A DNA stretch of 63,999 nt, the filler included, from Albugo candida (Eukaryota): NCBI GenBank assembly GCA_040437565.1. It is 37 parts of 37 records of this genome, joined end to end, with 100 filler letters (N's around TTAATTAATTAA, not from the genome) between each part and the next. Parts side by side here need not be neighbours in the genome. Positions count along the whole stretch, not along the records: positions 14,279 to 15,952 come from JBDOQK010000443.1; 36 more parts are not named here. One strand, 5' to 3'. The position numbers and the translations under genes were made by a program. Of the stretch, positions 1 to 63,999 are shown piece after piece. The notes below the pieces were generated by a model, which was not told the origin of the DNA, searched no databases, and saw only the letters and a list, made by a program, of their open reading frames with translations. How positions within the stretch are numbered: position 1 is the stretch's first letter; each line of letters begins with the position of its first letter.

Positions 1-1702
1 CACATTTTTCAGCTTCAGTGTGGGGAGCACCAGCAAACCTCTCAGTGTCTTGGCCAATATGGATTAGTAAATGTGACTTCAGTCTGTTACAGAGGGACGA
101 GAACTTCATCTTTGCAAGTGCCGTATTTGCTTCAGCATTCACTCTTCTTCTGTTTTGAGCAGGCAATATGGTATGTTGAAGCTTATCCATTGCTAAAATT
201 GTTTCTGATACTGTAAATTCTAATAGATCTTTGTACTGCTTAAAATTGTCGATCTTTTCCATATAACACAAAGAAGCTAACGAGCCAAGATTATCAAAAC
301 ATTCAAACATAGCTTGGAAAGAAGCTCCATCAGAAAACAAAGCTGGATTATCAAGGCAGGCTTTTTGAAGAAGGGAAGGCAAAAGTTGTACCAGAATTTT
401 ATAATCTCTTCCGAGGAACGACCTGAAGCTTTTTAGGGAGGAAGTCAAATTACGATGCAATGCCTTAGAATTATAATTTCGGAAAAGCTTTGTCAATGCA
501 ACAATATGATCTTGATTTAAGAAATTACCATAGGCAATGATGAAGCAGTATTTGACCATTCCAAGTTGCACTGTATGAAGAATTTCAACAGGTGAATCCT
601 TTGACAGATCAAGAGCATTTAATTTCACAAAAGTTTCACCTCCTGTAAGTTTGAAACTGAGGTTGTCAAAATTTCTTTCTAATGTTGGTTCTGTATTCCC
701 TCTTCCTCTATTAGGTAACACTACGGCATCTTCACGATTTTCGCTTCCACCAAACACAAACATTTGTATGTCATTGCGTGTTCTTAAAGGGTCGTTATAA
801 ACAGCATAGCTATAATGTAAAGGAATGGTATTACCCTCGGAATCTACGGGCTTTGATAGGTCGGCTTGCCAGTAACAGTATCTACAAGGATGCTTTGCAC
901 GAGAACCTTTGTGGAGAGTCATTTCAGCCTGACGAACGTTGTCACCACGAAGAAAGAGAACCGGGGCAATGACTACAATATCTTCATCCAACTTTGCATC
1001 ATATACATTATCATTCCTTTTTCTAACTTCAACAAATCATCACTTAAAGGACCGGTCATTTCCATTGCTGTAACACTGTGGTTACTGGTACAAATAAACA
1101 TATGATTTTCATATTTATTACTTTCGTGCAAAGGAAAAGCAGCAATATTCATCAACCAGGTATCGAAGCAGTCCCACTTCTTTGAACGATTACCGCTGGT
1201 ATCATCTGAAAACAAAGTCATTGGCACGACACGAACCTTCAAGTTTTCACCAGTAGCTCTATTGATGGGAAGATGGCTACGAAAGCTAATTGCGGTTTCA
1301 ACTGTTTGCTTGTGCGCGGGAATGAGAGTATTAAGAGGAGTAAAACGAGGTTCTCCGGTATAGTTGTCATAATACATAGAGGAAAGTTGATAACAAGCAG
1401 TAAGTTTGGTAATTTTTAAACCAGCAACGGCAGACATTTCTTCTACAAAAATATTTACTCTTTCTTCGGATATAGTTGCTACTCTGTTTTCGTCGTGTAA
1501 TTTGATTCTAAAGGTGGATGCAACAGTTTTTTCTCCCAAAGTATAAAAACCGCTAATAATGAAAAAATCGTTGATGGAACCAATAGCAGAAGCAGAAGTA
1601 GATACAACATCACCAAGCCAGAAACAGATATTGCGGCTATTCCAAACCATTGGAGATTGGAAGAGAGGATCATTCTTCCATTTTTCTCCTTGATTTAATG
1701 TG
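1..1702 (-). pseudogene. CMC/CACTA-related (Plavaka-like) fungal transposase fragment with one frameshift
   Basis: Minus-strand motifs LFSDDTSGNRSKKW, then after a 2-nt AT duplication near 1001-1004: YDAKLDEDIVVIAPVLFLRGDN, HPCRYC, DSPVEILHTVQLGMVKY, FLGRDYKILVQLLP, KSHLLIH..D..RF. Confidence 0.7.
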
Positions 1703-1802
1703 NNNNNNNNNNNNNNNNNNNNNNNNNNNNNNNNNNNNNNNNNNNNTTAATTAATTAANNNNNNNNNNNNNNNNNNNNNNNNNNNNNNNNNNNNNNNNNN
1801 NN
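1703..1802. other. Artificial scaffolding spacer (first of 36 identical spacers)
   Basis: N44-TTAATTAATTAA-N44, 100 nt, stop codons in all six frames; recurs between all contigs, whose lengths fall steadily from about 1700 to 1557 nt. Confidence 0.99.
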
Positions 1803-4039
1803 CAGGATTGCTTTCACTTGTATATAGATACAACAGAGATGAGACTAGCTACAAAAAATTATTGTTAGATCGATGATAGATGAATAACAACCGATTGATG
1901 TCAATACTTACATGATAACAGCAGACACTTCAAATTTAACAGGAGAATAGAGATAACCTAGAGTGGTACGTCAGACAACAATGGATAGAAACACATGACG
2001 AAGGAATATCTATTTACAAAATGTAAATGTTAGTAAAGTCAACTTCGATATAAAATACAAGTAAGATATTTACCATAAGAGCCAAGCACATCTAAACAGT
2101 TCTAGAACAGAAAATGTGGTAAGTATAAATGATTATATTGACACAATAAGAACTTACCAAGAAATATAGTACAGGATAAAGCAAATGCTAGAGTCAATTG
2201 AACAATATTAGTAAACGGAAACAAGTAATTAGCTCAAGTCACCTACCTTAACAAGAGAACAATGAATTTCAGACAAGTTGGTCAAGTGCTACAAAAAAAA
2301 ACGTATGTTAGAAACGTTGAGTTCAATAACCAAATGACACTGTTTACCCTTTACACCCGTAAGTCTTTTTCCACCAGGAAAGGACCTTTTATAACTCGGT
2401 ATACTACAAAATATTATCGTAAATGCAAAATTAGTCAAGAATAAAAGGCAACACAATTACTATTACCATAACAAAAGCAACTAGGACCAGTTATTAGACA
2501 CACCGATTTAGAAAAGACGGGCCATACCTTAAGATCCATTAGTGAACAAAGACTATAGAAAAAGTTAGACAATACTGTATATTTTCTTGACTAATAATAC
2601 CATAATCTTGAAATATATTTAGAGGCAAACGCGTTAAAGTTGGTAAAAAGTTGAGGAACCAAAGCTTAGCCAGATGACTAGAAATAAAACTGAGAAGTTG
2701 TTTAGTAATTGCGTCAATGAAAAGTAATTCAAAAAGTAAAAGGTTAGTAATTAGTAAAAAATAAGTGGTTAGATAAATAAAAAGATACTGGGGGCCTACA
2801 GAAAATTTTTTACAACATACAAAAGTATAAAGTGGTGGCTTACGTCAATAGAGCAATACTATTGGGCAAACCACGTGATTTTTTAATTTTTTTGCTGGTG
2901 AAGCAAATTTAAAAGTGAGATAATGAGTTAAGAAAAAGTTGATTGTCACAGTGGCAACTCTCTACCTTTCCTCGGGAGGGTCTTCAGTTCATTTCTGCTG
3001 AAAGATCTTTTTTTTTGTCAATGTCTTTAATGTGGTGCATGTAAATAAATCTCAAATGCAGTAACCATCATTAAATGTTTATTGTTTTTGCCTTGAAAAC
3101 AGAGCAAATGTCTTCAGAATGTGTTTTTTAATGTATATAGCAATAAAAGATGTAGCAGAAATGATAGTTGAACAATAATTTTACCAATTTATTTAGTGAA
3201 TGCTTTACTCTATCTTTTTTTTTTAATTTATCATTTATTATGCAATCAAGCATTAAATCACTTCTACAACTTGTGATAAATGAAATGGAATAACTTTTTT
3301 TCATTATATTGCATCAAAATAACTTTAAATATAATTAATTTGAGTAGTAATCGTAAATTTGACAACAATAGATTATCAAGATATGTTGTTTTTTAAATTA
3401 TTACGTTTACTTTGTTTGTAATCAAAAAAATTAAACCACTACTTGATTAAATTCAAATCGAGGCAACATAATTACTTTTTATGATTGTATTATANNNNNN
3501 NNNNNNNNNNNNNNNNNNNNNNNNNNNNNNNNNNNNNNTTAATTAATTAANNNNNNNNNNNNNNNNNNNNNNNNNNNNNNNNNNNNNNNNNNNNTCGCAA
3601 CGTCAGTAATATCGTTGTCGTATTCAAAATCATGCACACAGGTCACTAATCCACGTACACGTTCTCGGCAACAACTCCAACATCACATCGGCACAAAGTA
3701 CACAGTGCAACGCAATATGTATCAAAAATACTGTATTCGAATGCATAGCATATGAATACAACCTCTTTTTCCTTTCGCACACTCAATCACTCTGAAATAA
3801 ATTCCAAAGCAATACAAGCGCACTTGTTTTGCAATCAATACGCATTCTGGAAATGACGGAATCATTCCTAAAAGAATACATAGAGAAAACCATCAATTGC
3901 CACATTTCAATGTAGTACGTCACAAATAAGATTGCAAACATACTCTTATTGTGAAGCGATCATCCAACCGTTCGATTTCACACTAGAAACACTGAAAGTG
4001 TTCCCTGCATTCATCTCACAATTAGATCATACACTCCAC

Positions 4040-5240
4040 AATGAAACAGAACGTATCAATCATTCGTTTTAGTATCGGAAGTTAACTACGTTTCGTCAAC
4101 CAATTCAAACAATCTCATTGCTCCGTGTCGATCAATCCTTCAGAACATCGCCAATCATTCTTTTCAATAGCAGAAGTTAACTACGTTTCTGTATCGATCC
4201 AAATAAACAGTTCTGCCCCGCAGACCAATCCAATCAAAAAGAACTTCATAAATATTCTATCATCAACTGTAAAGTCGAGAACCGACCCTACTATCAAATC
4301 TAGACAATCATTCCGTTCCACGTATCGATTTCTAGTACTTCGCCAACTATTCGAATTAACAACAGGAATGAAAATCAATTATACCATCTATCCAACCAGT
4401 TCGTTCCGTCCTACAATCAATCGATCAACAGTACGTCGCTAATCACTCTACTTAATAACAGAATTAGTTCACTTACTCTACTACCAATCTAAACAATCAG
4501 TTATTCCCTACTAACTATTCAATCAAACTGCACTCACTATTCGTTCGATAGTAACCCAACAAGCCAACTCTACCATCAACCAAAAGACCAGTAAATTCCA
4601 TTATATTATCATTAATCGAAGTCACCCTACTATCCGTCTCAATAATACAGCTAACAAACCCACCCTACATCAAAGCAAACAATTAGTTGGTCCCACAAAC
4701 GAATCAATAATATCTCCCAAACGCTATTTTCAATACTAGAATCAGCAAGCTAACTCCAATACTAATCCAAACAGTCTGTTCGACATCACCAACGAATTCA
4801 TAGAACTTCCCCAATCATTCTTTTCAATAGTAGAATCAATAAGTTAACTCCACTATCAATCCAAATAATAAGTTGAGTATCAATCAACAATCAATAGAAC
4901 AGTCCCAATCATTCTTATGAATAGCAAAATCAGCAAGCCAACTTAACTACCAATCCAAACAATAAGATTCGTATTGATAAACAATCAATAGAACGTCCCC
5001 AACCATTCTTTTCAATAGTAAAGGCTGTTTACCAACCCTATATCAAGCCAAATAATTCGTTCAGTACTATAAATCAATCGATAGAACTTCCCCAACCGAT
5101 CGTTTCAATAGTAAAGTCAATAATCAACTCCACTATCAATCCAAACTGTCAGTTCAATACTTTCGTCGATATTCTTTCCGTTCGTCTGTGGCGATTATAG
5201 AATTAGCAAGCCAACTTCACTATCAAGCCACACTACTAGG
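4040..5240. repeat. Highly diverged tandem array, about 13 units of ~94 bp
   Basis: Anchor CTAYCAATCCAAA-like motifs near 4097, 4191, 4291, 4385, 4481, 4574, 4666, 4759, 4853, 4947, 5040, 5133, 5220; TAGAAC..CCC at 4801, 4895, 4989, 5082. Confidence 0.8.
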
Positions 5241-5726
5241 AAAACCCTCACAGTAATACCTTCTCATACATTACCAACTGNNNNNNNNNNNNNNNNNNNN
5301 NNNNNNNNNNNNNNNNNNNNNNNNTTAATTAATTAANNNNNNNNNNNNNNNNNNNNNNNNNNNNNNNNNNNNNNNNNNNNATTCGTATCAAATGCTACTG
5401 TGATATCAACATGTCTTTTGAAATACACTCTTCAAAAAAATTGATCAAAGTATAGTAAAGATCTTTTTGTTTGGTAAGCAAATATTCACATTTGTGTTTC
5501 AAAAACACTTTTTATAAAAGTATTAGAGCAATGATTTAGAAAATGAACGGCTCCTTTTACATACTCTGGAATTACTAGTAAAAAAATATAATAAAACTAC
5601 ACTTGATTTTTATGGAAAATATTAATATATTAAAACTGTATAAACATAAATCTAAAAGTACAAAAAACGTGGATATAATATAAACTGTGCACCATTTTCG
5701 AAACTACATACGTGGACAGACACTTC

Positions 5727-7065
5727 TCATTCATTACTATCCTTAAAAAGGTCCATTTTATTGGCCTTGTATTCTTCTTTAGCCTGGTTAAACAATTTCG
5801 TATTAATTGACTTCAATTTGCTCGATATACAGCCCTCGTAAATAGTCAACATATCTTTCTTCAGCTGTAATCTTTCGTAAGACTCAAAATCAACTTTTTC
5901 CTTGCTTTTTAAGTCTTCCGCATACTTTGACACTAGCTTTGCTGCATTAGTGACCAGTTTTGTCTTTCTGATCGTTGCTACTATTTTGTTTAATTCTTTT
6001 TTGTCTATGCGTTGATAGACAAATGCGTCCAATACGAATGAAGCAGCAGATGAGATAGGATTGGCAAAGTTTGAGTAAAGAGGGTGGGCAGGCGCATAGC
6101 CTTTGTCCTTAAACTTCTTGCTGATATACATCCATTCGTTGGAAGAGTCATTCTTAATATACTGATTTAACAGTCTAGCATTGGTGGTGTAGGGCGCTTG
6201 ATTATTTAAAATAAATATTCTTTGGCCGGAGAGAGTGTCAAACCTTTGAGAAATACTTTGAGGTAAATTCTGCAACGACGATCCAAAAAAAGGGATGATT
6301 TCACTACTTTCACAAGTGCCAAAGAAACCTGAATTTGCTAAAAATTCAAATCTTTCATAGCGGATAGTGAACTCAAAATAATCTATCCCTGTTCGTGTCT
6401 TCTTTCTGATAAATGCTACAGGCTTAGGCTGAGAATCAACACGCGATCCATCAGCGCAATCGTCCAAACTTTTTTCATGGAAAAAGCAAGAAAAGCTGGT
6501 ACACATAAACCAATATTGCTCCATGATACTAACTGATTCCAAGAATTTGGTAGCAACAGTATTAATTATTCTGCACAAGCGATCCTTATTCAAGTCAATA
6601 GGAACTAATGGCATATCCTTCAAGAGAATGTACTTTTCTGTATTGAACAGTCTACTTAAATGTAAATTGAGAATATGCCCCAAATTATTCTTCATCTTAA
6701 CAGACTCAGGGTTTTTCTTAAAAAACTTCAACTTTTCTTGCAACTTGTATTCCCTGACTCTTTCTTCTACTTCCTCAGGAGTCTTCAAAAAAACAGTCTG
6801 TTTTTCCTCATTACTTGACTCAATATTCAGCAATTTGTTGTCGAATTCTTCTATGACCATTCTTGCCTTCGATCGCTGATCCAAAGGGACCTGAAGCAAA
6901 CAACTATTTGTTACCTTGGAAAATAACTGATAGAATGTAATGCTGTAGTTTTTTCCGCTGATCAATGTAACTTTGTTCAGGTTTGAGGCATATTTTAGAA
7001 CATGGGCAATGAGTTCGTGCTCATAAAAAGTATTATTGATAATTAAGTGTTTTAATGTTCGTATT
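5727..7065 (-). CDS. Hypothetical protein, 5'-truncated (over 440 aa)
   Basis: Long ORF in AT-rich DNA, open to the contig edge at 7065; no recognised motif. Confidence 0.6.
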
Positions 7066-7165
7066 NNNNNNNNNNNNNNNNNNNNNNNNNNNNNNNNNNN
7101 NNNNNNNNNTTAATTAATTAANNNNNNNNNNNNNNNNNNNNNNNNNNNNNNNNNNNNNNNNNNNN

Positions 7166-8847
7166 CAAACCTTAGCTAGAGAACCTAAATTTCTCAACTC
7201 ATCCAAAGGTTGTGTTATTCTCGAATACAGAGGAATAACTGTACGTAAATAACCAGAAAACCCCAACAAACGTTGTACCGCTTTACCTGTTGTGGGTATA
7301 GGCCATTCATGAACGTTCGAAACCTTTTTCTTATCCAAGCTTAAGCCGTCTACATTAATGGTAAATCCCAACGCATTTACTTGTGTTTGCGCGTAGTGTG
7401 CTTTATCATTATTCAATATTAATCCAACCTTATTCAATCTAGATATAACTTCCCTTAGACAATCGGTGTGGTATTGCATATCATCATGCGTAGCAATTTG
7501 CAGATCGTCAATATAAACCTGTGCATAAGGTAAATCAGCAATTAATCTACTTATGGCACGCTGAACAATTGCACCAACAGATGAAATACCAAAAGGAGCG
7601 CGAACAAATTTATACTGTTTTCCCTCATGATAGAACACAACATACTTTTGCGAATCGGGATGCATAGGAAAACGATGGTAGCATTGTGTAAGATCCAATA
7701 CACTGAACAGTTGCTTCCCAGACATACGTTGGTGTAAATCAGATATCAATGGAAGTTGAAACTTACAGATCGTAGAAGGGATGAGTACCTCATTTATGGA
7801 TCGAATATCTAAAACGACTCTAACCTTCTTTCCGTACTCTCCATTTAGATCCTTCTTTCTGACAGCAAGAAGAGGGCTTTGGTAGCACTTCGCATCTTCA
7901 TCGTTTGCTTCAGCTATTACACCATCATTCAACCAAGTTTGAACCTGATTATGGACAGCCTCTTGATGCGCGTAAGGGATAGGATATTGACGACGAAATT
8001 GATATTATGACTCGTCAATATGAAGTTCCACTTCAGCACCAGGTAAAGTACAACAAGAATTAATGGGAATTCTTGAATTTTCATCTAACAACGGTTGTAT
8101 ATCCGACATGAATTGATTTCGTTCTTCTTTAGTACCAAAATCAAAATTACTATTTTCCTCACTATCATTAGCGGTTGCATCAATTGGATCCTCTATAGCT
8201 GGTTCGTATGAATCCCAAGAAGTAGCCAATCCGGAGAAACAAATATTCAACAAAGGCATTAAATCTGAACCAATACATACCACAGCATCTGATTTAAATT
8301 TAAAAATTTCAAAATCGTATGTTAAGGGAATTCCATTATAAAGTACATCAACATCCTTAACTTGACCAATACGATCAACATCATCAACATCATCATGAGC
8401 TAAACTTACAGAATCAATATTATTTTTAACAACTTTACTTTTATTTAAAAATTTAATAAATCGAGGATGAATAGCAGAAAAATTACTACCATTATCCAAG
8501 TAAGCAAAAACTTTAAAACCATCGATTGTTATCGGAACAAAGGTAGAAGTTTCACTATTCTGTAGAGGTAAGTTAGATTCCAATAACAAATTATCAATTT
8601 TATTATGTAACTTACGATTTCTTCTATCAACAGTCATAGATCGAAAAGTCAAATTACCCTCGGCTTTCTTATCCTTACAGACATGACCCGGACCATAACG
8701 TTGCTCACAACGAAAGCAAAGACCTTTCCTCTTAAGTTCAAAACGGTTGACCTTTCTTGAATTACCTTGGGAAGAGGACCCAGAACCAGAACCATTTCTA
8801 CCATTCGATCTATAGGAAGAAGAAGAAGATTCACCACCACGATTTGA
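7166..8847 (-). mobile_element. Ty3/gypsy-like gag end, protease and reverse transcriptase in one frame, with one in-frame TAA at 8005-8007
   Basis: Knuckle CFRCEQRYGPGHVC, protease AYLDNGSNFS, RRQYPIP, RVVLDIRSIN, FSVLDL, RAPFG, YIDD, LLGFSGY. Confidence 0.93.
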
Positions 8848-8947
8848 NNNNNNNNNNNNNNNNNNNNNNNNNNNNNNNNNNNNNNNNNNNNTTAATTAAT
8901 TAANNNNNNNNNNNNNNNNNNNNNNNNNNNNNNNNNNNNNNNNNNNN

Positions 8948-10625
8948 ATCTTGGGAGGAGTCGCTTGATTGGATGGGGGCTTTTCTTTTATTTAATCTGG
9001 ATGATTTCTTTTTAATATCTTCTTTAACATCTTCATGGTCACCAAGGTCAGGTTTCTTGACTGTTCTTCTACTAGTTCTTCTTAAAGGTGCTGGAGGTTT
9101 TTTAGCTTCCACGGTTACTTTGATCTCAGAATTTTTGATTTCCTTTGGCTCATGATTTTCGACCAACTCATTTTCTGGTTCATTAGTTTTACGACGCTTT
9201 TGAGCTCTGTTGCTAGGTAAAGGTTTCTTTGTACGTGTCTTTTTTTGAGTTGTTTTTTCGGATGATGGAACAATAGTGCTATCGGAGTTTTTAGCCTTGA
9301 CAGGTCTACCTCTGCGTCTTTTAGGTTGTGCAATAGGCTTTGATTTTGGTTCGCTTGATTCGGTAACAGTAGTGTCTGCATCTCTGCTTTTATGCGCATC
9401 GAGATATACACCTTCAGTACTTGATACTGCTTGGCCAATAAAGTTTTGTTTGTTATTGATGGTAGTGTTGTCATTTATGTCTTGATTGTTACTTGATTCC
9501 AAACGAGTATCTTTAATGATATTTGGGATAGTATTTTGATTGTTATTAATAGAAGTAATATCTAATAAAGTAGTAGTAATTTGGGTGTTTTGGCAGGCGT
9601 TGTTAAAATTAGCGATATTATCTTCAATGATATCCTCGGTGATAGTTTGGCTAGTATTCATAACAATATTTTCTGTACTTGAAATAATAGTATCGTCTTT
9701 GGTAACATTTAAAACAGCGTGGTAATCATTTAAAGTATTATTATTTTCATTTGCTGTATCACTGGTATTGGCATTCTTAATAAGGTCTTGACAAGTGTTT
9801 AAATTAGTATTGATAGTAAAATTTTCTGTGATTGGATTAACCTTGTCTTGGGTATTATTTACAATAACATCATTAACATTTGAAGATGAGGTGTCATTGT
9901 TGGTACTTATAGTACCACTAATAATATTGATATCTTGAATAATATCTTCAGTAGAGTCTTGATTACTAATGATAACAGTAGTAGCTAAACCTGAATTATC
10001 ATCTTGTTTAAAAGTATTTAAAGTAACGTTGTTGTTGTTATTATTGTTTTTAGTAAAATCTTGAATAGTTTCTTTACTAGCGTTGATAGTAATGACATCG
10101 TTAATATTGGCATCTCGGGCAGCAACTTGACTAGTAAAAGCAGAGTTAATATTGGTTTCTTCTGCAGTTTGATCAATAGCAATAATAGTAGGCTCAGTAA
10201 GTTCAAACTGTTCTTGGGTGTATTGATTTTCACATAATTGATCAGCATTCAAGCTGTTAGAAAAATCATCATTATTCACATCAATAACATGATGTTGTTG
10301 TTGTTCGACTTCAGAGTGAACGTTATTATAACTTTGAGCAGATAGAACAGAAAAAGAGTCTTCTTCAGGGTATGTATCTACAGCTGAGCTTTTATTTCTT
10401 GGTACACGTTGATCCCCCATATTAGTTATTGCTTCTTGATGATTTGAAGCAGAAGTATTGTTATTAGTACCAGAAAATAAAGAACCTAAGCCTGTAAGCT
10501 GGCGTTTGACTAGAAATAATGATGTTAGTCTTTTACTTTTTTTTATTGACTGTGAATGTTCTAACTTACGTGAAAATGAGCGAGGTTTTCTAAACAACAT
10601 TTGTGGCTTTTTGAAAACACTATCA
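8948..10625 (-). CDS. Low-complexity N/T/D-rich nuclear protein fragment with an AT-hook-like motif
   Basis: ORF of about 550 aa; KRRRGRP motif and several basic NLS-like clusters in the C-terminal part. Confidence 0.6.
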
Positions 10626-10834
10626 NNNNNNNNNNNNNNNNNNNNNNNNNNNNNNNNNNNNNNNNNNNNTTAATTAATTAANNNNNNNNNNNNNNNNNNN
10701 NNNNNNNNNNNNNNNNNNNNNNNNNTTCCCACAAGTTATCAGATATGCTCGCTTAAACTGGAAGATGGCCGATATTCCGTACTACATGCATATGCAGTTG
10801 GCAATTGATCGATATCAACTTTTGTTACTTGTAG

Positions 10835-12402
10835 AATCATGCGCTCTCTTTTCAATGTTACACGGAATAGTGCTGCAATCAGTATCGCGTGTGTGGCGTT
10901 GATCGTACACTGTGATGCCTCAGTACATGTACATATGCTTTCTTTACATACAACTGGTCCCTCATTTGTGTTTGCTAGCCGCGTGGACCTTCCACTTACA
11001 ATCGTCACGCATGTGAAAAGCTCTTTGACTTCTCAACAACGTCGCACGTGAAACTACCAGTTCCTGCCAGGTACGGCACAATACAATGTCACGTAACGGA
11101 ATGCGTTGATCAATATGCATGCAATGTCAGTTATCAGGGAGCTCTTCTTATCTGGTGTACGGGGGTCGTACTGGCCATTACAAATTTCATACTCGAAAGA
11201 GTGAGTGGCTTTGGTTTCATTTCGTTTCACTGGCTGAGGAACCCGACGGAAGGTGACAACGAACAGCGAGATGGTGCTCAAACGAAACAGGAAAAGCTGC
11301 CTGACGAACACCACCTCCCAATGGTTCCTTGGTATTCTATGTTTCTATTCAATACAGCATTCGAGCTACTGGTGTCATTAAAGCTTTTTCTTGGAAGGTA
11401 TCATGCTCATCAGTATCTTAGTTGTTCAGAGATTACCTGCTGGTACTAGATTTGATCATCGCTCGTTGCAGCGTGCAATTCACGCAAACGACGACGATTA
11501 TATTTTTGATCACTTGGCATCGCGTGACGAAGTTTGGCTCGATTTTGTTGCGGATTGTGGGGACGGATTCGACAGTTCATATCAGGTGGCAAGATTTCTT
11601 GCTCAGCCAGTCTTAGAGGTAGAGTCCTCGTCAAATTGTCGCAAAGACGGAAAGCAAGAGAAACAGCCTAATGAAACGCGCATGCTTCCTCGCGGAGATG
11701 TTCTCATTGTTGGTGGAGATCTAGCCTACCCTCATCCGAATGCGTCAAACTATGAAGTAAACAAGTGTATTCTCTTTCTTCTCCTGGTTGTCTCATGCAA
11801 CGTTTAATGATCAGTCGAGATGTTGGAGAGTCTTCGAGTATGCCATGAAGCCCCCGTCTTTCTATGACCCGACAGCAGTATCCGCTCGTAAACTTGGATT
11901 GGCGCCCTATCATGGAAAGAAAAATGATGCATTAGCAGTCTCAACAACTCCCTCTCTTGAGAAATACGAAGGCCCTTGTGCTTTCGCAATCCCTGGAAAT
12001 CATGACTGCTTCGATGGTTTGAGTACCTTCAATCGGTTCATTTGCAACCGGGATTGGCTTGGTGGATGGCATCTGCCACAAAAAACCAGTCATTTCGTAC
12101 TTAAACTTCCGAAGGGATGGTGGTTAATCGCGGTTGATTTGGCATTAGAAGATGATATCAACACTGAGCAGTTTGAGTTATTTCAACGAGTTGCGGAGAA
12201 ATTTATTCAGCCCGAAGATGCAGTCATCATTGTAACACATGAACCACGCTGGATTTTAGATGGAGTAGAAGGACGGGAGAAATCGGAAGAGAAGCTAACG
12301 TATCTGATCAATCGTGTATTTAACGGGCGTGTCGTAATTCGTCTTGCTGGGGATATTCACAATTACATGAGGCACTCACTCGTTACAGGTGTATCAGCTG
12401 AA
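10835..12402 (+). CDS. Calcineurin-like metallophosphoesterase, multi-exon, oomycete-type, partial
   Basis: DFVADCGDG, GGDLAYP, IPGNHDCFDGL, THEPRW, LAGDIHNYMRH; GT-AG introns at 10923-10978, 11071-11130, 11398-11449 and 11757-11814 restore a single frame. Confidence 0.88.
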
Positions 12403-12502
12403 NNNNNNNNNNNNNNNNNNNNNNNNNNNNNNNNNNNNNNNNNNNNTTAATTAATTAANNNNNNNNNNNNNNNNNNNNNNNNNNNNNNNNNNNNNNNNNN
12501 NN

Positions 12503-14178
12503 AAAAGCGTATTTGCCCAATTTGGTGGTACCAGATTCTGCGGATTCTGAACAACAAAAATTTCTTACTAAACAAGCACACAATTATACATTACTAAACA
12601 ATACTTTGTATCGTTGTAACTTTGACTCATATCAACACCGCCAAGTACTAAACAAATCTGAAGCCATAGAAGCTCTCTACAATGCACATCAACATCCTCT
12701 CGGAGGTCATCTAGCTTTCAACAATACATTGAACAAAGTAGCATCAAGGTATTACTGGCCACACATGGCGAAAGACGTTACTAAATACGTAAAAGAATGC
12801 CCCCGCTGTCAAAAACAAGGTAAAGCTTCTCTCACCGAACGTTTACATCCAGTTGCTATTCTCCACCTGCCTTTTGAACAAATTGGGATAGATGTGAAAC
12901 ACGTGTCTACCAGTAGAAGTGGATATAGATATATTGTCGCAGCTATTTGTTACTTGACTAAATATGTAGAAGCACGAGCATTAAGATTTCAGACTGCGTC
13001 GGAGATTACATTGTTTTTATATGAAGAAATTATTACAAGATATGGGACTCCTAGGATTTGCATTACTGATAATGGTCGAAACTTCGTTAGTACCTTGGTA
13101 GAACAAGTCTGTTTCAACTTCTCTATACGTCATCATTATATAACTCCATATCATTCCCAGTCAAACGGATTAATCGAGCGTTTCAACAGAACGATAGATC
13201 AAATACTGAAAAGAAGAACTGTTGCGGAGAAGGAAGATTGGAACACGTACCTTCCAAGCATATTGTTTGCATACAGGAGCATGAAACAAGCTACCACCAA
13301 GCAAACACCTTTCTATTTACTGTATGGTTATAACCCAAGGACCCCTTTTGAAGCTACTAAGGCTATGGAACCAACATCGTTAGCATTCGAAGCCAAACTC
13401 AGACAAAGGACTGTGAATCAAATTACAACTTTAAATATGGTGCGACAAAATGCAATCAAAAAAATTGAAAGTTCTCAAAAAGCTCAAAAATTAGCTATAG
13501 ACAAGAAACTGTTGGAAACAAAAAAATCGCTGAAACCAGGTTTTGAAGTTGGTGATATTGTAGAAAAATACAAGGATTTTAAATCTGGTGGATGGAGTGG
13601 TAAGATTAGTGACCGGTGGGAAGGATTTTATACGGTGATTGAATGTCTCAAAAAAGGAAGTTACATAATCCAAGGTGAGACTCTAGATGGTAAAATACAA
13701 ACAAAAGTCGTACATGGAAACAGTTTAAGAATATACAATGTCCCTAACGTCGGCTGGAAATTAAACGAAAACTATAAAAGAACCGTGATTGACGACACCC
13801 CAAAATCTACTCAATCAAACAACCCAAAAAAAGTTTATTTAATGCAAAACCCAAATTCTTCTTCTTCGTCTGAATCTTCCAATGGATTGGTAATTCGTGG
13901 TCGTGCTGGTGGTCGTGACATAAATGAAAGACTAGGACCGGTATCGGGTAGCGATGATAGTGATGTAACTCAAGGTGAGGAATCTGAAGCTCTAATGGAC
14001 GACGAAGAATTCTTAAGTCTTTTGGATATGTGCCCTCCAGTTGTAGCACCTAATGAAGTGACTAATGACAGTCCCGAAGATGCCACTATCTCTGAAGGCG
14101 AAGCTCAAGACGAATTGTTAACACCCATGGGAAGAGGAGACTGGTCTGATCCTGTGAAGCTACAAGAAATGCTATTCT
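12503..14178 (+). mobile_element. Ty3/gypsy integrase with long C-terminal extension (partial pol)
   Basis: HHCC zinc finger (HQHPLGGH..CPRC), D,D35E core (IGIDVK, ITDNGRNF, SNGLIERFN), GPY/F-like WEGFYTV. Confidence 0.95.
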
Positions 14179-14278
14179 NNNNNNNNNNNNNNNNNNNNNN
14201 NNNNNNNNNNNNNNNNNNNNNNTTAATTAATTAANNNNNNNNNNNNNNNNNNNNNNNNNNNNNNNNNNNNNNNNNNNN

Positions 14279-14448
14279 ATTATCTAATTATTACCACCGT
14301 CTCACTTATGCAACCTGATATCCATGGGTCAAGTATATTTTATATATATACTTAGACATAATATTCATTTTAATAAAGATCCATACTTTTTCACGACCGA
14401 TTGAATTTTCCGTTTATTTTACTTTTATTTATATTACTGAATTTAACA
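14279..14448 (+). repeat. 3' part of a 5' LTR (TATA, AATAAA, ends in CA)
   Basis: TATATATA near 14341, AATAAA at 14372-14377, ends TTAACA at 14448, followed by T7 and then gag. Confidence 0.65.
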
Positions 14449-14547
14449 TTTTTTTCAATCAGGTTTCAAAACCCTTGAATTACATATCTTTATTATTTTG
14501 AAAATTTTTTTTACACACACACTTTACTTGATTATTACTCACCTGCA

Positions 14548-15952
14548 ATGGCTCCAAGAAAACCTACTACTCGGCAAAGACGTTCGTCTATTACGACCCG
14601 AAATTCTAATTCTACGGTGAACAATAATCCTACTATTTCTTTTGGTGAAGTTATTGTACCATTGGCTCCTATTTCTGAACCACCTGTTGTACCATTGACT
14701 CACGTTTCTGAACCACCTGCTGTACCAAACAATAATGGTGTAAATTTGACTGATAATGAATCTACTCATGATGATGGTACTGATACTGTCAACAGCCATG
14801 AGGATGAGGGGCTTAATGATGACATTGACATGAGTAACGTTGGTGAAAACGATACCGATGAATCATCTTTAAGTAGTGAAGAACAAATTGATAGCATGGA
14901 AGAGGTGGAATCTTCCAACACTAATGGGTCATCATCTTCTATTGGGCATGACAATCATCAAAATAATCATGTTAGGACACTTTATCGTTACAACAATGAC
15001 TCCTTTAAGGCGTTAGGTAACACAATTGCTGGATACACTAGTCGAGTTGCTGAACTTATGGTTAATCTTACCACTCTCAACGCTGCTAATCCAAATAGTA
15101 ATGAGGCTAATACACTCCGTAGTCAATTTAACCAAGAATCTAAGGATCTACAAAATATGGTTGATACTCTGACTAGTATGAAGAGTGCTAAGGACATATG
15201 GGTAGGTGCAAGAGACAAGGTTCCCAAGGACTTGCCTAAATTGCAATGGATAGGATCCGTTTTCGACAAACAAAGTGTGGTATTTAACGATGCTAACGAC
15301 GCTTTGAGAAAATACAGAGATATCATTATTATGAGTGATTTGGATCCGGATGCTCACTGGCGTAGACTCTTACCTGCGGTACTTAGCCAAGAATTAAGTG
15401 ATAGGTTGGAAGACATTCCGGACAATATTAGGACTTGGAAAGAATTTCATGTTTACTTCTTGAACACCGTTGGTGTAGATAATGACGAGGAGAAACAACA
15501 AGCATATTCTGAATTGTTGGAAATTAAAATGGGCCGATACGAAAGTTTGCAAAAGTATCTGGATAGATTTTTTTCGTTGAAAAAACGTTCAAACACCAAG
15601 GATGGATTAATCATCACTGACAGATTTGTAAAAGGACTGGAACCCAGACTTCGTTCGAAAGTAAGCCCAGTAATTGATGGTTGGTCAAAGAAAAAACGGT
15701 CTTCATTTAGAGTGGTGATGTCTTATATTAAGAAAACAAGCTCCAAAATGCACAAAGATGGACAAGAATCAGAGGACACCAACAATCGTGGTGTGAAGGC
15801 TTGGAAACAATTTAGTAAGAACCAAGACAATAAGGATGATAACAATAAGCGAAGAGAAAGATTACAAATGTTGAAACGAAAAGGTCTTTGCTTTACTTGC
15901 GAAAAGGATTTCATCCCTGGGAAACATGTTTGTGATAAGAAGGATAATAAAG
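14548..15952 (+). mobile_element. Gag of an LTR retrotransposon (partial)
   Basis: VPKDLPKLQW, TWKEF, ESLQKYLDRF, FVKGL, knuckle CFTCEKDFIPGKHVC. Confidence 0.88.
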
Positions 15953-16052
15953 NNNNNNNNNNNNNNNNNNNNNNNNNNNNNNNNNNNNNNNNNNNNTTAA
16001 TTAATTAANNNNNNNNNNNNNNNNNNNNNNNNNNNNNNNNNNNNNNNNNNNN

Positions 16053-17489
16053 ACCAGAAACACGCATCATCCCAAAACGACCATTAAAGCGGCGACTTTC
16101 TTCAGCAGCAGCAAGAGCGGCAGGATCACAAACATGGCGAGAGTTAAATCCCGGAGCACCACACTTAAAACAATGCCCTTTAGGATACCAAGGACGTTTT
16201 CCAGCAGCACGATCTTGACTACCACCACCAACAGAAGAAGAAGCACCATCAGCCACAGGAGAAGAAGCAGTCACAGAAGCATTCAACAAAGCGGCATTCC
16301 CACGAGACAAAACTTGACAATCTTCAGTGTTGTGCTTGTCACGCCCATGTACTTCACAAAAAGCACCAACCATACCATGAGCACGAGATTTCCCCTTCTT
16401 GTTACGACTACCAGTAGATGACACAGCAGAAGGAACAGCATGAGCATACCTCGACTTGTTCGTAGAATGATGAAGATCATTATGAGAACTACTACGAGAA
16501 GAAGAAGCAACCCCAGAAGACGAAGAAGAAGAAGAACCCATAGGTAGAGAAGAGGCAGGCACAGACCCAGGAACAGAAGACATACCACCATCATACAAAT
16601 CATCGTACAACTTCTTGGCCAAGTTAGTGACCGCATCGACATTCAACTTGTCAACAGTAGCCATGTTAGCTTTAGACACAACCACCTTTTCACGAAGAGC
16701 ACGAGGAAGAGCACGCAAAAACTTGTCAATCAGAACAGAAGAAGGCGACACCTGGTCGACAGCACGACGACGAAGATCATTAAAACGATCAATGAAATTG
16801 ACCAAAGATTCACCGTTATTCATAACAATGTTCACCAATTCCACAGCACAAGCAGCACGATCTTCATCCACTGTACGACCATAACGACTCGTAATAGCAG
16901 TCTTGAAATCAGCCCACGTAGGAGGAGCTACCTTGACATCGTACTGAACAACGAATTGTTCATACCAAGTACGTTGAGAGTCAGAAAGTAACTGGGGCAC
17001 CAAACGCAAAAAATCAGCATCCAAATCCAAACCATGTGCCAACAACACATCTTCAAACTTGCGCAAACAAGCAGAGACATCAACACAAACAGAAGCAGAG
17101 TGATCAAAAATTGCATTTTCCCACTGAAAGAGAGGCAAATTACGGGGACAAACATTTGACTGTTGCTTGACAACAGGAGCAGCAACCGGGGCAACAACAG
17201 GAACAACAGGATTAGTAGCAGAAACAACCCTTTGAAGACGAAGCACCGAGACAGACAACCTTTCTGTACTTGTTTCCAGTTCGACATACCTTTCACTAAG
17301 TTCAATACGGGCCTCAGGAGTCAACGAAGCATCATCTAACTTGACAGCAATAGACGAAGTTTCACCAGAGTTACGTTCGATCAAAGCCAACAACTCAGCA
17401 ATAGATTCAGCAAGAGACTTAGGAACAGAATCAACTTCCATGGCATTAGAAGAAGAACCAGAGTTAGAGTTACCAGAAGGAGTAGACAT
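16053..17489 (-). mobile_element. Gag of an LTR retrotransposon related to 14548 (partial)
   Basis: CPRNLPLFQW, TWADFK, ESLVNFIDRF, FLRALP, CEVHGRDKHNTEDC and CFKCGAPGFNSRHVC. Confidence 0.9.
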
Positions 17490-17557
17490 TTTAAGGTAAG
17501 TAAAAAAAATAGAGTAGATAGAATAAAAGTAAATAAGCTTGGCTTGATTAAAAAAAG

Positions 17558-17725
17558 TGTTGTATATTTTAAATAAAAATACACAATAAAAAAATTAATA
17601 AAAAAACACAAGTAGAAAAGTAAATCAAAATAAGTAATCAGCTATGCTGGTAGGAAATAAAGATATATTCAGAATGAATTAACCCTTTTACTTTTATTCA
17701 AATAAGACACATATATATAGTAGTT
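17558..17725 (-). repeat. 3' part of a 5' LTR
   Basis: Minus strand: TATATATA near 17715, AATAAA at 17693-17698, AATATA at 17664-17669, ends CAACA at 17558, then C-T7. Confidence 0.65.
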
Positions 17726-18989
17726 NNNNNNNNNNNNNNNNNNNNNNNNNNNNNNNNNNNNNNNNNNNNTTAATTAATTAANNNNNNNNNNNNNNNNNNN
17801 NNNNNNNNNNNNNNNNNNNNNNNNNATAAATATATGTTAGTAATACAAGATTATAACTCCTCCTAAAAGTATATGATTTGATATAAAAAGGAACACTATT
17901 CTTTTACCATGAAAGCTCTCCATCTAAAAATAAAGGATAATAGAGACTCATTTCTTACTTCGTTTATTTTAAGTTATTTTGTTATATAAAACCTTTTTAT
18001 TACAAATTATTACAGTGTGGATGCATAATTAAATGGAAATCATCATTTTTGAAGCACAACTTTCAAAATTAGTTCGTTGTAGTAAAAAACAACCCTCGTA
18101 ATCATACAGTTGATAAATCCATTTACTGTGTACACTCACAAGTCTGTAAAAAAATTACTCAAGAGCAGCATAAGATGATCGGTAAAATGCTTTATAGCGA
18201 AAGTGAGGAGACAAATAATAAATGTAAACTATGGGGACAAATAGTAAAAATGAGCAAAGGACAAATAGCAATACCCTTTATTATACTAAAAACCTTTTTA
18301 ACATCACATACTATATTATTGCCTCTACCCTTTGCTAAACCAATAACCATAATGCATCATATATAATATTTGAAGTAAGTGTAACTCATATTTAAAGAGA
18401 ATCAAATTCCATATTGCATACAAAAGAAGTTTTTGTCTCTTTGTTTATAACACCTTGATGCACTAGATGAGAATTTTTAAACCATAGCCTTGGCTGTGTA
18501 AACCAGGTTATAAAAAAAATTTCCATGGTGAAGCAAACGAGATTTTCATTTCTGTTAAAAACCAAAATTTCCTGGCTTGTGAAAAATGCCTTGACGTACA
18601 GTGCGTTCACCCTCAATTGCATAACATGGTCGCAGTTTAATAATCGATTGCTCGTTTCTTCGAGACTCATTAGGCAATAAATTTGGTCAATTTTTTTAAA
18701 ATTTATTTTATTATGTTTTATGTAGGCATGTTATTTCGACAGTTATCAAATTGGCTAACACAGAATGCTGGATAAACCCTCTAATGCTCTGAACTAGAAT
18801 AGCTTCAACATATTTGATGATACATGAAGAGCTTTGGCGATATCTGAAAAGCAATATACATATGACGCTACTTGGCATGCGCCATGAATCCAAAATAATA
18901 TTTTTCTCCGATCATCTACCACTGTAAAAAGAAATAGTAAATAAGGGTACTTTTGTAAGCTTTGGTGTCTTAAAGTTGCATTTGACTTA

Positions 18990-19493
18990 CCAGGTAACAC
19001 TTTCACTAAGGACGTACCAAAAGGCACTACAACAAGTAGCCGGCTTGAAGATTCTTACATTACAATGTTTACTATTAATATAGCACTATTTCATAAACAA
19101 ACAAGAGCTAGTGAAACTGTTGCATTTCGTGATAATTGCGCTACTCATCTAGACTGCTCAGCAACGTATGAATTTCAGGTGAGCTAGCCGTACTCCATTG
19201 CACAGTCGCGTTTTCACTAAAGGAGACAACAAGCAGTCGACCGGTTGACCCTTACATTATCACCAAATGCAACTTAGCGATGTATCAAAAATATTCAAAC
19301 CACTGGCATTGAAAAAAAAAGTATTAGTAACAAGTTCATTTGTGCCATATAAAATGTATCTTATCTTTTAGTGAGCAATAGAATAAAGCAGTTTTGTAAT
19401 TACGCTACTCGTGAAAACCGGTAAGCAATGTATGAATTTCAGGTGACAAGCCGTACTCCATCGCACCAGGTAATACTTTCACTAAGGACGTAC
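18990..19493. repeat. Diverged tandem repeat with ~215-265 bp units
   Basis: CAGGTAAYACTTTCACTAAGGACGTAC at about 18991 and 19467; GTATGAATTTCAGGTGA..GCCGTACTCCAT at about 19166 and 19430. Confidence 0.7.
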
Positions 19494-19593
19494 NNNNNNN
19501 NNNNNNNNNNNNNNNNNNNNNNNNNNNNNNNNNNNNNTTAATTAATTAANNNNNNNNNNNNNNNNNNNNNNNNNNNNNNNNNNNNNNNNNNNN

Positions 19594-19722
19594 AAGACCT
19601 ATAAATCAATCACTTTCGAATCCTCCCTCAAGTGAGCAAGTGTTCTCTGCTTCGTTCTCTCCGGTCTCTCCGCTTCGTTTTCTCTTCGCCTCGCGCTCAA
19701 GTTACAACAGGTTATGAGCCCA
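19594..19722 (+). promoter_or_regulatory. Copia 5' LTR end (to 19709) and primer-binding site
   Basis: LTR ends ACAACA at 19709, immediately followed by GGTTATGAGCCCA, matching the copia-type GGTTATGGGCCCA site for internal tRNA-iMet priming. Confidence 0.85.
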
Positions 19723-21257
19723 AGCGCCATGTCCTCCAGCAACACCTCGGCCAGTGTCTCCATCGATAAGTTCGATGGGGACAACTACTCAACCTGGTGT
19801 CGCTACATGCGCGGCGTGTTTCTGACGAAGTCAGTCTGGCACGTCGTGAACCGCGAAACGTCTCCAACCTTCACCGACCCGCGAGCTTCCGACGAGTACG
19901 TCAAGGCGAGCAACATCGCGTTCGGGTTGATGTTGCTCCACATGGACGCCGACTACCACCATGTGGTCGACAACTGTGAAGAAGCATGGACAGCGCGGTC
20001 GCGGTTGAAGATGCTCTATGGTGGGTCGCAGAAGGCGGGACGCATCTACCTCAAGCGCCAGCTGTTCAGCATCAAGATGGCGGAAGGTGCCAACGTCTTG
20101 CACCATTGCAACGAAGTCTTGAACATCGGCGCCAAGCTCAGCAGCATCGGTGCCAAGATGGAAGACGAAGACATTGCGATCTGCTTGCTGCTCAGTCTCC
20201 CGAAGAGTTTCGAGAACGTGGTTCTGAACTTGGAGATGAGCAATGCAGAGCTGCGCACGCAAGATGTGGTCAAGGTGCTGACTAACGAGCACATCAAGCG
20301 ACAAGGCGAGAAGATGACGACGGCAACGACAACGGTGAAGACTGAAGATGCGACAAAGGCATTCAGTACCGAGCGCAAGCCCTACCAATGCACATACTGC
20401 GGCAAGGTGGGGCACACGGCAGAGCGTTGCTGGACGAAGCAAAAGGATGAAAGTCGAGGAGCCCAACGCGGCGGCAATGGTCGTGGACGCGGGGCAAACA
20501 ATGTCCAGTGGCGACATTATGATCAAGGCAACAGCTACGATCGAGTGGCGTTTGCAGTTTCGTTCGAATGCGGAGTTTCGACGAACAAGAATGGATCAGG
20601 AATGTGGGCCGTTGACAGCGGGGCAACACATCACATCTGCCACGACAAGTTCAAGTTTGCAAGCTTGGTCGAAGGCAATGATGGCGAGATCCTAGTGGCT
20701 GATGGCAACAAGGCATCAATCAAAGGTGTGGGGACCATCGTGGAAAAGGTGATTCTGCCAAACGGGGAAGAGCGCGAGATCGAGATCAAGAACGCGCTCT
20801 ATGTGCCCAGCATGAGCAAAAATCTGCTCTCGGTGCCGCAGATTAACAAGCACGGCAACTTCCAAGTGGTGTTTGACGGGGATACGATGTACGTCGCTCG
20901 CAAGGATTCCAATCAAGTGGTGGCAGCTGCGGATCTTGTAGACGGACTCTACTGGCTTCGCACGACGCAGCGATCGGCCAATGCGACATCACGCAGCAAC
21001 GCTGTTGATCTACATGCGCGAATGGGCCATGCTCCGGTCGACGTACTTCGCAGGATGGTGACAAGCAACATGATCAAGGACGCTCACATCCCTTCCAAGC
21101 CGAGTGGATCAAGTGTGTGTCGAGGATGTCAAGAAGGGAAGATGGTCCAAAAACCATTCCCGAGCAACCGTGACAAGCGCACCTACAACACCTTCGAGAT
21201 GATCCACTTCGACATCTGCGGACCCATGGAAGAAAAATCTCTGGGTGGCAGCAAGTA
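19714..21257 (+). mobile_element. Ty1/copia gag-protease-integrase start, oomycete-type
   Basis: [65 protein letters not shown]-rich codon use. Confidence 0.96.
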
Positions 21258-21357
21258 NNNNNNNNNNNNNNNNNNNNNNNNNNNNNNNNNNNNNNNNNNN
21301 NTTAATTAATTAANNNNNNNNNNNNNNNNNNNNNNNNNNNNNNNNNNNNNNNNNNNN

Positions 21358-23016
21358 ATTCAATGGTACAATCAAAAGCATGCTTCGTAAATATGTTCAA
21401 GGTGCAATCAACCGGTGGGACGAATTCATCGATACTGCATTATGGGCTGTTCGTGTGACAAAGAACGCTACTACCGGCTATTCTCCTTATTTTTTGGTAT
21501 ATGGTCGTGAACCAAAGCTGCCTGGTGACTCCACTATTCCTTTTATTAGTAAAGAAGCTTTAGCAGATCCCAAAACTATAGCTGATATCACTGCAAGAGA
21601 ACTCGCTGATATTGGTCAACATAGGGCGGCAGCTGAAGCAAGAATGAAAGCTGTAAGTGACAAAGATAAACAACGTTGGGACGCACTTGTTCAACCTACC
21701 TCGTATGAAGTTGGGGACATGGTGATGATTACGCATGAAGATCATTTTGGACTGGAACCCAAGTACAAAGGCCCTTTTATTATAACGCAAGTCTTTGATG
21801 ATTATGGTACATGTCAATTGGAATCCATTGAAGGTCAAAAGCTTGAATCTCTTGTTCACAAAGATAGAATGAAACATGCAGAAGGACAACGACCAGAAAC
21901 AACTTGGTACAACCCCACAGCATCACGTAGACAGGTGAAGGCAATTACCGGTGCAAGAAGTGGCCGAGGAGGGAAGGCGTGCAGTACTCGTGTTGCTTCT
22001 CGTAGTATTCCTACTGTTGAACGAAATGTTAGTCAACGGCCCGAGTATTATAATTTTGATAATGAAGAAATACCTCCTACTAGTACTCCTGATGCTTCCA
22101 GTCCTAGTGTTTCTAGTCCCAATAGTAGTGTAACTGGTCCTCCTGAAGTCACTGATACAATCGTAAAAGAAGATGATACTGTGATGGATCCCCCTGATGA
22201 TGAAACAATGTTGGATTCCTCTATGATTCCTCAAGGATTCTCTACTACTGCTCATGGTGATCCTATAATTGGTGTTGCTGATGAACGAGAATCTGAACCA
22301 GATTTGGATATGGCTACTGGTAGTGATGAGGATATTCAAGTTGATATGGATATGATGACTGGTAGTGATAATGATATTCAAGAAGAAAAAAGTGAAAAAG
22401 GGGAAAATATATTGGAAATAGAAAATATATTGGAAAATAACGAAGATATTCCCACACCAATTAATGAGCAGTTTATCAATGATGTAGACATTAATATGGA
22501 AACTAGTTCAACACAACAAGAATCAGTTGATGAAAAATTAGCTTTTGATGATCTCCTTACTGATGGCACTACTACTCCAATTAATCAACAAGAAATTAAT
22601 GATGAAAATGAAGTGATTGAAGAAATTATTGATGTTAATGATTATAATGATGAACCGCAAAATGGTGTTAATGATAATAATCAACAACAGAATGATGCTA
22701 ATACAATTAATCAGCAAGAAATAATTAGTGATGATATTGAACAACAGCAATCAAGCAATTCTAATGAGCAACAACAAAATACAACTAATAAATTGGATTT
22801 CGATTTCACTTTTGAAAGGGCTGTAGATAATAATTCTGGAAATACTACTACTACTTCTGGTTTGGCTGAGGCCTCATCTTCTACAAGATCTGATATAATT
22901 AGTGATCCACTACCTTTTAGTGGTGATGTACAGAGTCGTACATCTTTTTGGGGAGGAGATGATGTCAGGCAAGTAGAACATCCACCTAAACTACATATAA
23001 AACCTAAATTCAAACC
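21358..23016 (+). mobile_element. Ty3/gypsy integrase C-terminus with long acidic tail, polypurine tract and 3' LTR start
   Basis: WDEFIDTALWAVR, TGYSPYFLVYGREP, LEPKYKGPF, VHKDRMK; purine tract GGGGAGGAGATGA at 22950-22962, then TGTCAGG at 22963. Confidence 0.9.
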
Positions 23017-23116
23017 NNNNNNNNNNNNNNNNNNNNNNNNNNNNNNNNNNNNNNNNNNNNTTAATTAATTAANNNNNNNNNNNNNNNNNNNNNNNNNNNN
23101 NNNNNNNNNNNNNNNN

Positions 23117-24517
23117 TCTTTCAGCACTTTTCAAATAATTTAATCGGCATTGCTCTACTTTTGCATACATATCAACCAAAAACTGCTGGAAAAGGTTACC
23201 AAATAGGTGAAGGCAATTGTTGTCATCTCGAATCATAAAACGATATGAATAATATCTCATAGTACTAACTTTTTTTTCTCCTACTGTAGACATGGTAGAA
23301 ATACACCATCCTGGTTGACCTGTAGGGAAGAGAAGTACGTAATTCATTGGATCGTAATTTTGATTTAGTTCTCCTATTCTTTTGAATCCACCAATAGTTG
23401 GTTTAACGATGATATCTCTACTTGATCCTTCGGCAGAAGCTCCGTCATTTTGATTTGAATCAACAATTAAAATACCAATCTCAGTGGATGAAGACGTAAC
23501 AGTATTATAACGTCTTTGATCAGGAGATCCTTCAGCTTGAAATACTAATGATACATCAGCAATATTATTACTATCACTTGATTGAAGGTAATCATTGAAA
23601 ACTTTAAAATCATGAACGTATGGGTTTATGTTATGCATCATAGTTTGTAACTCTCTTAAAGTATCAATATTTAAAAAGTTATTATGAGAATGTCTATTTC
23701 TAAGTTCATTACTGGAATCATGAATATAAATTTGGGCAAACTTCGGGGTTTCCCCTTCTGATGGATTCAGGCTGCCGATACGATGATAAATGCTGCCATG
23801 AATTCTAAAACAATAAGCTCCTCCACGTAAATTAGCAACTGATTGATCAAGGTTACATCCAAGCGATGTAAAACCCAAAGCACTGTTATAAGCTCTAATA
23901 TTTGTTTTGAACTCAATGCTTTTTTCATCTGAACCTTTCAAAAGTGTCGAAATTAAACTTGGTGAATCTCGTAAATTTTCAGGTACGTATTTTCCTTTAC
24001 CACAGCATATAGAAAACAAAGGCTCACTATTAGTTCCTCCTGTTCTCTCTGTTGCCCACATTTTTGCTCCACAAACGCTACATTGCTGATCCATCCGTCC
24101 AAGATCATGACGTTCTCTAAATGATGGTGTTCCTCTTCTTGCCATATTATGAGTGCTGTTGTTGGGACAGTTAGGGCTGTTTGAACGATGACCCTCATTT
24201 CCACAATTAGTACATACGATAGATCTTATTTCAAAATTAGGACAACTATTACTATCAGCACGGTGACCCTCATTTCCACAACTTCTACATGTAATAGTTC
24301 GTGGTTCAAAATTAGGACACGTACGACTATTAGCACGATGGCCGACATTTCCGCAGCTGGTACATGATCTCTCTACGTAATTAGCACAAACTCTACTATT
24401 TGCACGATGTCCTTCAATTCCACAACTTCTGCAAGTGATTGTTTGTTGACGATAATATGGACAATGTCTACTTGAGCTGCGGCGGTGTGTTGTACCAAGA
24501 CAACTTGAACAACGCAT
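23117..24517 (-). mobile_element. Helitron RepHel N-terminal region with five zinc knuckles
   Basis: LGRMDQQCSVCGAKMWATE, CCGKGK, NIRAYNSALGFTSLG, FRIHGSIYHRIGSL, PKFAQIYIHD, YDPMNYVLLFPTG, LFQQFLVDMYAKVE. Confidence 0.95.
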
Positions 24518-26629
24518 TTCAGCTTAAAAAAAGGAATGAGTTAGCATTTATAAAGAGATGGTAAAATGTGAGTCGCATATAGTTACAGTTTGAAGCTAAA
24601 GGTTGTTCTCTGTCTGTTGGTCTTTCAGGGGGCATTTATAATATAAAAACTTAATTAAAAAAAAGGTAAAAAGGTCGAAAAAATAAAGGTTTTCGTTGCT
24701 CTATCACACCAGCTTATTTTTTTATTTTTTGTGACTGTTTTTTAGAAAATTAGCAAGTTACTCTCTGTTTTTANNNNNNNNNNNNNNNNNNNNNNNNNNN
24801 NNNNNNNNNNNNNNNNNTTAATTAATTAANNNNNNNNNNNNNNNNNNNNNNNNNNNNNNNNNNNNNNNNNNNNCGTCATCATATAATTTTTTTATTTTTA
24901 TTTTGATTTTTATTTTTATTTTTATTTTTATTTCTATACTTTATAACATGGCAACAATCTGACCGTTGTATAGTCACTACTATCCACTTGCATTATCAAT
25001 CTTTATCAATGACCTTTAACGGCCTGTGGTTCTGAAGACTGGAATGGCTTTTTTTTTGCTGTCGGTGATTAATCAAGTTCGTCTTTTGCATTTCAAGTTT
25101 GCACCAATTTCTTTTACAGGTAGCTGTTAATTAAATCAGCCTCTATAGTCGCGTGCTATATGAACCTTGCCAAATAATATAGTGTTCTTTGTTATCCGCT
25201 TCAAATCTTGGCCCTCTTTATCATGAGCTCTATACTGAAGACTTAGGGTAGGGGTCGCTATTATCAATTCATTATTTTACGCACTACGCCTTCAATTTTG
25301 ACCATTGTTTTAGCGGTATTATGCTCCTATCTGTCAAATGTACTGTTTGCTTCTGTAAAGAGTTCTTCCTTGATAGTGTTGTCCTCGTCTTTAAAAAGAA
25401 GGGTATGATTTTATTTAAGGAATCGTCTTAAATATTGTTATCCTCGTCTTTGAGAAGAATGGTGTGATCTTGTCTTGGAAGTTGCCTCGATTTTTTTTTT
25501 TGGCTTTTTATTGAACACTACATTGCAGCTTCTACTCGTTTTCTTATCGTGTGTTTAAAAATTTATAACTTGTACTGGTTCCTAGCTGTAATTTTATGTT
25601 GTAAGTTAATCAAAGATGTAATAGTGCACCAAAGGGATCATTCTTAATAACAAAAAAAAACATTATCGATATTAGGGATATAACTCTATTGACTGTATAA
25701 AAGACCTTTCTGAAGATCAGCTTTCTTTGCTCCTGACGCCACTTTTTTAACATTCATGAAATCAAGTAAAACTAGTGATACAAGAACAAGGGTAACAACT
25801 ATAGTTTTAGAATAGGTTATAAATCAAAAACTAACTTTAACTTGATATAGAACAAACTTCAAAATGGTTGGCAAATCGAGTAGTCTAAGAGCCGACTCAG
25901 GATATCCCAGTTTTAATCATTAAGTATGAATCGGCTATAGTTAAACGCAGCAAACTCAACGATGATTTAAAAAAGCTCTCTATTTCCTGTAAAAATGCAT
26001 TTTATGATGTCGTAAACAAAACCAAAAAGGTACCAATAGTTGGTATTTAAGCAACAGGTATGATTAATAGATTTAAAATGAAATCAAATCGCTTTGCTAA
26101 TTGTCGTACTGCTATTAGGAACAACTATTTCCATTTATTTGTTTGACGCTATTTTGGGAAAAGTTACAAGTGTTGCACCCACAAAGTTCAAGATGGTCCA
26201 ATTTGATCGATGTGAGCTCCCAGAGCACAAAGATAATTTTTTTGCCTCCAAAATGCATATCGTTGCTTTAAGAACGCGTCAGTAAGTAATGCTATTTTTT
26301 GTTTTTGTGTGAAGGAAAAAATCTAAAGTTTTATTGTATATAGAAAATCATCAATGTTGTGTTGGACAGACTTTGTGAACGTGTGGGCCATCTTGCCGTT
26401 TAAATCTTTAGAACAATATTTTATAATAAAATTCTTCCCAAACCCAAAAATCAAAAGTAGCTGTTTGCTAGATTGAAGCTGAGGATTAAAGTAAGTAGAA
26501 CAACATAAAGCTCAAATATAATACTTAGTNNNNNNNNNNNNNNNNNNNNNNNNNNNNNNNNNNNNNNNNNNNNTTAATTAATTAANNNNNNNNNNNNNNN
26601 NNNNNNNNNNNNNNNNNNNNNNNNNNNNN

Positions 26630-28282
26630 AACATGTTTACCGCATCGAAAATAGAGCAAGCAAAATCGCAGTTTTGCGTACGACACTTTGCTGGACAAGT
26701 TATCTACACAATCGATCATTTTGTGGAAAAGAATGTCGATGCACTTCCGGCAAAAATCTCAGATATTCTTTTTCCCTCGTCGAATGAAATCATTGCTGCG
26801 ATCGGATTGGAATGTCGAAGAGAGAAAGTCTTTTGGACCGAGAAAAAGGAACATGTCCAGCAACCGGAAGATTCAGACGAAATGGACAATCTGACCAAAT
26901 CAAAACCTGCATCGAATCGTAAGGCCTCTACACACCGATGTCCCAGTGTTTCATCCCAATTTCGCTCGCAACTCGATCTGTTGATTGACGAAATAGGAGA
27001 AACTCAATCTCACTATATCCGTTGTCTGAAAGCGAATGAAGACAAAGAGCCAAATGCATTCAATCGTATCCGCATGGTCGAGCAATTACGTTCTGTTGGA
27101 ATCGTTGAAGCAGCCAAAATCGCTCGATGTGGATATACTGTTCGACTGTTGCATGCAAAGTTTCTCGATTTATTTGAATGCACATTCCAAGCTGTAGCAA
27201 GTACAATTACAAAGGATTCAGCGCGGCTTCAAACAGCAGAAAAGGATCTCAAGATCGGTCTGAATATATGTCGTGCACTCCGTCAGCAAGCAAAGTGTTC
27301 TCTTCCAGCATCCTCAAGCACGAGCACGAAGAATCCTCCAAAACACCCCGATATACAAATTGGAAAGACGCTTGTATTTTGTAAACGTGACACTTATCAT
27401 CGACTCTATGCGTTGCGGATCAGATGTCAATATCTCGCAGCGGCAAAGATACAAAGCACATTCAAAGCGTATCGCGGTCGGCACTGGTATAAGCAAACCA
27501 CGCAGGCACTTTGTCGATTTCAAAGTCACGTCAGACCGTATTTACGTGACCGAATTTGGAGACTTAAACGCGAGCAGTCTGCAATAAAGCTACAACGGTG
27601 CTGGAGAGGCTATGCTGATCGTGCGGATGTCGCCAGGATGCATCAAGCAGCTACTTTGATCCAAGCAACGGCACGAGGGTACCATGTGCGTCACACTCAC
27701 CAACCACTGCAGAAACTTCGACAGCATTACGCAGCAATTCGTATTCAGGAGAACTACAGATTGCATCGATTCCGTCGAGCATTTGCATCGGCAATTGAAG
27801 ATGAGCAACGGCAAAATTATGCTCTTGCCGCTGCATCCGTTCAGAGATGGTGGAGGCTGGCTCTATGTCACAAATTGGCTCTTGTGGACACGGAAACTCT
27901 GGATTGGATACCCGAGCAGAAATCTCGACCAGTTGATCAGTACAGCATCAAGAGAATGGACTGGAAGCGCAAAGGAACTCGCTGTACCAAAATCGATGAA
28001 AATCAAGAATTCAGAAAAGAATTTACACCAACTAAAGCTGAAAAAGAGGACCCGATGACGCCAAAACGACGCAGCACATCTCAATTCGGAAAAAATGGAT
28101 TGCATCGATACTCTCCAACAAGCAGTGATACACTCTCCTTCGAATCAACTGAGACGGAGAAGAAAAACCGACTGAATGGTTCACCGTTTGCAAGAGTCGA
28201 TTCAGGCACTCGCAGCTCCATAGGATATCGTATCTCGAATCCCGACGAAATGATTTGCCGGCGCTCCACTTTCAAAAATAAA
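26630..28282 (+). CDS. Myosin heavy chain fragment: motor C-terminus, about six IQ motifs, start of tail (oomycete-type)
   Basis: FCVRHFAGQVIY, SVSSQFRSQL, HYIRCLK, QLRSVGIVEA, QIGKTLVF, repeated IQxxxRGxxxR. Confidence 0.93.
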
Positions 28283-29229
28283 NNNNNNNNNNNNNNNNNN
28301 NNNNNNNNNNNNNNNNNNNNNNNNNNTTAATTAATTAANNNNNNNNNNNNNNNNNNNNNNNNNNNNNNNNNNNNNNNNNNNNCGACGATATATCTTCACT
28401 CTTTTCTTCGGCATGTCCCATCTGTGCTGTGCCCGTCCTTCCATCTTTATCCCCCTTGTTGACCCCTTTCGTGAGCCGTCCTACTTGCGGGGACCAGGTG
28501 TTGTCGTGCTCTCGTCACGCTCTCTTTACCAAGTTTTCGACTTTGGGCTCATAGACTATTGGCAAACTATAAGGTCTGCACGATGTTAATAACAGAGTAG
28601 GATGGAGAATAAAGGTGTTAATAGTTGGAAGGAGTTCTTAATTACGCACGCTGCGACCCTTCAAAGTAAATAAGTTTTTCTCCCGCGGCTCCTCGCAGTC
28701 GATCTAGTTCCTTCTGGTAAACCTTCACGGTCGTAAGAGTCACTTCCTCTTCATGGCGGCGATTACTGTGCACTCAATGCACATGATCTTCCAACAGGGT
28801 GTATGTGGCGTTTGTTGAGGTTATCTGAACCACATGAAATAAGGGTAGACCGTACAGATTTTGTTATAGGTTGCATCAGTTGAAGGTGTCTATATTACTA
28901 AATGGGTGTGACTATCGCCACAGACGTTTTCACCAGTGCCACAGACAAAACAGTTCTGACTGGCTAATATGTGTACAGTCAATATGATTGGGCGATATGG
29001 TAGCTATATTAGCCCTCAGCCTCCATAAATTGATGGGAATCGTAGCCTCTGATTAGTTTAAACAAATATAACAGAATAGATAAAATCAAATTACGGGAAT
29101 CGTTATCCAACCCCCACCCTTCATAAATTGATAGAAAGCGTGGCCTCTGATTGGTCTGAGTAGATGCAACGGAATAATACGATAAAAATCACATTTTAAC
29201 TCCTCTAGAAAGTACAATGATCAGCCTTG

Positions 29230-30031
29230 CACCACCACCCCAGGTTGCCTACGCTTCCATGTAACAGGCAAAAGCAGCAATTGATGATCATGCACTCCAA
29301 CAAGGCTATGTTGTGGTTATCAAACGTACAAAAAAGATGGGGAATAGGGCAAATGGAGACATGAAAGCTTTGATTCTTGACCGCTCCCAATCAAACCCCC
29401 AGTGATGGGTGTAGGGACTCGCCAACGTGTTTCTTCTAGCTGCAGCGCTAGGCGTTCGTTCAAGGCCAGACTATGAAAACAAAAGTCTGGCCAATGGCAA
29501 GTGCAAGTTGACAATGGAGAACACAATCATGCTCCCTTTGCTCACCAGTCTGCGCATCCAAAAGGGAGCCCTTCAACCAAGAAGAGCCGGCAATCAATCT
29601 TGATGATGGGTCATTTTGGTGTGACACCTGGCCGTACTATCACTTCACTACGCTAAAACAACAATGTTATTGCCACAGTTCAAGATATCTACATCTTCAT
29701 CGTTAAAATCGCAACAGGATGCTGTCAGGACGATCTTCACTGGTAGCTTTATTAGATAGTCTTGCTCCCGTTGACTACTTCTCTCAGTATGATTTTCTGC
29801 AGCGGGCTAACTTACCTGCTCATTATCTCACCTTCTGCAAAGGAGATTTGCAACAAGTGCAGTGCTGGTCGGATCTGGCTTATTGATGTTCCCTACAAGA
29901 CGAACAGATATGAACTTCCTCTTCTCCATATTATTGGCATCACAGCAACGAATACCACCTCCACATTTGCATACTGCTTTATGAAGAACGAGACTTCGGC
30001 CGACAACTTATGCGCAATGCGCCATGTCAAA
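29230..30031 (+). pseudogene. Degraded Mutator (MULE) transposase
   Basis: Fragments in several frames: HALQQGYVVVIKRT, WQVQVDNGEHNH, SAHP, YKTNRYELPLLHIIGITATNTT..AYCFMKNE. Confidence 0.8.
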
Positions 30032-30358
30032 NNNNNNNNNNNNNNNNNNNNNNNNNNNNNNNNNNNNNNNNNNNNTTAATTAATTAANNNNNNNNNNNNN
30101 NNNNNNNNNNNNNNNNNNNNNNNNNNNNNNNAGAAGAAATACTTTCATTACTGTTGCTGTAACCGACAAAGTCGTTATAATAAAATAGATAAAATAGCAT
30201 TAACCGTGCGAGACATCAGACATCACCCAAATAATTGCTATAGCCGTCGGTCAAACGATAAAATAACTATCATGATAAAGTCAAGGCTGATATGAGCGTA
30301 GGGTATGATGTTCTATATTTGTACATTAGTCTACACGCACCACTACACGCTGAAGTTG

Positions 30359-30477
30359 AAAAAAAAAAGTGTGGTCGCATCAGGTGATGAACTCTGTATA
30401 GGAGCTCACAGCACCTGACGATGATGAGCCTTATTGGGGCCCACAGCAGGTCGGGATAGAAATATATCAACCACGAT
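30359..30477 (-). ncRNA. Candidate structured small RNA (Pol III-like), family unknown
   Basis: TATAAATA at 30506-30499, closing stem GTGGTTG/CGACCAC, two similar hairpins with G-U pairs only on the minus strand, T10 run at 30368-30359. Confidence 0.5.
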
Positions 30478-31675
30478 ATACTTTATCTTAAAAAATTTTA
30501 TTTATAAAACCAGCCAAAAAACGGGGGTCGGTAAGTTGTGGGTTTTTTTATTTTACATACTAAAAATTCTTAATATAAACTCTTGTAGATATGCTATTCA
30601 GTTAATTTTAATTGTACAATTTAAGTGTATTAAAAAGTACAACACATGTATGATATAAATAAGTCATTTAAAGTACAAAAAGAAAAAAAATATAGGCGAG
30701 AGAACAGCTTCAAAATCCAGGCGGGAGAAGCTGAATGTGACGTAAACAGAATATTACAGATTTTTTTCATTTTTTTTTTCATAATACATCTTTTATTTCA
30801 GGCTCACATTTTTTTTGTTCAAGTCAATAAGCACAACAATCCAACAAAGACAAGACAAGATTGTGAAAGCGCTTTGCATTATTAACAGTCAGAAAAGTCA
30901 TTGAGTCAATGACTGTTATAGAAGTCAATGACTGTTATAGAAGTCAAGCAAAATGACTTTAAGAGAAAGCAAGATGATGGAATCAGTGTAGAATGACCAA
31001 GCATAATGTCTTTTTATTAAACGGTATTATTTAACATTTCAATTTAAAAGAGCCGCTCTACTTACTCTATTTTGTAATGGCAACAAAAGCAAAGTCGCAT
31101 TAGCTTGAATGTATACTCATGAATGACTACTAAATGAAAAGTAGTGTCCTTGTATTATGTGAGTAGCAGTTAGCAGTAGCCTAAATAATCAAAAACTAAT
31201 ATTATATTATATAGAATAGTGGGGGTTTTTTTTTATTGCAAATGTAAGCCAAATATTATGGAGCGATTGAAAACAATTTTATCTTTTATTTCTTTGCGAC
31301 AGTTTGGTAATAGTTGTGCTGCTAGAATTATTGCTGTACTGTCATTTAGCGGTATGTAAATGTATGAACAATTATTGAATGGTGTTAAAAATGGATATCG
31401 AATGTTTTCTATTTAGAAGTGAGAAGGACTTTTCTGTTGCTCATTATATAGCTGATAAATTTACGTTTTTTAAAAAACCGATAGTACTCGAGATACCACT
31501 TTTAGTATATAACACCAAATCAAAAAGAAGCGAAAAATTATAACGACGCGAAACCCCAAGCAAGCAAAAGAAGCAGTATTGGTAGCATGGTGATATAAAA
31601 AACAATACCACCATAGAAATTCAAATGCTGGAAAGAGTAAAGATTATGTAGAGCAGTTTTTTATTATATCCAGTA

Positions 31676-31778
31676 ATATGATGGATCTTATTCAAGCAAG
31701 AAGTTTTATCCCTATGTAGAGTAGTTTATGTTTAGTGGTATGATGGATCTTATTCAAGCAAGAAGTTTTATCCATATG
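31676..31778. repeat. Two-copy ~62-bp tandem duplication at contig end
   Basis: TATGATGGATCTTATTCAAGCAAGAAGTTTTATCC occurs twice. Confidence 0.85.
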
Positions 31779-32031
31779 NNNNNNNNNNNNNNNNNNNNNN
31801 NNNNNNNNNNNNNNNNNNNNNNTTAATTAATTAANNNNNNNNNNNNNNNNNNNNNNNNNNNNNNNNNNNNNNNNNNNNGCATTGCCACTCCCATGTCGCC
31901 AAATGTATGTGCAATTGATCATAGGCTAGGCAGTACATAGTATGGATATCATGGACACTTTGACTTTAATTGTAAATAAGGGGAAAAAAGAGACTAGACC
32001 TGTATTTTGATAAAGCGTTGGAGTTTACACC

Positions 32032-32156
32032 CAAACGCGTGGGATTTTATCAGGAAACTTGGGCAAATGCGTGGAAGTACTGGAAATTCCACAAAAACGC
32101 GTGGGATTTTATGAGGAAGCTTAGGGAAATGCGTGGAAGCACTTGAAATTTCGTAG
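32032..32156. repeat. Two-copy ~62-bp tandem repeat
   Basis: AAACGCGTGGGATTTTAT..GGAA..AAATGCGTGGAAG occurs twice. Confidence 0.75.
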
Positions 32157-32638
32157 GGAATTGCCTGGAAATCTGATGAAATCACGTAGAACCTTATTTT
32201 CTAAAAGCCTCAAAGAAAATGTAACCAAGGGAATCAGAAGTCGGAAGTCAGTAAAGCGGGGAATTTTTAGCAATTATCCGCCGAGGAAGGTTTATCTTCC
32301 GGCTCGAGCCATACTTTTATCTATGTGTGGGTCTCGTTTTTCCCATTTCAAAGAACCCCTCTTCAAGCAACCAAGAATGAGTAAAGCAGTACAAACGTCG
32401 TGTTTCCGTTTCCTTCCATGGATTTTTGACCTGGCTAAGGTGGTCGGACTTTGTCCCGACAATAAACTTATAAAGGTTTCTTGTAGTTGCTTTGTTAGAT
32501 TCGAAATCGTAATAGATATGGAACACCCTCGTAAGCACCACTCTCTCATCCTCCGGGTTAGCTAATCTGTAGGATCTCACTTGTCATTTTGATATACTCT
32601 CGACTGCACATTTCAAAAAAATCGGTTTACTGAGAAGA

Positions 32639-33507
32639 ATGAATCATATTGCTGTTCAATGCATGGGGATCATCGCATTCCTGATGATCAATTCGAGTCG
32701 GCAGATGAATAGGCAGGGTAAACAGTCTTCGAACAGCAAGATTGAGCAAAGGTCCCAAGCTATTGATCGCCTTAAGGCTGCATCGGCGAAGTTTACATAC
32801 ATTATAAAGAATGAATTATGGGATCAAGCCGGTAATGTAGCAGAGTCAACATCGAACCTCAACATAGTTGTTCCAATGCCTTTATCGAAATGGCGTGCGA
32901 GTTGTGACAAAGAGATGAAGTGGTTCGAAACTAAGGGGTCTCGACAAGGTGAAGGCAATACCTGCAACTTTTTTCGTTCTGATCGTCTAATTCTCGTGTG
33001 TGTGCATACATAGACGTTACTTCTGCTGACTTAAACAAACATGCAGACATATTCGAAAAATTGTTGAATTCGGATCAATTGACCGAGACCAGCACGTCGT
33101 CAAGCACGCCAACAAACTTGCGCAATAGGAACGCGGTCATTGAGGCAACTAGTGCAGCTTTAGGCGCGCTACAGCTTAATCACATGGTGATGCAGCAGAG
33201 ACTCGAAAAATTTGATGAAGGCTTCGCGAATGAATTCAAAGAGATAATAGCTGATCTAAAGCACAATATAGCTGAACTCGAGAGGGGGGATCTCATGCAA
33301 CACGGGAAAACGAAAGGTGCAGCACACGAATCGCTGTCAGCGATTTCCACTTCGACAAGAAATGAAAACATCAGCTCTAGCAGCAAAAAAAAAAAAGGTA
33401 CAAAATTGCGGGAAAAGCCACCCATCAAAATAAATGAAGATAAATTCCAGGATGAGCTCTCAACACCATCGACGCGATTGGATGGACCAACTGCGACTGC
33501 AAGCAAT
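32639..33507 (+). CDS. Hypothetical two-exon coiled-coil protein fragment
   Basis: Two overlapping ORFs joinable by a GT..AG intron at about 32949-33013; no recognised domain; start uncertain. Confidence 0.45.
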
Positions 33508-33990
33508 NNNNNNNNNNNNNNNNNNNNNNNNNNNNNNNNNNNNNNNNNNNNTTAATTAATTAANNNNNNNNNNNNNNNNNNNNNNNNNNNNNNNNNNNNN
33601 NNNNNNNTAACCATTCCTCCGTAACACTTACTCAAATTTGAAAAAATCTCGTTGGGTGTGTTCCTTCATAATAGGTGCTCTCAAGGACTTCGCTGAATTT
33701 TTTTTTTTACTAATTTTAGAAATCAATTTTTATCCAAAAATAGGCAAAAGTTGTAAAATGTAAACTATTTCCTTTTTTATTACAAAATAAATTCAGCAGA
33801 TAACCCTCTGCTGAATTTTCATTTCATTACTTAAAATAGTTAAAAAATTGGTTTGCAAAACTTACGAACTGTCACACTTTTTTTTTCTAATTTATTCTTC
33901 GAAAATCAGTTACTTGCAATTTTTTCTCTTGTTACTTTTTGTACAAAACTTTCTTTACTTTAACATTATATTTCATAAATACCTGTTTCA

Positions 33991-35234
33991 ATGCCTAATA
34001 ACAACTCAAACCAAACAGCTGCTGCTAGAGGAAGAGGAAGAGGATCTCGTGGAGCTAGAGGTGGTAGAGGAAACTTTAACTTCATCAACTACGTTCCCCC
34101 TGTTGATGAACGTGTTCCTTCACCAACTCCAGATGCACCTGAAGAGCCACCAACCACACCTGCACCTCCAACAGCTAACGAAACCGGTGTTCCACCCACT
34201 GAGCGAGAAGGTTCTCCTTTTGAACCTGAAGCCAATATCACTGAAAACTTGGAGGAAGAGCCTACTGAAGTAGTCTTGAACAATTCAAGTAACTGGACCT
34301 TCTTGCAAATCATGCTTGGAATCCATAACAGATTGTTGAGGGAGCCTGACAACTTGGTGAAGAATGCTATCTGGACCGCTTCTTTAAATCTTTTTAAGGA
34401 TGAAATGAGAAATGATAGCTCCGAGCCTGAAAACGTAATTGAAGCCTTTACTGTGCGCAAGATGCAAAACAAATGGAATTACATGAAAACCAAGTATAAC
34501 ACTTTGAGAAGCCGTCTTCAACAGACTGGTATTGGTGGTGAAGAAGGAAACAGATACTGGCAATATTACGATGAAGTAGGACAAATTTGTAGATTTGATG
34601 AAAGCATTCATCCACCTATTGTCGTTGAAAGCCAAAGCAGAAACGGCAACAATCCTATTGTAGTTGATAACACCGACAATATTGACATGTCTGAGGAAGA
34701 GTACGTTGAGTTGGGTGTTTCTCGTGCTAGAAGAAGAGGAACAAAAATCATTAATAGAGCAACTATTGATGAAAGAATTTTTTCACCTTCTGGAAGATAT
34801 GAGGGTGTTGAAGAACACAACAATCGGGATGACTTGCCTTCAACTGAAAGACCTGTTAACCAAGCTTCCCAAGGTGGTCCCACTGAAGAAAGCGAGGTTA
34901 CAGGTTCTGGACGTGAAACTAGAGCTAGGGTAACTGATGCCAACCGTTTGGAAAATCTTCGAACTCTTCTCGATGAACAACTGGGCAATGCCTATGACCG
35001 CTTTGAAAACCATCAAGAAAGCTTTATTGACTGGTTTGAGGAGAGAGATGATAGAATTGCTGATCGTTTAATTTCTTCTCTTGATGCTATTGCTGAAGAT
35101 TTCCGTAATAGTAATCAAGAATACATGAATTTTATTAGAAGAATTATGCGCCCTTCCTCTCGTTCCCGTCGCTCCCGTCGTTCCCGTTCTCGTTCTGACT
35201 CTCGTTTCCGCTCTCGTTCTTCTCGTTCTTCTCG
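33991..35234 (+). mobile_element. Myb/SANT-like protein, probable PIF/Harbinger ORF2
   Basis: KNAIW..FTVRKMQNKWNYMKTKY..TGIG..WQYYDEV; RGG-rich N-terminus, RS-rich end; upstream perfect 12-bp inverted repeat at 33789-33818. Confidence 0.7.
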
Positions 35235-37057
35235 NNNNNNNNNNNNNNNNNNNNNNNNNNNNNNNNNNNNNNNNNNNNTTAATTAATTAANNNNNNNNNN
35301 NNNNNNNNNNNNNNNNNNNNNNNNNNNNNNNNNNTACACTCCTGCTAATCAATAGTACATATATATACGTACGTGTAACACTAAAATTCTACAGATGCAG
35401 GTACGAGATACTCTCAAGTATCACTAATAGTTATGTTGTGTCCGAACACAATCATAGAGTTTGTATGTAACAATAACAACACCCAGTTCATTTAAATAAA
35501 GGATAATTTATATAATAAAGTCTTGGAGATACCTTTTTGCAGCTGATTAATTCTATTACTTTTAATTTTGTCTGTTTTTTGTATTCAAGATCTTCGATCT
35601 CTTCACGCTGGTATATGAGACAATTGAGATTTTAGTTTAAACAGGATGATTGGGATCAGTTTACACATGAAAGGGAAAGTAATGTAAATGTAAAAACGGT
35701 CATTGATATTTGAAATATATTTAAGTATTTTATCATTGATTGATACTATACAAAAACTAATAAATTTATAATCGCCTATTCTTTTAATTACCATGTCGTG
35801 GTTTCCGTTACAAAAAATAATTAATAGACTTTAAATAATTCTGAAATTGTAATTAAATAAAAAGTATTCTTTTTGTCTTCAATTAAATATTTATATAATT
35901 GTATACTTGACAGTTAAACTAAAGGCGACCTCGACAACCATTCATATCCATAAAATAGTTACAGTCACAATACAACGGGAATTTTTTGATGTGACTAGCA
36001 TATTTACACACTTATAATCAATTAATATATTTCATAAAAGCGCATACCTAATTCTATATTTACTTAATTAAAAAACATCTGCCATAAGTGGATAAATAAT
36101 TTATGTCAGCTAATCAAATTACAGTTAAACTGTTAATAATTTATTGTGTCAAGTACAGCTTTCTTAAACAATAGGCTTGTAACCTATTTCATTATAAAGA
36201 TCAAAACTTTTATGGTATAACTAATTTATAATCATAGCTTACCTTGCAAAATTTACTTTTTTTATAACATTTACTGTGATTGAATTCAATAACATTCCTT
36301 TTTTGATATATTAAGATACAATTAACTCTCTTGCTGTTAATATTATTTTTACAACAAAATAATTAATTTTTCTGTGGTAAATGTAGGATCTCTAATAACT
36401 GTCAACCACTTGAATATATGTACAATTACATATTTTTTGCAAATACAATATGTTTGTAAGCTTACAAGTCAATTGATTTTAAGTTTTTTGTTGGTCTAAA
36501 TTCAAGGTGCATAAAGATCCTGGTTCGACGTTAAATAAATAAACTATAACGGCGCAACATGTCAAGTTTAGTCGCATCTCCAAATTTGAAAAAATTTACA
36601 CAAAAAATACTAGGATCTTCAAGTTCATGGATTCTCTTTTTTTGACTTTCGATTACGTGTTCAAGGTGTGAAACGAAAGAAATCATAAACTTGTCTAAGT
36701 ATTAAAAAAAAGTTAACTTAACGTGAAATGCTAGAAGAAATAATTATACTTACGTAATACCCAAACGATAGCAATAACAGGTACGAAAGAACACACGTAG
36801 TAAAGGAATATAAAGTTATAAATATCTTGAGCTTTTTTGAACTTTTTCCATTTAAAATTAAAGAGATGAATGCCAATGAACAGTAAAACACCAATGTCTA
36901 AAAAGTAATGTTCTTTCATATGAACCCAAATGGAACTTGCATTAGAAATAACATACANNNNNNNNNNNNNNNNNNNNNNNNNNNNNNNNNNNNNNNNNNN
37001 NTTAATTAATTAANNNNNNNNNNNNNNNNNNNNNNNNNNNNNNNNNNNNNNNNNNNN

Positions 37058-38676
37058 TTTTGGGTTAAGTCTATAGTTTCAGCTTCTTTACTTTCAATTC
37101 TTTTTTCAAATGTGAATTCAGCGCACCATCTTGTTTCAAAATCCTTTACTTGATTTCTTTCAATTCCAATAGCAGTCTTACCCGTAACATGAAAGTGTAA
37201 ATTCCATACAATTGGAAGAACGGCATCCTTATCCAACTCTAAAGAACCCCAATGAACACCAGCAATGTGTTGAAGATGAATCACTCTAGAACAATAAGAT
37301 ACATGTGGTCTATCCACCGGCAAAAACGTCAAAGCACCATCCGGATCATCTGTAGGGTAAACACAAACAGGAACCCCATACGCATCAGCAAGAATCTGCG
37401 AATGGTATGGCGATTGAAACCAATGAGCAAATGGAGCCTTCAATAGATTTCGATGTTGTTTGTTCAACTCTTTATCTTCTTCTACTACGATGCCTTGATC
37501 ACACTTTTCAATTTTCTCCCTTGGTCTGTCAATGCCACAAGTAATGGCTTCCCGCATGCGTCCTACATCCATCCCAAAGAAATTCTTGTAAACTTCCTCT
37601 TGAAAGCGAAGCGCACCGAGCATTTTTTCCTCTATACGAGGATACCAAAACTGTTTCTTGTGTATACAGTGAGCCGCAGCCCTAAAACCACAAAAACCAT
37701 CATCTCTAGGATTGAACTTTTCTATGATATGTTCCGGATTAATACTCGAGTGAACTTCAAAATCATGATTTGTTGGAGGCAGAGGCATTACAACTGGAAC
37801 ATTTTCAACTGGTGGTCGAGGCAATATAAAGGGAAGAACAAGTCTGGATCGACGTTCCGGCTTAATCAAAACAGGATTGCACTTCTTTCTTTTTGTAGGA
37901 ATTACTAGTACGTTAGCGGTTAACAATTCTTCTTGACGTTCTTCTTGACGTTCTTCTTGATGTTCAACTTGTGTTTGTTTCTTGGAGACTATTGCAACAG
38001 TTGTAATAAGTATCACGGGTAACAGTTTAAATGTATATAAAAATGATAACTTACATTTTTCATCTAAAGCACTAGGAGAGACATAGTTTCTTTTAAACCC
38101 ACTCTTAAGGAAATCCTTAGGCAAAGAACTGAAACGGTCAATTGATCTTGGTCTTCCAGGGTAGCTAACGTGACTTGACAATGGTATGCTTATATTAGGA
38201 TGTTTTTCATCAGTATCAGCATCAATAGCTTCAAAAACATCATCCAAAACTTTCATCAATGAGTTGGATTTTTGATAATTTCCTTCTAACAAACGAAATT
38301 TTTCTTCCAAAGTTGCTACGTACGACATCCAAGGTTTCTTTTCTTCATAAATTTTATCTTCAATTATTGTCTGTCCTTTAGCACTTTCTTCAATCCACCA
38401 ACGTTGTGGAATATCATCCAACTCTAGACACCTATTTCCTATCTTATTCAAATCATGACAACATAAGAGGCCAAAGTTGCATTTAGCAGGACAATAACAA
38501 TTACCATCATTGCTGACATACTCTTTCCACAAATCTTTATTAAGCTCCAGACGAAGAATGTACACCGCTTTGAGAGATATTTTTCTATGGAGTTTCTTCA
38601 ACATTTCTTCTTTTTGAGCGCCCACATCCATAATTGATCTTTCTCTGATGACTATTCCCTTGTACACCTTCTCAAA
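37058..38676 (-). mobile_element. MULE transposase C-terminal part: SWIM finger plus OTU-like domain
   Basis: CYCPAKCNFGLLCCH, PQRWW, PGRP, DDGFCGFRAAA, LADAYGVPVCVY, GVHW; probable in-frame 66-nt intron at 37989-38054. Confidence 0.8.
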
Positions 38677-38776
38677 NNNNNNNNNNNNNNNNNNNNNNNN
38701 NNNNNNNNNNNNNNNNNNNNTTAATTAATTAANNNNNNNNNNNNNNNNNNNNNNNNNNNNNNNNNNNNNNNNNNNN

Positions 38777-40380
38777 TCTTACCTTGCTGGCTATGTCAAG
38801 GCCACAAGACACATGTCGAAGGATAATAGACAGCTCACATTAACCCACGCTGTTAATTACTTTTCTCAGCAAAAAAGAAAAGAAATTGGTATAAAAAATT
38901 GTTTAATTTTTTCTTTATTTGTTTTTATTAACTTTTGTTTTACAGGTTCCTTCCTCCAAAAGAAATGGAAGGAAACAATTAATTCTTTGGAGGAATTCAA
39001 ACACCACCCTGTCAATGAAGTTGAAGCTAAGAGAAAGTGGGAAGAGTTGAAAGAAGGTATCAACGAGGCAAAGGAAGCTAGAAACAGTAAGGCTACACCC
39101 CACAATTATCTGGGGCTTACTGAAGAAGATGAGTATTTTGCTGCGTGCTCTTTCTACTTGTACTATAAGTAGGTAACAATATTATTTATCTTTTCTTTTT
39201 GTTCGTGGATTTACATGCAATGCCATGTTTCATTATACGGCGAGTATCGAAACTATAACATATATTATGAAAAGCTATACGTTACATCAATTTACTTACT
39301 TTTTAATGTTTTTAGAAAACACGTACAAGAAAAGTTGATGGTTGCACAACGCATTGCCCATTTCAGAAAAGAAATGCGTACATATGATAAAAGCATGAAG
39401 GCTTATGAGAACAGCCATGAGGGGGTTATCAGGCCAACATCTTTACTTGATGAAAGATTTACAAGATTTGCTGAGAGATGCAAAAGAGCAATTGAGGAAA
39501 AACTTTTGACGTCTATTTCTTCTGTTGCTCAAGGCATCCAACTCCAAAGACGTCACATGAGAAACAACGGCGGCCAACGTAAGTTTATATATAACTACTG
39601 CTTATTTTACTCACATTCAACTTACCATACTTTTTAACTTGTAGTTGGACATGCTGTTGTGCAGATGAGATTGAAGCTTTTGAGAAAAGAGCACAATGAC
39701 CTGGACGCTCTTGTTAAAGCTTTTAACGATCAAGCCGAAGGTAAAAAAAAAAAAAAAAAAAAAAATAACTACATTATGTGTTTAACAATAACCATTTATC
39801 TTAGCTTCGAAAAAGCTAACAGCAGATTTTAGAAAGTTGATAGAAGATGAAGCTCTTTCCTTTGAGTATTTTGAGAAGAGGTACGATCTTCGTCCCCACG
39901 AAGGGACAGATCGTTACCATAGGCTTCAACGCCTAAGAGAGGAAAAGGTGTTCCTTGAGGTAAGCATACTTATTAGGTTTTTACTTCATGTTATTTCTAA
40001 CGGCTAAACCATCCTTATGCTTTTAGGAAGAGATAAACAGAGTCAAGGAATTCTGTTTATCTTTCCCGGATAAACTTGCCTTGGCTTTGCGAGACCTCGA
40101 GGCACAGCCTTCTAGCTCTGTGGTAAAGGCTCCTTTCTCTGCTGGACTGGAAACAGTACTCTGGGCTAGATTGGCTGAAGAGGCTGCTTGGGCAGAGAAG
40201 ACGTTAAGCTACTTAGGTAGCTTAACTGAAACTCCAGCAGTAAATGCCTTTTTTGCAGGTAGGTTGGACGAAGCAACTGGTTTGGAAGAAGAAGACACTT
40301 CTTTGTCTTTTGACGTCGAAGAAGCAAATGAAGCGTCTTTAAGTGCTGCACTTCAAGTTATGTCACTTGCAAATATGTAG
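38777..40380 (+). mobile_element. Probable KDZ (Kyakuja-Dileera-Zisupton) transposase C-terminal part, multi-exon
   Basis: YLAGYVKATRHMSKDNRQLTL..K..IG.FL.KK resembles the segment after the catalytic Glu of KDZ transposases; helical tail split by about five GT-AG introns. Confidence 0.55.
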
Positions 40381-40589
40381 ACTAATAAAANNNNNNNNNN
40401 NNNNNNNNNNNNNNNNNNNNNNNNNNNNNNNNNNTTAATTAATTAANNNNNNNNNNNNNNNNNNNNNNNNNNNNNNNNNNNNNNNNNNNNACCGTAAATT
40501 TAAGGTTTTTACTGCTTAAAATCTAGGCTCGCGGCCTTTTTTTGAGCTCGTTAACCGCAAATCAAAGCTCGCGAGCACCCCTACCTATA

Positions 40590-40845
40590 TATAGTAAACA
40601 AATAGAAGCAAGTTTATAAGAATAGTAAGGTTTTAATAAGATTTTTATAGACAAAATTGAATGAATCTTTATTGTAAGCAAATTAATTGTGAGTATTTAT
40701 ATATTTTTATATTTATAACAAAAAGAAGATTTTCAAAAAAAAAGAATAGTAAAAGAAAAAGAATGCTTTCAAAAAATGATAGCATTCAAAAAATGAATAG
40801 CTTGAAATAATTAGAATACGAATTGTGCGTGTAACATGTCCCCCC
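40590..40845 (-). repeat. Polypurine tract and 3' LTR of a gypsy element
   Basis: Stop TAG at 40850-40848, GGGGGGACA at 40845-40837, TGTTAC from 40836, internal TATAAATA and AATAAA; distal end not identified. Confidence 0.75.
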
Positions 40846-40847
40846 GA

Positions 40848-42103
40848 CTAGTTATGTTTAGCCCCTAAACCACTAGTTTCCTTTTGCATAGCAATAACCT
40901 CCCATCTCTCATAGGGATCAATAGTCTTGATGAATGCCTTGATTGCCTTAGTTCTTCCACGATACCTGTTGGTGGCAAGGTTGGAAATGTAGAGACCCCT
41001 CATGTTTACATATTTTCTGAATTCAACAATGGTAGTAGGCATCTTCACCTGGATGTTGCATAATAGAGCAATAGAGACAGCTGCTCGAGTTACTATCTCG
41101 TGTTCACGGCGTTGTTCGGCTCGTCTTCTTATCATTACCTCCTCCCATTCTTCAAAGTCGGATTCAATTTGGGTACGCAAACCAGCTTGAGTGGCTTCAG
41201 GGATTAAAGAAGGCGGGTCTTCTGGTTGAAAAGTAGCAGCATCAAAATCCAGTACAGATAGGAGATCTTCACCTAAGAATTCGTCCATATCATCGAATGA
41301 CAATACCGATTCTTTGTCTTGTTGATCTTCGCTTGTCGAAGAACCAGCAGCAGGACCCAAACGATCGTTGATTGACTTACGGTTAGCCAACCCTTGGATT
41401 TGCAATCCAGTAGTAGTAGAATTGTGTTGGTTATTCATTACAGTATTATTTGATGAGTAATTTTGTGAGTTGGAAAAACCTTCATTTAACCAGGTCCTTT
41501 TATAGTTTTCTTGCAATTTCCATCCAACATCAGGTACCTTGTAAATTCTTAATCGGTTTCCGTGGATCACTCTTTTCACTTCCTTTCCTGATTCAGTTTC
41601 ACCAGTAATAACATAATTTCCCTTTTTTAAAGATTCTGTGACAGTGTAACATCCCACCCATCTATCTGTTAATTTTCCAGACCAAGTCATTCCTGTATAA
41701 TCACGGTAACGTTCCACCACATCTCCTACTTCAAAAGCTGGCTTCAGTTGTTTCTTTGCTTCTAATAATCTCTTGTCAATAGCCTTTTTTTGAGCCTTTT
41801 GAGATGCTTCAATTTTTTTGATACAGTTTTTCCTTATTAAGTTTAGCGTCACTATTTGATGTGCAGTTCTTTGCTTTAAATTGTATTCAAACTTTGTAGA
41901 AGTGGGATCCATTGCCTTTGTAGCTTCAAACGGAGTTCTAGGATTGTAACCATATAACAAGTAAAACGGAGTTTCTTTCGTAGTTGCTTGCTTCATGCTT
42001 CTGTATGAAAACAAGGCAGCTCCAACGTAGGTGTGCCAATCTAACTTATCTTCTGCTGAACGTCTTTGTAATATTTGATCAAGTGTTCGATTGAATCTCT
42101 CAA
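40848..42103 (-). mobile_element. Ty3/gypsy integrase C-terminus plus extension, related to 12503
   Basis: IERFNRTLDQIL, YRSMKQATTKETPFYLLYGYNPRTPFEATKAM nearly identical to the 12503 ORF. Confidence 0.95.
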
Positions 42104-42203
42104 NNNNNNNNNNNNNNNNNNNNNNNNNNNNNNNNNNNNNNNNNNNNTTAATTAATTAANNNNNNNNNNNNNNNNNNNNNNNNNNNNNNNNNNNNNNNNN
42201 NNN

Positions 42204-42360
42204 GAGATCACCCGAGTGGATACTCCAAAAAAAAAAAAAAAAAAAAAAAAGATCGGATTAAGATCTTTGTTTGATCCCAGCATGCATATGCTTCCTGTCA
42301 AAGCCACACGTTCACTAATAAAATGTTGTGAGTTTCTGATTTATCTGCTGTTTACCATTG
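42204..42360 (+). repeat. Duplicate of 60548-60710 (contig-end overlap)
   Basis: Identical sequence except for an A24 versus A30 run. Confidence 0.95.
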
Positions 42361-42838
42361 GCCTATTTCATTTTATTTTATTATATTAAACTATTTCATT
42401 GTTGCTCTACCTATGCGTGTTGAAATTTATCTGACCTGGGAGCGATCGCTGTTAGAATACTAATATAATAATAAAGGGCGGGAAAATAATAAGACATGTT
42501 CCAAAGTTTGAAAAAATTTAATTGGTTCCCTGGATAAATGATTCTGAATAAGAATACATCCATTCCTATCATATTCTCCTGTGCCTTAAAAAAGAGAAGT
42601 GTGTAATGCTTATTATTATTATGGTGAGAAGTGTACTGATAAATACAGAGTGATGTTTGTATAATGTTTATCTGTCACACACTGCTTCATAATTCATAAC
42701 AAAGAAATGTTACACTAAAATTATTACTACAGTCGCCTTATCAATTGCAAAAAAAAAAAAAAAAAAAAAAAAGATTAAAATTTTTTTCATTTTTTTTTAT
42801 CTTTCCATCTTTCCATCTTTTCTTCTCTTCTCTTTTTC

Positions 42839-43810
42839 ATGTTATTCAGTAGGTTTCATCAATCGTTCCGATACTTCAGGTGAAGATGGTAAGTTTTTTT
42901 TGAAAAAAAAAAAGCGAGAAAAAGTATTTAACCAACAATATTTCCCTCGATTTTTATACCTTCATTTCGTTATATAAATTTATCTATCATAAATAATAAT
43001 GCCCAACGATCTTAATAACAACGGAGAGGGATCTAGCACCGGCAACAACTCCTCTATTTTTGGAAATAATTTTGTCTCGAGTGCTGCTAACATGTAAGAT
43101 TTTGAAAATAAAACGTTTAACAATGACACTACTGACATTTTTTTACCCAAAAGTGACAATATAGTTGCTTTGATTACCGGTGATCAAGACTTTAGTGTAC
43201 CCGATCCTAATAATCTTCCTAATACAAGACCTTCATTTGGAGAACAGCTTGAAAATGAGAAAACAAACATGAAGTGGCCAACACCTTTCTCTCTCAACCC
43301 AAACGCAACTAATAAAAACGCAAGCTACACTTTTCGTTACAACATAGCTGTTAGATCAAAAATTGAAGAAAATAGAATTTATTGCAACATTGAAGGAAAA
43401 GATGGTTGCCATGCCTATTTTACTGCAGCTGGTAAAAGCACAAGTTCAATTATCAGCCACTTCAAATATATTCACAAGATGATAAAGGATGACAGTAAGT
43501 TCTTAACAAACAAAAAAGCAATCGATTTTTTTATTAATCCACTTTTTAATAGTCATTGAAACACATAAGCAGCTGTCTATTTCCGGCCCTCAACAAAGTA
43601 GTCTTCATAGTCACTATTCTTCAAATTCTGGATCCAGCTCTCTTTTTTCAAACATCATACGTAGCGAAATTGTTAATAAAGATACTATCACCGATGCATT
43701 AATTAAACTGATCTTGAATCATCAATTATCATTTAGAATCGCCAACAGTCCCTCATTACAACAATTTGCATACTTATGTTATAACGCCACCAAAAAGACA
43801 GATGTAAAAA
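42839..43810 (+). mobile_element. hAT-like transposase 5' part with BED zinc finger, multi-exon
   Basis: IYCNIEGKDGC..GKSTSSIISHFKYIH; later LIKLILNHQLSFRIANSPSLQQF; several GTAAG introns; start approximate. Confidence 0.7.
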
Positions 43811-44013
43811 NNNNNNNNNNNNNNNNNNNNNNNNNNNNNNNNNNNNNNNNNNNNTTAATTAATTAANNNNNNNNNNNNNNNNNNNNNNNNNNNNNNNNNN
43901 NNNNNNNNNNTATCATTGCCATCCACTCACTCGTCAGCATCAACATGCTACAATGTCGATGTCTGCGCAATGGAGAAGGACGACAGGAGAAAGCCTTCGA
44001 CGCCGAGGAAAGG

Positions 44014-44034
44014 TGCCGCGACCCGGGATCGAAA

Positions 44035-44079
<45 letters not shown>

Positions 44080-44086
44080 CCGAGGC
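44014..44086 (-). tRNA. tRNA-Phe(GAA), possibly defective
   Basis: GCCTCGGTAGCTCAGTTGGGAGAGCG-TCAGA CT GAA GA TCTGA; one acceptor-stem mismatch and G53->T in the T-stem. Confidence 0.85.
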
Positions 44087-44405
44087 CACACACTGCACAA
44101 TCAACACACACCATACAACATATGCATTACCAACGCACATCACGAGTCACGCACGTATTCACGTACGGCTCACTCCATCCTGCCTGCAATCGTAGGTCAA
44201 TGGCACGCACCTGCTCGATTTGCGAAAATACAGAATCCGACAATGAAGGAGACAGACCGAGCGGCGACACGACTTATGGCACGGATACAGCGATGAGAAG
44301 GTTGAAACCGATGCGAAGTGCTTTGACGGACACGAAGATAAGCGACTGTCGTCACCGCTAAGGCGGTGTCGATGCGACCAGATTCGAATTTGTGTGTGTC
44401 AACAT

Positions 44406-44477
44406 TGCCCCCAGGCAGGATTGAACTACCGACCTTACGCCAACTAAGCGGGTGCTCTATTACGGAGCTATATGAGC
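44406..44477 (-). pseudogene. tRNA-Thr(AGT) pseudogene
   Basis: TAGCTC..TAGAGCA, loop TTAGT, GTTCAATCC; several stem mismatches. Confidence 0.65.
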
Positions 44478-44663
44478 TCCTCTCAACAACAACAACCAAC
44501 CATTTCTCACGCCCTGATTACACACGCTATTCACTCTCGCATCAATCACGCGCCACAAACAGATCCATCGGTCAATGGACCAAGCGATCGACTTAGTCTG
44601 CCACTTCGGGTATGTGAAAAAGAAACGGCGATGGTAGCAGAGGACTGAGGTGAAATGGAATAG

Positions 44664-44735
44664 TGCGCCGTCGGGAAATCGAGCCGCGACCTCATCCTGG
44701 AAAGGATTAAACCCTAATCTTGAAACCAAGGGTGT
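44664..44735 (-). pseudogene. Relic of tRNA-Gly(TCC)
   Basis: ATCCT-TTCC-AGGAT hairpin and 3' end TCGATTTCCCGACGGCGCA; heavily decayed. Confidence 0.4.
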
Positions 44736-45126
44736 TCCTCACGTTAGTCAGATGCCGACTCTTCTCACACTACCAAGTACATACACATCCATTGCGACCT
44801 TCTTCGCATTATGGAGCGCGTCGACGATAGCCACGAGCGACATCCCTCGCACCTTGCCGCGATAATCACGGCTGCCAAATGCACTCGTCCACCACTTCTT
44901 GTCCGCCTCCAGGCCATGCTTTTGGTGGCTGCTTCATACCAACTCCTGACAGTCTTGTAAACTTTACTGATGTTCGGTCGGCAAACGGGATGATTCGCCT
45001 TCATTTAGCATAGTGACAGAGCTTTGAAGCTGTTAGCGGTGGTCAACGTCAGCGAAGCGGCCGTACACCGGTGCGGTGCATTCCATCAACAGCAAGCAGG
45101 AGAAAGGGCGATCGTGCAGCCAAAGA

Positions 45127-45199
45127 TATCGGAGGAGGGGATCGAACCCTCGATCTTGAGCGTGTTAAGCTCACGTCCTAACCACTAGACGACACCGAC
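45127..45199 (-). tRNA. tRNA-Val(AAC)
   Basis: GTCGGTGTCGTCTAGTGGTTAGGACG-TGAGC TT AAC AC GCTCA..GAGGG TTCGATC CCCTC. Confidence 0.9.
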
Positions 45200-45235
45200 T
45201 CGTCAGCGCGCACACAACCGTGTCACAACTACCAC

Positions 45236-45400
45236 CATCTTTCTATCACGGTACTTGCTCGCTATCGATCTCGCACCAATACTTGGCTTTTGATGAAATT
45301 CCACCTACTTCGCGCTGCATTCTCAAACAGCGCGACTCTAACAAACGTATCGTACGCGCAAGCCACTTCAGTACAAACGGTAGTTTCACCCTCCATGCTG
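45236..45400 (-). pseudogene. Diverged 28S (LSU) rRNA D1-region fragment, oomycete-like
   Basis: Minus strand GAGTCGCGCTGTTTGAGAATGCAGCGCGAAG..GAGATCGATAGCGAGCAAGTACCGTGATAGAAAGATG resembles the conserved LSU segment GAGACCGATAGCGAACAAGTACCGTGAGGGAAAGATG. Confidence 0.85.
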
Positions 45401-45615
45401 TCGCGGTACGCGGTTGCTGGAGGCATACACGACATCATTGCCATCCACTCACTCGTCAGTATCAACATGCTACAATGTCGATGTCTGCGCAATGGAGACG
45501 GACGACAGGAGAAAGNNNNNNNNNNNNNNNNNNNNNNNNNNNNNNNNNNNNNNNNNNNNTTAATTAATTAANNNNNNNNNNNNNNNNNNNNNNNNNNNNN
45601 NNNNNNNNNNNNNNN

Positions 45616-47218
45616 ACCATTGATTATATGTACGCTTCACCTTTTATGTATCAGCATTTACATTCGTCTGCAATTGATTTTATTTCTTCTAAGTGGACAG
45701 ATCATGCTTTATTGACAGCTGACTTCATATTTCGACTAGATCACCAAGGTTCTGGATTGTATCGTGTTCACCCCAACCTTGCACAGAATTCCTATTTTCA
45801 AGATCAACTGTTTACCTCCCTTGATGAATATTTTGCTTCCTCTACTGGCCCTGATTTTATCAGCCTATCGCCACAAACTAAATGGGATCAAATTAAACAA
45901 ATAGTACGAGATAGTGCAAAATCTGTTGGACGTCGACGTAGTGCATGGATCCAACGATTTTTAAAAAGGCAACAACGCAAACGAAATAAAATTCTACGTG
46001 AATTCAAAATTCCCAATATTATTGACCCTCGTCTTTCTATAATAGAGCGTTTAATAGGTACTGTTCAACAAGACATTTCGAACACTCATTCAATTAGGGC
46101 TGGTAAGCATTGGAGAGAAAACGGTGAAACTTCTGCTGGATATCTAAAACGGACTATCACAACCAGAGCCGTCAAGCGGAATATGGCAACATTGATTCAT
46201 CCGGTTACTCGCACCTTATGCACCACGCCGTCTACTATGCAAGATGCTGCCACATCCTTCTACAAACACCTATATGAACCTGATCCCGTTGACCATCCTA
46301 GTATTGATCAACTATGTACAACTATCCCTGATACTGATACTATTCCTTCTTCTGCCCATGATTCCTTACAACGATCCTTCACAATCACTGATATCACAGA
46401 TGGTGCAAGTCGATCCCCCAAACATAGTAGTCCAGGAACTGATGGTTTGTCATATGAAATACTATCCCTACTCTTTCAACATCGTCAAACGGCTTCTTTA
46501 GCACTAACAATTTACAATGAAGCTCTATCATTAGGCATTTTTCCCGAAAGTTGGTTGTCTACCTGTATGTGCCTACTACCCAAAAAAGGGGACCTTAACG
46601 ACTTGAAGAACTGGCGTCCTATTTCTCTAATCAATGCTGACGCAAAAATTTTTACTCGTCTCATCAACCTTCGACTCATGCCATATATGAACAAATTGAT
46701 TTGTAAACAACAGCTTGGTTTTATGCCCGGTCGTTTCATTGGAGAACATGGCATTACGTTTCATACTACCAAATTACTTGCTACCTACAACAACTCTTCC
46801 ACCATTGCCTTACTTTTAGATCAAGAAAAAGCCTATGACCGTATTCATCCCCAATACCTACAACGCATTATGGAACAATTTAATATTCCTATGACTATTA
46901 TTCAAAGCATTACCTCCCTTTTTTTCAATACTGGTATTCAAATTAATATTAACGGACATATTACTACTAACCTTATTACTCAACAGCGTGGTCTTCGTCA
47001 AGGTGATCCCCTAAGCCCTCTATTATTTAATATAGCTTTTGATCCTTTTATCCGATCCATCCACAATAACCCTCACTTTCAAGGGTACAACTTCGCTTCT
47101 AAAGCTCCTCCTCCATCTTCTGATGCTATCTTTGATGACCTAGCCGAAAGTCTGGATCGATTGTTCCATCTACGTGATGACCCTCCTTTAACTTCTACTA
47201 GTAGCAATTCAGCTGTTC
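45616..47218 (+). mobile_element. L1/Tx1-like non-LTR retrotransposon ORF2 fragment (endonuclease end and RT)
   Basis: WTDH, WRENGE, SPGTDGL, NWRPISLINADAKIF, QLGFMPGR, LDQEKAYDRI, GLRQGDPLSPLLFN. Confidence 0.95.
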
Positions 47219-47409
47219 NNNNNNNNNNNNNNNNNNNNNNNNNNNNNNNNNNNNNNNNNNNNTTAATTAATTAANNNNNNNNNNNNNNNNNNNNNNNNNN
47301 NNNNNNNNNNNNNNNNNNATGTGATTTTCTTTTTTTTTTACGTTATTATTATTGTTATTCGATGGGGTATTATTATTATCATGATTGTGGACGTCAGTAT
47401 ACCCATTAT

Positions 47410-48627
47410 TTATTGCTGACGCCCTTTCCCTTTTCCCTCGTCATTATTATTACTATGATTACCACTATCATTGTTATTACCTTGATTACCTTTATACGGT
47501 TCAGGACAGAAACGAACAGCATGGCCTTCTCTTCCACAGTTCCAGCAAACAAAACTAGGTTTTCTTTCACCATATGAACTTGAGTTGAATGGAGCATTAT
47601 TTCTAGGTTGATACGAATAAGAGCCATTTGTTCTACCACCGTTATTATTTTGTAATTGTTGAATTTGTTGCTGTTGTTGTACCAGATTTATATTAAGTTG
47701 CTTCATGCCTTGAACCAGTTCAGCTAAGGAATCTTGAGATAATGTGGATTGATTGTCACTTAAATTATTCACGCTATTATTGCTACTTCCTTCCCCATTA
47801 TTTTTTTTGTTTTTATTATTTTCGTTATCTGTAATAACATCATTTAAATTAAACCCTACTTTCTTTTCTACACCCATCACTCTTCCATATTTTTTTATTA
47901 ATTTTTCTACTTCCATTGCCTCTTTTACTGCCATATCAAAAGTCAATAAATTACTTCTCTTTTTCTCTACCTCATATGCTATTAATTCTGTAACCCCCGA
48001 GATTAAACAACTAATTTTAAACCCTTCATCTGTAATACCCGCAGTGTTAAATAAAATTGATAACTCCCCACTAAAACCTTCAATACTCTGATTATTTTTT
48101 TGTTTACTGTTCTTGAGCTTATCCCAAGCCTCATCAGCATTAACCTTCATGAACTTATTTTTAAATTCACGAACAAAAATATCCCACGTAGGAACAGTAT
48201 CTTCAATGGTGTTCCACCAATTTTCAGCGTTGTTACAAAAATTATGAGTAATACCGTTAATGAAAAGTTGATCATTAAAATTGTTGTTGTAGTGTAATTT
48301 ATACTTCATTACTTTCTTCAACCATAGTTCTGCTTGTCTAATATCATCATTCCCTTTGAAAGCAGGAGTAAGTGAATATAACTGCATATAGTTGGGTGTT
48401 GTATTGCTAATAATTGTTTCAGTCATTTTTTTGTTGTTTTTTGGTGTTGTTTTTATTGTTGTAGTACTAATTATATTGCTAGATGTTGTATTACTAATAC
48501 TTTCCTCTAATAAAATTGTTTTATTTTTAACGCTGTCTACTTTAATCTCTTCTATGTATGACAAAATTGAATCTTTGTCGACTGATAATTTTCCTTTCTT
48601 CAAACTGGTATTATTCCTCTTGTCCAC
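47410..48627 (-). mobile_element. Ty3/gypsy Gag (complete; start codon uncertain)
   Basis: PAFKG, AENWW, TWDIFVREFKNKF, KQKNNQSI, CCHC knuckle CWNCGREGHAVRFC. Confidence 0.92.
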
Positions 48628-48739
48628 TGTAAAATATATAAAATTTATAAAGAATTTTCTGTTCCTTATAAATCAATCGAATAAAAATTTCTTCTTCTTT
48701 TTAAAAATGTGATGGCACGGCAAATATTATTTAAATATG

Positions 48740-48920
48740 TCTCGGCGAGACCTCCAATGATAAGTTTGCGGTGCTTGTTGTGAAATGTGTTGTAGCGATA
48801 TTGTTCCCTTAAGATGATAATCCGAGACAAGTTATCAAATTAAAGTATTATTTAATAAATGTATATATATTAAAATTGAGTAAATCTTCTTATCGTTGTT
48901 CTTCTCAAAAATATCCTTCA
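48740..48920 (-). promoter_or_regulatory. 5' LTR end (48758) and tRNA-Gln primer-binding site (48740-48756)
   Basis: Minus strand TTATCA-T-TGGAGGTCTCGCCGAGA; its complement TCTCGGCGAGACCTCCA resembles eukaryotic tRNA-Gln 3' ends. Confidence 0.85.
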
Positions 48921-50718
48921 NNNNNNNNNNNNNNNNNNNNNNNNNNNNNNNNNNNNNNNNNNNNTTAATTAATTAANNNNNNNNNNNNNNNNNNNNNNNN
49001 NNNNNNNNNNNNNNNNNNNNCCTTGATCTTTTCTAAATAAGTTTGCAGTAGTGCTTCGCATAAGACCTCTTTTTGATTACATCTTGTTCACGTCACATGT
49101 GAGCGCAATCTCTCTTCTGGTTTTATACTACACGAATTTTGTACTCGGTTTCGTACTAAATAGATGAAATATGAACTCGGATTCTGGATCTTCTATCCCA
49201 AATAAATCCACGCCAGCTTGTTTTGCAAGCCATTGGATACTGTAGATCATTCAGAAGAGTCGAGACCACCCAAACGTTTTGATCACACTCCTTTTTATAC
49301 TCTCACGAAACTGTATTCGAATTTTCTCAACATTGCTCTTGCCTTTTCTTCGTAATTTTACACTCTCTTCGGTTTGCCTTCCTTGTTCTATGCTTTCTGC
49401 GACTCTCCCTACCTCTTCTATATTATTCATGCTGTATATATGCCCCTATAAAAAGATCTACAACTGTCTTCAACCACGCCAACAGTTTTGACACAGATTC
49501 AAGGCTCATTATCACCAATTTTTCACTAGAATTTTGTAGACAGCTTCTTGCTGCTGAGAAAACCTTCTCATTCTCATCTGAAAATACTTTTTTTGAATGT
49601 CTTTAAGCTCTTCCACACACTCTCAAATCTCTGTTCAAAGTGATGAAGAAAGTCTGATAAGAACAGAAGAGTCAGATAGGATCAGATCAATAATAGCGCG
49701 GAAAGGTGGGATAAGAAATAGTTTACTAATAGTATAGAGTAGCGATATTAAGAAAGTGGTTCAGGCTAAGACTTTCGTTTTGAGAGCCAACGACCTACAA
49801 ATGTAGACAACCTCCCAATTCGACAACAATACAAAGACCATCGGAGCTAATATACACCGACAAAAATATTTGGCAGGCAACCCAATCGCTACTATACAAA
49901 GAGGCATAGAGGAATTATATTCTTTAAACTTGTATATGATAGTTTACAAAGATTAAAGATTGGGTAATGTTTGATATATTACCTGAAGATCTGGTGGTAA
50001 AAAGCTTAGTGCAGCTTAAAGTGATTCCAGAAGGTACATATACAATCACATGTGATTTGTTTTTTGCACGAGCAACCGATATTTGTTGTCTTAACCTATA
50101 TCACTATTTAAGCTCTCTTCGTACACCATCGAAACTCTACCACAAAAGTGTTATGTAATCCTTGAGGTCTTCGTTCTTTTCGGACCTATGACATATCTCT
50201 TGATCCAAAACGTTTTCGATTCCTTACCGAAAATTTTCAATGACTCGATATTCCATCAGAACACTACGTGGAATCCTCACTACTCACTAAGAAGACTTTC
50301 ACAATCTTAATTTTTTTAAAAATGTTAGTCTCCCTTCAAACGAGTTTTGGAATCTTTCTCAACTTTTCTTTACAAAGCCCAAAGCCAGTTTTCCTCATTG
50401 CAGAACAAACAGTCCTATTTCTAACCTTTTGATTTCCCTTTAACATTCCACGAAAAGATTCAGAATTCTGATTATAAGTGAATGAAATGTTTCTTATACA
50501 ATTGAAACTTCTTTCTCACTCATTGTTTTGGATTTCCTTCAATTTTTTTCAAACTGCTCTGAAGTTCACTTCAAACGCATTTTGGAAAAATATCCATTCA
50601 ATTTTTGAGATTCGTAAANNNNNNNNNNNNNNNNNNNNNNNNNNNNNNNNNNNNNNNNNNNNTTAATTAATTAANNNNNNNNNNNNNNNNNNNNNNNNNN
50701 NNNNNNNNNNNNNNNNNN

Positions 50719-50861
50719 ATTCAGTCAAATAATGCTTCTTTAGCTACAGAATATCAAGAATTTGCTGATTATTTATTACAAGTTGGTGATGGTCGAGTCC
50801 CTGTGGTTGATAACAATAATGCAATTGTCACCATGAAAATAATTATGCGTTATAATTTCTA
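50719..50861 (+). pseudogene. Truncated Pif1-type (Helitron) helicase fragment
   Basis: EFADYLLQVGDGR motif followed shortly by a stop. Confidence 0.6.
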
Positions 50862-51325
50862 AAATACAGCGTACGAGGGCAAATAAAGCATATGTATATG
50901 GTATACGGCAATATAAGGTGTACAAAAACGAACATATGCTTAATTTGCCACAATTTGCATGCATAAATGCTGAATTTGTCTAAATATGCTCTACTGAACA
51001 TATTGGGAATAAAAACACTTTTTACATGATTTGCTGCATATGCTTGTTTTAGGTGTTGTACACACGTTTATATGCTGTATGTATTCAATTTCGTTTAACC
51101 CCCATTATCTATATGCTCTATGTGTTTTTGTACGTCAATTTACGTGCAAAACTTAGCTTTAACATAACTTTAATTCAAAATTAGACTTAGCAACTATACA
51201 GAATAATTTCTTTATTAGGATTAAAGGTATAACAACAGCCTACTATAATATCCCTTCCATATATCTTGCTTTTTCGTCCTTTCTATCTCAACATATTATT
51301 TTAATATATCCACACAATTTTAAAC

Positions 51326-51775
51326 ATGAACCGTAATATGGAAGCTTTTTTTGATGAAGAAGATTACGTTACTGACAATGATGATAACTGTTTTACACTT
51401 TTTGATGAAGAATTTTCTGTTCCTGGTCATACTTATAGTGATAAAGAAGTTGAGTCTGAACAAATAAAAGATTTTGATGTTGCTAGTAGTTTTGTACCAA
51501 GATCATTTGAAATTTTCGTTGATAAAGTAAAAGAGCCTCTTGAAGGTTATGCTGATAGAGTATTCGAAGAAAGTATGGAAGAAGATACAGAAGAACAACT
51601 TTATTATGACTATGAAGACGAAAAATATGAATATGAAGTCATGAATGAGGAAGTCGAATATTATGCTAATAAGACTTACGAAAATTATATGGACCAGTGT
51701 GGTGATGTCAGCTGTATGATTCCTCCAGAAGAAATGGATGGCGTTACTGAATACACTTATCTCCTGGATTTTTAA
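51326..51775 (+). CDS. Small, highly acidic hypothetical protein (149 aa)
   Basis: Intact ORF with upstream TATA-like sequence and pyrimidine tract; about 30% D/E, Tyr/Phe-rich. Confidence 0.6.
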   Translation: MNRNMEAFFDEEDYVTDNDDNCFTLFDEEFSVPGHTYSDKEVESEQIKDFDVASSFVPRSFEIFVDKVKEPLEGYADRVFEESMEEDTEEQLYYDYEDEKYEYEVMNEEVEYYANKTYENYMDQCGDVSCMIPPEEMDGVTEYTYLLDF

Positions 51776-52415
51776 ATAATAGTAGTTCTCTATCTTTTTT
51801 TTTTCTTGAATAAAATCCATGTTCCCTCTTCCGTGATGAAATAATATGTGTTGCTTCTTCTACATTTAGAAATGCGTTTCTTTAAAATCAGTAAAAAAAA
51901 AAGTTAAAGATCGCCATGTGAGTTGAAATCACTTTACTGTATATATATAAGTTGTCGTTATAAGCTTGTTGTATCGAGTGCTAAGAAATAAACATGTAGT
52001 TGTACGTCAATTATTATGTAGAGAGAAAATAAGAAAAAGTCAAAGAATTTTATTACATTTAAAAATTTCATGGGTGGCGGAGCATAAATATAACGGGTAG
52101 TATTAGTAGTATTTTTTTTCATGTTTTTTTATCACTTCTTTCTTTTTCTTTTCTTTTTAATATTATTCATTAACAGAGATGAGTTAACGAACCAGCTGTT
52201 GTTTTCATATTTGCGTTAAATGCTGTAGATGGCGAAATGACATAGAATGATGACGACAATGAATATTGTGGATTACGATTGCCAATACCAGTTTTGCAAT
52301 CAATAACTCTCAACANNNNNNNNNNNNNNNNNNNNNNNNNNNNNNNNNNNNNNNNNNNNTTAATTAATTAANNNNNNNNNNNNNNNNNNNNNNNNNNNNN
52401 NNNNNNNNNNNNNNN

Positions 52416-54007
52416 TGATGAATCTGATGAACATTTCGAACATGACAATCGTAATGCATCTAGACCCTCTCATAATAATAACTATTCTCGTAATAATAAT
52501 AACTCCAACGCTAGTTATGGTAATAGTGCTAAGCGTCCCTATAATAATGGTCCCCATAATAATTATAATAATGCTAATAATAATTATAACAACGCTAATA
52601 AGAATGATCGTAATCCTTCTCGTAATTCTTATAATCGTAACGATTATGGTCCCCGTCGTAACAGTTATCAATATTCAAACGAAGACGTACGCTCATCTGG
52701 AAACTACAATAATAATAATGGTTACCCAAGAAATAACGGTTATTCAAATAATTATAATAATCATGCTGAATCATCATCTTCTCATCCTAATGGAAGTAGC
52801 TACCCTACCGGTTCCTCTTATGGTAACAGTAATCACCCAAATAATAATAGTTACTCAAATAATTATCAATACCGCAATAATGGGTATAATAATAATAATC
52901 AAGATAATCAATCCGGTCCTAGCCATAATAACAATGGTCCTTCTACCAATGAAAATCAGTCAAAAAACTAAAAGAGACAATTGTTACTAATAACAACAGT
53001 ACTGGTCAATTGTCTTCTTCAAACTATCAAAAATCCAGTTTTAATAATAATCAAAACCAACCTAAAAACAATGAAAATATCCACACTAAACTACAAAAAA
53101 ATGAACATGCTATGAACCATATGGGAATGAATTCGTATGATCAATATGAAAATACATCAGAAGACTATGATCTCTATGCTGCTACTAGAACTGTAAAGCC
53201 TCCAGTGGTTGCAACTACTATTGATCCCTATGCTACTACATTAAAAGCAAAGAAAACAAATGCTATTAATAAAACAACTCCAGTTGCTAGTAAAGCTAAA
53301 GAAATTCCTAACACGGTACAATTTGTGCAAGAGGCTATTAAAAATGCTCATCAAGAAAATAGTGCTGTAAATATTCCAATAAATCAGTTCACTACACCTG
53401 CCCAATTTTCTGTACCTATACAAAATAATACTCCTATGACTACGATTACTTATGTACCTCCTCCCCAAACTACTATAAATAGCTTTGAAGGTGCTGAACC
53501 CATTATAGTTACTAAGAAGCGTACAAGGTCCAGGAGTTTGCCTCCAAAAATATCATATGATATTTGTAAGGATGTTCTTAATAGTACGGCTAATATTAAT
53601 ATTGGTGATCTTGTTACAGTTGCCCCTACATTAAAAAGACAACTTATTAAAAAATGCCAACGACTAGGAAAACGTACTATGACAAGTCAATCTGAAAAAA
53701 AAAATAACGATAGTATGGATTTAGCATATGCAGAAGATGGTGGTATTGATACTACTGCTCTTAATGCTATAGTCTTTATAAATAGTCGTCCTGTCTCCAC
53801 TATCATTGATACGGGTTGTGCGAAAACATGTATATCTAAGCAGTTAGCGGAAAGACTAGGTCTTTCTATTGATGAAAACTCGAGTTCGGTCTTTACGTTA
53901 GGTAATGGTACCAAGCAACCTGCTTTGGGTATTATTTATGATGTACCACTTACTCTTGGAGAAGTTACTGTTCCCTGTTCGGTTGAAGTTTTACCCTACT
54001 GTCCCTC
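52416..54007 (+). mobile_element. Ty3/gypsy gag end (52417-52971, Asn-rich) and protease in the -1 frame
   Basis: Open N/Y/S/G-rich frame ending TCA AAA AAC TAA; the -1 frame leads to IIDTGCAKTCIS. Confidence 0.9.
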
Positions 54008-54147
54008 NNNNNNNNNNNNNNNNNNNNNNNNNNNNNNNNNNNNNNNNNNNNTTAATTAATTAANNNNNNNNNNNNNNNNNNNNNNNNNNNNNNNNNNNNN
54101 NNNNNNNCCTGATGACATTGATGCAATCATTGTAATGTGATGTTATA

Positions 54148-54290
54148 TTAGGGGGTCCCAAACATTAAATATTTTTTATTCGAAATTTTAAAAATCCGAT
54201 TCGATAATTTTTTTCACTGCTTAACTTTTGTGTTACTTCGATAATTTTCGAAGTTGAAAAAACCAGTTCGAAAATTATCGAAGTAATACA
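54148..54290 (+). mobile_element. Probable PIF/Harbinger terminus
   Basis: TTA (54148-54150) then GGGGGTCCCAAAC; subterminal TTCGATAATTT repeats including a perfect 20-bp inverted repeat at 54233-54252/54267-54286. Confidence 0.65.
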
Positions 54291-54523
54291 ATTCTACTAA
54301 TAAAGAAATTTATTCGATAATTTAAAATACCGTTGTTGTGTAATAAAGAGGTGATCATATACGAATAAAAGCTTTGAAAAGTGACGATCATCTAAGATCT
54401 ATATAGATGATCTGTGTACGCGCTTTAAATAATAATAGTTTTAGAGTTGTATAAATGGCTTACCTTTGGCAATAAATTACCTGTCTTTCTCTTCATAACT
54501 ACGTTTATAAATTTTTTAAAAAA

Positions 54524-55470
54524 ATGACTAACAACGACAACAACAGCAGCAGCAGCTCATCGTCTTCTCAACAAGCTCGTGGACCTAACACTACTCCTGG
54601 TCAGATGAAAGCATTCGTAAATTTCTTTGAGCGCCACAACAATTATTTTCTTGCCTTCGCTGGTATAAGCAATAACAATGCTCCTCTTTCTGGAAGTATA
54701 ATAAGAAAAGGAGAAGTGTATGATTTCATGCATCAACAATTACAAAAGGACAAGTCAATCCCTCCCGAATGGACAAAGGAAATTTTGGATCTTCGTGTTA
54801 ATCGTCACTATACCAAGTACAAGGAAGTGAATAGAATGGCCGGTAACACTGGTTTTGGCGTGACCGACGACGACCGCAAAAAAGGCATAATGACTGTGGA
54901 AGATAAGCTCGAAGATTTGTGTCCTGGATACGAAAAATACTTCAACTTGCTTGGTGGTAGAAACAGACAAAACACCAACCCCCATCGTGTTTCTATGCAC
55001 GGTGCACCTGGTGGATCTCATTTCACCTATTCGAGCACCACCGCACCTATCGAAGCTCAACGTGATGCCGTTTTTCGTGAACAAGAAGCAGCTGAGCGAG
55101 AACTTCGTGATATGCTTGGTCGTAGAGATACTCCTTCCTCCCATCCTTCTTCCAATCCCCCTTCCAATCCCCCTTCCAATCCCTCTTCCATCCCTATCAT
55201 TGATTCCTCTGCTGATGATATCTTTACCTCGCCCCCATCCCCATCAGCATTCCTATACAACCTTGGCTCTTCTCGTCGTACTTCTCTTTTTTCAAACACT
55301 GGAGGTGCATCCTTAAACACCGAGGGTTTATCCTCAAACGTCTCTGGTGGTACTGGTGGTGGTACTTTCAATCTTCCTCCTCGTAGAACTGCTGATGTAC
55401 CATCAGCTGGTCGTGGTCGTGGTGCTAATACTTCTGGTCCTTCTCTTCGTAGAACTGATGAACCATCAGC

Positions 55471-55504
<34 letters not shown>

Positions 55505-55690
55505 GGTAACCTTCCTAGAAATGATGCACCATCAGTTAGTCGTTCTCGTGTAGATCCTGACGCAGCCTCTAGAAACAAAAGGATGAAGAAGGATTTTTCC
55601 TCTGAGTACCGTGAAGCTCAACTCAAAAAAAACGAGATATTGAATCGTAACAGCGAAAGAGAATATCGATTGGGGATGATGAACATCTTG
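54524..55690 (+). mobile_element. Myb-like PIF/Harbinger ORF2 (partial)
   Basis: NNY..F.G, WTKE..R..YTKYKE..TGFGVTDDD..KLEDLCPGY; GR repeats; lies downstream of the putative terminus. Confidence 0.7.
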
Positions 55691-55989
55691 NNNNNNNNNN
55701 NNNNNNNNNNNNNNNNNNNNNNNNNNNNNNNNNNTTAATTAATTAANNNNNNNNNNNNNNNNNNNNNNNNNNNNNNNNNNNNNNNNNNNNATTTTGTTTT
55801 TAAAGACAATTAATTAGTTAGATGTGTAACTCTGAAAGACAAATGGGTCACAAGTGGTGGTAACAAAGCATAAAGTATTGGTGATACCTAATAATGGACC
55901 AAAGAAAAAAATAGATATAAAAAGAGCAAACTAATTCACACTTTTCTTATTATAATTATCAACAGTTCTATTCTTTTTAATATTACACT

Positions 55990-56700
55990 ATGCAATTGAT
56001 TCAACTTGCCATTCTTTCTCTTTTCGGTTTAGCTGCCGCCGCTCCTTCCTCCGTTGAAAAGCGTGGTGTAAACACTTCTGTCAAGATTTTCAATAATTGT
56101 CAATTCACTATTAAACTTGGTCAATTATCTAGCAATCAACCGCCTGTCCCCACTGTTACCCTTGCTGCTGGTGGTAGCAAATCTTACCAGTACACAGGTA
56201 CTTGGTCAGGTAGATTCTGGGCTAGAAAAAATTGTGATGGCGTTGATTGTCCACTTGCCGGTGCTGCTTCTCCTGCTTCATTAGCTGAATTTACCTTTAA
56301 TGGTGATGCTGGAAAAGATTTTTATGATCTTTCTTTTGTAGATGGTTATAATTTGCCTGTTTCTATTACTCCTGTAAACCCTAACAATGTTGGTTCTGGA
56401 GACAAGTATTGGTGTGGTACACCTACTTGTTCTACTACGCCTGTCTGTCCTCCAGAGTTACAAATCCAGGTCAATGGTGGAGATGATGCTTGTTTATCTG
56501 CTTGCTCTAAATTCGGAAACCCTGAATATTGTTGTTCCGGTGCTTTCAATACTCCTGATAAATGTCCCATCAACAAGTATGCTGCAGTTGTTAAGAAAGC
56601 TTGCCCTGATGCCTATAGTTATGCTTATGACGATAGATCTAGTACTTTTACATGCATTGCTCCTGCTTATACCATTACCTGGTGTCCTAACAAGAATTAA
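55990..56700 (+). CDS. Secreted thaumatin-like protein (PR-5 family)
   Basis: Signal peptide, EKR processing site, WSGRFWAR, SLAEFTF, DFYDLSFVDGYNLP, ACPDAYSYAYDD, YTITWCP; TATAAAA about 70 nt upstream. Confidence 0.97.
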   Translation: MQLIQLAILSLFGLAAAAPSSVEKRGVNTSVKIFNNCQFTIKLGQLSSNQPPVPTVTLAAGGSKSYQYTGTWSGRFWARKNCDGVDCPLAGAASPASLAEFTFNGDAGKDFYDLSFVDGYNLPVSITPVNPNNVGSGDKYWCGTPTCSTTPVCPPELQIQVNGGDDACLSACSKFGNPEYCCSGAFNTPDKCPINKYAAVVKKACPDAYSYAYDDRSSTFTCIAPAYTITWCPNKN

Positions 56701-57471
56701 TTCTTTTCGTTTAGAAAAGATTCGTTATCAATCATTTTTGTAATAAAGCACAATTTGTATTACAAATAAAATACTGAAATAGTAACTCCACAAAAGAGAA
56801 ATCTGAAAACATTTCATATATTTGTTCTTTTCATTTCTTTTCCATGTAATTTCTGCTCCACCAAAAAGTAATCTAAGATCTTTATCATTTATATAAATAC
56901 CTGTTTCTTTCTCTTTCTTTTTTATAGAATCAAATAGACTCAAAAAATAATAAGATGAAGCTTATTTATACACCTGCTAGTCATGACACCTGTTAATATT
57001 CTTCTGTAGAGTGATATCATAGAATATAATATATTGGTGTGTTCTTTATCATACCAATTACACTTTGTATGACTTAATAAAACCATAAAGCTAAATTTCA
57101 AACCGTTAAATAAATGACAGTGAAAAGACTTTTTAAAAAGAACGGTGGACCTGGTAAATACAACATGTCGTTAGCAGCTATATAAGATGCAGTTGAACGG
57201 GCTATTTTATAAGATATAATCGACAGGGAAATGATTCGAATATGGAAAGGCGTACAACATACGATACATTAGAAAGAGGATTGCTAGCAATCTCCTTTAA
57301 ATTTTACCTACTCTTCTTAAGCATAAATTACACAAAAAAGTAAATTATCGTGGCATGTCCTTTTAATTCTTNNNNNNNNNNNNNNNNNNNNNNNNNNNNN
57401 NNNNNNNNNNNNNNNTTAATTAATTAANNNNNNNNNNNNNNNNNNNNNNNNNNNNNNNNNNNNNNNNNNNN

Positions 57472-59050
57472 CGTCGTGAACATGTGGAACATTTCATTGC
57501 CACGTTGGACGATCGCGATCTGGCCAAGCAGCTGACCTTACTACGATTGACCGATGTCAACGAGTTGGATGAGACGTTGCGTGCATGCCAAAGGATGGAG
57601 AGTCGTCAGTCGAAGACGACGACAGGATCGAACAAGTTCCACCAGCGAGCGAATGCCTATCCAAATCCTACGTCATCCAAGACTGCTCGGGCGGTGAGGA
57701 CGATCCGTGAGCGGATCGAAAGTAGCGGATCGGAACCGGACTTGAGTGGATCAGATGAAGACAAGGATCACCGCCGAGTTTGTGTGACCACTACATCTGG
57801 TCAGGAGAGATCGGATCAAGATCGGCGTACCTGGCAGAAGAATGCTGGTGAAGAGGATGGACGTGATCGAGGGGGAAAAACGAAGGCATGCACCCACTGC
57901 GGATCGACGCGACATGATGATCGTGGATGCTGGCAGAGACTAACGTGTCAGAAGTGCGGTCGCAAAGGACATCCATCGGACAAGTGCTTCTACGTGTGTG
58001 CAGCCTGCGGAGAGGTACATGAGAATGGCAAATGCCCCATGGAAGAGTTCTTTAACTTGATCCGTCAGTGGTATGTGCCTACTAAGCATGCGGGTATGTT
58101 TCCTCCGAAGGTCGAAGAAATGTTAAACTAGGACGCTCGCCAGGTTGGAATCTGGCACGAGCCGAGCGTTCTGGGCTATGCATATACGCATTTGTTGAAA
58201 AGAAGTCGGATGGCCAAGGAGTTAAGGATCGGCGCGATCCGATCTTTAATACACGTAATTGTTCAGAACGAACTTCTTCGATATCGAGTGTGAAGCGAGT
58301 GGACAATTATGCCCGATCCCCGGTGGAGATGGAGCTCGATCTTACCCCTGGTGAGTCGAGGGGATACTGGAAGTATCATACTCCGGGAAAATGGTTTAAA
58401 CAGGCGAAAGCAGTGGGCAAGATCAACAATGAGAAGGCCACTTTTCTGTTTGACTCTGGTGCAGAAGTCTCGATCATCGACACCACCTTTGCTCGTAAGG
58501 TAGGGTGTGTGATAGACGAGAACCAAACACAAGAATGTGTTGGGATCGGAGAGAGTGCCTACATGACGGTAGGACGGACCAAGATCAAGATCACACTGAA
58601 TGGATCATTGGTGTATTATTTTGATGTCTGGGTTGGGGATCAAGTCGGTCAAGAAGCTATACTAGGCATGGACTTCATGGTTCCTGCAGGTATCCGTTTG
58701 GATTTGGCCGACGGGACCCTTTGCCTGCCCGATGAAGTCCGAATCTGTCTGGCTGGACGAAGACCACCGTACCGATCGAATATATCGGCGGTCAACCTTA
58801 ACGATCAACATGTAGCCATTGCGGCAGGCAGATCAGCGGAAGTAAGGATCGGTGTCAACCCTCCTAAATCGAAGCTTTGGGTGCGACGAGATGTAGCGTG
58901 GATTCCTACCGTGACGAACGGTCCCGGAAGGATTAAGTTCCTGCAGCTTACAAATATAAGCGATCGCGACCTGATCTTAAACAGCGGAGCCCCTTTGGCG
59001 CTGTGGATGACAGAAGGCATGGTCCCGCGATCTAAAGGATATGTATCTGT
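57472..59050 (+). mobile_element. Oomycete Ty3/gypsy gag end (stop 58131) and protease in the -1 frame
   Basis: Three Cys/His knuckles (CTHCGSTRH, CQKCGRKGHPSDKC, CAACGEVH), FDSGAEVSII, ILGMDFM. Confidence 0.93.
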
Positions 59051-59150
59051 NNNNNNNNNNNNNNNNNNNNNNNNNNNNNNNNNNNNNNNNNNNNTTAATT
59101 AATTAANNNNNNNNNNNNNNNNNNNNNNNNNNNNNNNNNNNNNNNNNNNN

Positions 59151-59512
59151 ATGATGACCCAACTATAATAGTCGCGTCGGAGGATAGTAGTGGTTGTCTC
59201 AATGTGCGCGATCAACTTTATGAACTACAGACAGAACTTCTTATGAAAAGGGTCGAGCTCTCCGGGATGGCACCAAAAACTTTGAAAAGCTCTCTACGAG
59301 TACCAGAAATTATTGATCACAACAAAACTTTGCAGCGATCAATCATGATTAAGAAGTGTCAATCTTTAACCGAAGCAAATAAAAAGTTAAAACATATAAC
59401 CGATATATATTCTGAAGATTTGGAATCATGTAAATGTCCTGCTAAGAAAAAAAGAATGCTTAATAGACTCTGTAGAGATGCTGGATATATGTATGATAAA
59501 CAAAATGTTTAA
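59151..59512 (+). CDS. Hypothetical coiled-coil protein with CxC motif (5'-truncated)
   Basis: Open from the contig edge; aligns by eye with the C-terminal half of the 59681 ORF. Confidence 0.55.
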
Positions 59513-59680
59513 ATAAATTTATAGCAAGTAATTTACAAGCTGTCAATATTGTGTATTTTTTTTGTCCAAAAATAGATTTTTTGTATCCCAGTGTTTTGTT
59601 TATTTTTTAAAAAAAAATAGTTTCAATATTACTTCTTCTTTATTATTATTCTCTAAAAAATTAAACTTATTTATTCGAGC

Positions 59681-60220
59681 ATGAATACCATCATTACTTT
59701 TGATTATTTAAAGCGATCACTGTATTACTTATTTGATGTTAGCGACTCAGACGCAAATGATGAGGAGAGAAACCTCAGTTTGTATATTGAGGTCAAGCAA
59801 GAGCTCAAGCAGTTGCAAGACATATTCGATTCGAAATACAAATACCTCAAGCATTATATTGAAGACGTAGATATCAAAGATGAAACCTTTGTAGAAAAAA
59901 GTACTTACGATAAGGAGACTATAAAGTCTGCTTACAACCTCAAGTGCGTAGAGTTAGCAATTTTTGCTATGCAGTTGAAGCTCCATAATCTGAAGCTTAA
60001 GTGTAGTAAACCAAGTTTGTTTTTAGCAAGTGACACTAAAATAATTGACGGTTATGACGAGAGACGTAGACTGTCTGATATAGAAATCGAATCACATCAA
60101 TTGTCTGTAGAGAACAAAAGACTGCAAAAAATATTAGATGAAGCTAGAAGAGACACCCATGATTGTACGTGCGATGCCGCAAGGGAATCTAGATTAAACA
60201 AACGAGTGAACAAAAAATAG
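59681..60220 (+). CDS. Hypothetical coiled-coil protein with CxC motif (179 aa)
   Basis: Intact intronless ORF; similar to the upstream ORF. Confidence 0.6.
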   Translation: MNTIITFDYLKRSLYYLFDVSDSDANDEERNLSLYIEVKQELKQLQDIFDSKYKYLKHYIEDVDIKDETFVEKSTYDKETIKSAYNLKCVELAIFAMQLKLHNLKLKCSKPSLFLASDTKIIDGYDERRRLSDIEIESHQLSVENKRLQKILDEARRDTHDCTCDAARESRLNKRVNKK

Positions 60221-60569
60221 TATCATACTAATAAATACTTCCACCTCTTTTACCGTACAATAAAAGTAAAGAAAAAATGCTTATTTTGATTGATTACCTA
60301 TTTTTTACGTACTTTAAACTGCTCACAATCTCAGATCTTTTATGTGTGTTATGAAACCTTATATTCTATTGGTATATCATTATCCCATTCCATTGTTTTA
60401 TTTTTCGAATGACACTATTCGTAACTGTAACAATCAAACTCAAAATGTCTCACTTTTGCGGGAAAACGTAGCAATCAGCTAATACATCTTTTCGATGACA
60501 TGCAAGCGAAATCCAATTAAATAGTCATTTCTTCATCAAACAACGTTGAGATCACCCGAGTGGATACTC

Positions 60570-60602
<33 letters not shown>

Positions 60603-60810
60603 TCGGATTAAGATCTTTGTTTGATCCCAGCATGCATATGCTTCCTGTCAAAGCCACACGTTCACTAATAAAATGTTGTGAGTTTCTGATTTATCTGCTG
60701 TTTACCATTGNNNNNNNNNNNNNNNNNNNNNNNNNNNNNNNNNNNNNNNNNNNNTTAATTAATTAANNNNNNNNNNNNNNNNNNNNNNNNNNNNNNNNNN
60801 NNNNNNNNNN

Positions 60811-62367
60811 TATGCTTTAACATGTAGAATTAATAATTATATCATTATATGCTTTTATTTACCACCTTCATTATCACCAACAGAATTTATGGAACAAATT
60901 AATATAGAATTAGATAAACATGATCCTACTAACAATAATATTATCCTTTGTGGTGATTTTAATGTTAGAATGGGAACATATTTAAATGATAAAAATGTAT
61001 ATAATATTAGATATTTACCTTTTAAGAATTTTATTTCTGAAAAAGGTTTAACATTATGGAACAAAGAATTAGCTTATGGAATACCAACTTATTTAAGAGG
61101 ATCAGCAAACAATGATACAGAATATTCTAGTATTATTGATTTTTTCCTCAGTAATAATAGTATTATGAACCCATATATGGAAATTAACAATGAAGCTTCA
61201 CTTGGATCGGATCACAAACCAGTGTTTTTTTCATTTATACATTCATTACCACCCCCACCACTCGTTACACTTCACCCTAGAAAATTATGGAACATACAAA
61301 AATTTAAATATAAAACAGAAAAAAATAATAATATGCAGAACCCTATGCAAGAGTTGATCTCTTCAGGTAACAATATAGAACAAAATACATATGAAAACAA
61401 ATATATTATAGATTACAGGAACACTATGTCAGAAAAATTACCAGTTATTGAAAATTTAATAGCTGATATTAATTTGGATGACAATATGCTTAATATAGAA
61501 ATACAGGATAAAATAGATGAAGTAGAAAATTTATTATGTATAGCTATGTATGAATCATTAGATGCAACAGTTAAAAGTAAGGAACCACGCCCCAAAGATT
61601 GGAAATGGTTTTGGACAGAAGAATTGCAATTATTATCACAAAAAAGAGAAAAACTTTATAAAAAATGGAAAAGAGCAGTAGGCATTAATAAATCTGAATT
61701 TTGGAAGGAGCATATGGAAGTAGCAGACCAAGTCAGAAATAAAATAAAATCAGAAAAAAATAGACATTTTAGAAACTTTTGCAACAAATTGAATACTACA
61801 GAATACGCCAAAGCTACAAATAAAATTAAATCAATAAGAAAAGGAAGAGGAGGGTTTATTACATTTCAAAGCATGGCTGGTCCACAAGATGCAGTAGATC
61901 AACTAACAGAAAACTGGAAAAACACATTTAATGGTAACATAAGAAATATAAATATAATAGATAGTACATATGAAAATACACCACCTTCGGGTGGCTATGA
62001 AGAATCCCCTCCCTTTAATGTAAATAGTGTAATGTATGCAATTAATAGGTTACCGAGTAACAAAGCACCAGGTAGTGACCATTTGAAAGCAGAAATGTTC
62101 AAGCCAATTGTAAATATAATAGCACCAATTTTGTATGATATCTTTTCTATATGTTGGAAATTTTCTGTCTTTCCTAAAAGATGGAATACAGCCCAAGTTA
62201 TACCAATATATAAAAAAGGAGACCCACAATCAACAAAAAACTATAGACCTATTAGTCTTATATGTGTTACACGAAAAATATTTGAATTCACATTATACCC
62301 CTATTTACTAGATGACACAATACAATTAGATCCTGTTCAAGGAGGTTTTAGGGAACAAAGAAGCACT
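60811..62367 (+). mobile_element. Non-LTR retrotransposon APE endonuclease and RT start (second LINE family)
   Basis: ILCGDFNVR, PTY..IIDFFL, GSDHKPV, KAPGSDHL, PIYKKGD..NYRPISL, QGGFREQRST. Confidence 0.95.
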
Positions 62368-63999
62368 NNNNNNNNNNNNNNNNNNNNNNNNNNNNNNNNN
62401 NNNNNNNNNNNTTAATTAATTAANNNNNNNNNNNNNNNNNNNNNNNNNNNNNNNNNNNNNNNNNNNNTCACGAGCTTGTCGTTCTAAAGCTATAGTCCGG
62501 CTACAAGTATGGTCACCTGCAGGATCTTTTTTTTGCGGTCTTGAGCCATTTGACCTTCTTATGGTAGCCTCAGAACCTACACGTTAAAAAAAATCTTTCT
62601 GGAAAGGTTTCCCTCTCTTCACCTATGCTGCAAATGATCTTCACTTTCTGATTTGGCGAGATCCGTACGGACAGCTTTTTTGTCGGGACTATTGCGCCAT
62701 CACTATGAACTTTGGGATATTTGGTTCAGAGTTATGTTTTTCCAACATAATACTCTCCATTGGCTTTTCTTATATCTCTAGTCCAGCCTGTTAGTGTGAT
62801 CTAAAAAGATATGCTATGATTTCTGAATACGACTTGCTTTCTCGATGGCTATGCGTCCGAGTTACCTTTAAGGTCCACTTAGAGACAAGCAAACATGATC
62901 CCAAATGAATTAGCTATAGATAGTATGACAAGAGCCTATGCAGGGCAAAGCTCCGGCTGCACCTTACCAAACATTTTTGTGATAGGTAAAGTGTGACCTT
63001 GATCTCCTATTCCCATATGCAGGCAAAACGGTGCGTGCAACATTACCTACGAACGATATAGATATAAAGCTGTGGCTCCTATCAGACAACATTTCGATAA
63101 CGCAATCATTCCAATGTCCACGACGACTCGCGTCGGTATCAAACCCCTTTGGAGCCAAAATGAAGATACTTTAAGGTACACATATAGCGTCTACAATACG
63201 TGTTGGCGTGATCCAATTACCTATTATTGTACGTGATAGCACTTGTACAAGACAGTAATGCGATATTATGCAGCCGATCGGTCAGCCGTATTATGTATAC
63301 ACGCCGGAAACGATGTTGCGCGGACGTGATTTCGAATCAGGAGCGCATTTTGTGCGAATTGTTTCTGAATCTGATTATTCGACATCTGATTCTAAGACTT
63401 TGTTTTAAAAAAATGTCGCTATGGTACTCCAGCTGCTCCAGTAACAATACGATGTGCGTGAGGAGATTCTTTGTAGCGTCCTTTTTGGTATAGAGATACG
63501 TTACTGGACGTAAAAGACGAATGAATGCGAAGAAGAGCTGATTCAAGCGATCGTTCCATGCCATTCTGAGTCAGACAGTTTTGTGAATTTATGCAGTATG
63601 AAAGGTTATAGAGAATGAATAGGATGGTCGTAGTGGCTTGACTGACTCAGGATGAACCTGTTGGTGTACACTGTCCATCATTTCATACAACATGGAGCAT
63701 CCTCAATTAATCTTTACCAAGTTTTAAATGCTTCACGCTCGTTGCAGCTTCTTTACTTTCACATGATAATGCTCAATAGTAAGTGAGATCACGGATAATG
63801 TGTCAGAGGTCTTATGCCTAGGCTAGTTTGGTCAATTACAACTCGTGTGAGTGTAGCTTAGTAAATATCGCAGAGCATGATGTTGAATCGCTTGCACATT
63901 TTGTTTCAAGATTTCCACAAAATCGAACTCGAGGAGTCACTCATGTGGTAAAAGTGGTCGAGCTGCCTTCAGCGCGCTGTTTGGGCCGTTACAAGTCCT

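Follow-up and report, generated by a model that had tools for sequence, protein, structure and literature searches.

An oligo(T) stretch in place of a tRNA-type primer site in an Albugo-like LTR retrotransposon family, and its possible use by an A-tailed RNA primer

Each retroelement lineage is characterized by the way in which it primes reverse transcription. In LTR elements, the 3' edge of the LTR is set by the 3' end of the minus-strand primer, give or take two bases trimmed by the integrase. To our knowledge, the only established modes of priming for LTR elements are those by tRNA, as whole or half molecules, and the 5' self-priming of the Tf1 type. In Tf1, the extreme 5' end of the transcript forms the complementary segment, and the primer site lies right against the LTR. 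Folding back of the RNA 5' end on the primer site is described for the Tf1/sushi group (PMC5006619, PMC6317226). In the Skipper chromoviruses of dictyostelids and Protostelium, a polypyrimidine tract stands where the primer site would be, and their priming is given as unsolved (Spaller et al. 2016, PMC5006619), which agrees with the mention of an oligo(T) site for Skipper-like elements in an earlier note on the present DNA. Its authors state that a tract of this type had not been found outside amoebozoans (PMC5006619). A search of the open-access literature found no paper proposing that a poly(A) tail primes an LTR element.

The window, that is, the whole stretch of DNA analysed (63,999 nt, filler included), consists of 37 short contigs chained by N44-TTAATTAATTAA-N44 linkers, and the neighbours of contig 14279-15952 are unrelated to it. 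Judged from its sequence, this contig is the junction of 5' LTR, leader and Gag in an LTR retrotransposon family of the Ty3/gypsy type (chromovirus-like) that belongs to an Albugo-like oomycete. It comprises a partial 5' LTR, inside which the contig starts (14279), a leader and a Gag ORF. We refer to the element in this contig as el1, to a second family member on the minus strand (17725-17487) as el2, and to a third LTR, in contig 40491-42103 (minus strand), as el3. The whole evidence base is two partial elements plus summary data from a single DNA run, X1, which is probably the source of the window itself; a search for public runs containing this DNA returned X1 and no RNA run. The Gag protein of el1, P0001, was 53% identical to an Albugo candida Gag-protease-RT fragment, P0002, which runs on from Gag into protease and the start of RT, and its N-terminus, MAPRK, is common to the relatives P0003 and P0004. 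The distant Gag relatives P0019 and P0050 are Ty3/gypsy polyproteins with Gag, protease, RT, RNase H and integrase in this order and a chromodomain. A search for longer homologues of P0001 found none. Contig 7166-8847 contains an RVT_1 domain and showed a 67% match to P0002; the integrase contig 12503-14178 had no chromodomain at E <= 1e-4, this domain being seen in P0019 and P0050 only. The order from Gag to integrase is supported via P0002, contig 7166-8847 and P0019/P0050, which for el1 means from separate molecules. The Gag ORF, its match to P0002 and a repeat ending before Gag bear out the earlier assignment of this DNA to an LTR retrotransposon. The features of the two elements are as follows.

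14279..14448, plus strand: last 170 nt of the 5' LTR, ending ..TTAACA (depth step and contig breaks in run X1).
14342..14352, plus strand: TATA-like run TATATATATAC, a possible U3 promoter element (sequence reading).
14364..14371, plus strand: TTCATTTT, with a possible transcript start at A14367 (sequence reading).
14371..14380, plus strand: TAATAAAGAT, 5' strand of the outer helix and perfect 10-nt complement of 14486-14495 (minimum-energy fold).
14372..14377, plus strand: AATAAA, presumed polyadenylation signal (sequence reading).
14396..14405, plus strand: ACCGATTGAA, 5' strand of the inner helix, and the last RNA bases before the poly(A) tail in the model of the earlier note (sequence, shuffles, fold).
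14406..14448, plus strand: T-rich stretch, which would be U5 if cleavage occurs near 14403-14405 (sequence reading).
14449..14455, plus strand: T7 run directly after the LTR, proposed site for an oligo(A) 3' end (kept in el2 and in the run X1 relative).
14456..14465, plus strand: CAATCAGGTT, distal part of the proposed primer site, also serving as 3' strand of the inner helix, with A14461 bulged (sequence, fold).
14465..14479, plus strand: small hairpin TTCAA-AACCC-TTGAA between the two helices (minimum-energy fold).
14486..14495, plus strand: ATCTTTATTA in the leader, 3' strand of the outer helix and complement of 14371-14380 (minimum-energy fold).
14548..15952, plus strand: Gag ORF P0001, 468 aa, open to the contig end, with a C-x2-C...H-x-C motif at its end.
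17487..17725, minus strand: el2, comprising the end of its LTR, the T run, the leader and the beginning of Gag (ATG 17489); its Gag is 31% identical to that of el1.

The position of the LTR end had only been assumed in the earlier note. We found that the word depth in run X1 was 71-105 across 14279-14446 versus 10-17 downstream, a drop of about 7-fold, and that a 357-nt run X1 contig (depth 49), which reaches 187 nt upstream of the window contig, stops exactly at 14448. Because of this depth step and the contig break, we place the LTR end at ..TTAACA (14448), as had been supposed. Records 5 and 6 of run X1 both open with 14419-14448, after which record 5 goes on into the element and record 6 is unlike the window, and record 7 opens with the corresponding 30 nt of the end of a related LTR. 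The high-copy repeat stops at 14448, 100 nt before Gag, and what is seen of it is the 5' copy, in part; no second LTR or other copy of el1, and no other copy of the el2 upstream region, was found within the window. The el1 LTR terminates in CA, its contig holding neither the LTR start nor the flanks, and the possibly related LTR in contig 40491-42103 starts with TGTTAC, which inverts ..TTAACA. All four related LTRs seen contain AATAAA, namely those of el1, el2 (17698-17693) and el3 (contig 40491-42103, minus strand) and a run X1 variant, which retains TTCATTTC immediately ahead of its AATAAA, in a loose end before 14385. The TTCATTTT of el1 (14364..14371) resembles the oomycete initiator motif.

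The absence of a tRNA-type primer site, as claimed earlier, was confirmed, in that no TGG occurs between 14448 and 14549, where the first one lies inside the Gag start region. The LTR is followed by TTTTTTT (14449-14455), CAATC (14456-14460), A14461 and GGT (14462-14464), and these letters, like AATAAA (14372-14377) and ACCGATTGAA (14396-14405), are all in place as they had been described. Two tRNA genes in the window showed no match to the site by eye, the sequence compared being that of tRNA-Phe only; readings of the T7 site as a match to a tRNA anticodon arm or half-tRNA were weighed by eye and dropped. In el2, the LTR end ..ACAACA (to 17558) is followed by C (17557), T7 (17556-17550) and AATCAAGCC (17549-17541). 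The pyrimidine tract is T7C in el1 and CT7 in el2, with a T run of seven in each. T7-CAATCAGG was the best-conserved block between the two elements, AACA-T7-C-AATCAGG being identical at 16 of 19 positions and the whole alignment at 125 of 278, and the site differences in the MAFFT alignment were all transitions (4/4). A P0002-like (Albugo-candida-like) relative is represented in run X1 by a contig that matched 14432-14465 with 2 mismatches over 34 positions and no gap, diverging after 14465, and by a second short piece that matched 14385-14430 with 6 mismatches. Taken together, these alignments indicate that the family site, directly after the terminal CA of the LTR, is conserved: a run of 6-7 T, flanked by one pyrimidine, precedes AATCA and R-G. 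The T run and AATCA are kept in two diverged relatives, as would be expected of a primer site. Neither metagenome nor viral contigs contained the exact 23-nt junction pattern (0 matches each), and protein-guided scans of metagenome, prokaryote genome and viral contigs, made with a 4-sequence alignment as a 15-sequence alignment was too diverse, yielded no confirmed relative.

Read on the minus strand, the same junction would be a polypurine tract, GATTGAAAAAAA, followed by a 3' LTR starting TGTTAAA.., and the reverse complement does present a purine-rich run and TGTTA, like GGGGGGACA joined to TGTTACAC in contig 40491-42103. However, Gag is encoded on the plus strand, its ORF beginning 100 nt further downstream with the N-terminus shared by P0003 and P0004, el2 has its LTR end, T run, leader and Gag in the same order, and the TATA-like run and AATAAA read in the plus sense. 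The polypurine-tract reading was ruled out by the ORF order, and we consider a wrong orientation to be extremely unlikely.

The present family resembles the Skipper elements in being of the chromovirus-type Ty3/gypsy class, in lacking TGG after the left LTR and in having a pyrimidine run directly downstream (PMC5006619). For Skipper, a C is described at the LTR-proximal edge of the tract; such a C is found in el2 (17557) but not in el1. The host here is an oomycete, whereas Skipper elements are from amoebozoans, and the run in el1 and el2 is a defined T7 with a conserved AATCA, in contrast to the degenerate tract of Skipper. Furthermore, el1 has a complementary LTR segment, whereas the authors report none for Skipper (PMC5006619). 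On the sequence evidence, a Skipper-like kind of site also occurs in an oomycete, where at least three diverged lineages have it. What is added to the Skipper work is a defined, conserved T7 plus AATCA at the exact LTR edge, together with LTR-leader complementarities that lead to a falsifiable model.

As the 3' edge of the LTR marks the primer 3' end and T7 directly follows this edge, the primer must end in several A's. We tentatively favor priming by the 3' end of an A-tailed RNA, with the genomic RNA of the element itself as the leading candidate, because this RNA is expected in the particle. We infer a transcript start, a poly(A) site, a primer and each step of replication as follows. The bases before the expected cleavage (..ACCGAUUG/AA, 18-28 nt after AAUAAA) would pair with those that follow the T run, and the AAUAAA region would pair with the leader 38-47 nt after the LTR. 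R and the tail would in this way clamp onto the leader, with the A's of the tail on the T run, and the new DNA could then fold back onto the adjoining R, leading to the first strand transfer. A normal poly(A) tail is far longer than seven, and the tail would here need to be looped out or to be short, which counts against tail priming. The exact model of the earlier note, in which the 3' end of the element's own polyadenylated genomic RNA primes the minus strand, is plausible but in our view less likely than not.

The 10-bp pairing with one bulge, on which that model was built, is present in el1 and consists of ACC:GGT (3 bp), GATTG:CAATC (5 bp) and AA:TT (2 bp), with A14461 bulged. For the chance level we counted Watson-Crick complements of >= 8 bp, with <= one bulge, that start beside the T run and lie anywhere in the LTR part. 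Such a complement was reached in 117 of 5000 dinucleotide shuffles of the 170-nt LTR part and, for the region 10-35 nt after AATAAA, by 116/20000 random 12-mers. An unrelated perfect 8-mer complement occurs in the U3 of el1 (AACCTGAT, 14312-14319, with ATCAGGTT, 14458-14465); since it sits in the same LTR, complements of about 8 nt can arise by chance, and its presence counts against tail priming. Covariation of the inner pairing, a check suggested in the earlier note, was assessed in el2 and gave no independent support. The best bulge-tolerant complement there, GCTGATT (17642-17636), a post-hoc candidate located 22-28 nt after an AATATA, was equalled by 1249 of 5000 shuffles, and this chance-level pairing also counts against tail priming. 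Only 3 bp pair in the region 10-35 nt after the AATAAA of el2, and GGGTTAATT (17685-17677), a 7/9 match to the site, needs two mismatches. Thus, the earlier interpretation stands as regards the LTR junction, the LTR end, the lack of a tRNA site and the conserved T run, but lacks the support from covariation in el2.

Alternatively, the inner complementarity may have arisen by chance, and the T-rich site may work by an unimagined mechanism, perhaps that of Skipper, or be the relic of an immobile family. The p value of the el1 match is only about 0.02, with a second chance-level 8-mer in the same LTR and no support from el2, and the related RT contig 7166-8847 has an in-frame stop at 8005-8007. 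Consistent with such a view, the Skipper authors found the LTR to have no complementary region, and their arguments went against priming by poly(A) in a simple manner (PMC5006619). However, the conservation of the site in three lineages and the high LTR depth argue for a working site, the match is correctly placed relative to AATAAA, and the Gag ORF is intact across 468 codons. We regard this alternative as a whole as unlikely.

The inner complementarity also invites comparison with the Tf1/sushi elements, which likewise belong to the chromovirus group, use no tRNA primer, have an LTR segment complementary to the post-LTR sequence and derive the primer from their own RNA. If priming here were of this type, the transcript would start at around 14396, and its first 10 bases would fold onto 14454-14464, be cut off and prime. 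The relatives of el1 are chromoviruses, a group with known Tf1-type priming (PMC6317226), the TATA-like run lies 44-54 nt upstream of 14396, and the same inner complementarity would serve. However, the complement in el1 starts 5-7 nt past the LTR end, with the T7 spacer outside the repeat, in contrast to the site abutting the LTR in Tf1. A primer 3' end at 14454 would cause TTTTT (14449-14453) to be copied into U5, yet the repeat stops at 14448, and the conserved T run would be left without a role. In addition, an R starting from 14396 would put AATAAA in U3, making the outer helix impossible at the 5' end although possible with the 3' copy, and el2 has no matching segment at the equivalent place. 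Self-priming from the 5' end is therefore very unlikely in our view; the partner that we propose is instead the 3' end plus tail.

A second complementarity, which adds to the earlier note, was found between the AATAAA region and the leader. The outer helix of el1 (10 nt, perfect) was reached by 65 of 5000 shuffles, and that of el2 (17699-17687 with 17533-17521; 13 nt, perfect) by 2 of 5000. Both helices contain AATAAA, and three flanking pairs are changed on both sides in a compensatory way with 0 broken, showing that the helix has covaried between the two elements. When the 3' end plus A7 was cofolded with the leader, both helices and an A7:U7 stack formed at -21.9 kcal/mol, as compared with -16.2 kcal/mol for the cis fold at the 5' end. 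The 5' RNA of el1 alone also had both helices in its minimum-energy fold (z = -3.1), and that of el2 alone gave z = -4.4, with 0 of 200 shuffles as good in either case. Since the RNA 5' end is able to form these helices in cis as well, the inner pairing does not by itself identify the 3' end as the partner.

Pairing of R/U5 with the leader around the primer site is found in Ty1 (CYC5-CYC3), in Ty3 with its bipartite primer site and in the U5-leader stem of avian retroviruses, and the pairing of the HIV-1 poly(A) hairpin includes AAUAAA. The helices of el1 and el2 are similar to these in that R/U5 pairs with the leader, with AAUAAA included as in HIV-1; however, the tRNA primer is kept in those systems, whereas the helices in el1 and el2 flank an oligo(T) site.

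Such a cis structure could also serve a different primer. A shared host RNA, or any A-tailed RNA, may prime with a 3' end approximately complementary to T6-7-(C)AATCA-R-G, in which case the helices would belong to a cis structure at the RNA 5' end. Much as the avian retrovirus stem does, this structure would display the primer site, and it would shield the 5' AAUAAA copy from the cleavage machinery. A site kept across families with otherwise different LTRs shows the pattern of a shared host primer, as for tRNA sites, and no other non-coding block is as well conserved as the present site between these families, whose Gag proteins are 31% identical. The differences between the el1 and el2 sites being all transitions, one primer could cover both via G:U pairs. 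The bulged A is retained in el2 and most likely also in the P0002-like relative, given its gap-free match; this counts against tail priming because a primer-copied site should lose the bulge. Similarly, the occurrence of T7 in both el1 and el2 counts against it because copying from a tail should give T runs of differing lengths. The folding of the 5' RNA alone into both helices accords with a host primer, and the leader strand of the outer helix, found only after the 5' LTR, would suit a selective masking of the 5' AAUAAA. However, no candidate RNA is known. A search of the 64-kb window allowing <= 3 mismatches gave 6 matches, that is, the two primer sites and 4 at the 3-mismatch limit, versus 6.4 expected, and Rfam gave no match on 14279-17725 at E <= 1. 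If a host RNA were the primer, the near-match in the el1 LTR at the right distance from AATAAA would be due to chance, at about 0.6%, and a primer duplex of only seven A:U pairs would be weak. We consider a host primer unlikely and prefer the hypothesis that an A-tailed RNA, possibly the genomic RNA of the element itself, supplies the primer.

LINE-type elements, which use target-primed reverse transcription, also rely on pairing of T's with a poly(A) tail; there, the T-rich DNA is the primer and the RNA is the template. In the present family, priming by the element's own tail would resemble this in that DNA synthesis begins where an RNA poly(A) tail is paired with a run of T's, but the RNA tail would here be the primer, on an RNA template and inside an LTR element. 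If this is true, primer, template and acceptor of the first jump would be one molecule, constituting a third priming mode for LTR elements, which might account as well for the unsolved Skipper polypyrimidine sites. The replication of such LTR elements would be tied to the polyadenylation state of the RNA, and annotation tools that demand a tRNA-type site would be affected.

The T7 site appears not to be general among the elements of this genome, because in another gypsy-type Gag contig of the window TTGGAGG.. is located one base after ..TATCA, a candidate LTR end.

The contig carrying the element under study (el1, 14279-15952) begins inside a repeat and ends inside an ORF, and no further copies of its sequence were found elsewhere in the window. 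The features discussed with it are as follows:

14548-15952: Gag ORF (P0001), 468 aa, cut off by the contig end
within 16053-17725, minus strand: el2, a second family member, in the order LTR end, C, T7, AATCAAGCC, leader, Gag
40491-42103, minus strand: 3' end of a gypsy-type element

The closest relative of P0001, and its sole close relative in the database, is P0002 (partial, Albugo candida; 53% identity), which continues beyond Gag into a protease-like region and then the start of RT. In a full HMMER scan, 118 relatives reached E <= 0.001. Domain scans of nine of these showed Gag, RT, RNase H, integrase and a chromodomain in both P0019 and P0050, and Gag, RT and RNase H in P0060. The N-terminus MAP(R/T)RK of P0001 recurs in P0003 and P0004, which marks the ATG at 14548 as the genuine start of Gag. 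The element el1 is thus a chromovirus-like LTR retrotransposon of the Ty3/gypsy type; its source, judged from P0002 as the one named hit, is probably an Albugo-like oomycete. The contig at 7166-8847 (minus strand) holds the Gag end, protease and an RT piece (RVT_1) of the same family, 67% identical to P0002; this copy is defective, because an in-frame stop (8005-8007) sits within the aligned region. In a single public DNA run (X1), a peptide from one related contig was identical to part of P0002, and 33 nt of the window (14654-14686) were absent from the run's contig. As this gap falls within the repeated EPPVVPL/EPPAVP part of the el1 Gag, it reflects a short tandem duplication that differs between copies or alleles.

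The 3' edge of the LTR was examined by mapping contigs of run X1, probably the window's own source, on 14279-15952. Word depth was 71-105 across 14279-14446 and 10-17 downstream. A 357-nt contig of depth 49 covered 14279-14448, with 187 nt more upstream, and stopped exactly at 14448. Two contigs opened with the 30 nt 14419-14448, one of which (2316 nt) ran on into the el1 interior, while the other (390 nt) had no window match past 14448. A third contig (1720 nt) opened with the corresponding last 30 nt of a related LTR, followed by a P0002-like element, and this LTR likewise ends ..TTTAACA at the contig break. The depth step and the contig breaks are the signature of a repeat with its last base at 14448, and thus the LTR ends ..TTAACA, as the earlier note had assumed. 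In the gypsy-type element at 40491-42103, the ORF stop is followed by a G-rich polypurine tract, GGGGGGACA, and then by an LTR starting TGTTACAC. This start, TGTTAC.., is the inverse of the ..TTAACA of el1, and the LTR includes CAATAAAGATTCATTC, close to AATAAAGATCC of el1, with G+C-rich sequence about 85 nt later.

The T7 run and the motifs around it lie where they had been placed previously, and the first TGG past 14448 occurs only at 14549, in agreement with the claim that no TGG follows the LTR. In el2, which belongs to the same Gag clade (Gag 31% identical), the sequence upstream of the ATG reads ..ATACAACA-C-TTTTTTT-AATCAAGCC.. A MAFFT alignment of el1 and el2 showed 125/278 identical positions overall, and its best 19-nt window paired AACA-T7-C-AATCAGG with AACA-C-T7-AATCAAG (16/19). 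The X1 contig of the P0002-like relative matched 14432-14465 with two mismatches and no gaps, and was divergent afterwards. Because this conserved block of 15-17 nt (the T run plus 8-10 nt beyond it) adjoins the LTR, and its surroundings are all less conserved, it behaves as a primer binding site would. In contrast, in the contig 47319-48920 (minus strand), which encodes a gypsy-type Gag of the Ty3-capsid type, TTGGAGG.. was seen by eye one base past ..TATCA, which may be an LTR end. The TTGGAGGTCTCGCCGAGAC following ..TATCA, a stretch that is also nearly palindromic, is a possible primer site of the conventional TGG kind.

Within the open-access literature, Skipper was the only system found to be comparable to the el1 primer site, and searches there returned no proposal that an LTR element is primed by a poly(A) tail. 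In the available part of the Skipper study, a degenerate polypyrimidine tract replaces the TGG site in most Skipper chromoviruses (dictyostelids and a Protostelium), and simple poly(A) priming is deemed unlikely because of a C on the LTR side (PMC5006619). Both el1 and el2 resemble Skipper in having a pyrimidine run in place of TGG, and el2 perhaps also in the C on the LTR side; el1 differs in having a complementary LTR segment, which the Skipper authors, in the same part, report not finding (PMC5006619). Tf1-type self-priming, which Tf1/sushi and Tcn1 chromoviruses as well as TAR copia elements are predicted to use (PMC6317226), is highly improbable here, as it conflicts with the LTR boundary: it would require the five intervening T's to belong to the LTR. 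The available text of an oomycete retrotransposon survey mentions no primer sites and lists no Chronos/Archon elements in Albugo (PMC5348765). The earlier observation is confirmed and extended, and the el1/el2 site is best classed with the Skipper-type non-tRNA primer sites, in a new eukaryotic supergroup.

During replication of LTR elements, the first base copied adjoins the 3' end of the primer, give or take two bases removed by integrase. A repeat ending CA followed by T7 therefore makes it fairly firm that the primer of el1-type elements ends in A's, and the extra C before T7 in el2 is within the two bases that integrase removes. The element's own polyadenylated genome would be the most available A-ended RNA in the particle, and in el1 the predicted last bases of this RNA would also fit the primer site, as the earlier note proposed. 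The strong-stop DNA would remain attached beside the 3' R, so that the first jump would be a fold-back, an elegant consequence of the model. We tentatively favor an A-tailed RNA as the primer, for which the element's own transcript is the foremost candidate; the exact model with R-end pairing included is doubtful. Tail priming is at odds with the bulged A, which is conserved although a site copied from the primer should lose it, with the fixed length of T7, which should vary if copied from a tail, and with real poly(A) tails, which are long. Furthermore, conservation of the site across families suggests a shared trans-acting primer, and this point favors a host or generic RNA as primer, with the LTR-leader helices as a cis structure, an explanation we consider rather unlikely.

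The inner pairing of the LTR segment with the post-T7 bases (ACC:GGT, GATTG:CAATC and AA:TT, with A14461 bulged) is present as claimed. An equally long complement beside the T run arose in 117/5000 dinucleotide shuffles of the el1 LTR part, and 116/20000 random 12-mers were as good when the partner was required to end 10-35 nt after AATAAA; the chance level is modest. A second perfect 8-nt complement in the LTR (14312-14319 with 14458-14465), upstream of a TATA-like run, shows the reach of chance in this AT-rich sequence. An LTR variant in run X1 reads ..ACCGATT-AAT.. in place of ..ACCGATTGAAT.. Covariation in el2 provided no independent support (1249/5000 shuffles do as well), which also weighs against tail priming. 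The best bulge-tolerant complement in el2, GCTGATT (17642-17636), has the A bulge at the same place as el1 and would imply two compensatory changes among the outer three pairs; it lies 51-57 nt past the AATAAA of el2 and 22-28 nt past an AATATA. Within 10-35 nt past this AATAAA, the strict pairing score is just 3 bp, and GGGTTAATT pairs at 7/9 positions, with two mismatches. A chance inner pairing, together with a mechanism of another kind, is unlikely in our estimation. The interpretation in the earlier note is a coherent and testable hypothesis with partial support.

A complementarity stronger than the inner pairing connects the AATAAA region of the LTR with a leader segment soon after the primer site, and is perfect in both elements. 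In el1, TAATAAAGAT (14371-14380) pairs with 14486-14495 (as long in 65/5000 shuffles), and in el2, GAATAAAAGTAAA (17699-17687) pairs with 17533-17521 over 13 nt (as long in 2/5000). From el1 to el2 the six hexamer pairs are unchanged, and one pair before the hexamer and two after it differ on both sides (U:A to G:C, G:C to A:U and A:U to G:C), with none broken. The minimum-energy fold of el1 RNA 14367-14500 (-16.2 kcal/mol; z = -3.1) contains both helices, outer and inner, separated by a small hairpin, and the el2 region folds with z = -4.4. As 0/200 shuffles were as good in either case, the folding results support the outer LTR-leader helix. The conserved LTR-leader structure is real, and it offers a first concrete way into the priming mechanism. 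Since R is identical at both RNA ends, pairing in cis and pairing with the 3' end look the same in sequence. In cis at the RNA 5' end, the structure would be a U5-leader-type stem with the 5' AAUAAA copy buried; the leader strand of the outer helix is absent after the 3' LTR. Cofolding of the 3' R and tail with the leader gave -21.9 kcal/mol and a stack of A7 on U7.

The window comprises 37 contigs of 1532-1702 nt each, ordered by decreasing size and joined by linkers of N44-TTAATTAATTAA-N44, and therefore adjacent contigs are unrelated and their adjacency is meaningless. Their G+C content varies from 27% to 54%, and given this range a foreign source, for example a host plant, is possible for some of them. 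Further features in the window are as follows:

12503-14178: gypsy-type integrase
19594-21257: copia-type Gag, 54% G+C
23117-24773: zinc knuckles with a Helitron-like N-terminus
26630-28282: myosin head fragment
55791-57371: thaumatin-family ORF
60811-62367: non-LTR endonuclease domain

The contig 43911-45515 (52% G+C) carries genes for tRNA-Phe(GAA) and tRNA-Val(AAC); the 82 nt at either end match each other at 98% identity with a spacing of 1522, so that the contig is either a tandem unit or a small circular molecule. A 134-nt exact repeat, shared by 42227-42360, close to one contig's start, and 60577-60710, where another contig ends, probably represents overlapping contigs that were never merged. 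At 4756-5123, a unit of about 94 nt is present in four tandem copies, 67-71% alike.

Follow-up and report, generated by a model that had tools for sequence, protein, structure and literature searches.

A thymine tract followed by a complement of the element's own LTR in a chromodomain Ty3/gypsy lineage: possible priming by the polyadenylated 3' end of the element

Introduction

How does an LTR retrotransposon begin its minus strand when a run of thymines stands where the tRNA primer-binding site (PBS) is expected? The question is raised by a truncated element on the minus strand of a stretch of 63,999 nucleotides, filler included, of the Albugo candida assembly GCA_040437565.1, which is called the window below (for general LTR anatomy, see the sections on it in PMC3601003 and PMC4007536). 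A preliminary description of the locus had seen seven thymines past the LTR end, followed by letters able to form a short duplex, with one bulged A, with the LTR itself. It took this for a conserved priming structure in one lineage, shared with a second element whose LTR ends at 14448. The structure has stood up: it recurs in a reverse transcriptase (RT) clade and changes with the LTR of each element. That it serves priming is what we infer. Our preferred reading, to which we give a probability of roughly 0.55 from sequence comparison, is that minus-strand synthesis starts from the 3' end of the element's RNA, annealed together with its poly(A) tail to the U-tract.

Results

The window element and its relatives

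The window comprises 37 mutually unrelated contigs of 1.5 to 1.7 kb with 100-base N-TTAATTAATTAA-N spacers at the joints; since the contigs are merely joined by spacers, neighbours in the window are not linked. The window element lies on the contig at 16053-17725 (C444), where the minus strand reads LTR end, short leader and gag ORF, and the 14448 element sits on a separate contig (C443). Their parts are as follows.

17558-17725, minus: last 168 nt of the 5' LTR, ending in CAACA; 17725 is the contig end
17711-17720, minus: TATA-like run 21 nt ahead of AATAAA, a putative promoter
17693-17698, minus: AATAAA, the probable poly(A) signal, kept in relatives C841, C5932 and C2339
17687-17699, minus: 5' arm of a 13-bp helix able to hide AATAAA by pairing with the leader
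17659-17687, minus: predicted 29-nt hairpin in the interval from AATAAA to the partner, including AATATA; a similar hairpin is predicted in C841
17639-17649, minus: small competing hairpin CAGC-ATA-GCTG, which takes up the partner's 5' half; no letter differs in C841 or C112
17635-17642, minus: the partner, GCTGATT/A, proposed last letters of the RNA, with a putative poly(A) site and the tail from the A at 17635
17559-17587, minus: predicted U5-terminal hairpin, immediately ahead of the C-T7 tract
17550-17557, minus: C and T7 where a tRNA PBS is expected, the proposed pairing site of the poly(A) tail
17542-17549, minus: AATCAAGC, complement of the partner with one unpaired A
17521-17533, minus: leader arm of the 13-bp helix, which exists only downstream of the 5' LTR
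16053-17489, minus: gag ORF, truncated by the contig end, with a Retrotrans_gag domain and a CX2CX8HXC knuckle
14279-14462, plus: junction of the 14448 element, with AATAAA at 14372-14377, partner end at 14403, LTR end at 14448, T7 and CAATCAGG

At 17542-17669, a Ty3/gypsy element from a chromodomain-bearing group passes from its 5' LTR into the leader. The LTR has TG...CA ends with gag downstream, and the gag product matches PF03732 with 37.6 bits, above the cut-off. The LTR end at 17558 is set by other copies, C824 matching query positions 1-170 at 100% and C140 positions 46-168 at 99%, both of which diverge immediately past CAACA; the copy on C824 gives a whole LTR of 452 bp, TGTTG...CAACA. 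The window contig stops within gag. Relatives at 39-42% gag identity carry the RT, RNase H, integrase and chromodomain families, the long ones in a single gag-pol ORF of 1597-1745 aa, and the chromodomain (PF00385) is found in 3/3 of these, in a region before which the window copy ends. A decayed copy with 76% DNA identity to the window element (C112) has an RT that falls in the same clade. The full LTR on C824 (L003, 340-791) shows neither an upstream purine tract nor a matching target-site duplication, and five public relatives differ from it in that their 3' LTR lies 1-3 bases past a G-rich tract.

Named protein relatives come from Mucor, Circinella, Rhizopus, Lichtheimia, Absidia and Entomortierella. 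The gag and LTR matches of the window element come only from contigs numbered 112 or higher, and GC content averages 43% at the large-contig loci sampled, compared with 28-42% at the element loci. It looks as though AT-rich Mucorales-like contigs were assembled together with an oomycete-like main genome, and we therefore take the host of the element from its protein relatives.

Anatomy of the junction

Read on the minus strand, CAACA (17562-17558) is followed by C (17557), T7 (17556-17550) and AATCAAGC (17549-17542). The partner in the LTR, GCTGATTA, lies at 17642-17635, its perfect Watson-Crick core being TGATT (17640-17636), with AATATA (17669-17664) 21 nt ahead of it. These positions agree with the preliminary description, as do the geometry of the 14448 element, whose LTR end is set by copies C1765 and C872, and the presence of P.xLP.xQW and CX2CX8HXC in both window Gags.

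Beside the T-tract, U5-terminal hairpins with differing letters are predicted in the window (17559-17587, minus) and in L011, L024, L085, L086 and L092; by analogy with the U5 stem of Tf1, the hairpin may help initiation. L011 also carries, at ~290-440 on its minus strand (C381), a palindromic insertion of ~150 bp flanked by two copies of one LTR piece, which resembles a miniature inverted-repeat element with a long duplication.

A T-tract shared by one RT clade

Junctions were read upstream of related gag genes, with anchors set by eye, at 12 loci of the same genome and on 6 public contigs (L083, L085, L086, L091, L092 and L188). T6-8 stands directly past CA in 18/18, three of them with one C between, and the LTR end is set by another LTR copy in 6 of the 18. 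Sixteen had sufficient LTR for the pairing test, C549 and C159 showing the T-tract with too little LTR; among the 16, the C separating CA from the tract is confined to the window element and two close relatives. L196, which is in the clade and has no LTR pair, was left out, as were L084, L087, L089, L090, L093 and L197, which come without a 5' junction. The gag-pol of L196 (3731-8438) is read in two overlapping frames on a contig of 82 kb that was binned as bacterial, which suggests contamination or a domesticated copy.

The T-tract elements with readable RT fall within one clade (41/60 rows, SH-aLRT 100; 102/150 rows, 97), apart from the chromodomain elements of fish, plants and Penicillium in quick trees with a midpoint root and with Tf1 itself absent. 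No TGG site was found within a few bases of the LTR end in T-tract elements. TGG sites are present in out-of-clade elements with resolved LTR pairs (L225-227, L229, L235, L240, L246 and L250) and, by eye, at several AT-rich gypsy junctions of the same genome. The preliminary description had offered two window elements with ordinary tRNA sites as an internal contrast, and this applies to one of them: the gypsy at 48740 has TGG, and the copia at 19710 (plus) has GGTTATGAGCCC instead, which we take to resemble a half-tRNA-Met site. The latter sequence occurs 139 times in the assembly against once for the control, and no tRNA gene was found at the 10 of these 139 loci examined. The copia probably belongs to another organism in the mixed assembly; its nearest Atlas cluster is mostly oomycete, which is a lead only.

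Other sequences were noted alongside. The AT-rich gypsy leader at ~540-700 of L067 (C279) has no clear TGG or T-tract and holds several CACGTGAC/TCACCTGAC repeats; it is possibly another non-tRNA primer type. Genes for tRNA-Phe and tRNA-Val lie at 44012-44086 and 45127-45199 of the window (minus), on one contig, with an 82-bp direct repeat.

The bare pattern CAACA-T7 occurs at 48 sites genome-wide, against 27 for the control. Among the 47 examined, the only clear gag-bearing junction is at C381, already in the set, and the 39 sites with enough flank served as chance controls. A repeated TATGGTGC...CCAACA-T7 motif (L031, L034, L036, L042, L044, L047, L164 and L165) is probably the end of a DNA transposon family; sites of this type sit among the chance controls and are mutually non-independent.

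Pairing of the letters past the T-tract

Pairing was scored as the best match within the last 150 nt of the LTR, anchored at the first letter past the T-tract. In 16/16 testable junctions the LTR of the same element holds a site to which these letters pair, 5-7 of them as an exact complement. The p values of single elements range from 0.005 to 0.41, and that of the window element alone is 0.065 (200 shuffles). Jointly, the pairing beats every shuffle: ten representatives with different PBS reach a summed score of 184, compared with a shuffle mean of 99.5 (0/500 shuffles reach it), and the sum for all 15 elements in the set at that stage is reached by 0/300. The chance CAACA-T7 sites (n=39) have a mean of 10.7 against 17.5 for the elements (p=0.0003), with 4/39 scoring 20, above most elements.

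A mismatch matrix with sites chosen by each element's own PBS is circular, and it was superseded by a choice of site from AATAAA alone, 15-35 nt past it; this range, like an 18-32 nt one, was picked after inspection of the data. With the site so chosen, the own PBS gives a perfect 5-bp match in 8/10 and a foreign PBS in 2/90 cells (0/100000 permutations), the two misses being the window element and L083. L188, which was added once the rule was fixed, shows T6, seven perfect pairs and then A, 26 nt past AATAAA (23/500 shuffles). L092, a GC-richer and distant relative, also follows the rule and forms the strongest duplex; it has AATATA directly ahead of its partner and no AATAAA.

The duplexes share further traits. 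An A stands directly past the partner in 15/16 (9/10 representatives, 3.2 expected), and the sequence is then usually U-rich, with a U share of 0.40-0.68. The core is pure Watson-Crick over at least 5 pairs in 10/10 representatives, compared with 30% of comparable shuffled hits. In 12/16 the perfect run halts where an A of the PBS stands opposite a C of the LTR (8/11 representatives, 1.9 expected), and pairing resumes past a bulged A in 7/16. The bulged A reported earlier therefore holds as a recurring unpaired A; as a bulge with resumed pairing it fits those seven only, A facing C being the commoner form. The T-tract and perfect run total 12-13 in 14/16, a constancy that we dropped as evidence because it is near chance level once five pairs are required (10/11 against 7.7 expected, P=0.05, not clearly beyond chance). 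The feature is beyond chance as a trait of the lineage and not at the single locus.

The poly(A) signal and the leader helix

AATATA, the signal favoured in the preliminary description, did not survive comparison of copies: it is absent from C841 and C112 and lies inside a hairpin stem. AATAAA at 17698-17693, kept in C841, C5932 and C2339 and not found in the decayed copy C112, is the likelier signal, and use of this more distant motif would leave the priming idea standing. AAUAAA is the main signal in Rhizophagus (Mucoromycota), at 56.7% of sites (PMC10234402). Published gaps from signal to site are 15 nt in animals (start at -21, in fungi too) and 17-18 nt in plants (PMC4360255), and a poly(A) site is marked by an A at the site, U-rich flanks and an upstream AAUAAA (PMC4360255, with further support in the pertinent part of PMC3111234).

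In the elements studied here, the gap from AATAAA to the partner is 20-30 nt in 10/16 and 43, 55 and 57 nt in three, and the remaining three have no AATAAA within reach. A hairpin of ~29 nt is predicted within the gap in both the 55 and the 57 nt cases; that of the window element, which misses the 15-35 nt test and so needs the hairpin under priming by its own 3' end, would shorten the gap from 57 to ~28 nt. That a gap of 20-30 nt exceeds the published 15-18 nt is the main objection to such priming, since a canonical cut would fall at the 5' side of the partner and leave the partner outside the RNA 3' end. Long A-runs in the window and at loci of the same genome number seven, none usable to calibrate the gap; the one with AATAAA is the element's own antisense T-run. 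Genomic copies of the partner followed by A5 gave 4 matches against 4 for the control, none with LTR upstream. A repeat found identically on two contigs, at 42204-42360 and 60548-60710 of the window, carries CC, then 24-30 A and a fixed downstream sequence.

A 13-bp helix can form between AATAAA with its flank and the leader at 17533-17521 (p=0.003, 1000 leader shuffles). The 14448 element has such pairing with other letters (p=0.004), and in C841 one A and the matching T are both lost, a compensating 1-nt indel (p=0.04). For nine representatives the combined p is 0.0014, the helix not being significant singly in 9/12 elements. The pairing suggests that AATAAA is transcribed, hence 5' of the partner. 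From the helix we infer that early polyadenylation is blocked at the 5' LTR and that the partner is not the RNA 5' end; where both motifs were found, the partner end lies 54-84 nt past the TATA-like run.

Discussion

Priming by the element's own 3' end

In the preferred reading, transcription would start just ahead of AATAAA, and the 3' LTR copy would be cut and polyadenylated at the 3' end of the partner (17635 in LTR terms). The last letters of R and 6-8 A of the tail would pair with the U-tract and the letters past it, as a duplex of 12-13 bp, and the 3' hydroxyl would be supplied either by trimming of the tail as far as the duplex or by the tail's terminal As, the remainder being looped out. 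RT would then copy U5 and R, and the first strand transfer would take place as the new DNA folds back on the adjacent 3' R within the same RNA. At the 5' LTR, the leader helix would hide AATAAA and prevent early polyadenylation. With the primer remnant copied during plus-strand synthesis, the T-tract and the complement would be written anew in every cycle, which would account for their co-variation.

Several observations favour this reading over others. The partner is followed in the genome by just 0-3 As, too few for the LTR itself to pair with the T-tract, and a tail starting there would complete the duplex up to the LTR boundary. An added A tail lowers the duplex energy by 5.7-7.5 kcal/mol in 15/15 tested, and without it the duplex reaches only -4.7 to -9.8 kcal/mol in 13/15. 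Priming by the own 3' end is favoured by the A at the site, the U-rich flanks, the upstream AAUAAA and the complement beyond the T-tract. The single C between LTR and tract is compatible with it if integrase trims the C. Cis pairing is open to the partner's 5' copy, with a probability of at least 0.74 in 9/15 folds, and would be expected to compete; in the predicted fold of the window element the 5' duplex copy is absent (probability 0.02), because the CAGC-ATA-GCTG hairpin occupies half of the partner. Taken from its sequence, the T-tract element would work like a self-priming element.

Two other primers were considered and rejected: a host tRNA on account of PBS letters that differ by family and track the own LTR, and a primer made by splicing for lack of GT past the partner and of an A6-8 run downstream in the LTR.

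Alternative explanations

The alternatives are taken in descending order of probability. It is rather unlikely that the elements prime in the manner of Tf1, in which case the partner in the 5' LTR would pair with the PBS, RNase H would cut just past it and the freed end would be extended, with the U-tract as a spacer. LTR-derived self-priming is established for Tf1 by the account in PMC7175516 and predicted for 83% of plant Tcn1 elements in the figures given by Neumann et al. (PMC6317226). The cis duplex is favoured in 9/15 folds, and core plus outer pairs span ~8-14 nt, close to the 11 nt used by Tf1. A spacer, however, gives no reason for a pure T6-8 in 18/18, the cDNA end would be 6-9 bases too long, and without a tail the duplex is weak in 13/15 (-4.7 to -9.8 kcal/mol). 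The partner, lying past AATAAA and 54-84 nt past the TATA-like run, is an unlikely RNA 5' end, and a poly(A) site at or before it would leave no R for strand transfer. The RT clade is also separate from the fish, plant and ascomycete chromodomain elements.

Quite unlikely, in our view, is an arrangement in which the partner lies in the 5' U5 and forms a cis helix with the PBS, while the last As of the tail, unjoined to the partner, stack on that helix along the U-tract and prime. It is consistent with the canonical gap of 15-18 nt (PMC4360255) and requires no tail trimming, and the folds offer both the cis helix (9/15) and a mostly unpaired U-tract (0.44-0.88). It leaves unexplained, however, why the distance from AATAAA to the partner is fixed while the interval from the partner to the LTR end ranges between 38 and 87 nt, and why the core is pure Watson-Crick over at least 5 pairs in 10/10 representatives against 30% of shuffled hits; in the window element the cis helix is disfavoured (0.02).

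That the pairing is regulatory only seems improbable. The duplex and the AATAAA-leader helix would then hide the cleavage site of the 5' LTR, and an oligoadenylated host RNA, a protein or something else would be the primer. The helix does point to a leader shaped, in some elements, for pairing with the poly(A) region, but the letters past the T-tract differ by family and follow the own LTR, which a shared host primer would not bring about, and pairing begins exactly at the first letter past the tract. Chance pairing in AT-rich DNA, which the single-element p values (0.005 to 0.41) and the 4/39 chance sites scoring 20 might suggest, is very improbable in view of the joint shuffle and permutation tests, the excess of A facing C (8/11 against 1.9) and the fit of L188.

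Implications

If priming by the own polyadenylated end is correct, LTR elements would have a third way to prime, next to tRNA and Tf1-type 5' priming, one needing neither a tRNA nor a near-cap cut, and host polyadenylation and tail length would be tied directly to retrotransposon replication. The rule we offer, to skip the T-tract and find the next 5-7 letters matched at the element's own probable poly(A) site, predicts the exact primer for any such element. More tentatively, and at somewhat less than even odds, we suggest that this way of priming extends through an entire gypsy lineage, reaching from Mucorales to soil eukaryotes and perhaps to Skipper of Dictyostelium as well, with the T-tract as a copy of the tail renewed in each cycle and the first transfer as a fold-back within one molecule. 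In the literature covered, which was mostly open-access and may miss an earlier description, we found no proposal of priming by an element's own polyadenylated end and no account of such a tract in Mucorales. In their passages on these elements, Spaller et al. 2016 (PMC5006619) leave initiation of the Skipper type unsettled, and Novikova et al. 2010 (PMC2864245) that of the T-rich Tcn1.

Comparison with known systems

Retroviral 5' LTRs have a helix that hides AAUAAA, and in HTLV-1 the distance between AAUAAA and the cut site is bridged by a stem-loop. Viruses with such occlusion prime with tRNA; in the elements described here, by contrast, the arm that hides the signal belongs to the leader and is found past the PBS.

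Tf1, Tf2, Tj1 and Tosmo, of the Tf1/sushi type, are similar in using no tRNA, in a PBS that pairs with the own LTR and in a chromodomain integrase, and in Tf1 RNase H releases the primer, consisting of the RNA's first 11 nt, from a structure of three duplexes, as set out in the relevant parts of PMC7175516, PMC4600332 and bioRxiv 2022.12.06.519325. Measured against that description of Tf1, the complement in our elements instead lies past AATAAA, and T6-8 that the LTR cannot pair separates the LTR from it. The T-tract RTs do not group with the fungal and vertebrate chromoviruses of the Tf1/sushi type in our quick, midpoint-rooted trees with fish, plant and Penicillium elements. SM-Tcn1 of Selaginella is a chromodomain gypsy with a conserved thymine-rich sequence past the 5' LTR and no known primer in the section describing it (Novikova et al. 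2010, PMC2864245); it differs in that the Tcn1 clade is near Tf1/sushi, and the likeness is drawn from the published description.

The closest resemblance is to Skipper-1 and -2 of dictyostelids and Protostelium, which by the published description are Ty3/gypsy elements with a chromodomain past the integrase (PMC5006619). Both groups have no TGG and a pyrimidine tract right past the left LTR, found here in 18/18; the C beside the tract described for Skipper may have a counterpart in the C that the window element and two close relatives show here. In their account of Skipper, Spaller et al. report no LTR complement and a tract known from no other organisms, leave priming unexplained, and regard the C adjoining the tract as speaking against simple poly(A) priming (PMC5006619). 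In our elements, by contrast, the complement appears once the T-tract is skipped. Skipper-1 further differs, as described there, in having two ORFs and a CX2CX4HX4C knuckle, as opposed to the one gag-pol ORF of the relatives and the CX2CX8HXC of the window Gags, and no protein named as dictyostelid was among the 120 matches listed in either of two protein searches. The feature described here is a lineage-wide trait of a clade of LTR elements that is not tRNA-primed, falls outside the Tf1/sushi type in our trees and resembles Skipper by description without being filed there.

Follow-up and report, generated by a model that had tools for sequence, protein, structure and literature searches.

Predicted transcript and its duplicated hairpin

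On the minus strand of the window, by which we mean the whole 64-kb stretch of DNA that was analysed, a G+C-rich segment is located between a TATA-type box, TATAAATA (30499–30506), and a run of ten T (T10, 30359–30368). Based on its fold, the body of a predicted transcript was delimited to 106 nt, from G30474 to C30369 (30369–30474, minus strand), to which some U of the terminator would be added. The distance from the TATA-type box and the position as first base of the terminal stem both suggest G30474 as start site, and this G is preceded by C. The body has a G+C content of 51%, compared to 37% and 30% in the flanks, and no run of four T occurs within its 106 nt. T10, the predicted Pol III terminator, is separated from the terminal stem by two nucleotides (AC). 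The original prediction had proposed an undescribed Pol III RNA of about 110 nt at this site, and all sequence features that it listed were found where it had placed them.

According to RNAfold, the ends of the RNA are joined by a terminal stem of 7 bp, one of them U-G, which is formed by the 5' arm GUGGUUG (30468–30474, nt 1–7) and the 3' arm CGACCAC (30371–30377, nt 98–104). This stem, with T10 behind it, had been proposed by eye and was reproduced upon refolding. It is followed by a pyrimidine-rich single strand (30449–30467, nt 8–26, reaching to nt 30 in the minimum free energy (MFE) structure), which is unpaired in the MFE as well as in the centroid structure and might serve in base pairing or in protein binding. 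Hairpin 1 (30422–30448, nt 27–53) consists of UG, a CU bulge and a stem of 7 bp that carries the loop CCAAUAA. In hairpin 2 (30378–30420, nt 55–97), a CU bulge separates a lower stem of 9 bp from an upper one of 8 bp, which ends in the loop CUAUACA; this hairpin adjoins the terminal stem without a linker. The earlier description of two hairpins of the same design with 7-nt loops, at 30448–30422 and 30418–30380, was confirmed, RNAfold extending the second one to 30420–30378. Where a CTG/T internal loop had been described, RNAfold shows a CU bulge of 2 nt and an adjacent G-U pair; both descriptions are equivalent.

Fold statistics were obtained with RNAfold and 200 dinucleotide shuffles. The MFE of the minus strand was −40.4 kcal/mol, compared to −25.15 ± 3.1 kcal/mol for the shuffled sequences (z = −4.92), none of which folded as well, and the centroid was identical to the MFE structure. 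The plus strand reached −31.4 kcal/mol (z = −1.26), and 25 of the 200 shuffles folded as well. The gap in z between the strands arises because six G-U pairs of the minus-strand MFE structure turn into A-C mismatches on the plus strand. The three G-U pairs named in the original prediction are among the pairs found, although the MFE structure holds six in total. This strand difference points to selection on the minus-strand RNA rather than on a DNA palindrome.

Hairpins 1 and 2 can be aligned with 23 invariant columns. The surroundings of the bulge are identical in both (UGCUGUG on the 5' side, UCAUCA on the 3' side), whereas the distal stems differ at four positions, which fall within three of the seven shared pairs. 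All four differences are transitions, and pairing is kept throughout: a G-U pair is replaced by A-U, a G-C pair by G-U, and a C-G pair by U-A, with both sides changed in the latter. All seven pairs survive random substitution in 1.2% of cases. As a transitions-only model retains them in 22%, the argument from retained pairing is a weak one and lends mild support. The combination of a fixed bulge and an outer stem that has drifted and yet remained paired would fit a protein-binding site that is present twice, in line with the two binding sites for one protein proposed in the original prediction.

Rank, copy number and surroundings of the locus

The locus was compared with 397 runs of at least five T, taken from both strands of the window and preceded by N-free sequence, by folding the 106 nt before each run. 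The segment before T10 folded best of all 397 (−40.4 kcal/mol), the next best value being −35.2 in one scan and −34.1 (twice) in another. The word TATA[AT]A was present at the matching distance in 14 of the 397 upstream segments and CCCA[ACT]A between −85 and −50 in five; only the candidate locus has both in place. As for single words in the window, TATAAATA occurs six times per strand and TATAAA 52 and 45 times on the two strands, and there are 41 runs of at least eight T (20 on the plus strand and 21 on the minus strand). The arrangement of signals and fold exceeds chance expectation; it is real and statistically unusual.

These counts bear on the reading that the locus is silent, namely a chance or decayed G+C-rich palindromic relic that has a TATA-like A+T stretch on one side and a T-run on the other by coincidence and gives no stable RNA. 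The flanks, with 30–37% G+C, are of a kind in which TATA-like words and T-runs are common, and degenerate pieces of transposons abound around the locus. However, the combination stands out as the one extreme case among the 397 places compared, and neither the strand bias of the six G-U pairs nor the gap in z is expected for a DNA palindrome. Furthermore, AAACCCACA, which is contained in the upstream box described below, occurs only once in the window with both strands counted (CCCACA, 18 times). We regard a silent relic as unlikely, while still giving it some weight.

No second copy was detected in the window, either by blastn or with a covariance model built from the single sequence (133.4 bits for the locus itself, 13.0 bits for the next match), and no inverted or direct repeats bracket the locus within 28383–33507. 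The stretch is present in two of four sequencing runs, in DNA contigs throughout, and its sequences are near-identical. In one of these runs (X1), a 1577-nt contig passes 30132–31706 unbranched. The other (X2) shows no substituted letter over 30318–30571 and one 1-nt insertion, an extra letter between the stem and T10 in a single contig with a depth of 2.3. The candidate RNA locus is single-copy within the window and the assembly contig. A MITE, SINE or other repeat was rejected as an identity, based on the one copy in the window, the lack of bracketing repeats and the unbranched contig of X1. The original prediction had named a MITE terminus as evidence against a new RNA; none was seen, with no repeat copy in the window and no repeats around the locus.

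The DNA of the window is eukaryotic. The frames of mobile elements found in it encode a reverse transcriptase, an integrase, a Copia-type gag, a LINE endonuclease and a Helitron-like N-terminal domain. On the plus strand, a MULE domain fragment (29756–30031; PF10551, E = 2.7e-08) covers profile positions 1–50 of 99 and runs into an N stretch; judged by this match, and with no recognisable continuation, it is a truncated or decayed element near the RNA locus. Since this fragment lies past the 3' end of the RNA, at a distance of about 340 bp, and retrotransposon, LINE and Helitron-like frames fill the window, the locus might have been captured or might be a structured remnant of a decayed transposon, a MULE or another one, and in either case have no function of its own. 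The single copy, the lack of bracketing repeats over the interval given above and the unbranched contig speak against this, as does the absence from the window of any primer-binding-site-like complement to the 3' end of the RNA, and we consider such an origin very unlikely. The same absence of a complement anywhere in the window led us to reject a retrotransposon primer as the identity of the RNA.

Several other features of the surroundings were recorded. Short tandem duplications in intergenic DNA are located near the locus at 30904–30973, 31664–31778, and 32019–32142, with units of 19 nt (two to three copies), 53 nt (two copies), and 62 nt (two copies). Three long frames (33979–35234, 37058–38676, and 2–1036, with 418, 539, and 345 residues) gave no Pfam match at E 0.001. 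By eye, one of them has an arginine/serine-rich tail and one has motifs that look like those of an OTU-like cysteine protease; the three are possibly uncharacterised transposon proteins. Paired blocks of 44 N, split by TTAATTAATTAA, recur every ~1.75 kb. They are artificial filler and lead to false palindromes and repeats in repeat finders.

Searches for known families and relatives

U6, U6atac, 5S, Y RNA, vault RNA, 7SK, SRP, RNase P/MRP and the self-cleaving ribozymes are all represented in Rfam. Its 4227 families were searched at gathering level on the window, and at E up to 10 on 401 nt and on 121 nt of the locus. At gathering level, two matches were obtained in the window, both of them tRNAs away from the locus. 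Each of the two relaxed searches gave nine weak matches, none of which came near its gathering score. Of those that cover the body on the RNA strand, mir-378 was the best, with 15.4 bits (gathering score 80). The remaining ones were almost all archaeal C/D models on the plus strand, led by sR42 with 13.8 bits and followed by others with 7.6–11.4 bits (gathering scores 38–65). The original prediction had seen no likeness to 5S, tRNA, U6, U6atac or Y RNA and had proposed this covariance search; its outcome agrees, as none of the 4227 families gave a credible match.

A highly divergent member or a pseudogene of a known Pol III family (U6/U6atac-, Y RNA- or vault RNA-like, or tRNA-derived) might be missed by covariance models. 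In favor of this reading, the RNA resembles Y RNAs and U6-type genes in its size, its terminal stem, its oligo-U end and its upstream promoter, and the loop CCAAUAA of hairpin 1 is one base off the usual eukaryotic tRNA-Ile(AAU) anticodon loop. In addition, one unpaired base and then a short trailer come after the 7-bp stem, an arrangement that tRNA genes also have. For Mucorales, the Lichtheimia genome paper reports a U6atac that is highly divergent in its second half, and a U4atac that was not found (PMC4133162). On the other side, no match on the RNA strand exceeded 15.4 bits when the 121 nt were compared with Rfam at E up to 10, and ARAGORN found no tRNA gene in 30250–30650 at its default or at the 80% threshold; at 70%, it gave nothing but a call with an intron of 263 nt, which is implausible.

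The hallmarks of the individual families are likewise absent. tRNAs form a cloverleaf with D, anticodon and T arms, and tRNA-Sec has a UCA anticodon. Both were rejected, as the loops CCAAUAA and CUAUACA do not contain UCA and neither ARAGORN at its default or 80% threshold nor the Rfam tRNA model gave a match. In U6 and U6atac, a single-stranded ACAGAGA-type box is followed by an AGC triad and an internal stem-loop. At the locus these motifs do not occur in order: ACAGAG is found once (nt 78–83), across the loop and the stem of hairpin 2, and no AGC follows, so that U6 and U6atac were also rejected. Animal Y RNAs are Pol III transcripts of ~100 nt with upstream promoters, a stem formed by their ends, a pyrimidine-rich internal loop and an oligo-U tail, and they act as protein scaffolds; their terminal stem carries a conserved bulged helix that binds Ro60. 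The candidate, in contrast, has an uninterrupted 7-bp terminal stem without a bulged helix of the Ro type and no match to Y RNA in Rfam, and Y RNAs do not have the duplicated hairpin module. A divergent known RNA thus appears quite improbable to us.

Box C/D snoRNAs have a C box (RUGAUGA) near the 5' end, a D box (CUGA) near the 3' end and a short terminal stem. The minus strand contains no UGAUGA. On the plus strand, GTGATGA and GATGATGA are C-box-like and one CTGA is D-box-like, and the weak Rfam matches, almost all to archaeal C/D sRNA models, fall on this strand; a plus-strand box C/D snoRNA was weighed on these grounds. Those matches are explained by the complement of the conserved hairpin module, which reads GTGATGA and GATGATGA, and all of them stay far below their gathering scores. 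Moreover, the sole CTGA is located between the two C-like boxes and none follows the second, and the plus strand, with its six A-C mismatches, folds no better than shuffles. As no D box follows the second C-like word and the words lie in perfect Watson-Crick helices, the C/D reading was rejected, and we attach almost no probability to it.

Four further identities were tried and dropped. A hammerhead ribozyme was rejected, as CUGAUG is present but GAAA and an Rfam match are not. An H/ACA RNA was rejected because there is no hinge box and the stem closes the entire molecule. A small telomerase RNA was set aside on features that we presume to be diagnostic: the single strand holds no repeat-and-a-half template, there is no pseudoknot, and the RNA is too short. 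A decoy for U12-type 5' splice sites, suggested by UAUCC in the single strand, was dropped as pure speculation.

Relatives were searched by scanning metagenomes, prokaryote genomes and viral contigs for the two-hairpin motif. The metagenomes gave five loci (three with the same sequence); each of them is either unrelated DNA or a tandem repeat, and none exceeds 7.1 bits by the model. One chance locus with 5.8 bits was obtained from the prokaryote genomes and none from the viral contigs. A 70-codon frame over the RNA was translated and compared with a protein collection, in which relatives could appear as spurious ORFs, and no candidate was found. A 20-nt string of the RNA is absent from the searchable literature. 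The main texts of the same literature describe no non-universal small Pol III RNA for Mucoromycota.

Promoter-like signals and the proposed gene

The TATA-type box TATAAATA occupies positions −32 to −25, with 24 nt between it and G30474; the original prediction had likewise placed it about 30 nt before the terminal stem. Gene-external Pol III genes are recognized by a TATA box ~25–30 bp before the start and by a T-run at the end with none inside, and the candidate has TATAAATA at −32/−25, T10 at its end and no TTTT in the body. A further mark of this class is an upstream or proximal element around −50 to −70 which the snRNA genes of a genome have in common. Further upstream on the minus strand, AAACCCACAAC (30535–30545, −71 to −61) is a candidate USE/PSE-like box by motif likeness. 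An A-run precedes it, and 28 nt separate it from the TATA-type box; in plants, a box-to-TATA spacing rule applies to Pol II and Pol III genes. A G+C-rich box, CTTACCGACCCCCGT (30521–30535, −61 to −47), lies between the USE-like box and the TATA-type box. It had been put forward as the proximal element, and its position was correct, but the adjoining AAACCCACAAC (30545–30535) is the stronger candidate for this role and may act as a promoter element.

The likeness of AAACCCACAAC to the USE of plants and ferns and to the DUSE of Dictyostelium is suggestive, although it is a post hoc match at one locus. In a preprint on fern U6, the Arabidopsis USE is given as RTCCCACATCG and that of the fern Ceratopteris as AAACCCACATGTG, followed by TATA and a G start (bioRxiv 10.1101/2025.01.12.632625). 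Nine letters are common to AAACCCACAAC and the fern USE, and AAACCCACA occurs in both. The DUSE, [AT]CCCA[AT]AA, is located ~63 bp before many ncRNA genes (PMC3188802) and, in a second source, ~60 nt before Class I RNA genes, where it is required for expression; it serves Pol II as well as Pol III genes (PMC7919456). The upstream box fits the published consensus at seven of eight positions, at −69/−62, the same distance as in Dictyostelium. The comparison with U6 promoters that the original prediction had suggested revealed a likeness of the adjoining AAACCCACAAC to the published plant and fern USE. A fungal precedent was not found in the literature searched.

No USE-type promoter in Mucoromycota was found in the literature searched, and two papers speak against one. 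In the genome paper on Lichtheimia (Mucorales), the Pol III genes are reported to have neither a TATA nor a PSE or Oct motif in their upstream regions (PMC4133162). Fungal U6 promoters are variable, and yeasts use A and B blocks, according to a U6 review (PMC5855946). At Rfam gathering level, the window contains no other snRNA genes for promoter comparison.

Two tRNA genes, tRNA-Phe(GAA) (44012–44086) and tRNA-Val(AAC) (45127–45199) (−), are located 1 kb apart in the window. Neither is trailed by a long T-run: within ~50 nt downstream there is no run of at least four T, only CTTTC and CTTTG. T10 is therefore not a general feature of the Pol III genes in the window. The block around them (44001–46000) has 47% G+C, much more than the rest of the window, and may be an inserted or foreign segment or a tRNA-carrying element. 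At 31220–31235 on the minus strand, a second A-run is followed by CCCCCAC and, 5 nt later, by TATATAATATAATA. This arrangement is superficially box-plus-TATA-like with a quite different spacing, and what follows showed neither a stable structure nor a terminating T-run.

In their logic, the Class I RNAs of Dictyostelium and the USE/TATA Pol III genes of plants appear closest to the candidate, which by this comparison is a member of neither group. Class I RNAs are lineage-restricted, have ends that form a short stem, a CCCA-core element ~60 nt upstream and often a T-run behind, and are taken as Pol III products (PMC7919456, PMC3188802). The candidate resembles this description in its end-joining stem, its CCCA-core upstream box at ~60 nt and its T-run. 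Class I RNAs, however, measure 50–60 nt, their stem has 5 bp, and they share a conserved CCTTACAGCCAA-type motif (PMC3188802). The candidate, in contrast, has ~106 nt, about twice that length, two hairpins and a TATA box, and the internal CCTTACAGCCAA-type motif of that description is absent, so that it does not belong to this class. Furthermore, Class I RNAs form a multigene family, whereas the candidate locus is single, and its DNA probably comes from a fungus instead of an amoeba.

Plant U6-type Pol III genes have a CCCACA-core element and a TATA box 25–30 bp before a G start, and do not need internal boxes (bioRxiv 10.1101/2025.01.12.632625). The candidate shares the CCCACA-core box, the TATA box and the G start with the snRNA-type genes described there, but its transcribed part is unrelated to U6 as judged by Rfam. 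Yeast SNR6, according to the review cited above, has a TATA box ~30 bp upstream and a T-run terminator, and yeast U6 requires an A block inside the gene as well as a B block behind it, bound by TFIIIC (PMC5855946). Set against that account, the candidate is similar in the TATA box ~30 bp upstream and in the T-run terminator; by eye, it differs in that it shows no A block and no more than weak words resembling a B block (GAGTTCATCACC).

Taken together, our preferred reading is that of a lineage-specific small Pol III RNA encoded at a single locus: its promoter would be gene-external, its family one outside Rfam, and its duplicated bulge modules would bind one protein twice; we assign to it a probability of roughly 0.55. 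In this model, a factor would bind the AAACCCACAAC box at −71/−61 and TBP/TFIIIB the box TATAAATA at −32/−25. Transcription would run from G30474 to T10 and yield an RNA of ~106–110 nt with a 3' oligo-U tail of the kind bound by La-type proteins. The RNA would be Y-shaped, with the 7-bp stem joining the ends and stacking on hairpin 2, and with a pyrimidine-rich strand of 19–23 nt left free. The two hairpins would have arisen by internal duplication, after which the bulge module (UG-CU-GUG/UCAU-CA) stayed identical and the outer stems and loops drifted, the stems remaining paired. The conserved module would most likely be a protein-binding site and, being present twice, would make the RNA a small RNP scaffold. 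The sequence signals, the fold, the strand bias and the single copy are observations, whereas the polymerase, the start site, the factors, the protein binding and any cellular role in this model are inferred from them.

A thaumatin-family protein encoded at 55990–56697 has a mostly Mucoromycota cluster as its nearest Atlas cluster (score 0.98); the placement of the DNA in Mucoromycota rests on the nearest cluster of this one protein and is likely, not proven. A myosin fragment, compared in the same way, did not narrow the placement. We also consider a wider reading, which is more speculative and which we hold to be rather doubtful: the locus could be the first representative of a Pol III RNA family, so far undescribed, in early-diverging (Mucoromycota) fungi, with a CCCACA-type element plus TATA. 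The RNA would then serve as a small RNP scaffold that offers one protein-binding bulge module in two copies and whose free pyrimidine-rich strand could pair with a target. If this were true, a snRNA-type gene-external promoter as in plants and amoebae would survive in a fungal lineage, having been lost in yeasts.

To our knowledge, few small Pol III RNAs exist beyond the universal set (tRNA, 5S, U6, SRP, RNase P/MRP). The discovery of each of them, such as Y, vault, 7SK and Class I RNAs, opened a piece of biology. Should the locus be silent, it would be a lesson in how convincing chance arrangements can look in A+T-rich DNA. If it is expressed and conserved, it would represent a new RNP in a group that includes crop symbionts and the agents of mucormycosis, and its compact native Pol III promoter and terminator could be used for guide RNAs in fungi that are short of such tools. 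It would also give direct evidence on the design of Pol III promoters in early fungi, a point left open by the Lichtheimia paper (PMC4133162).
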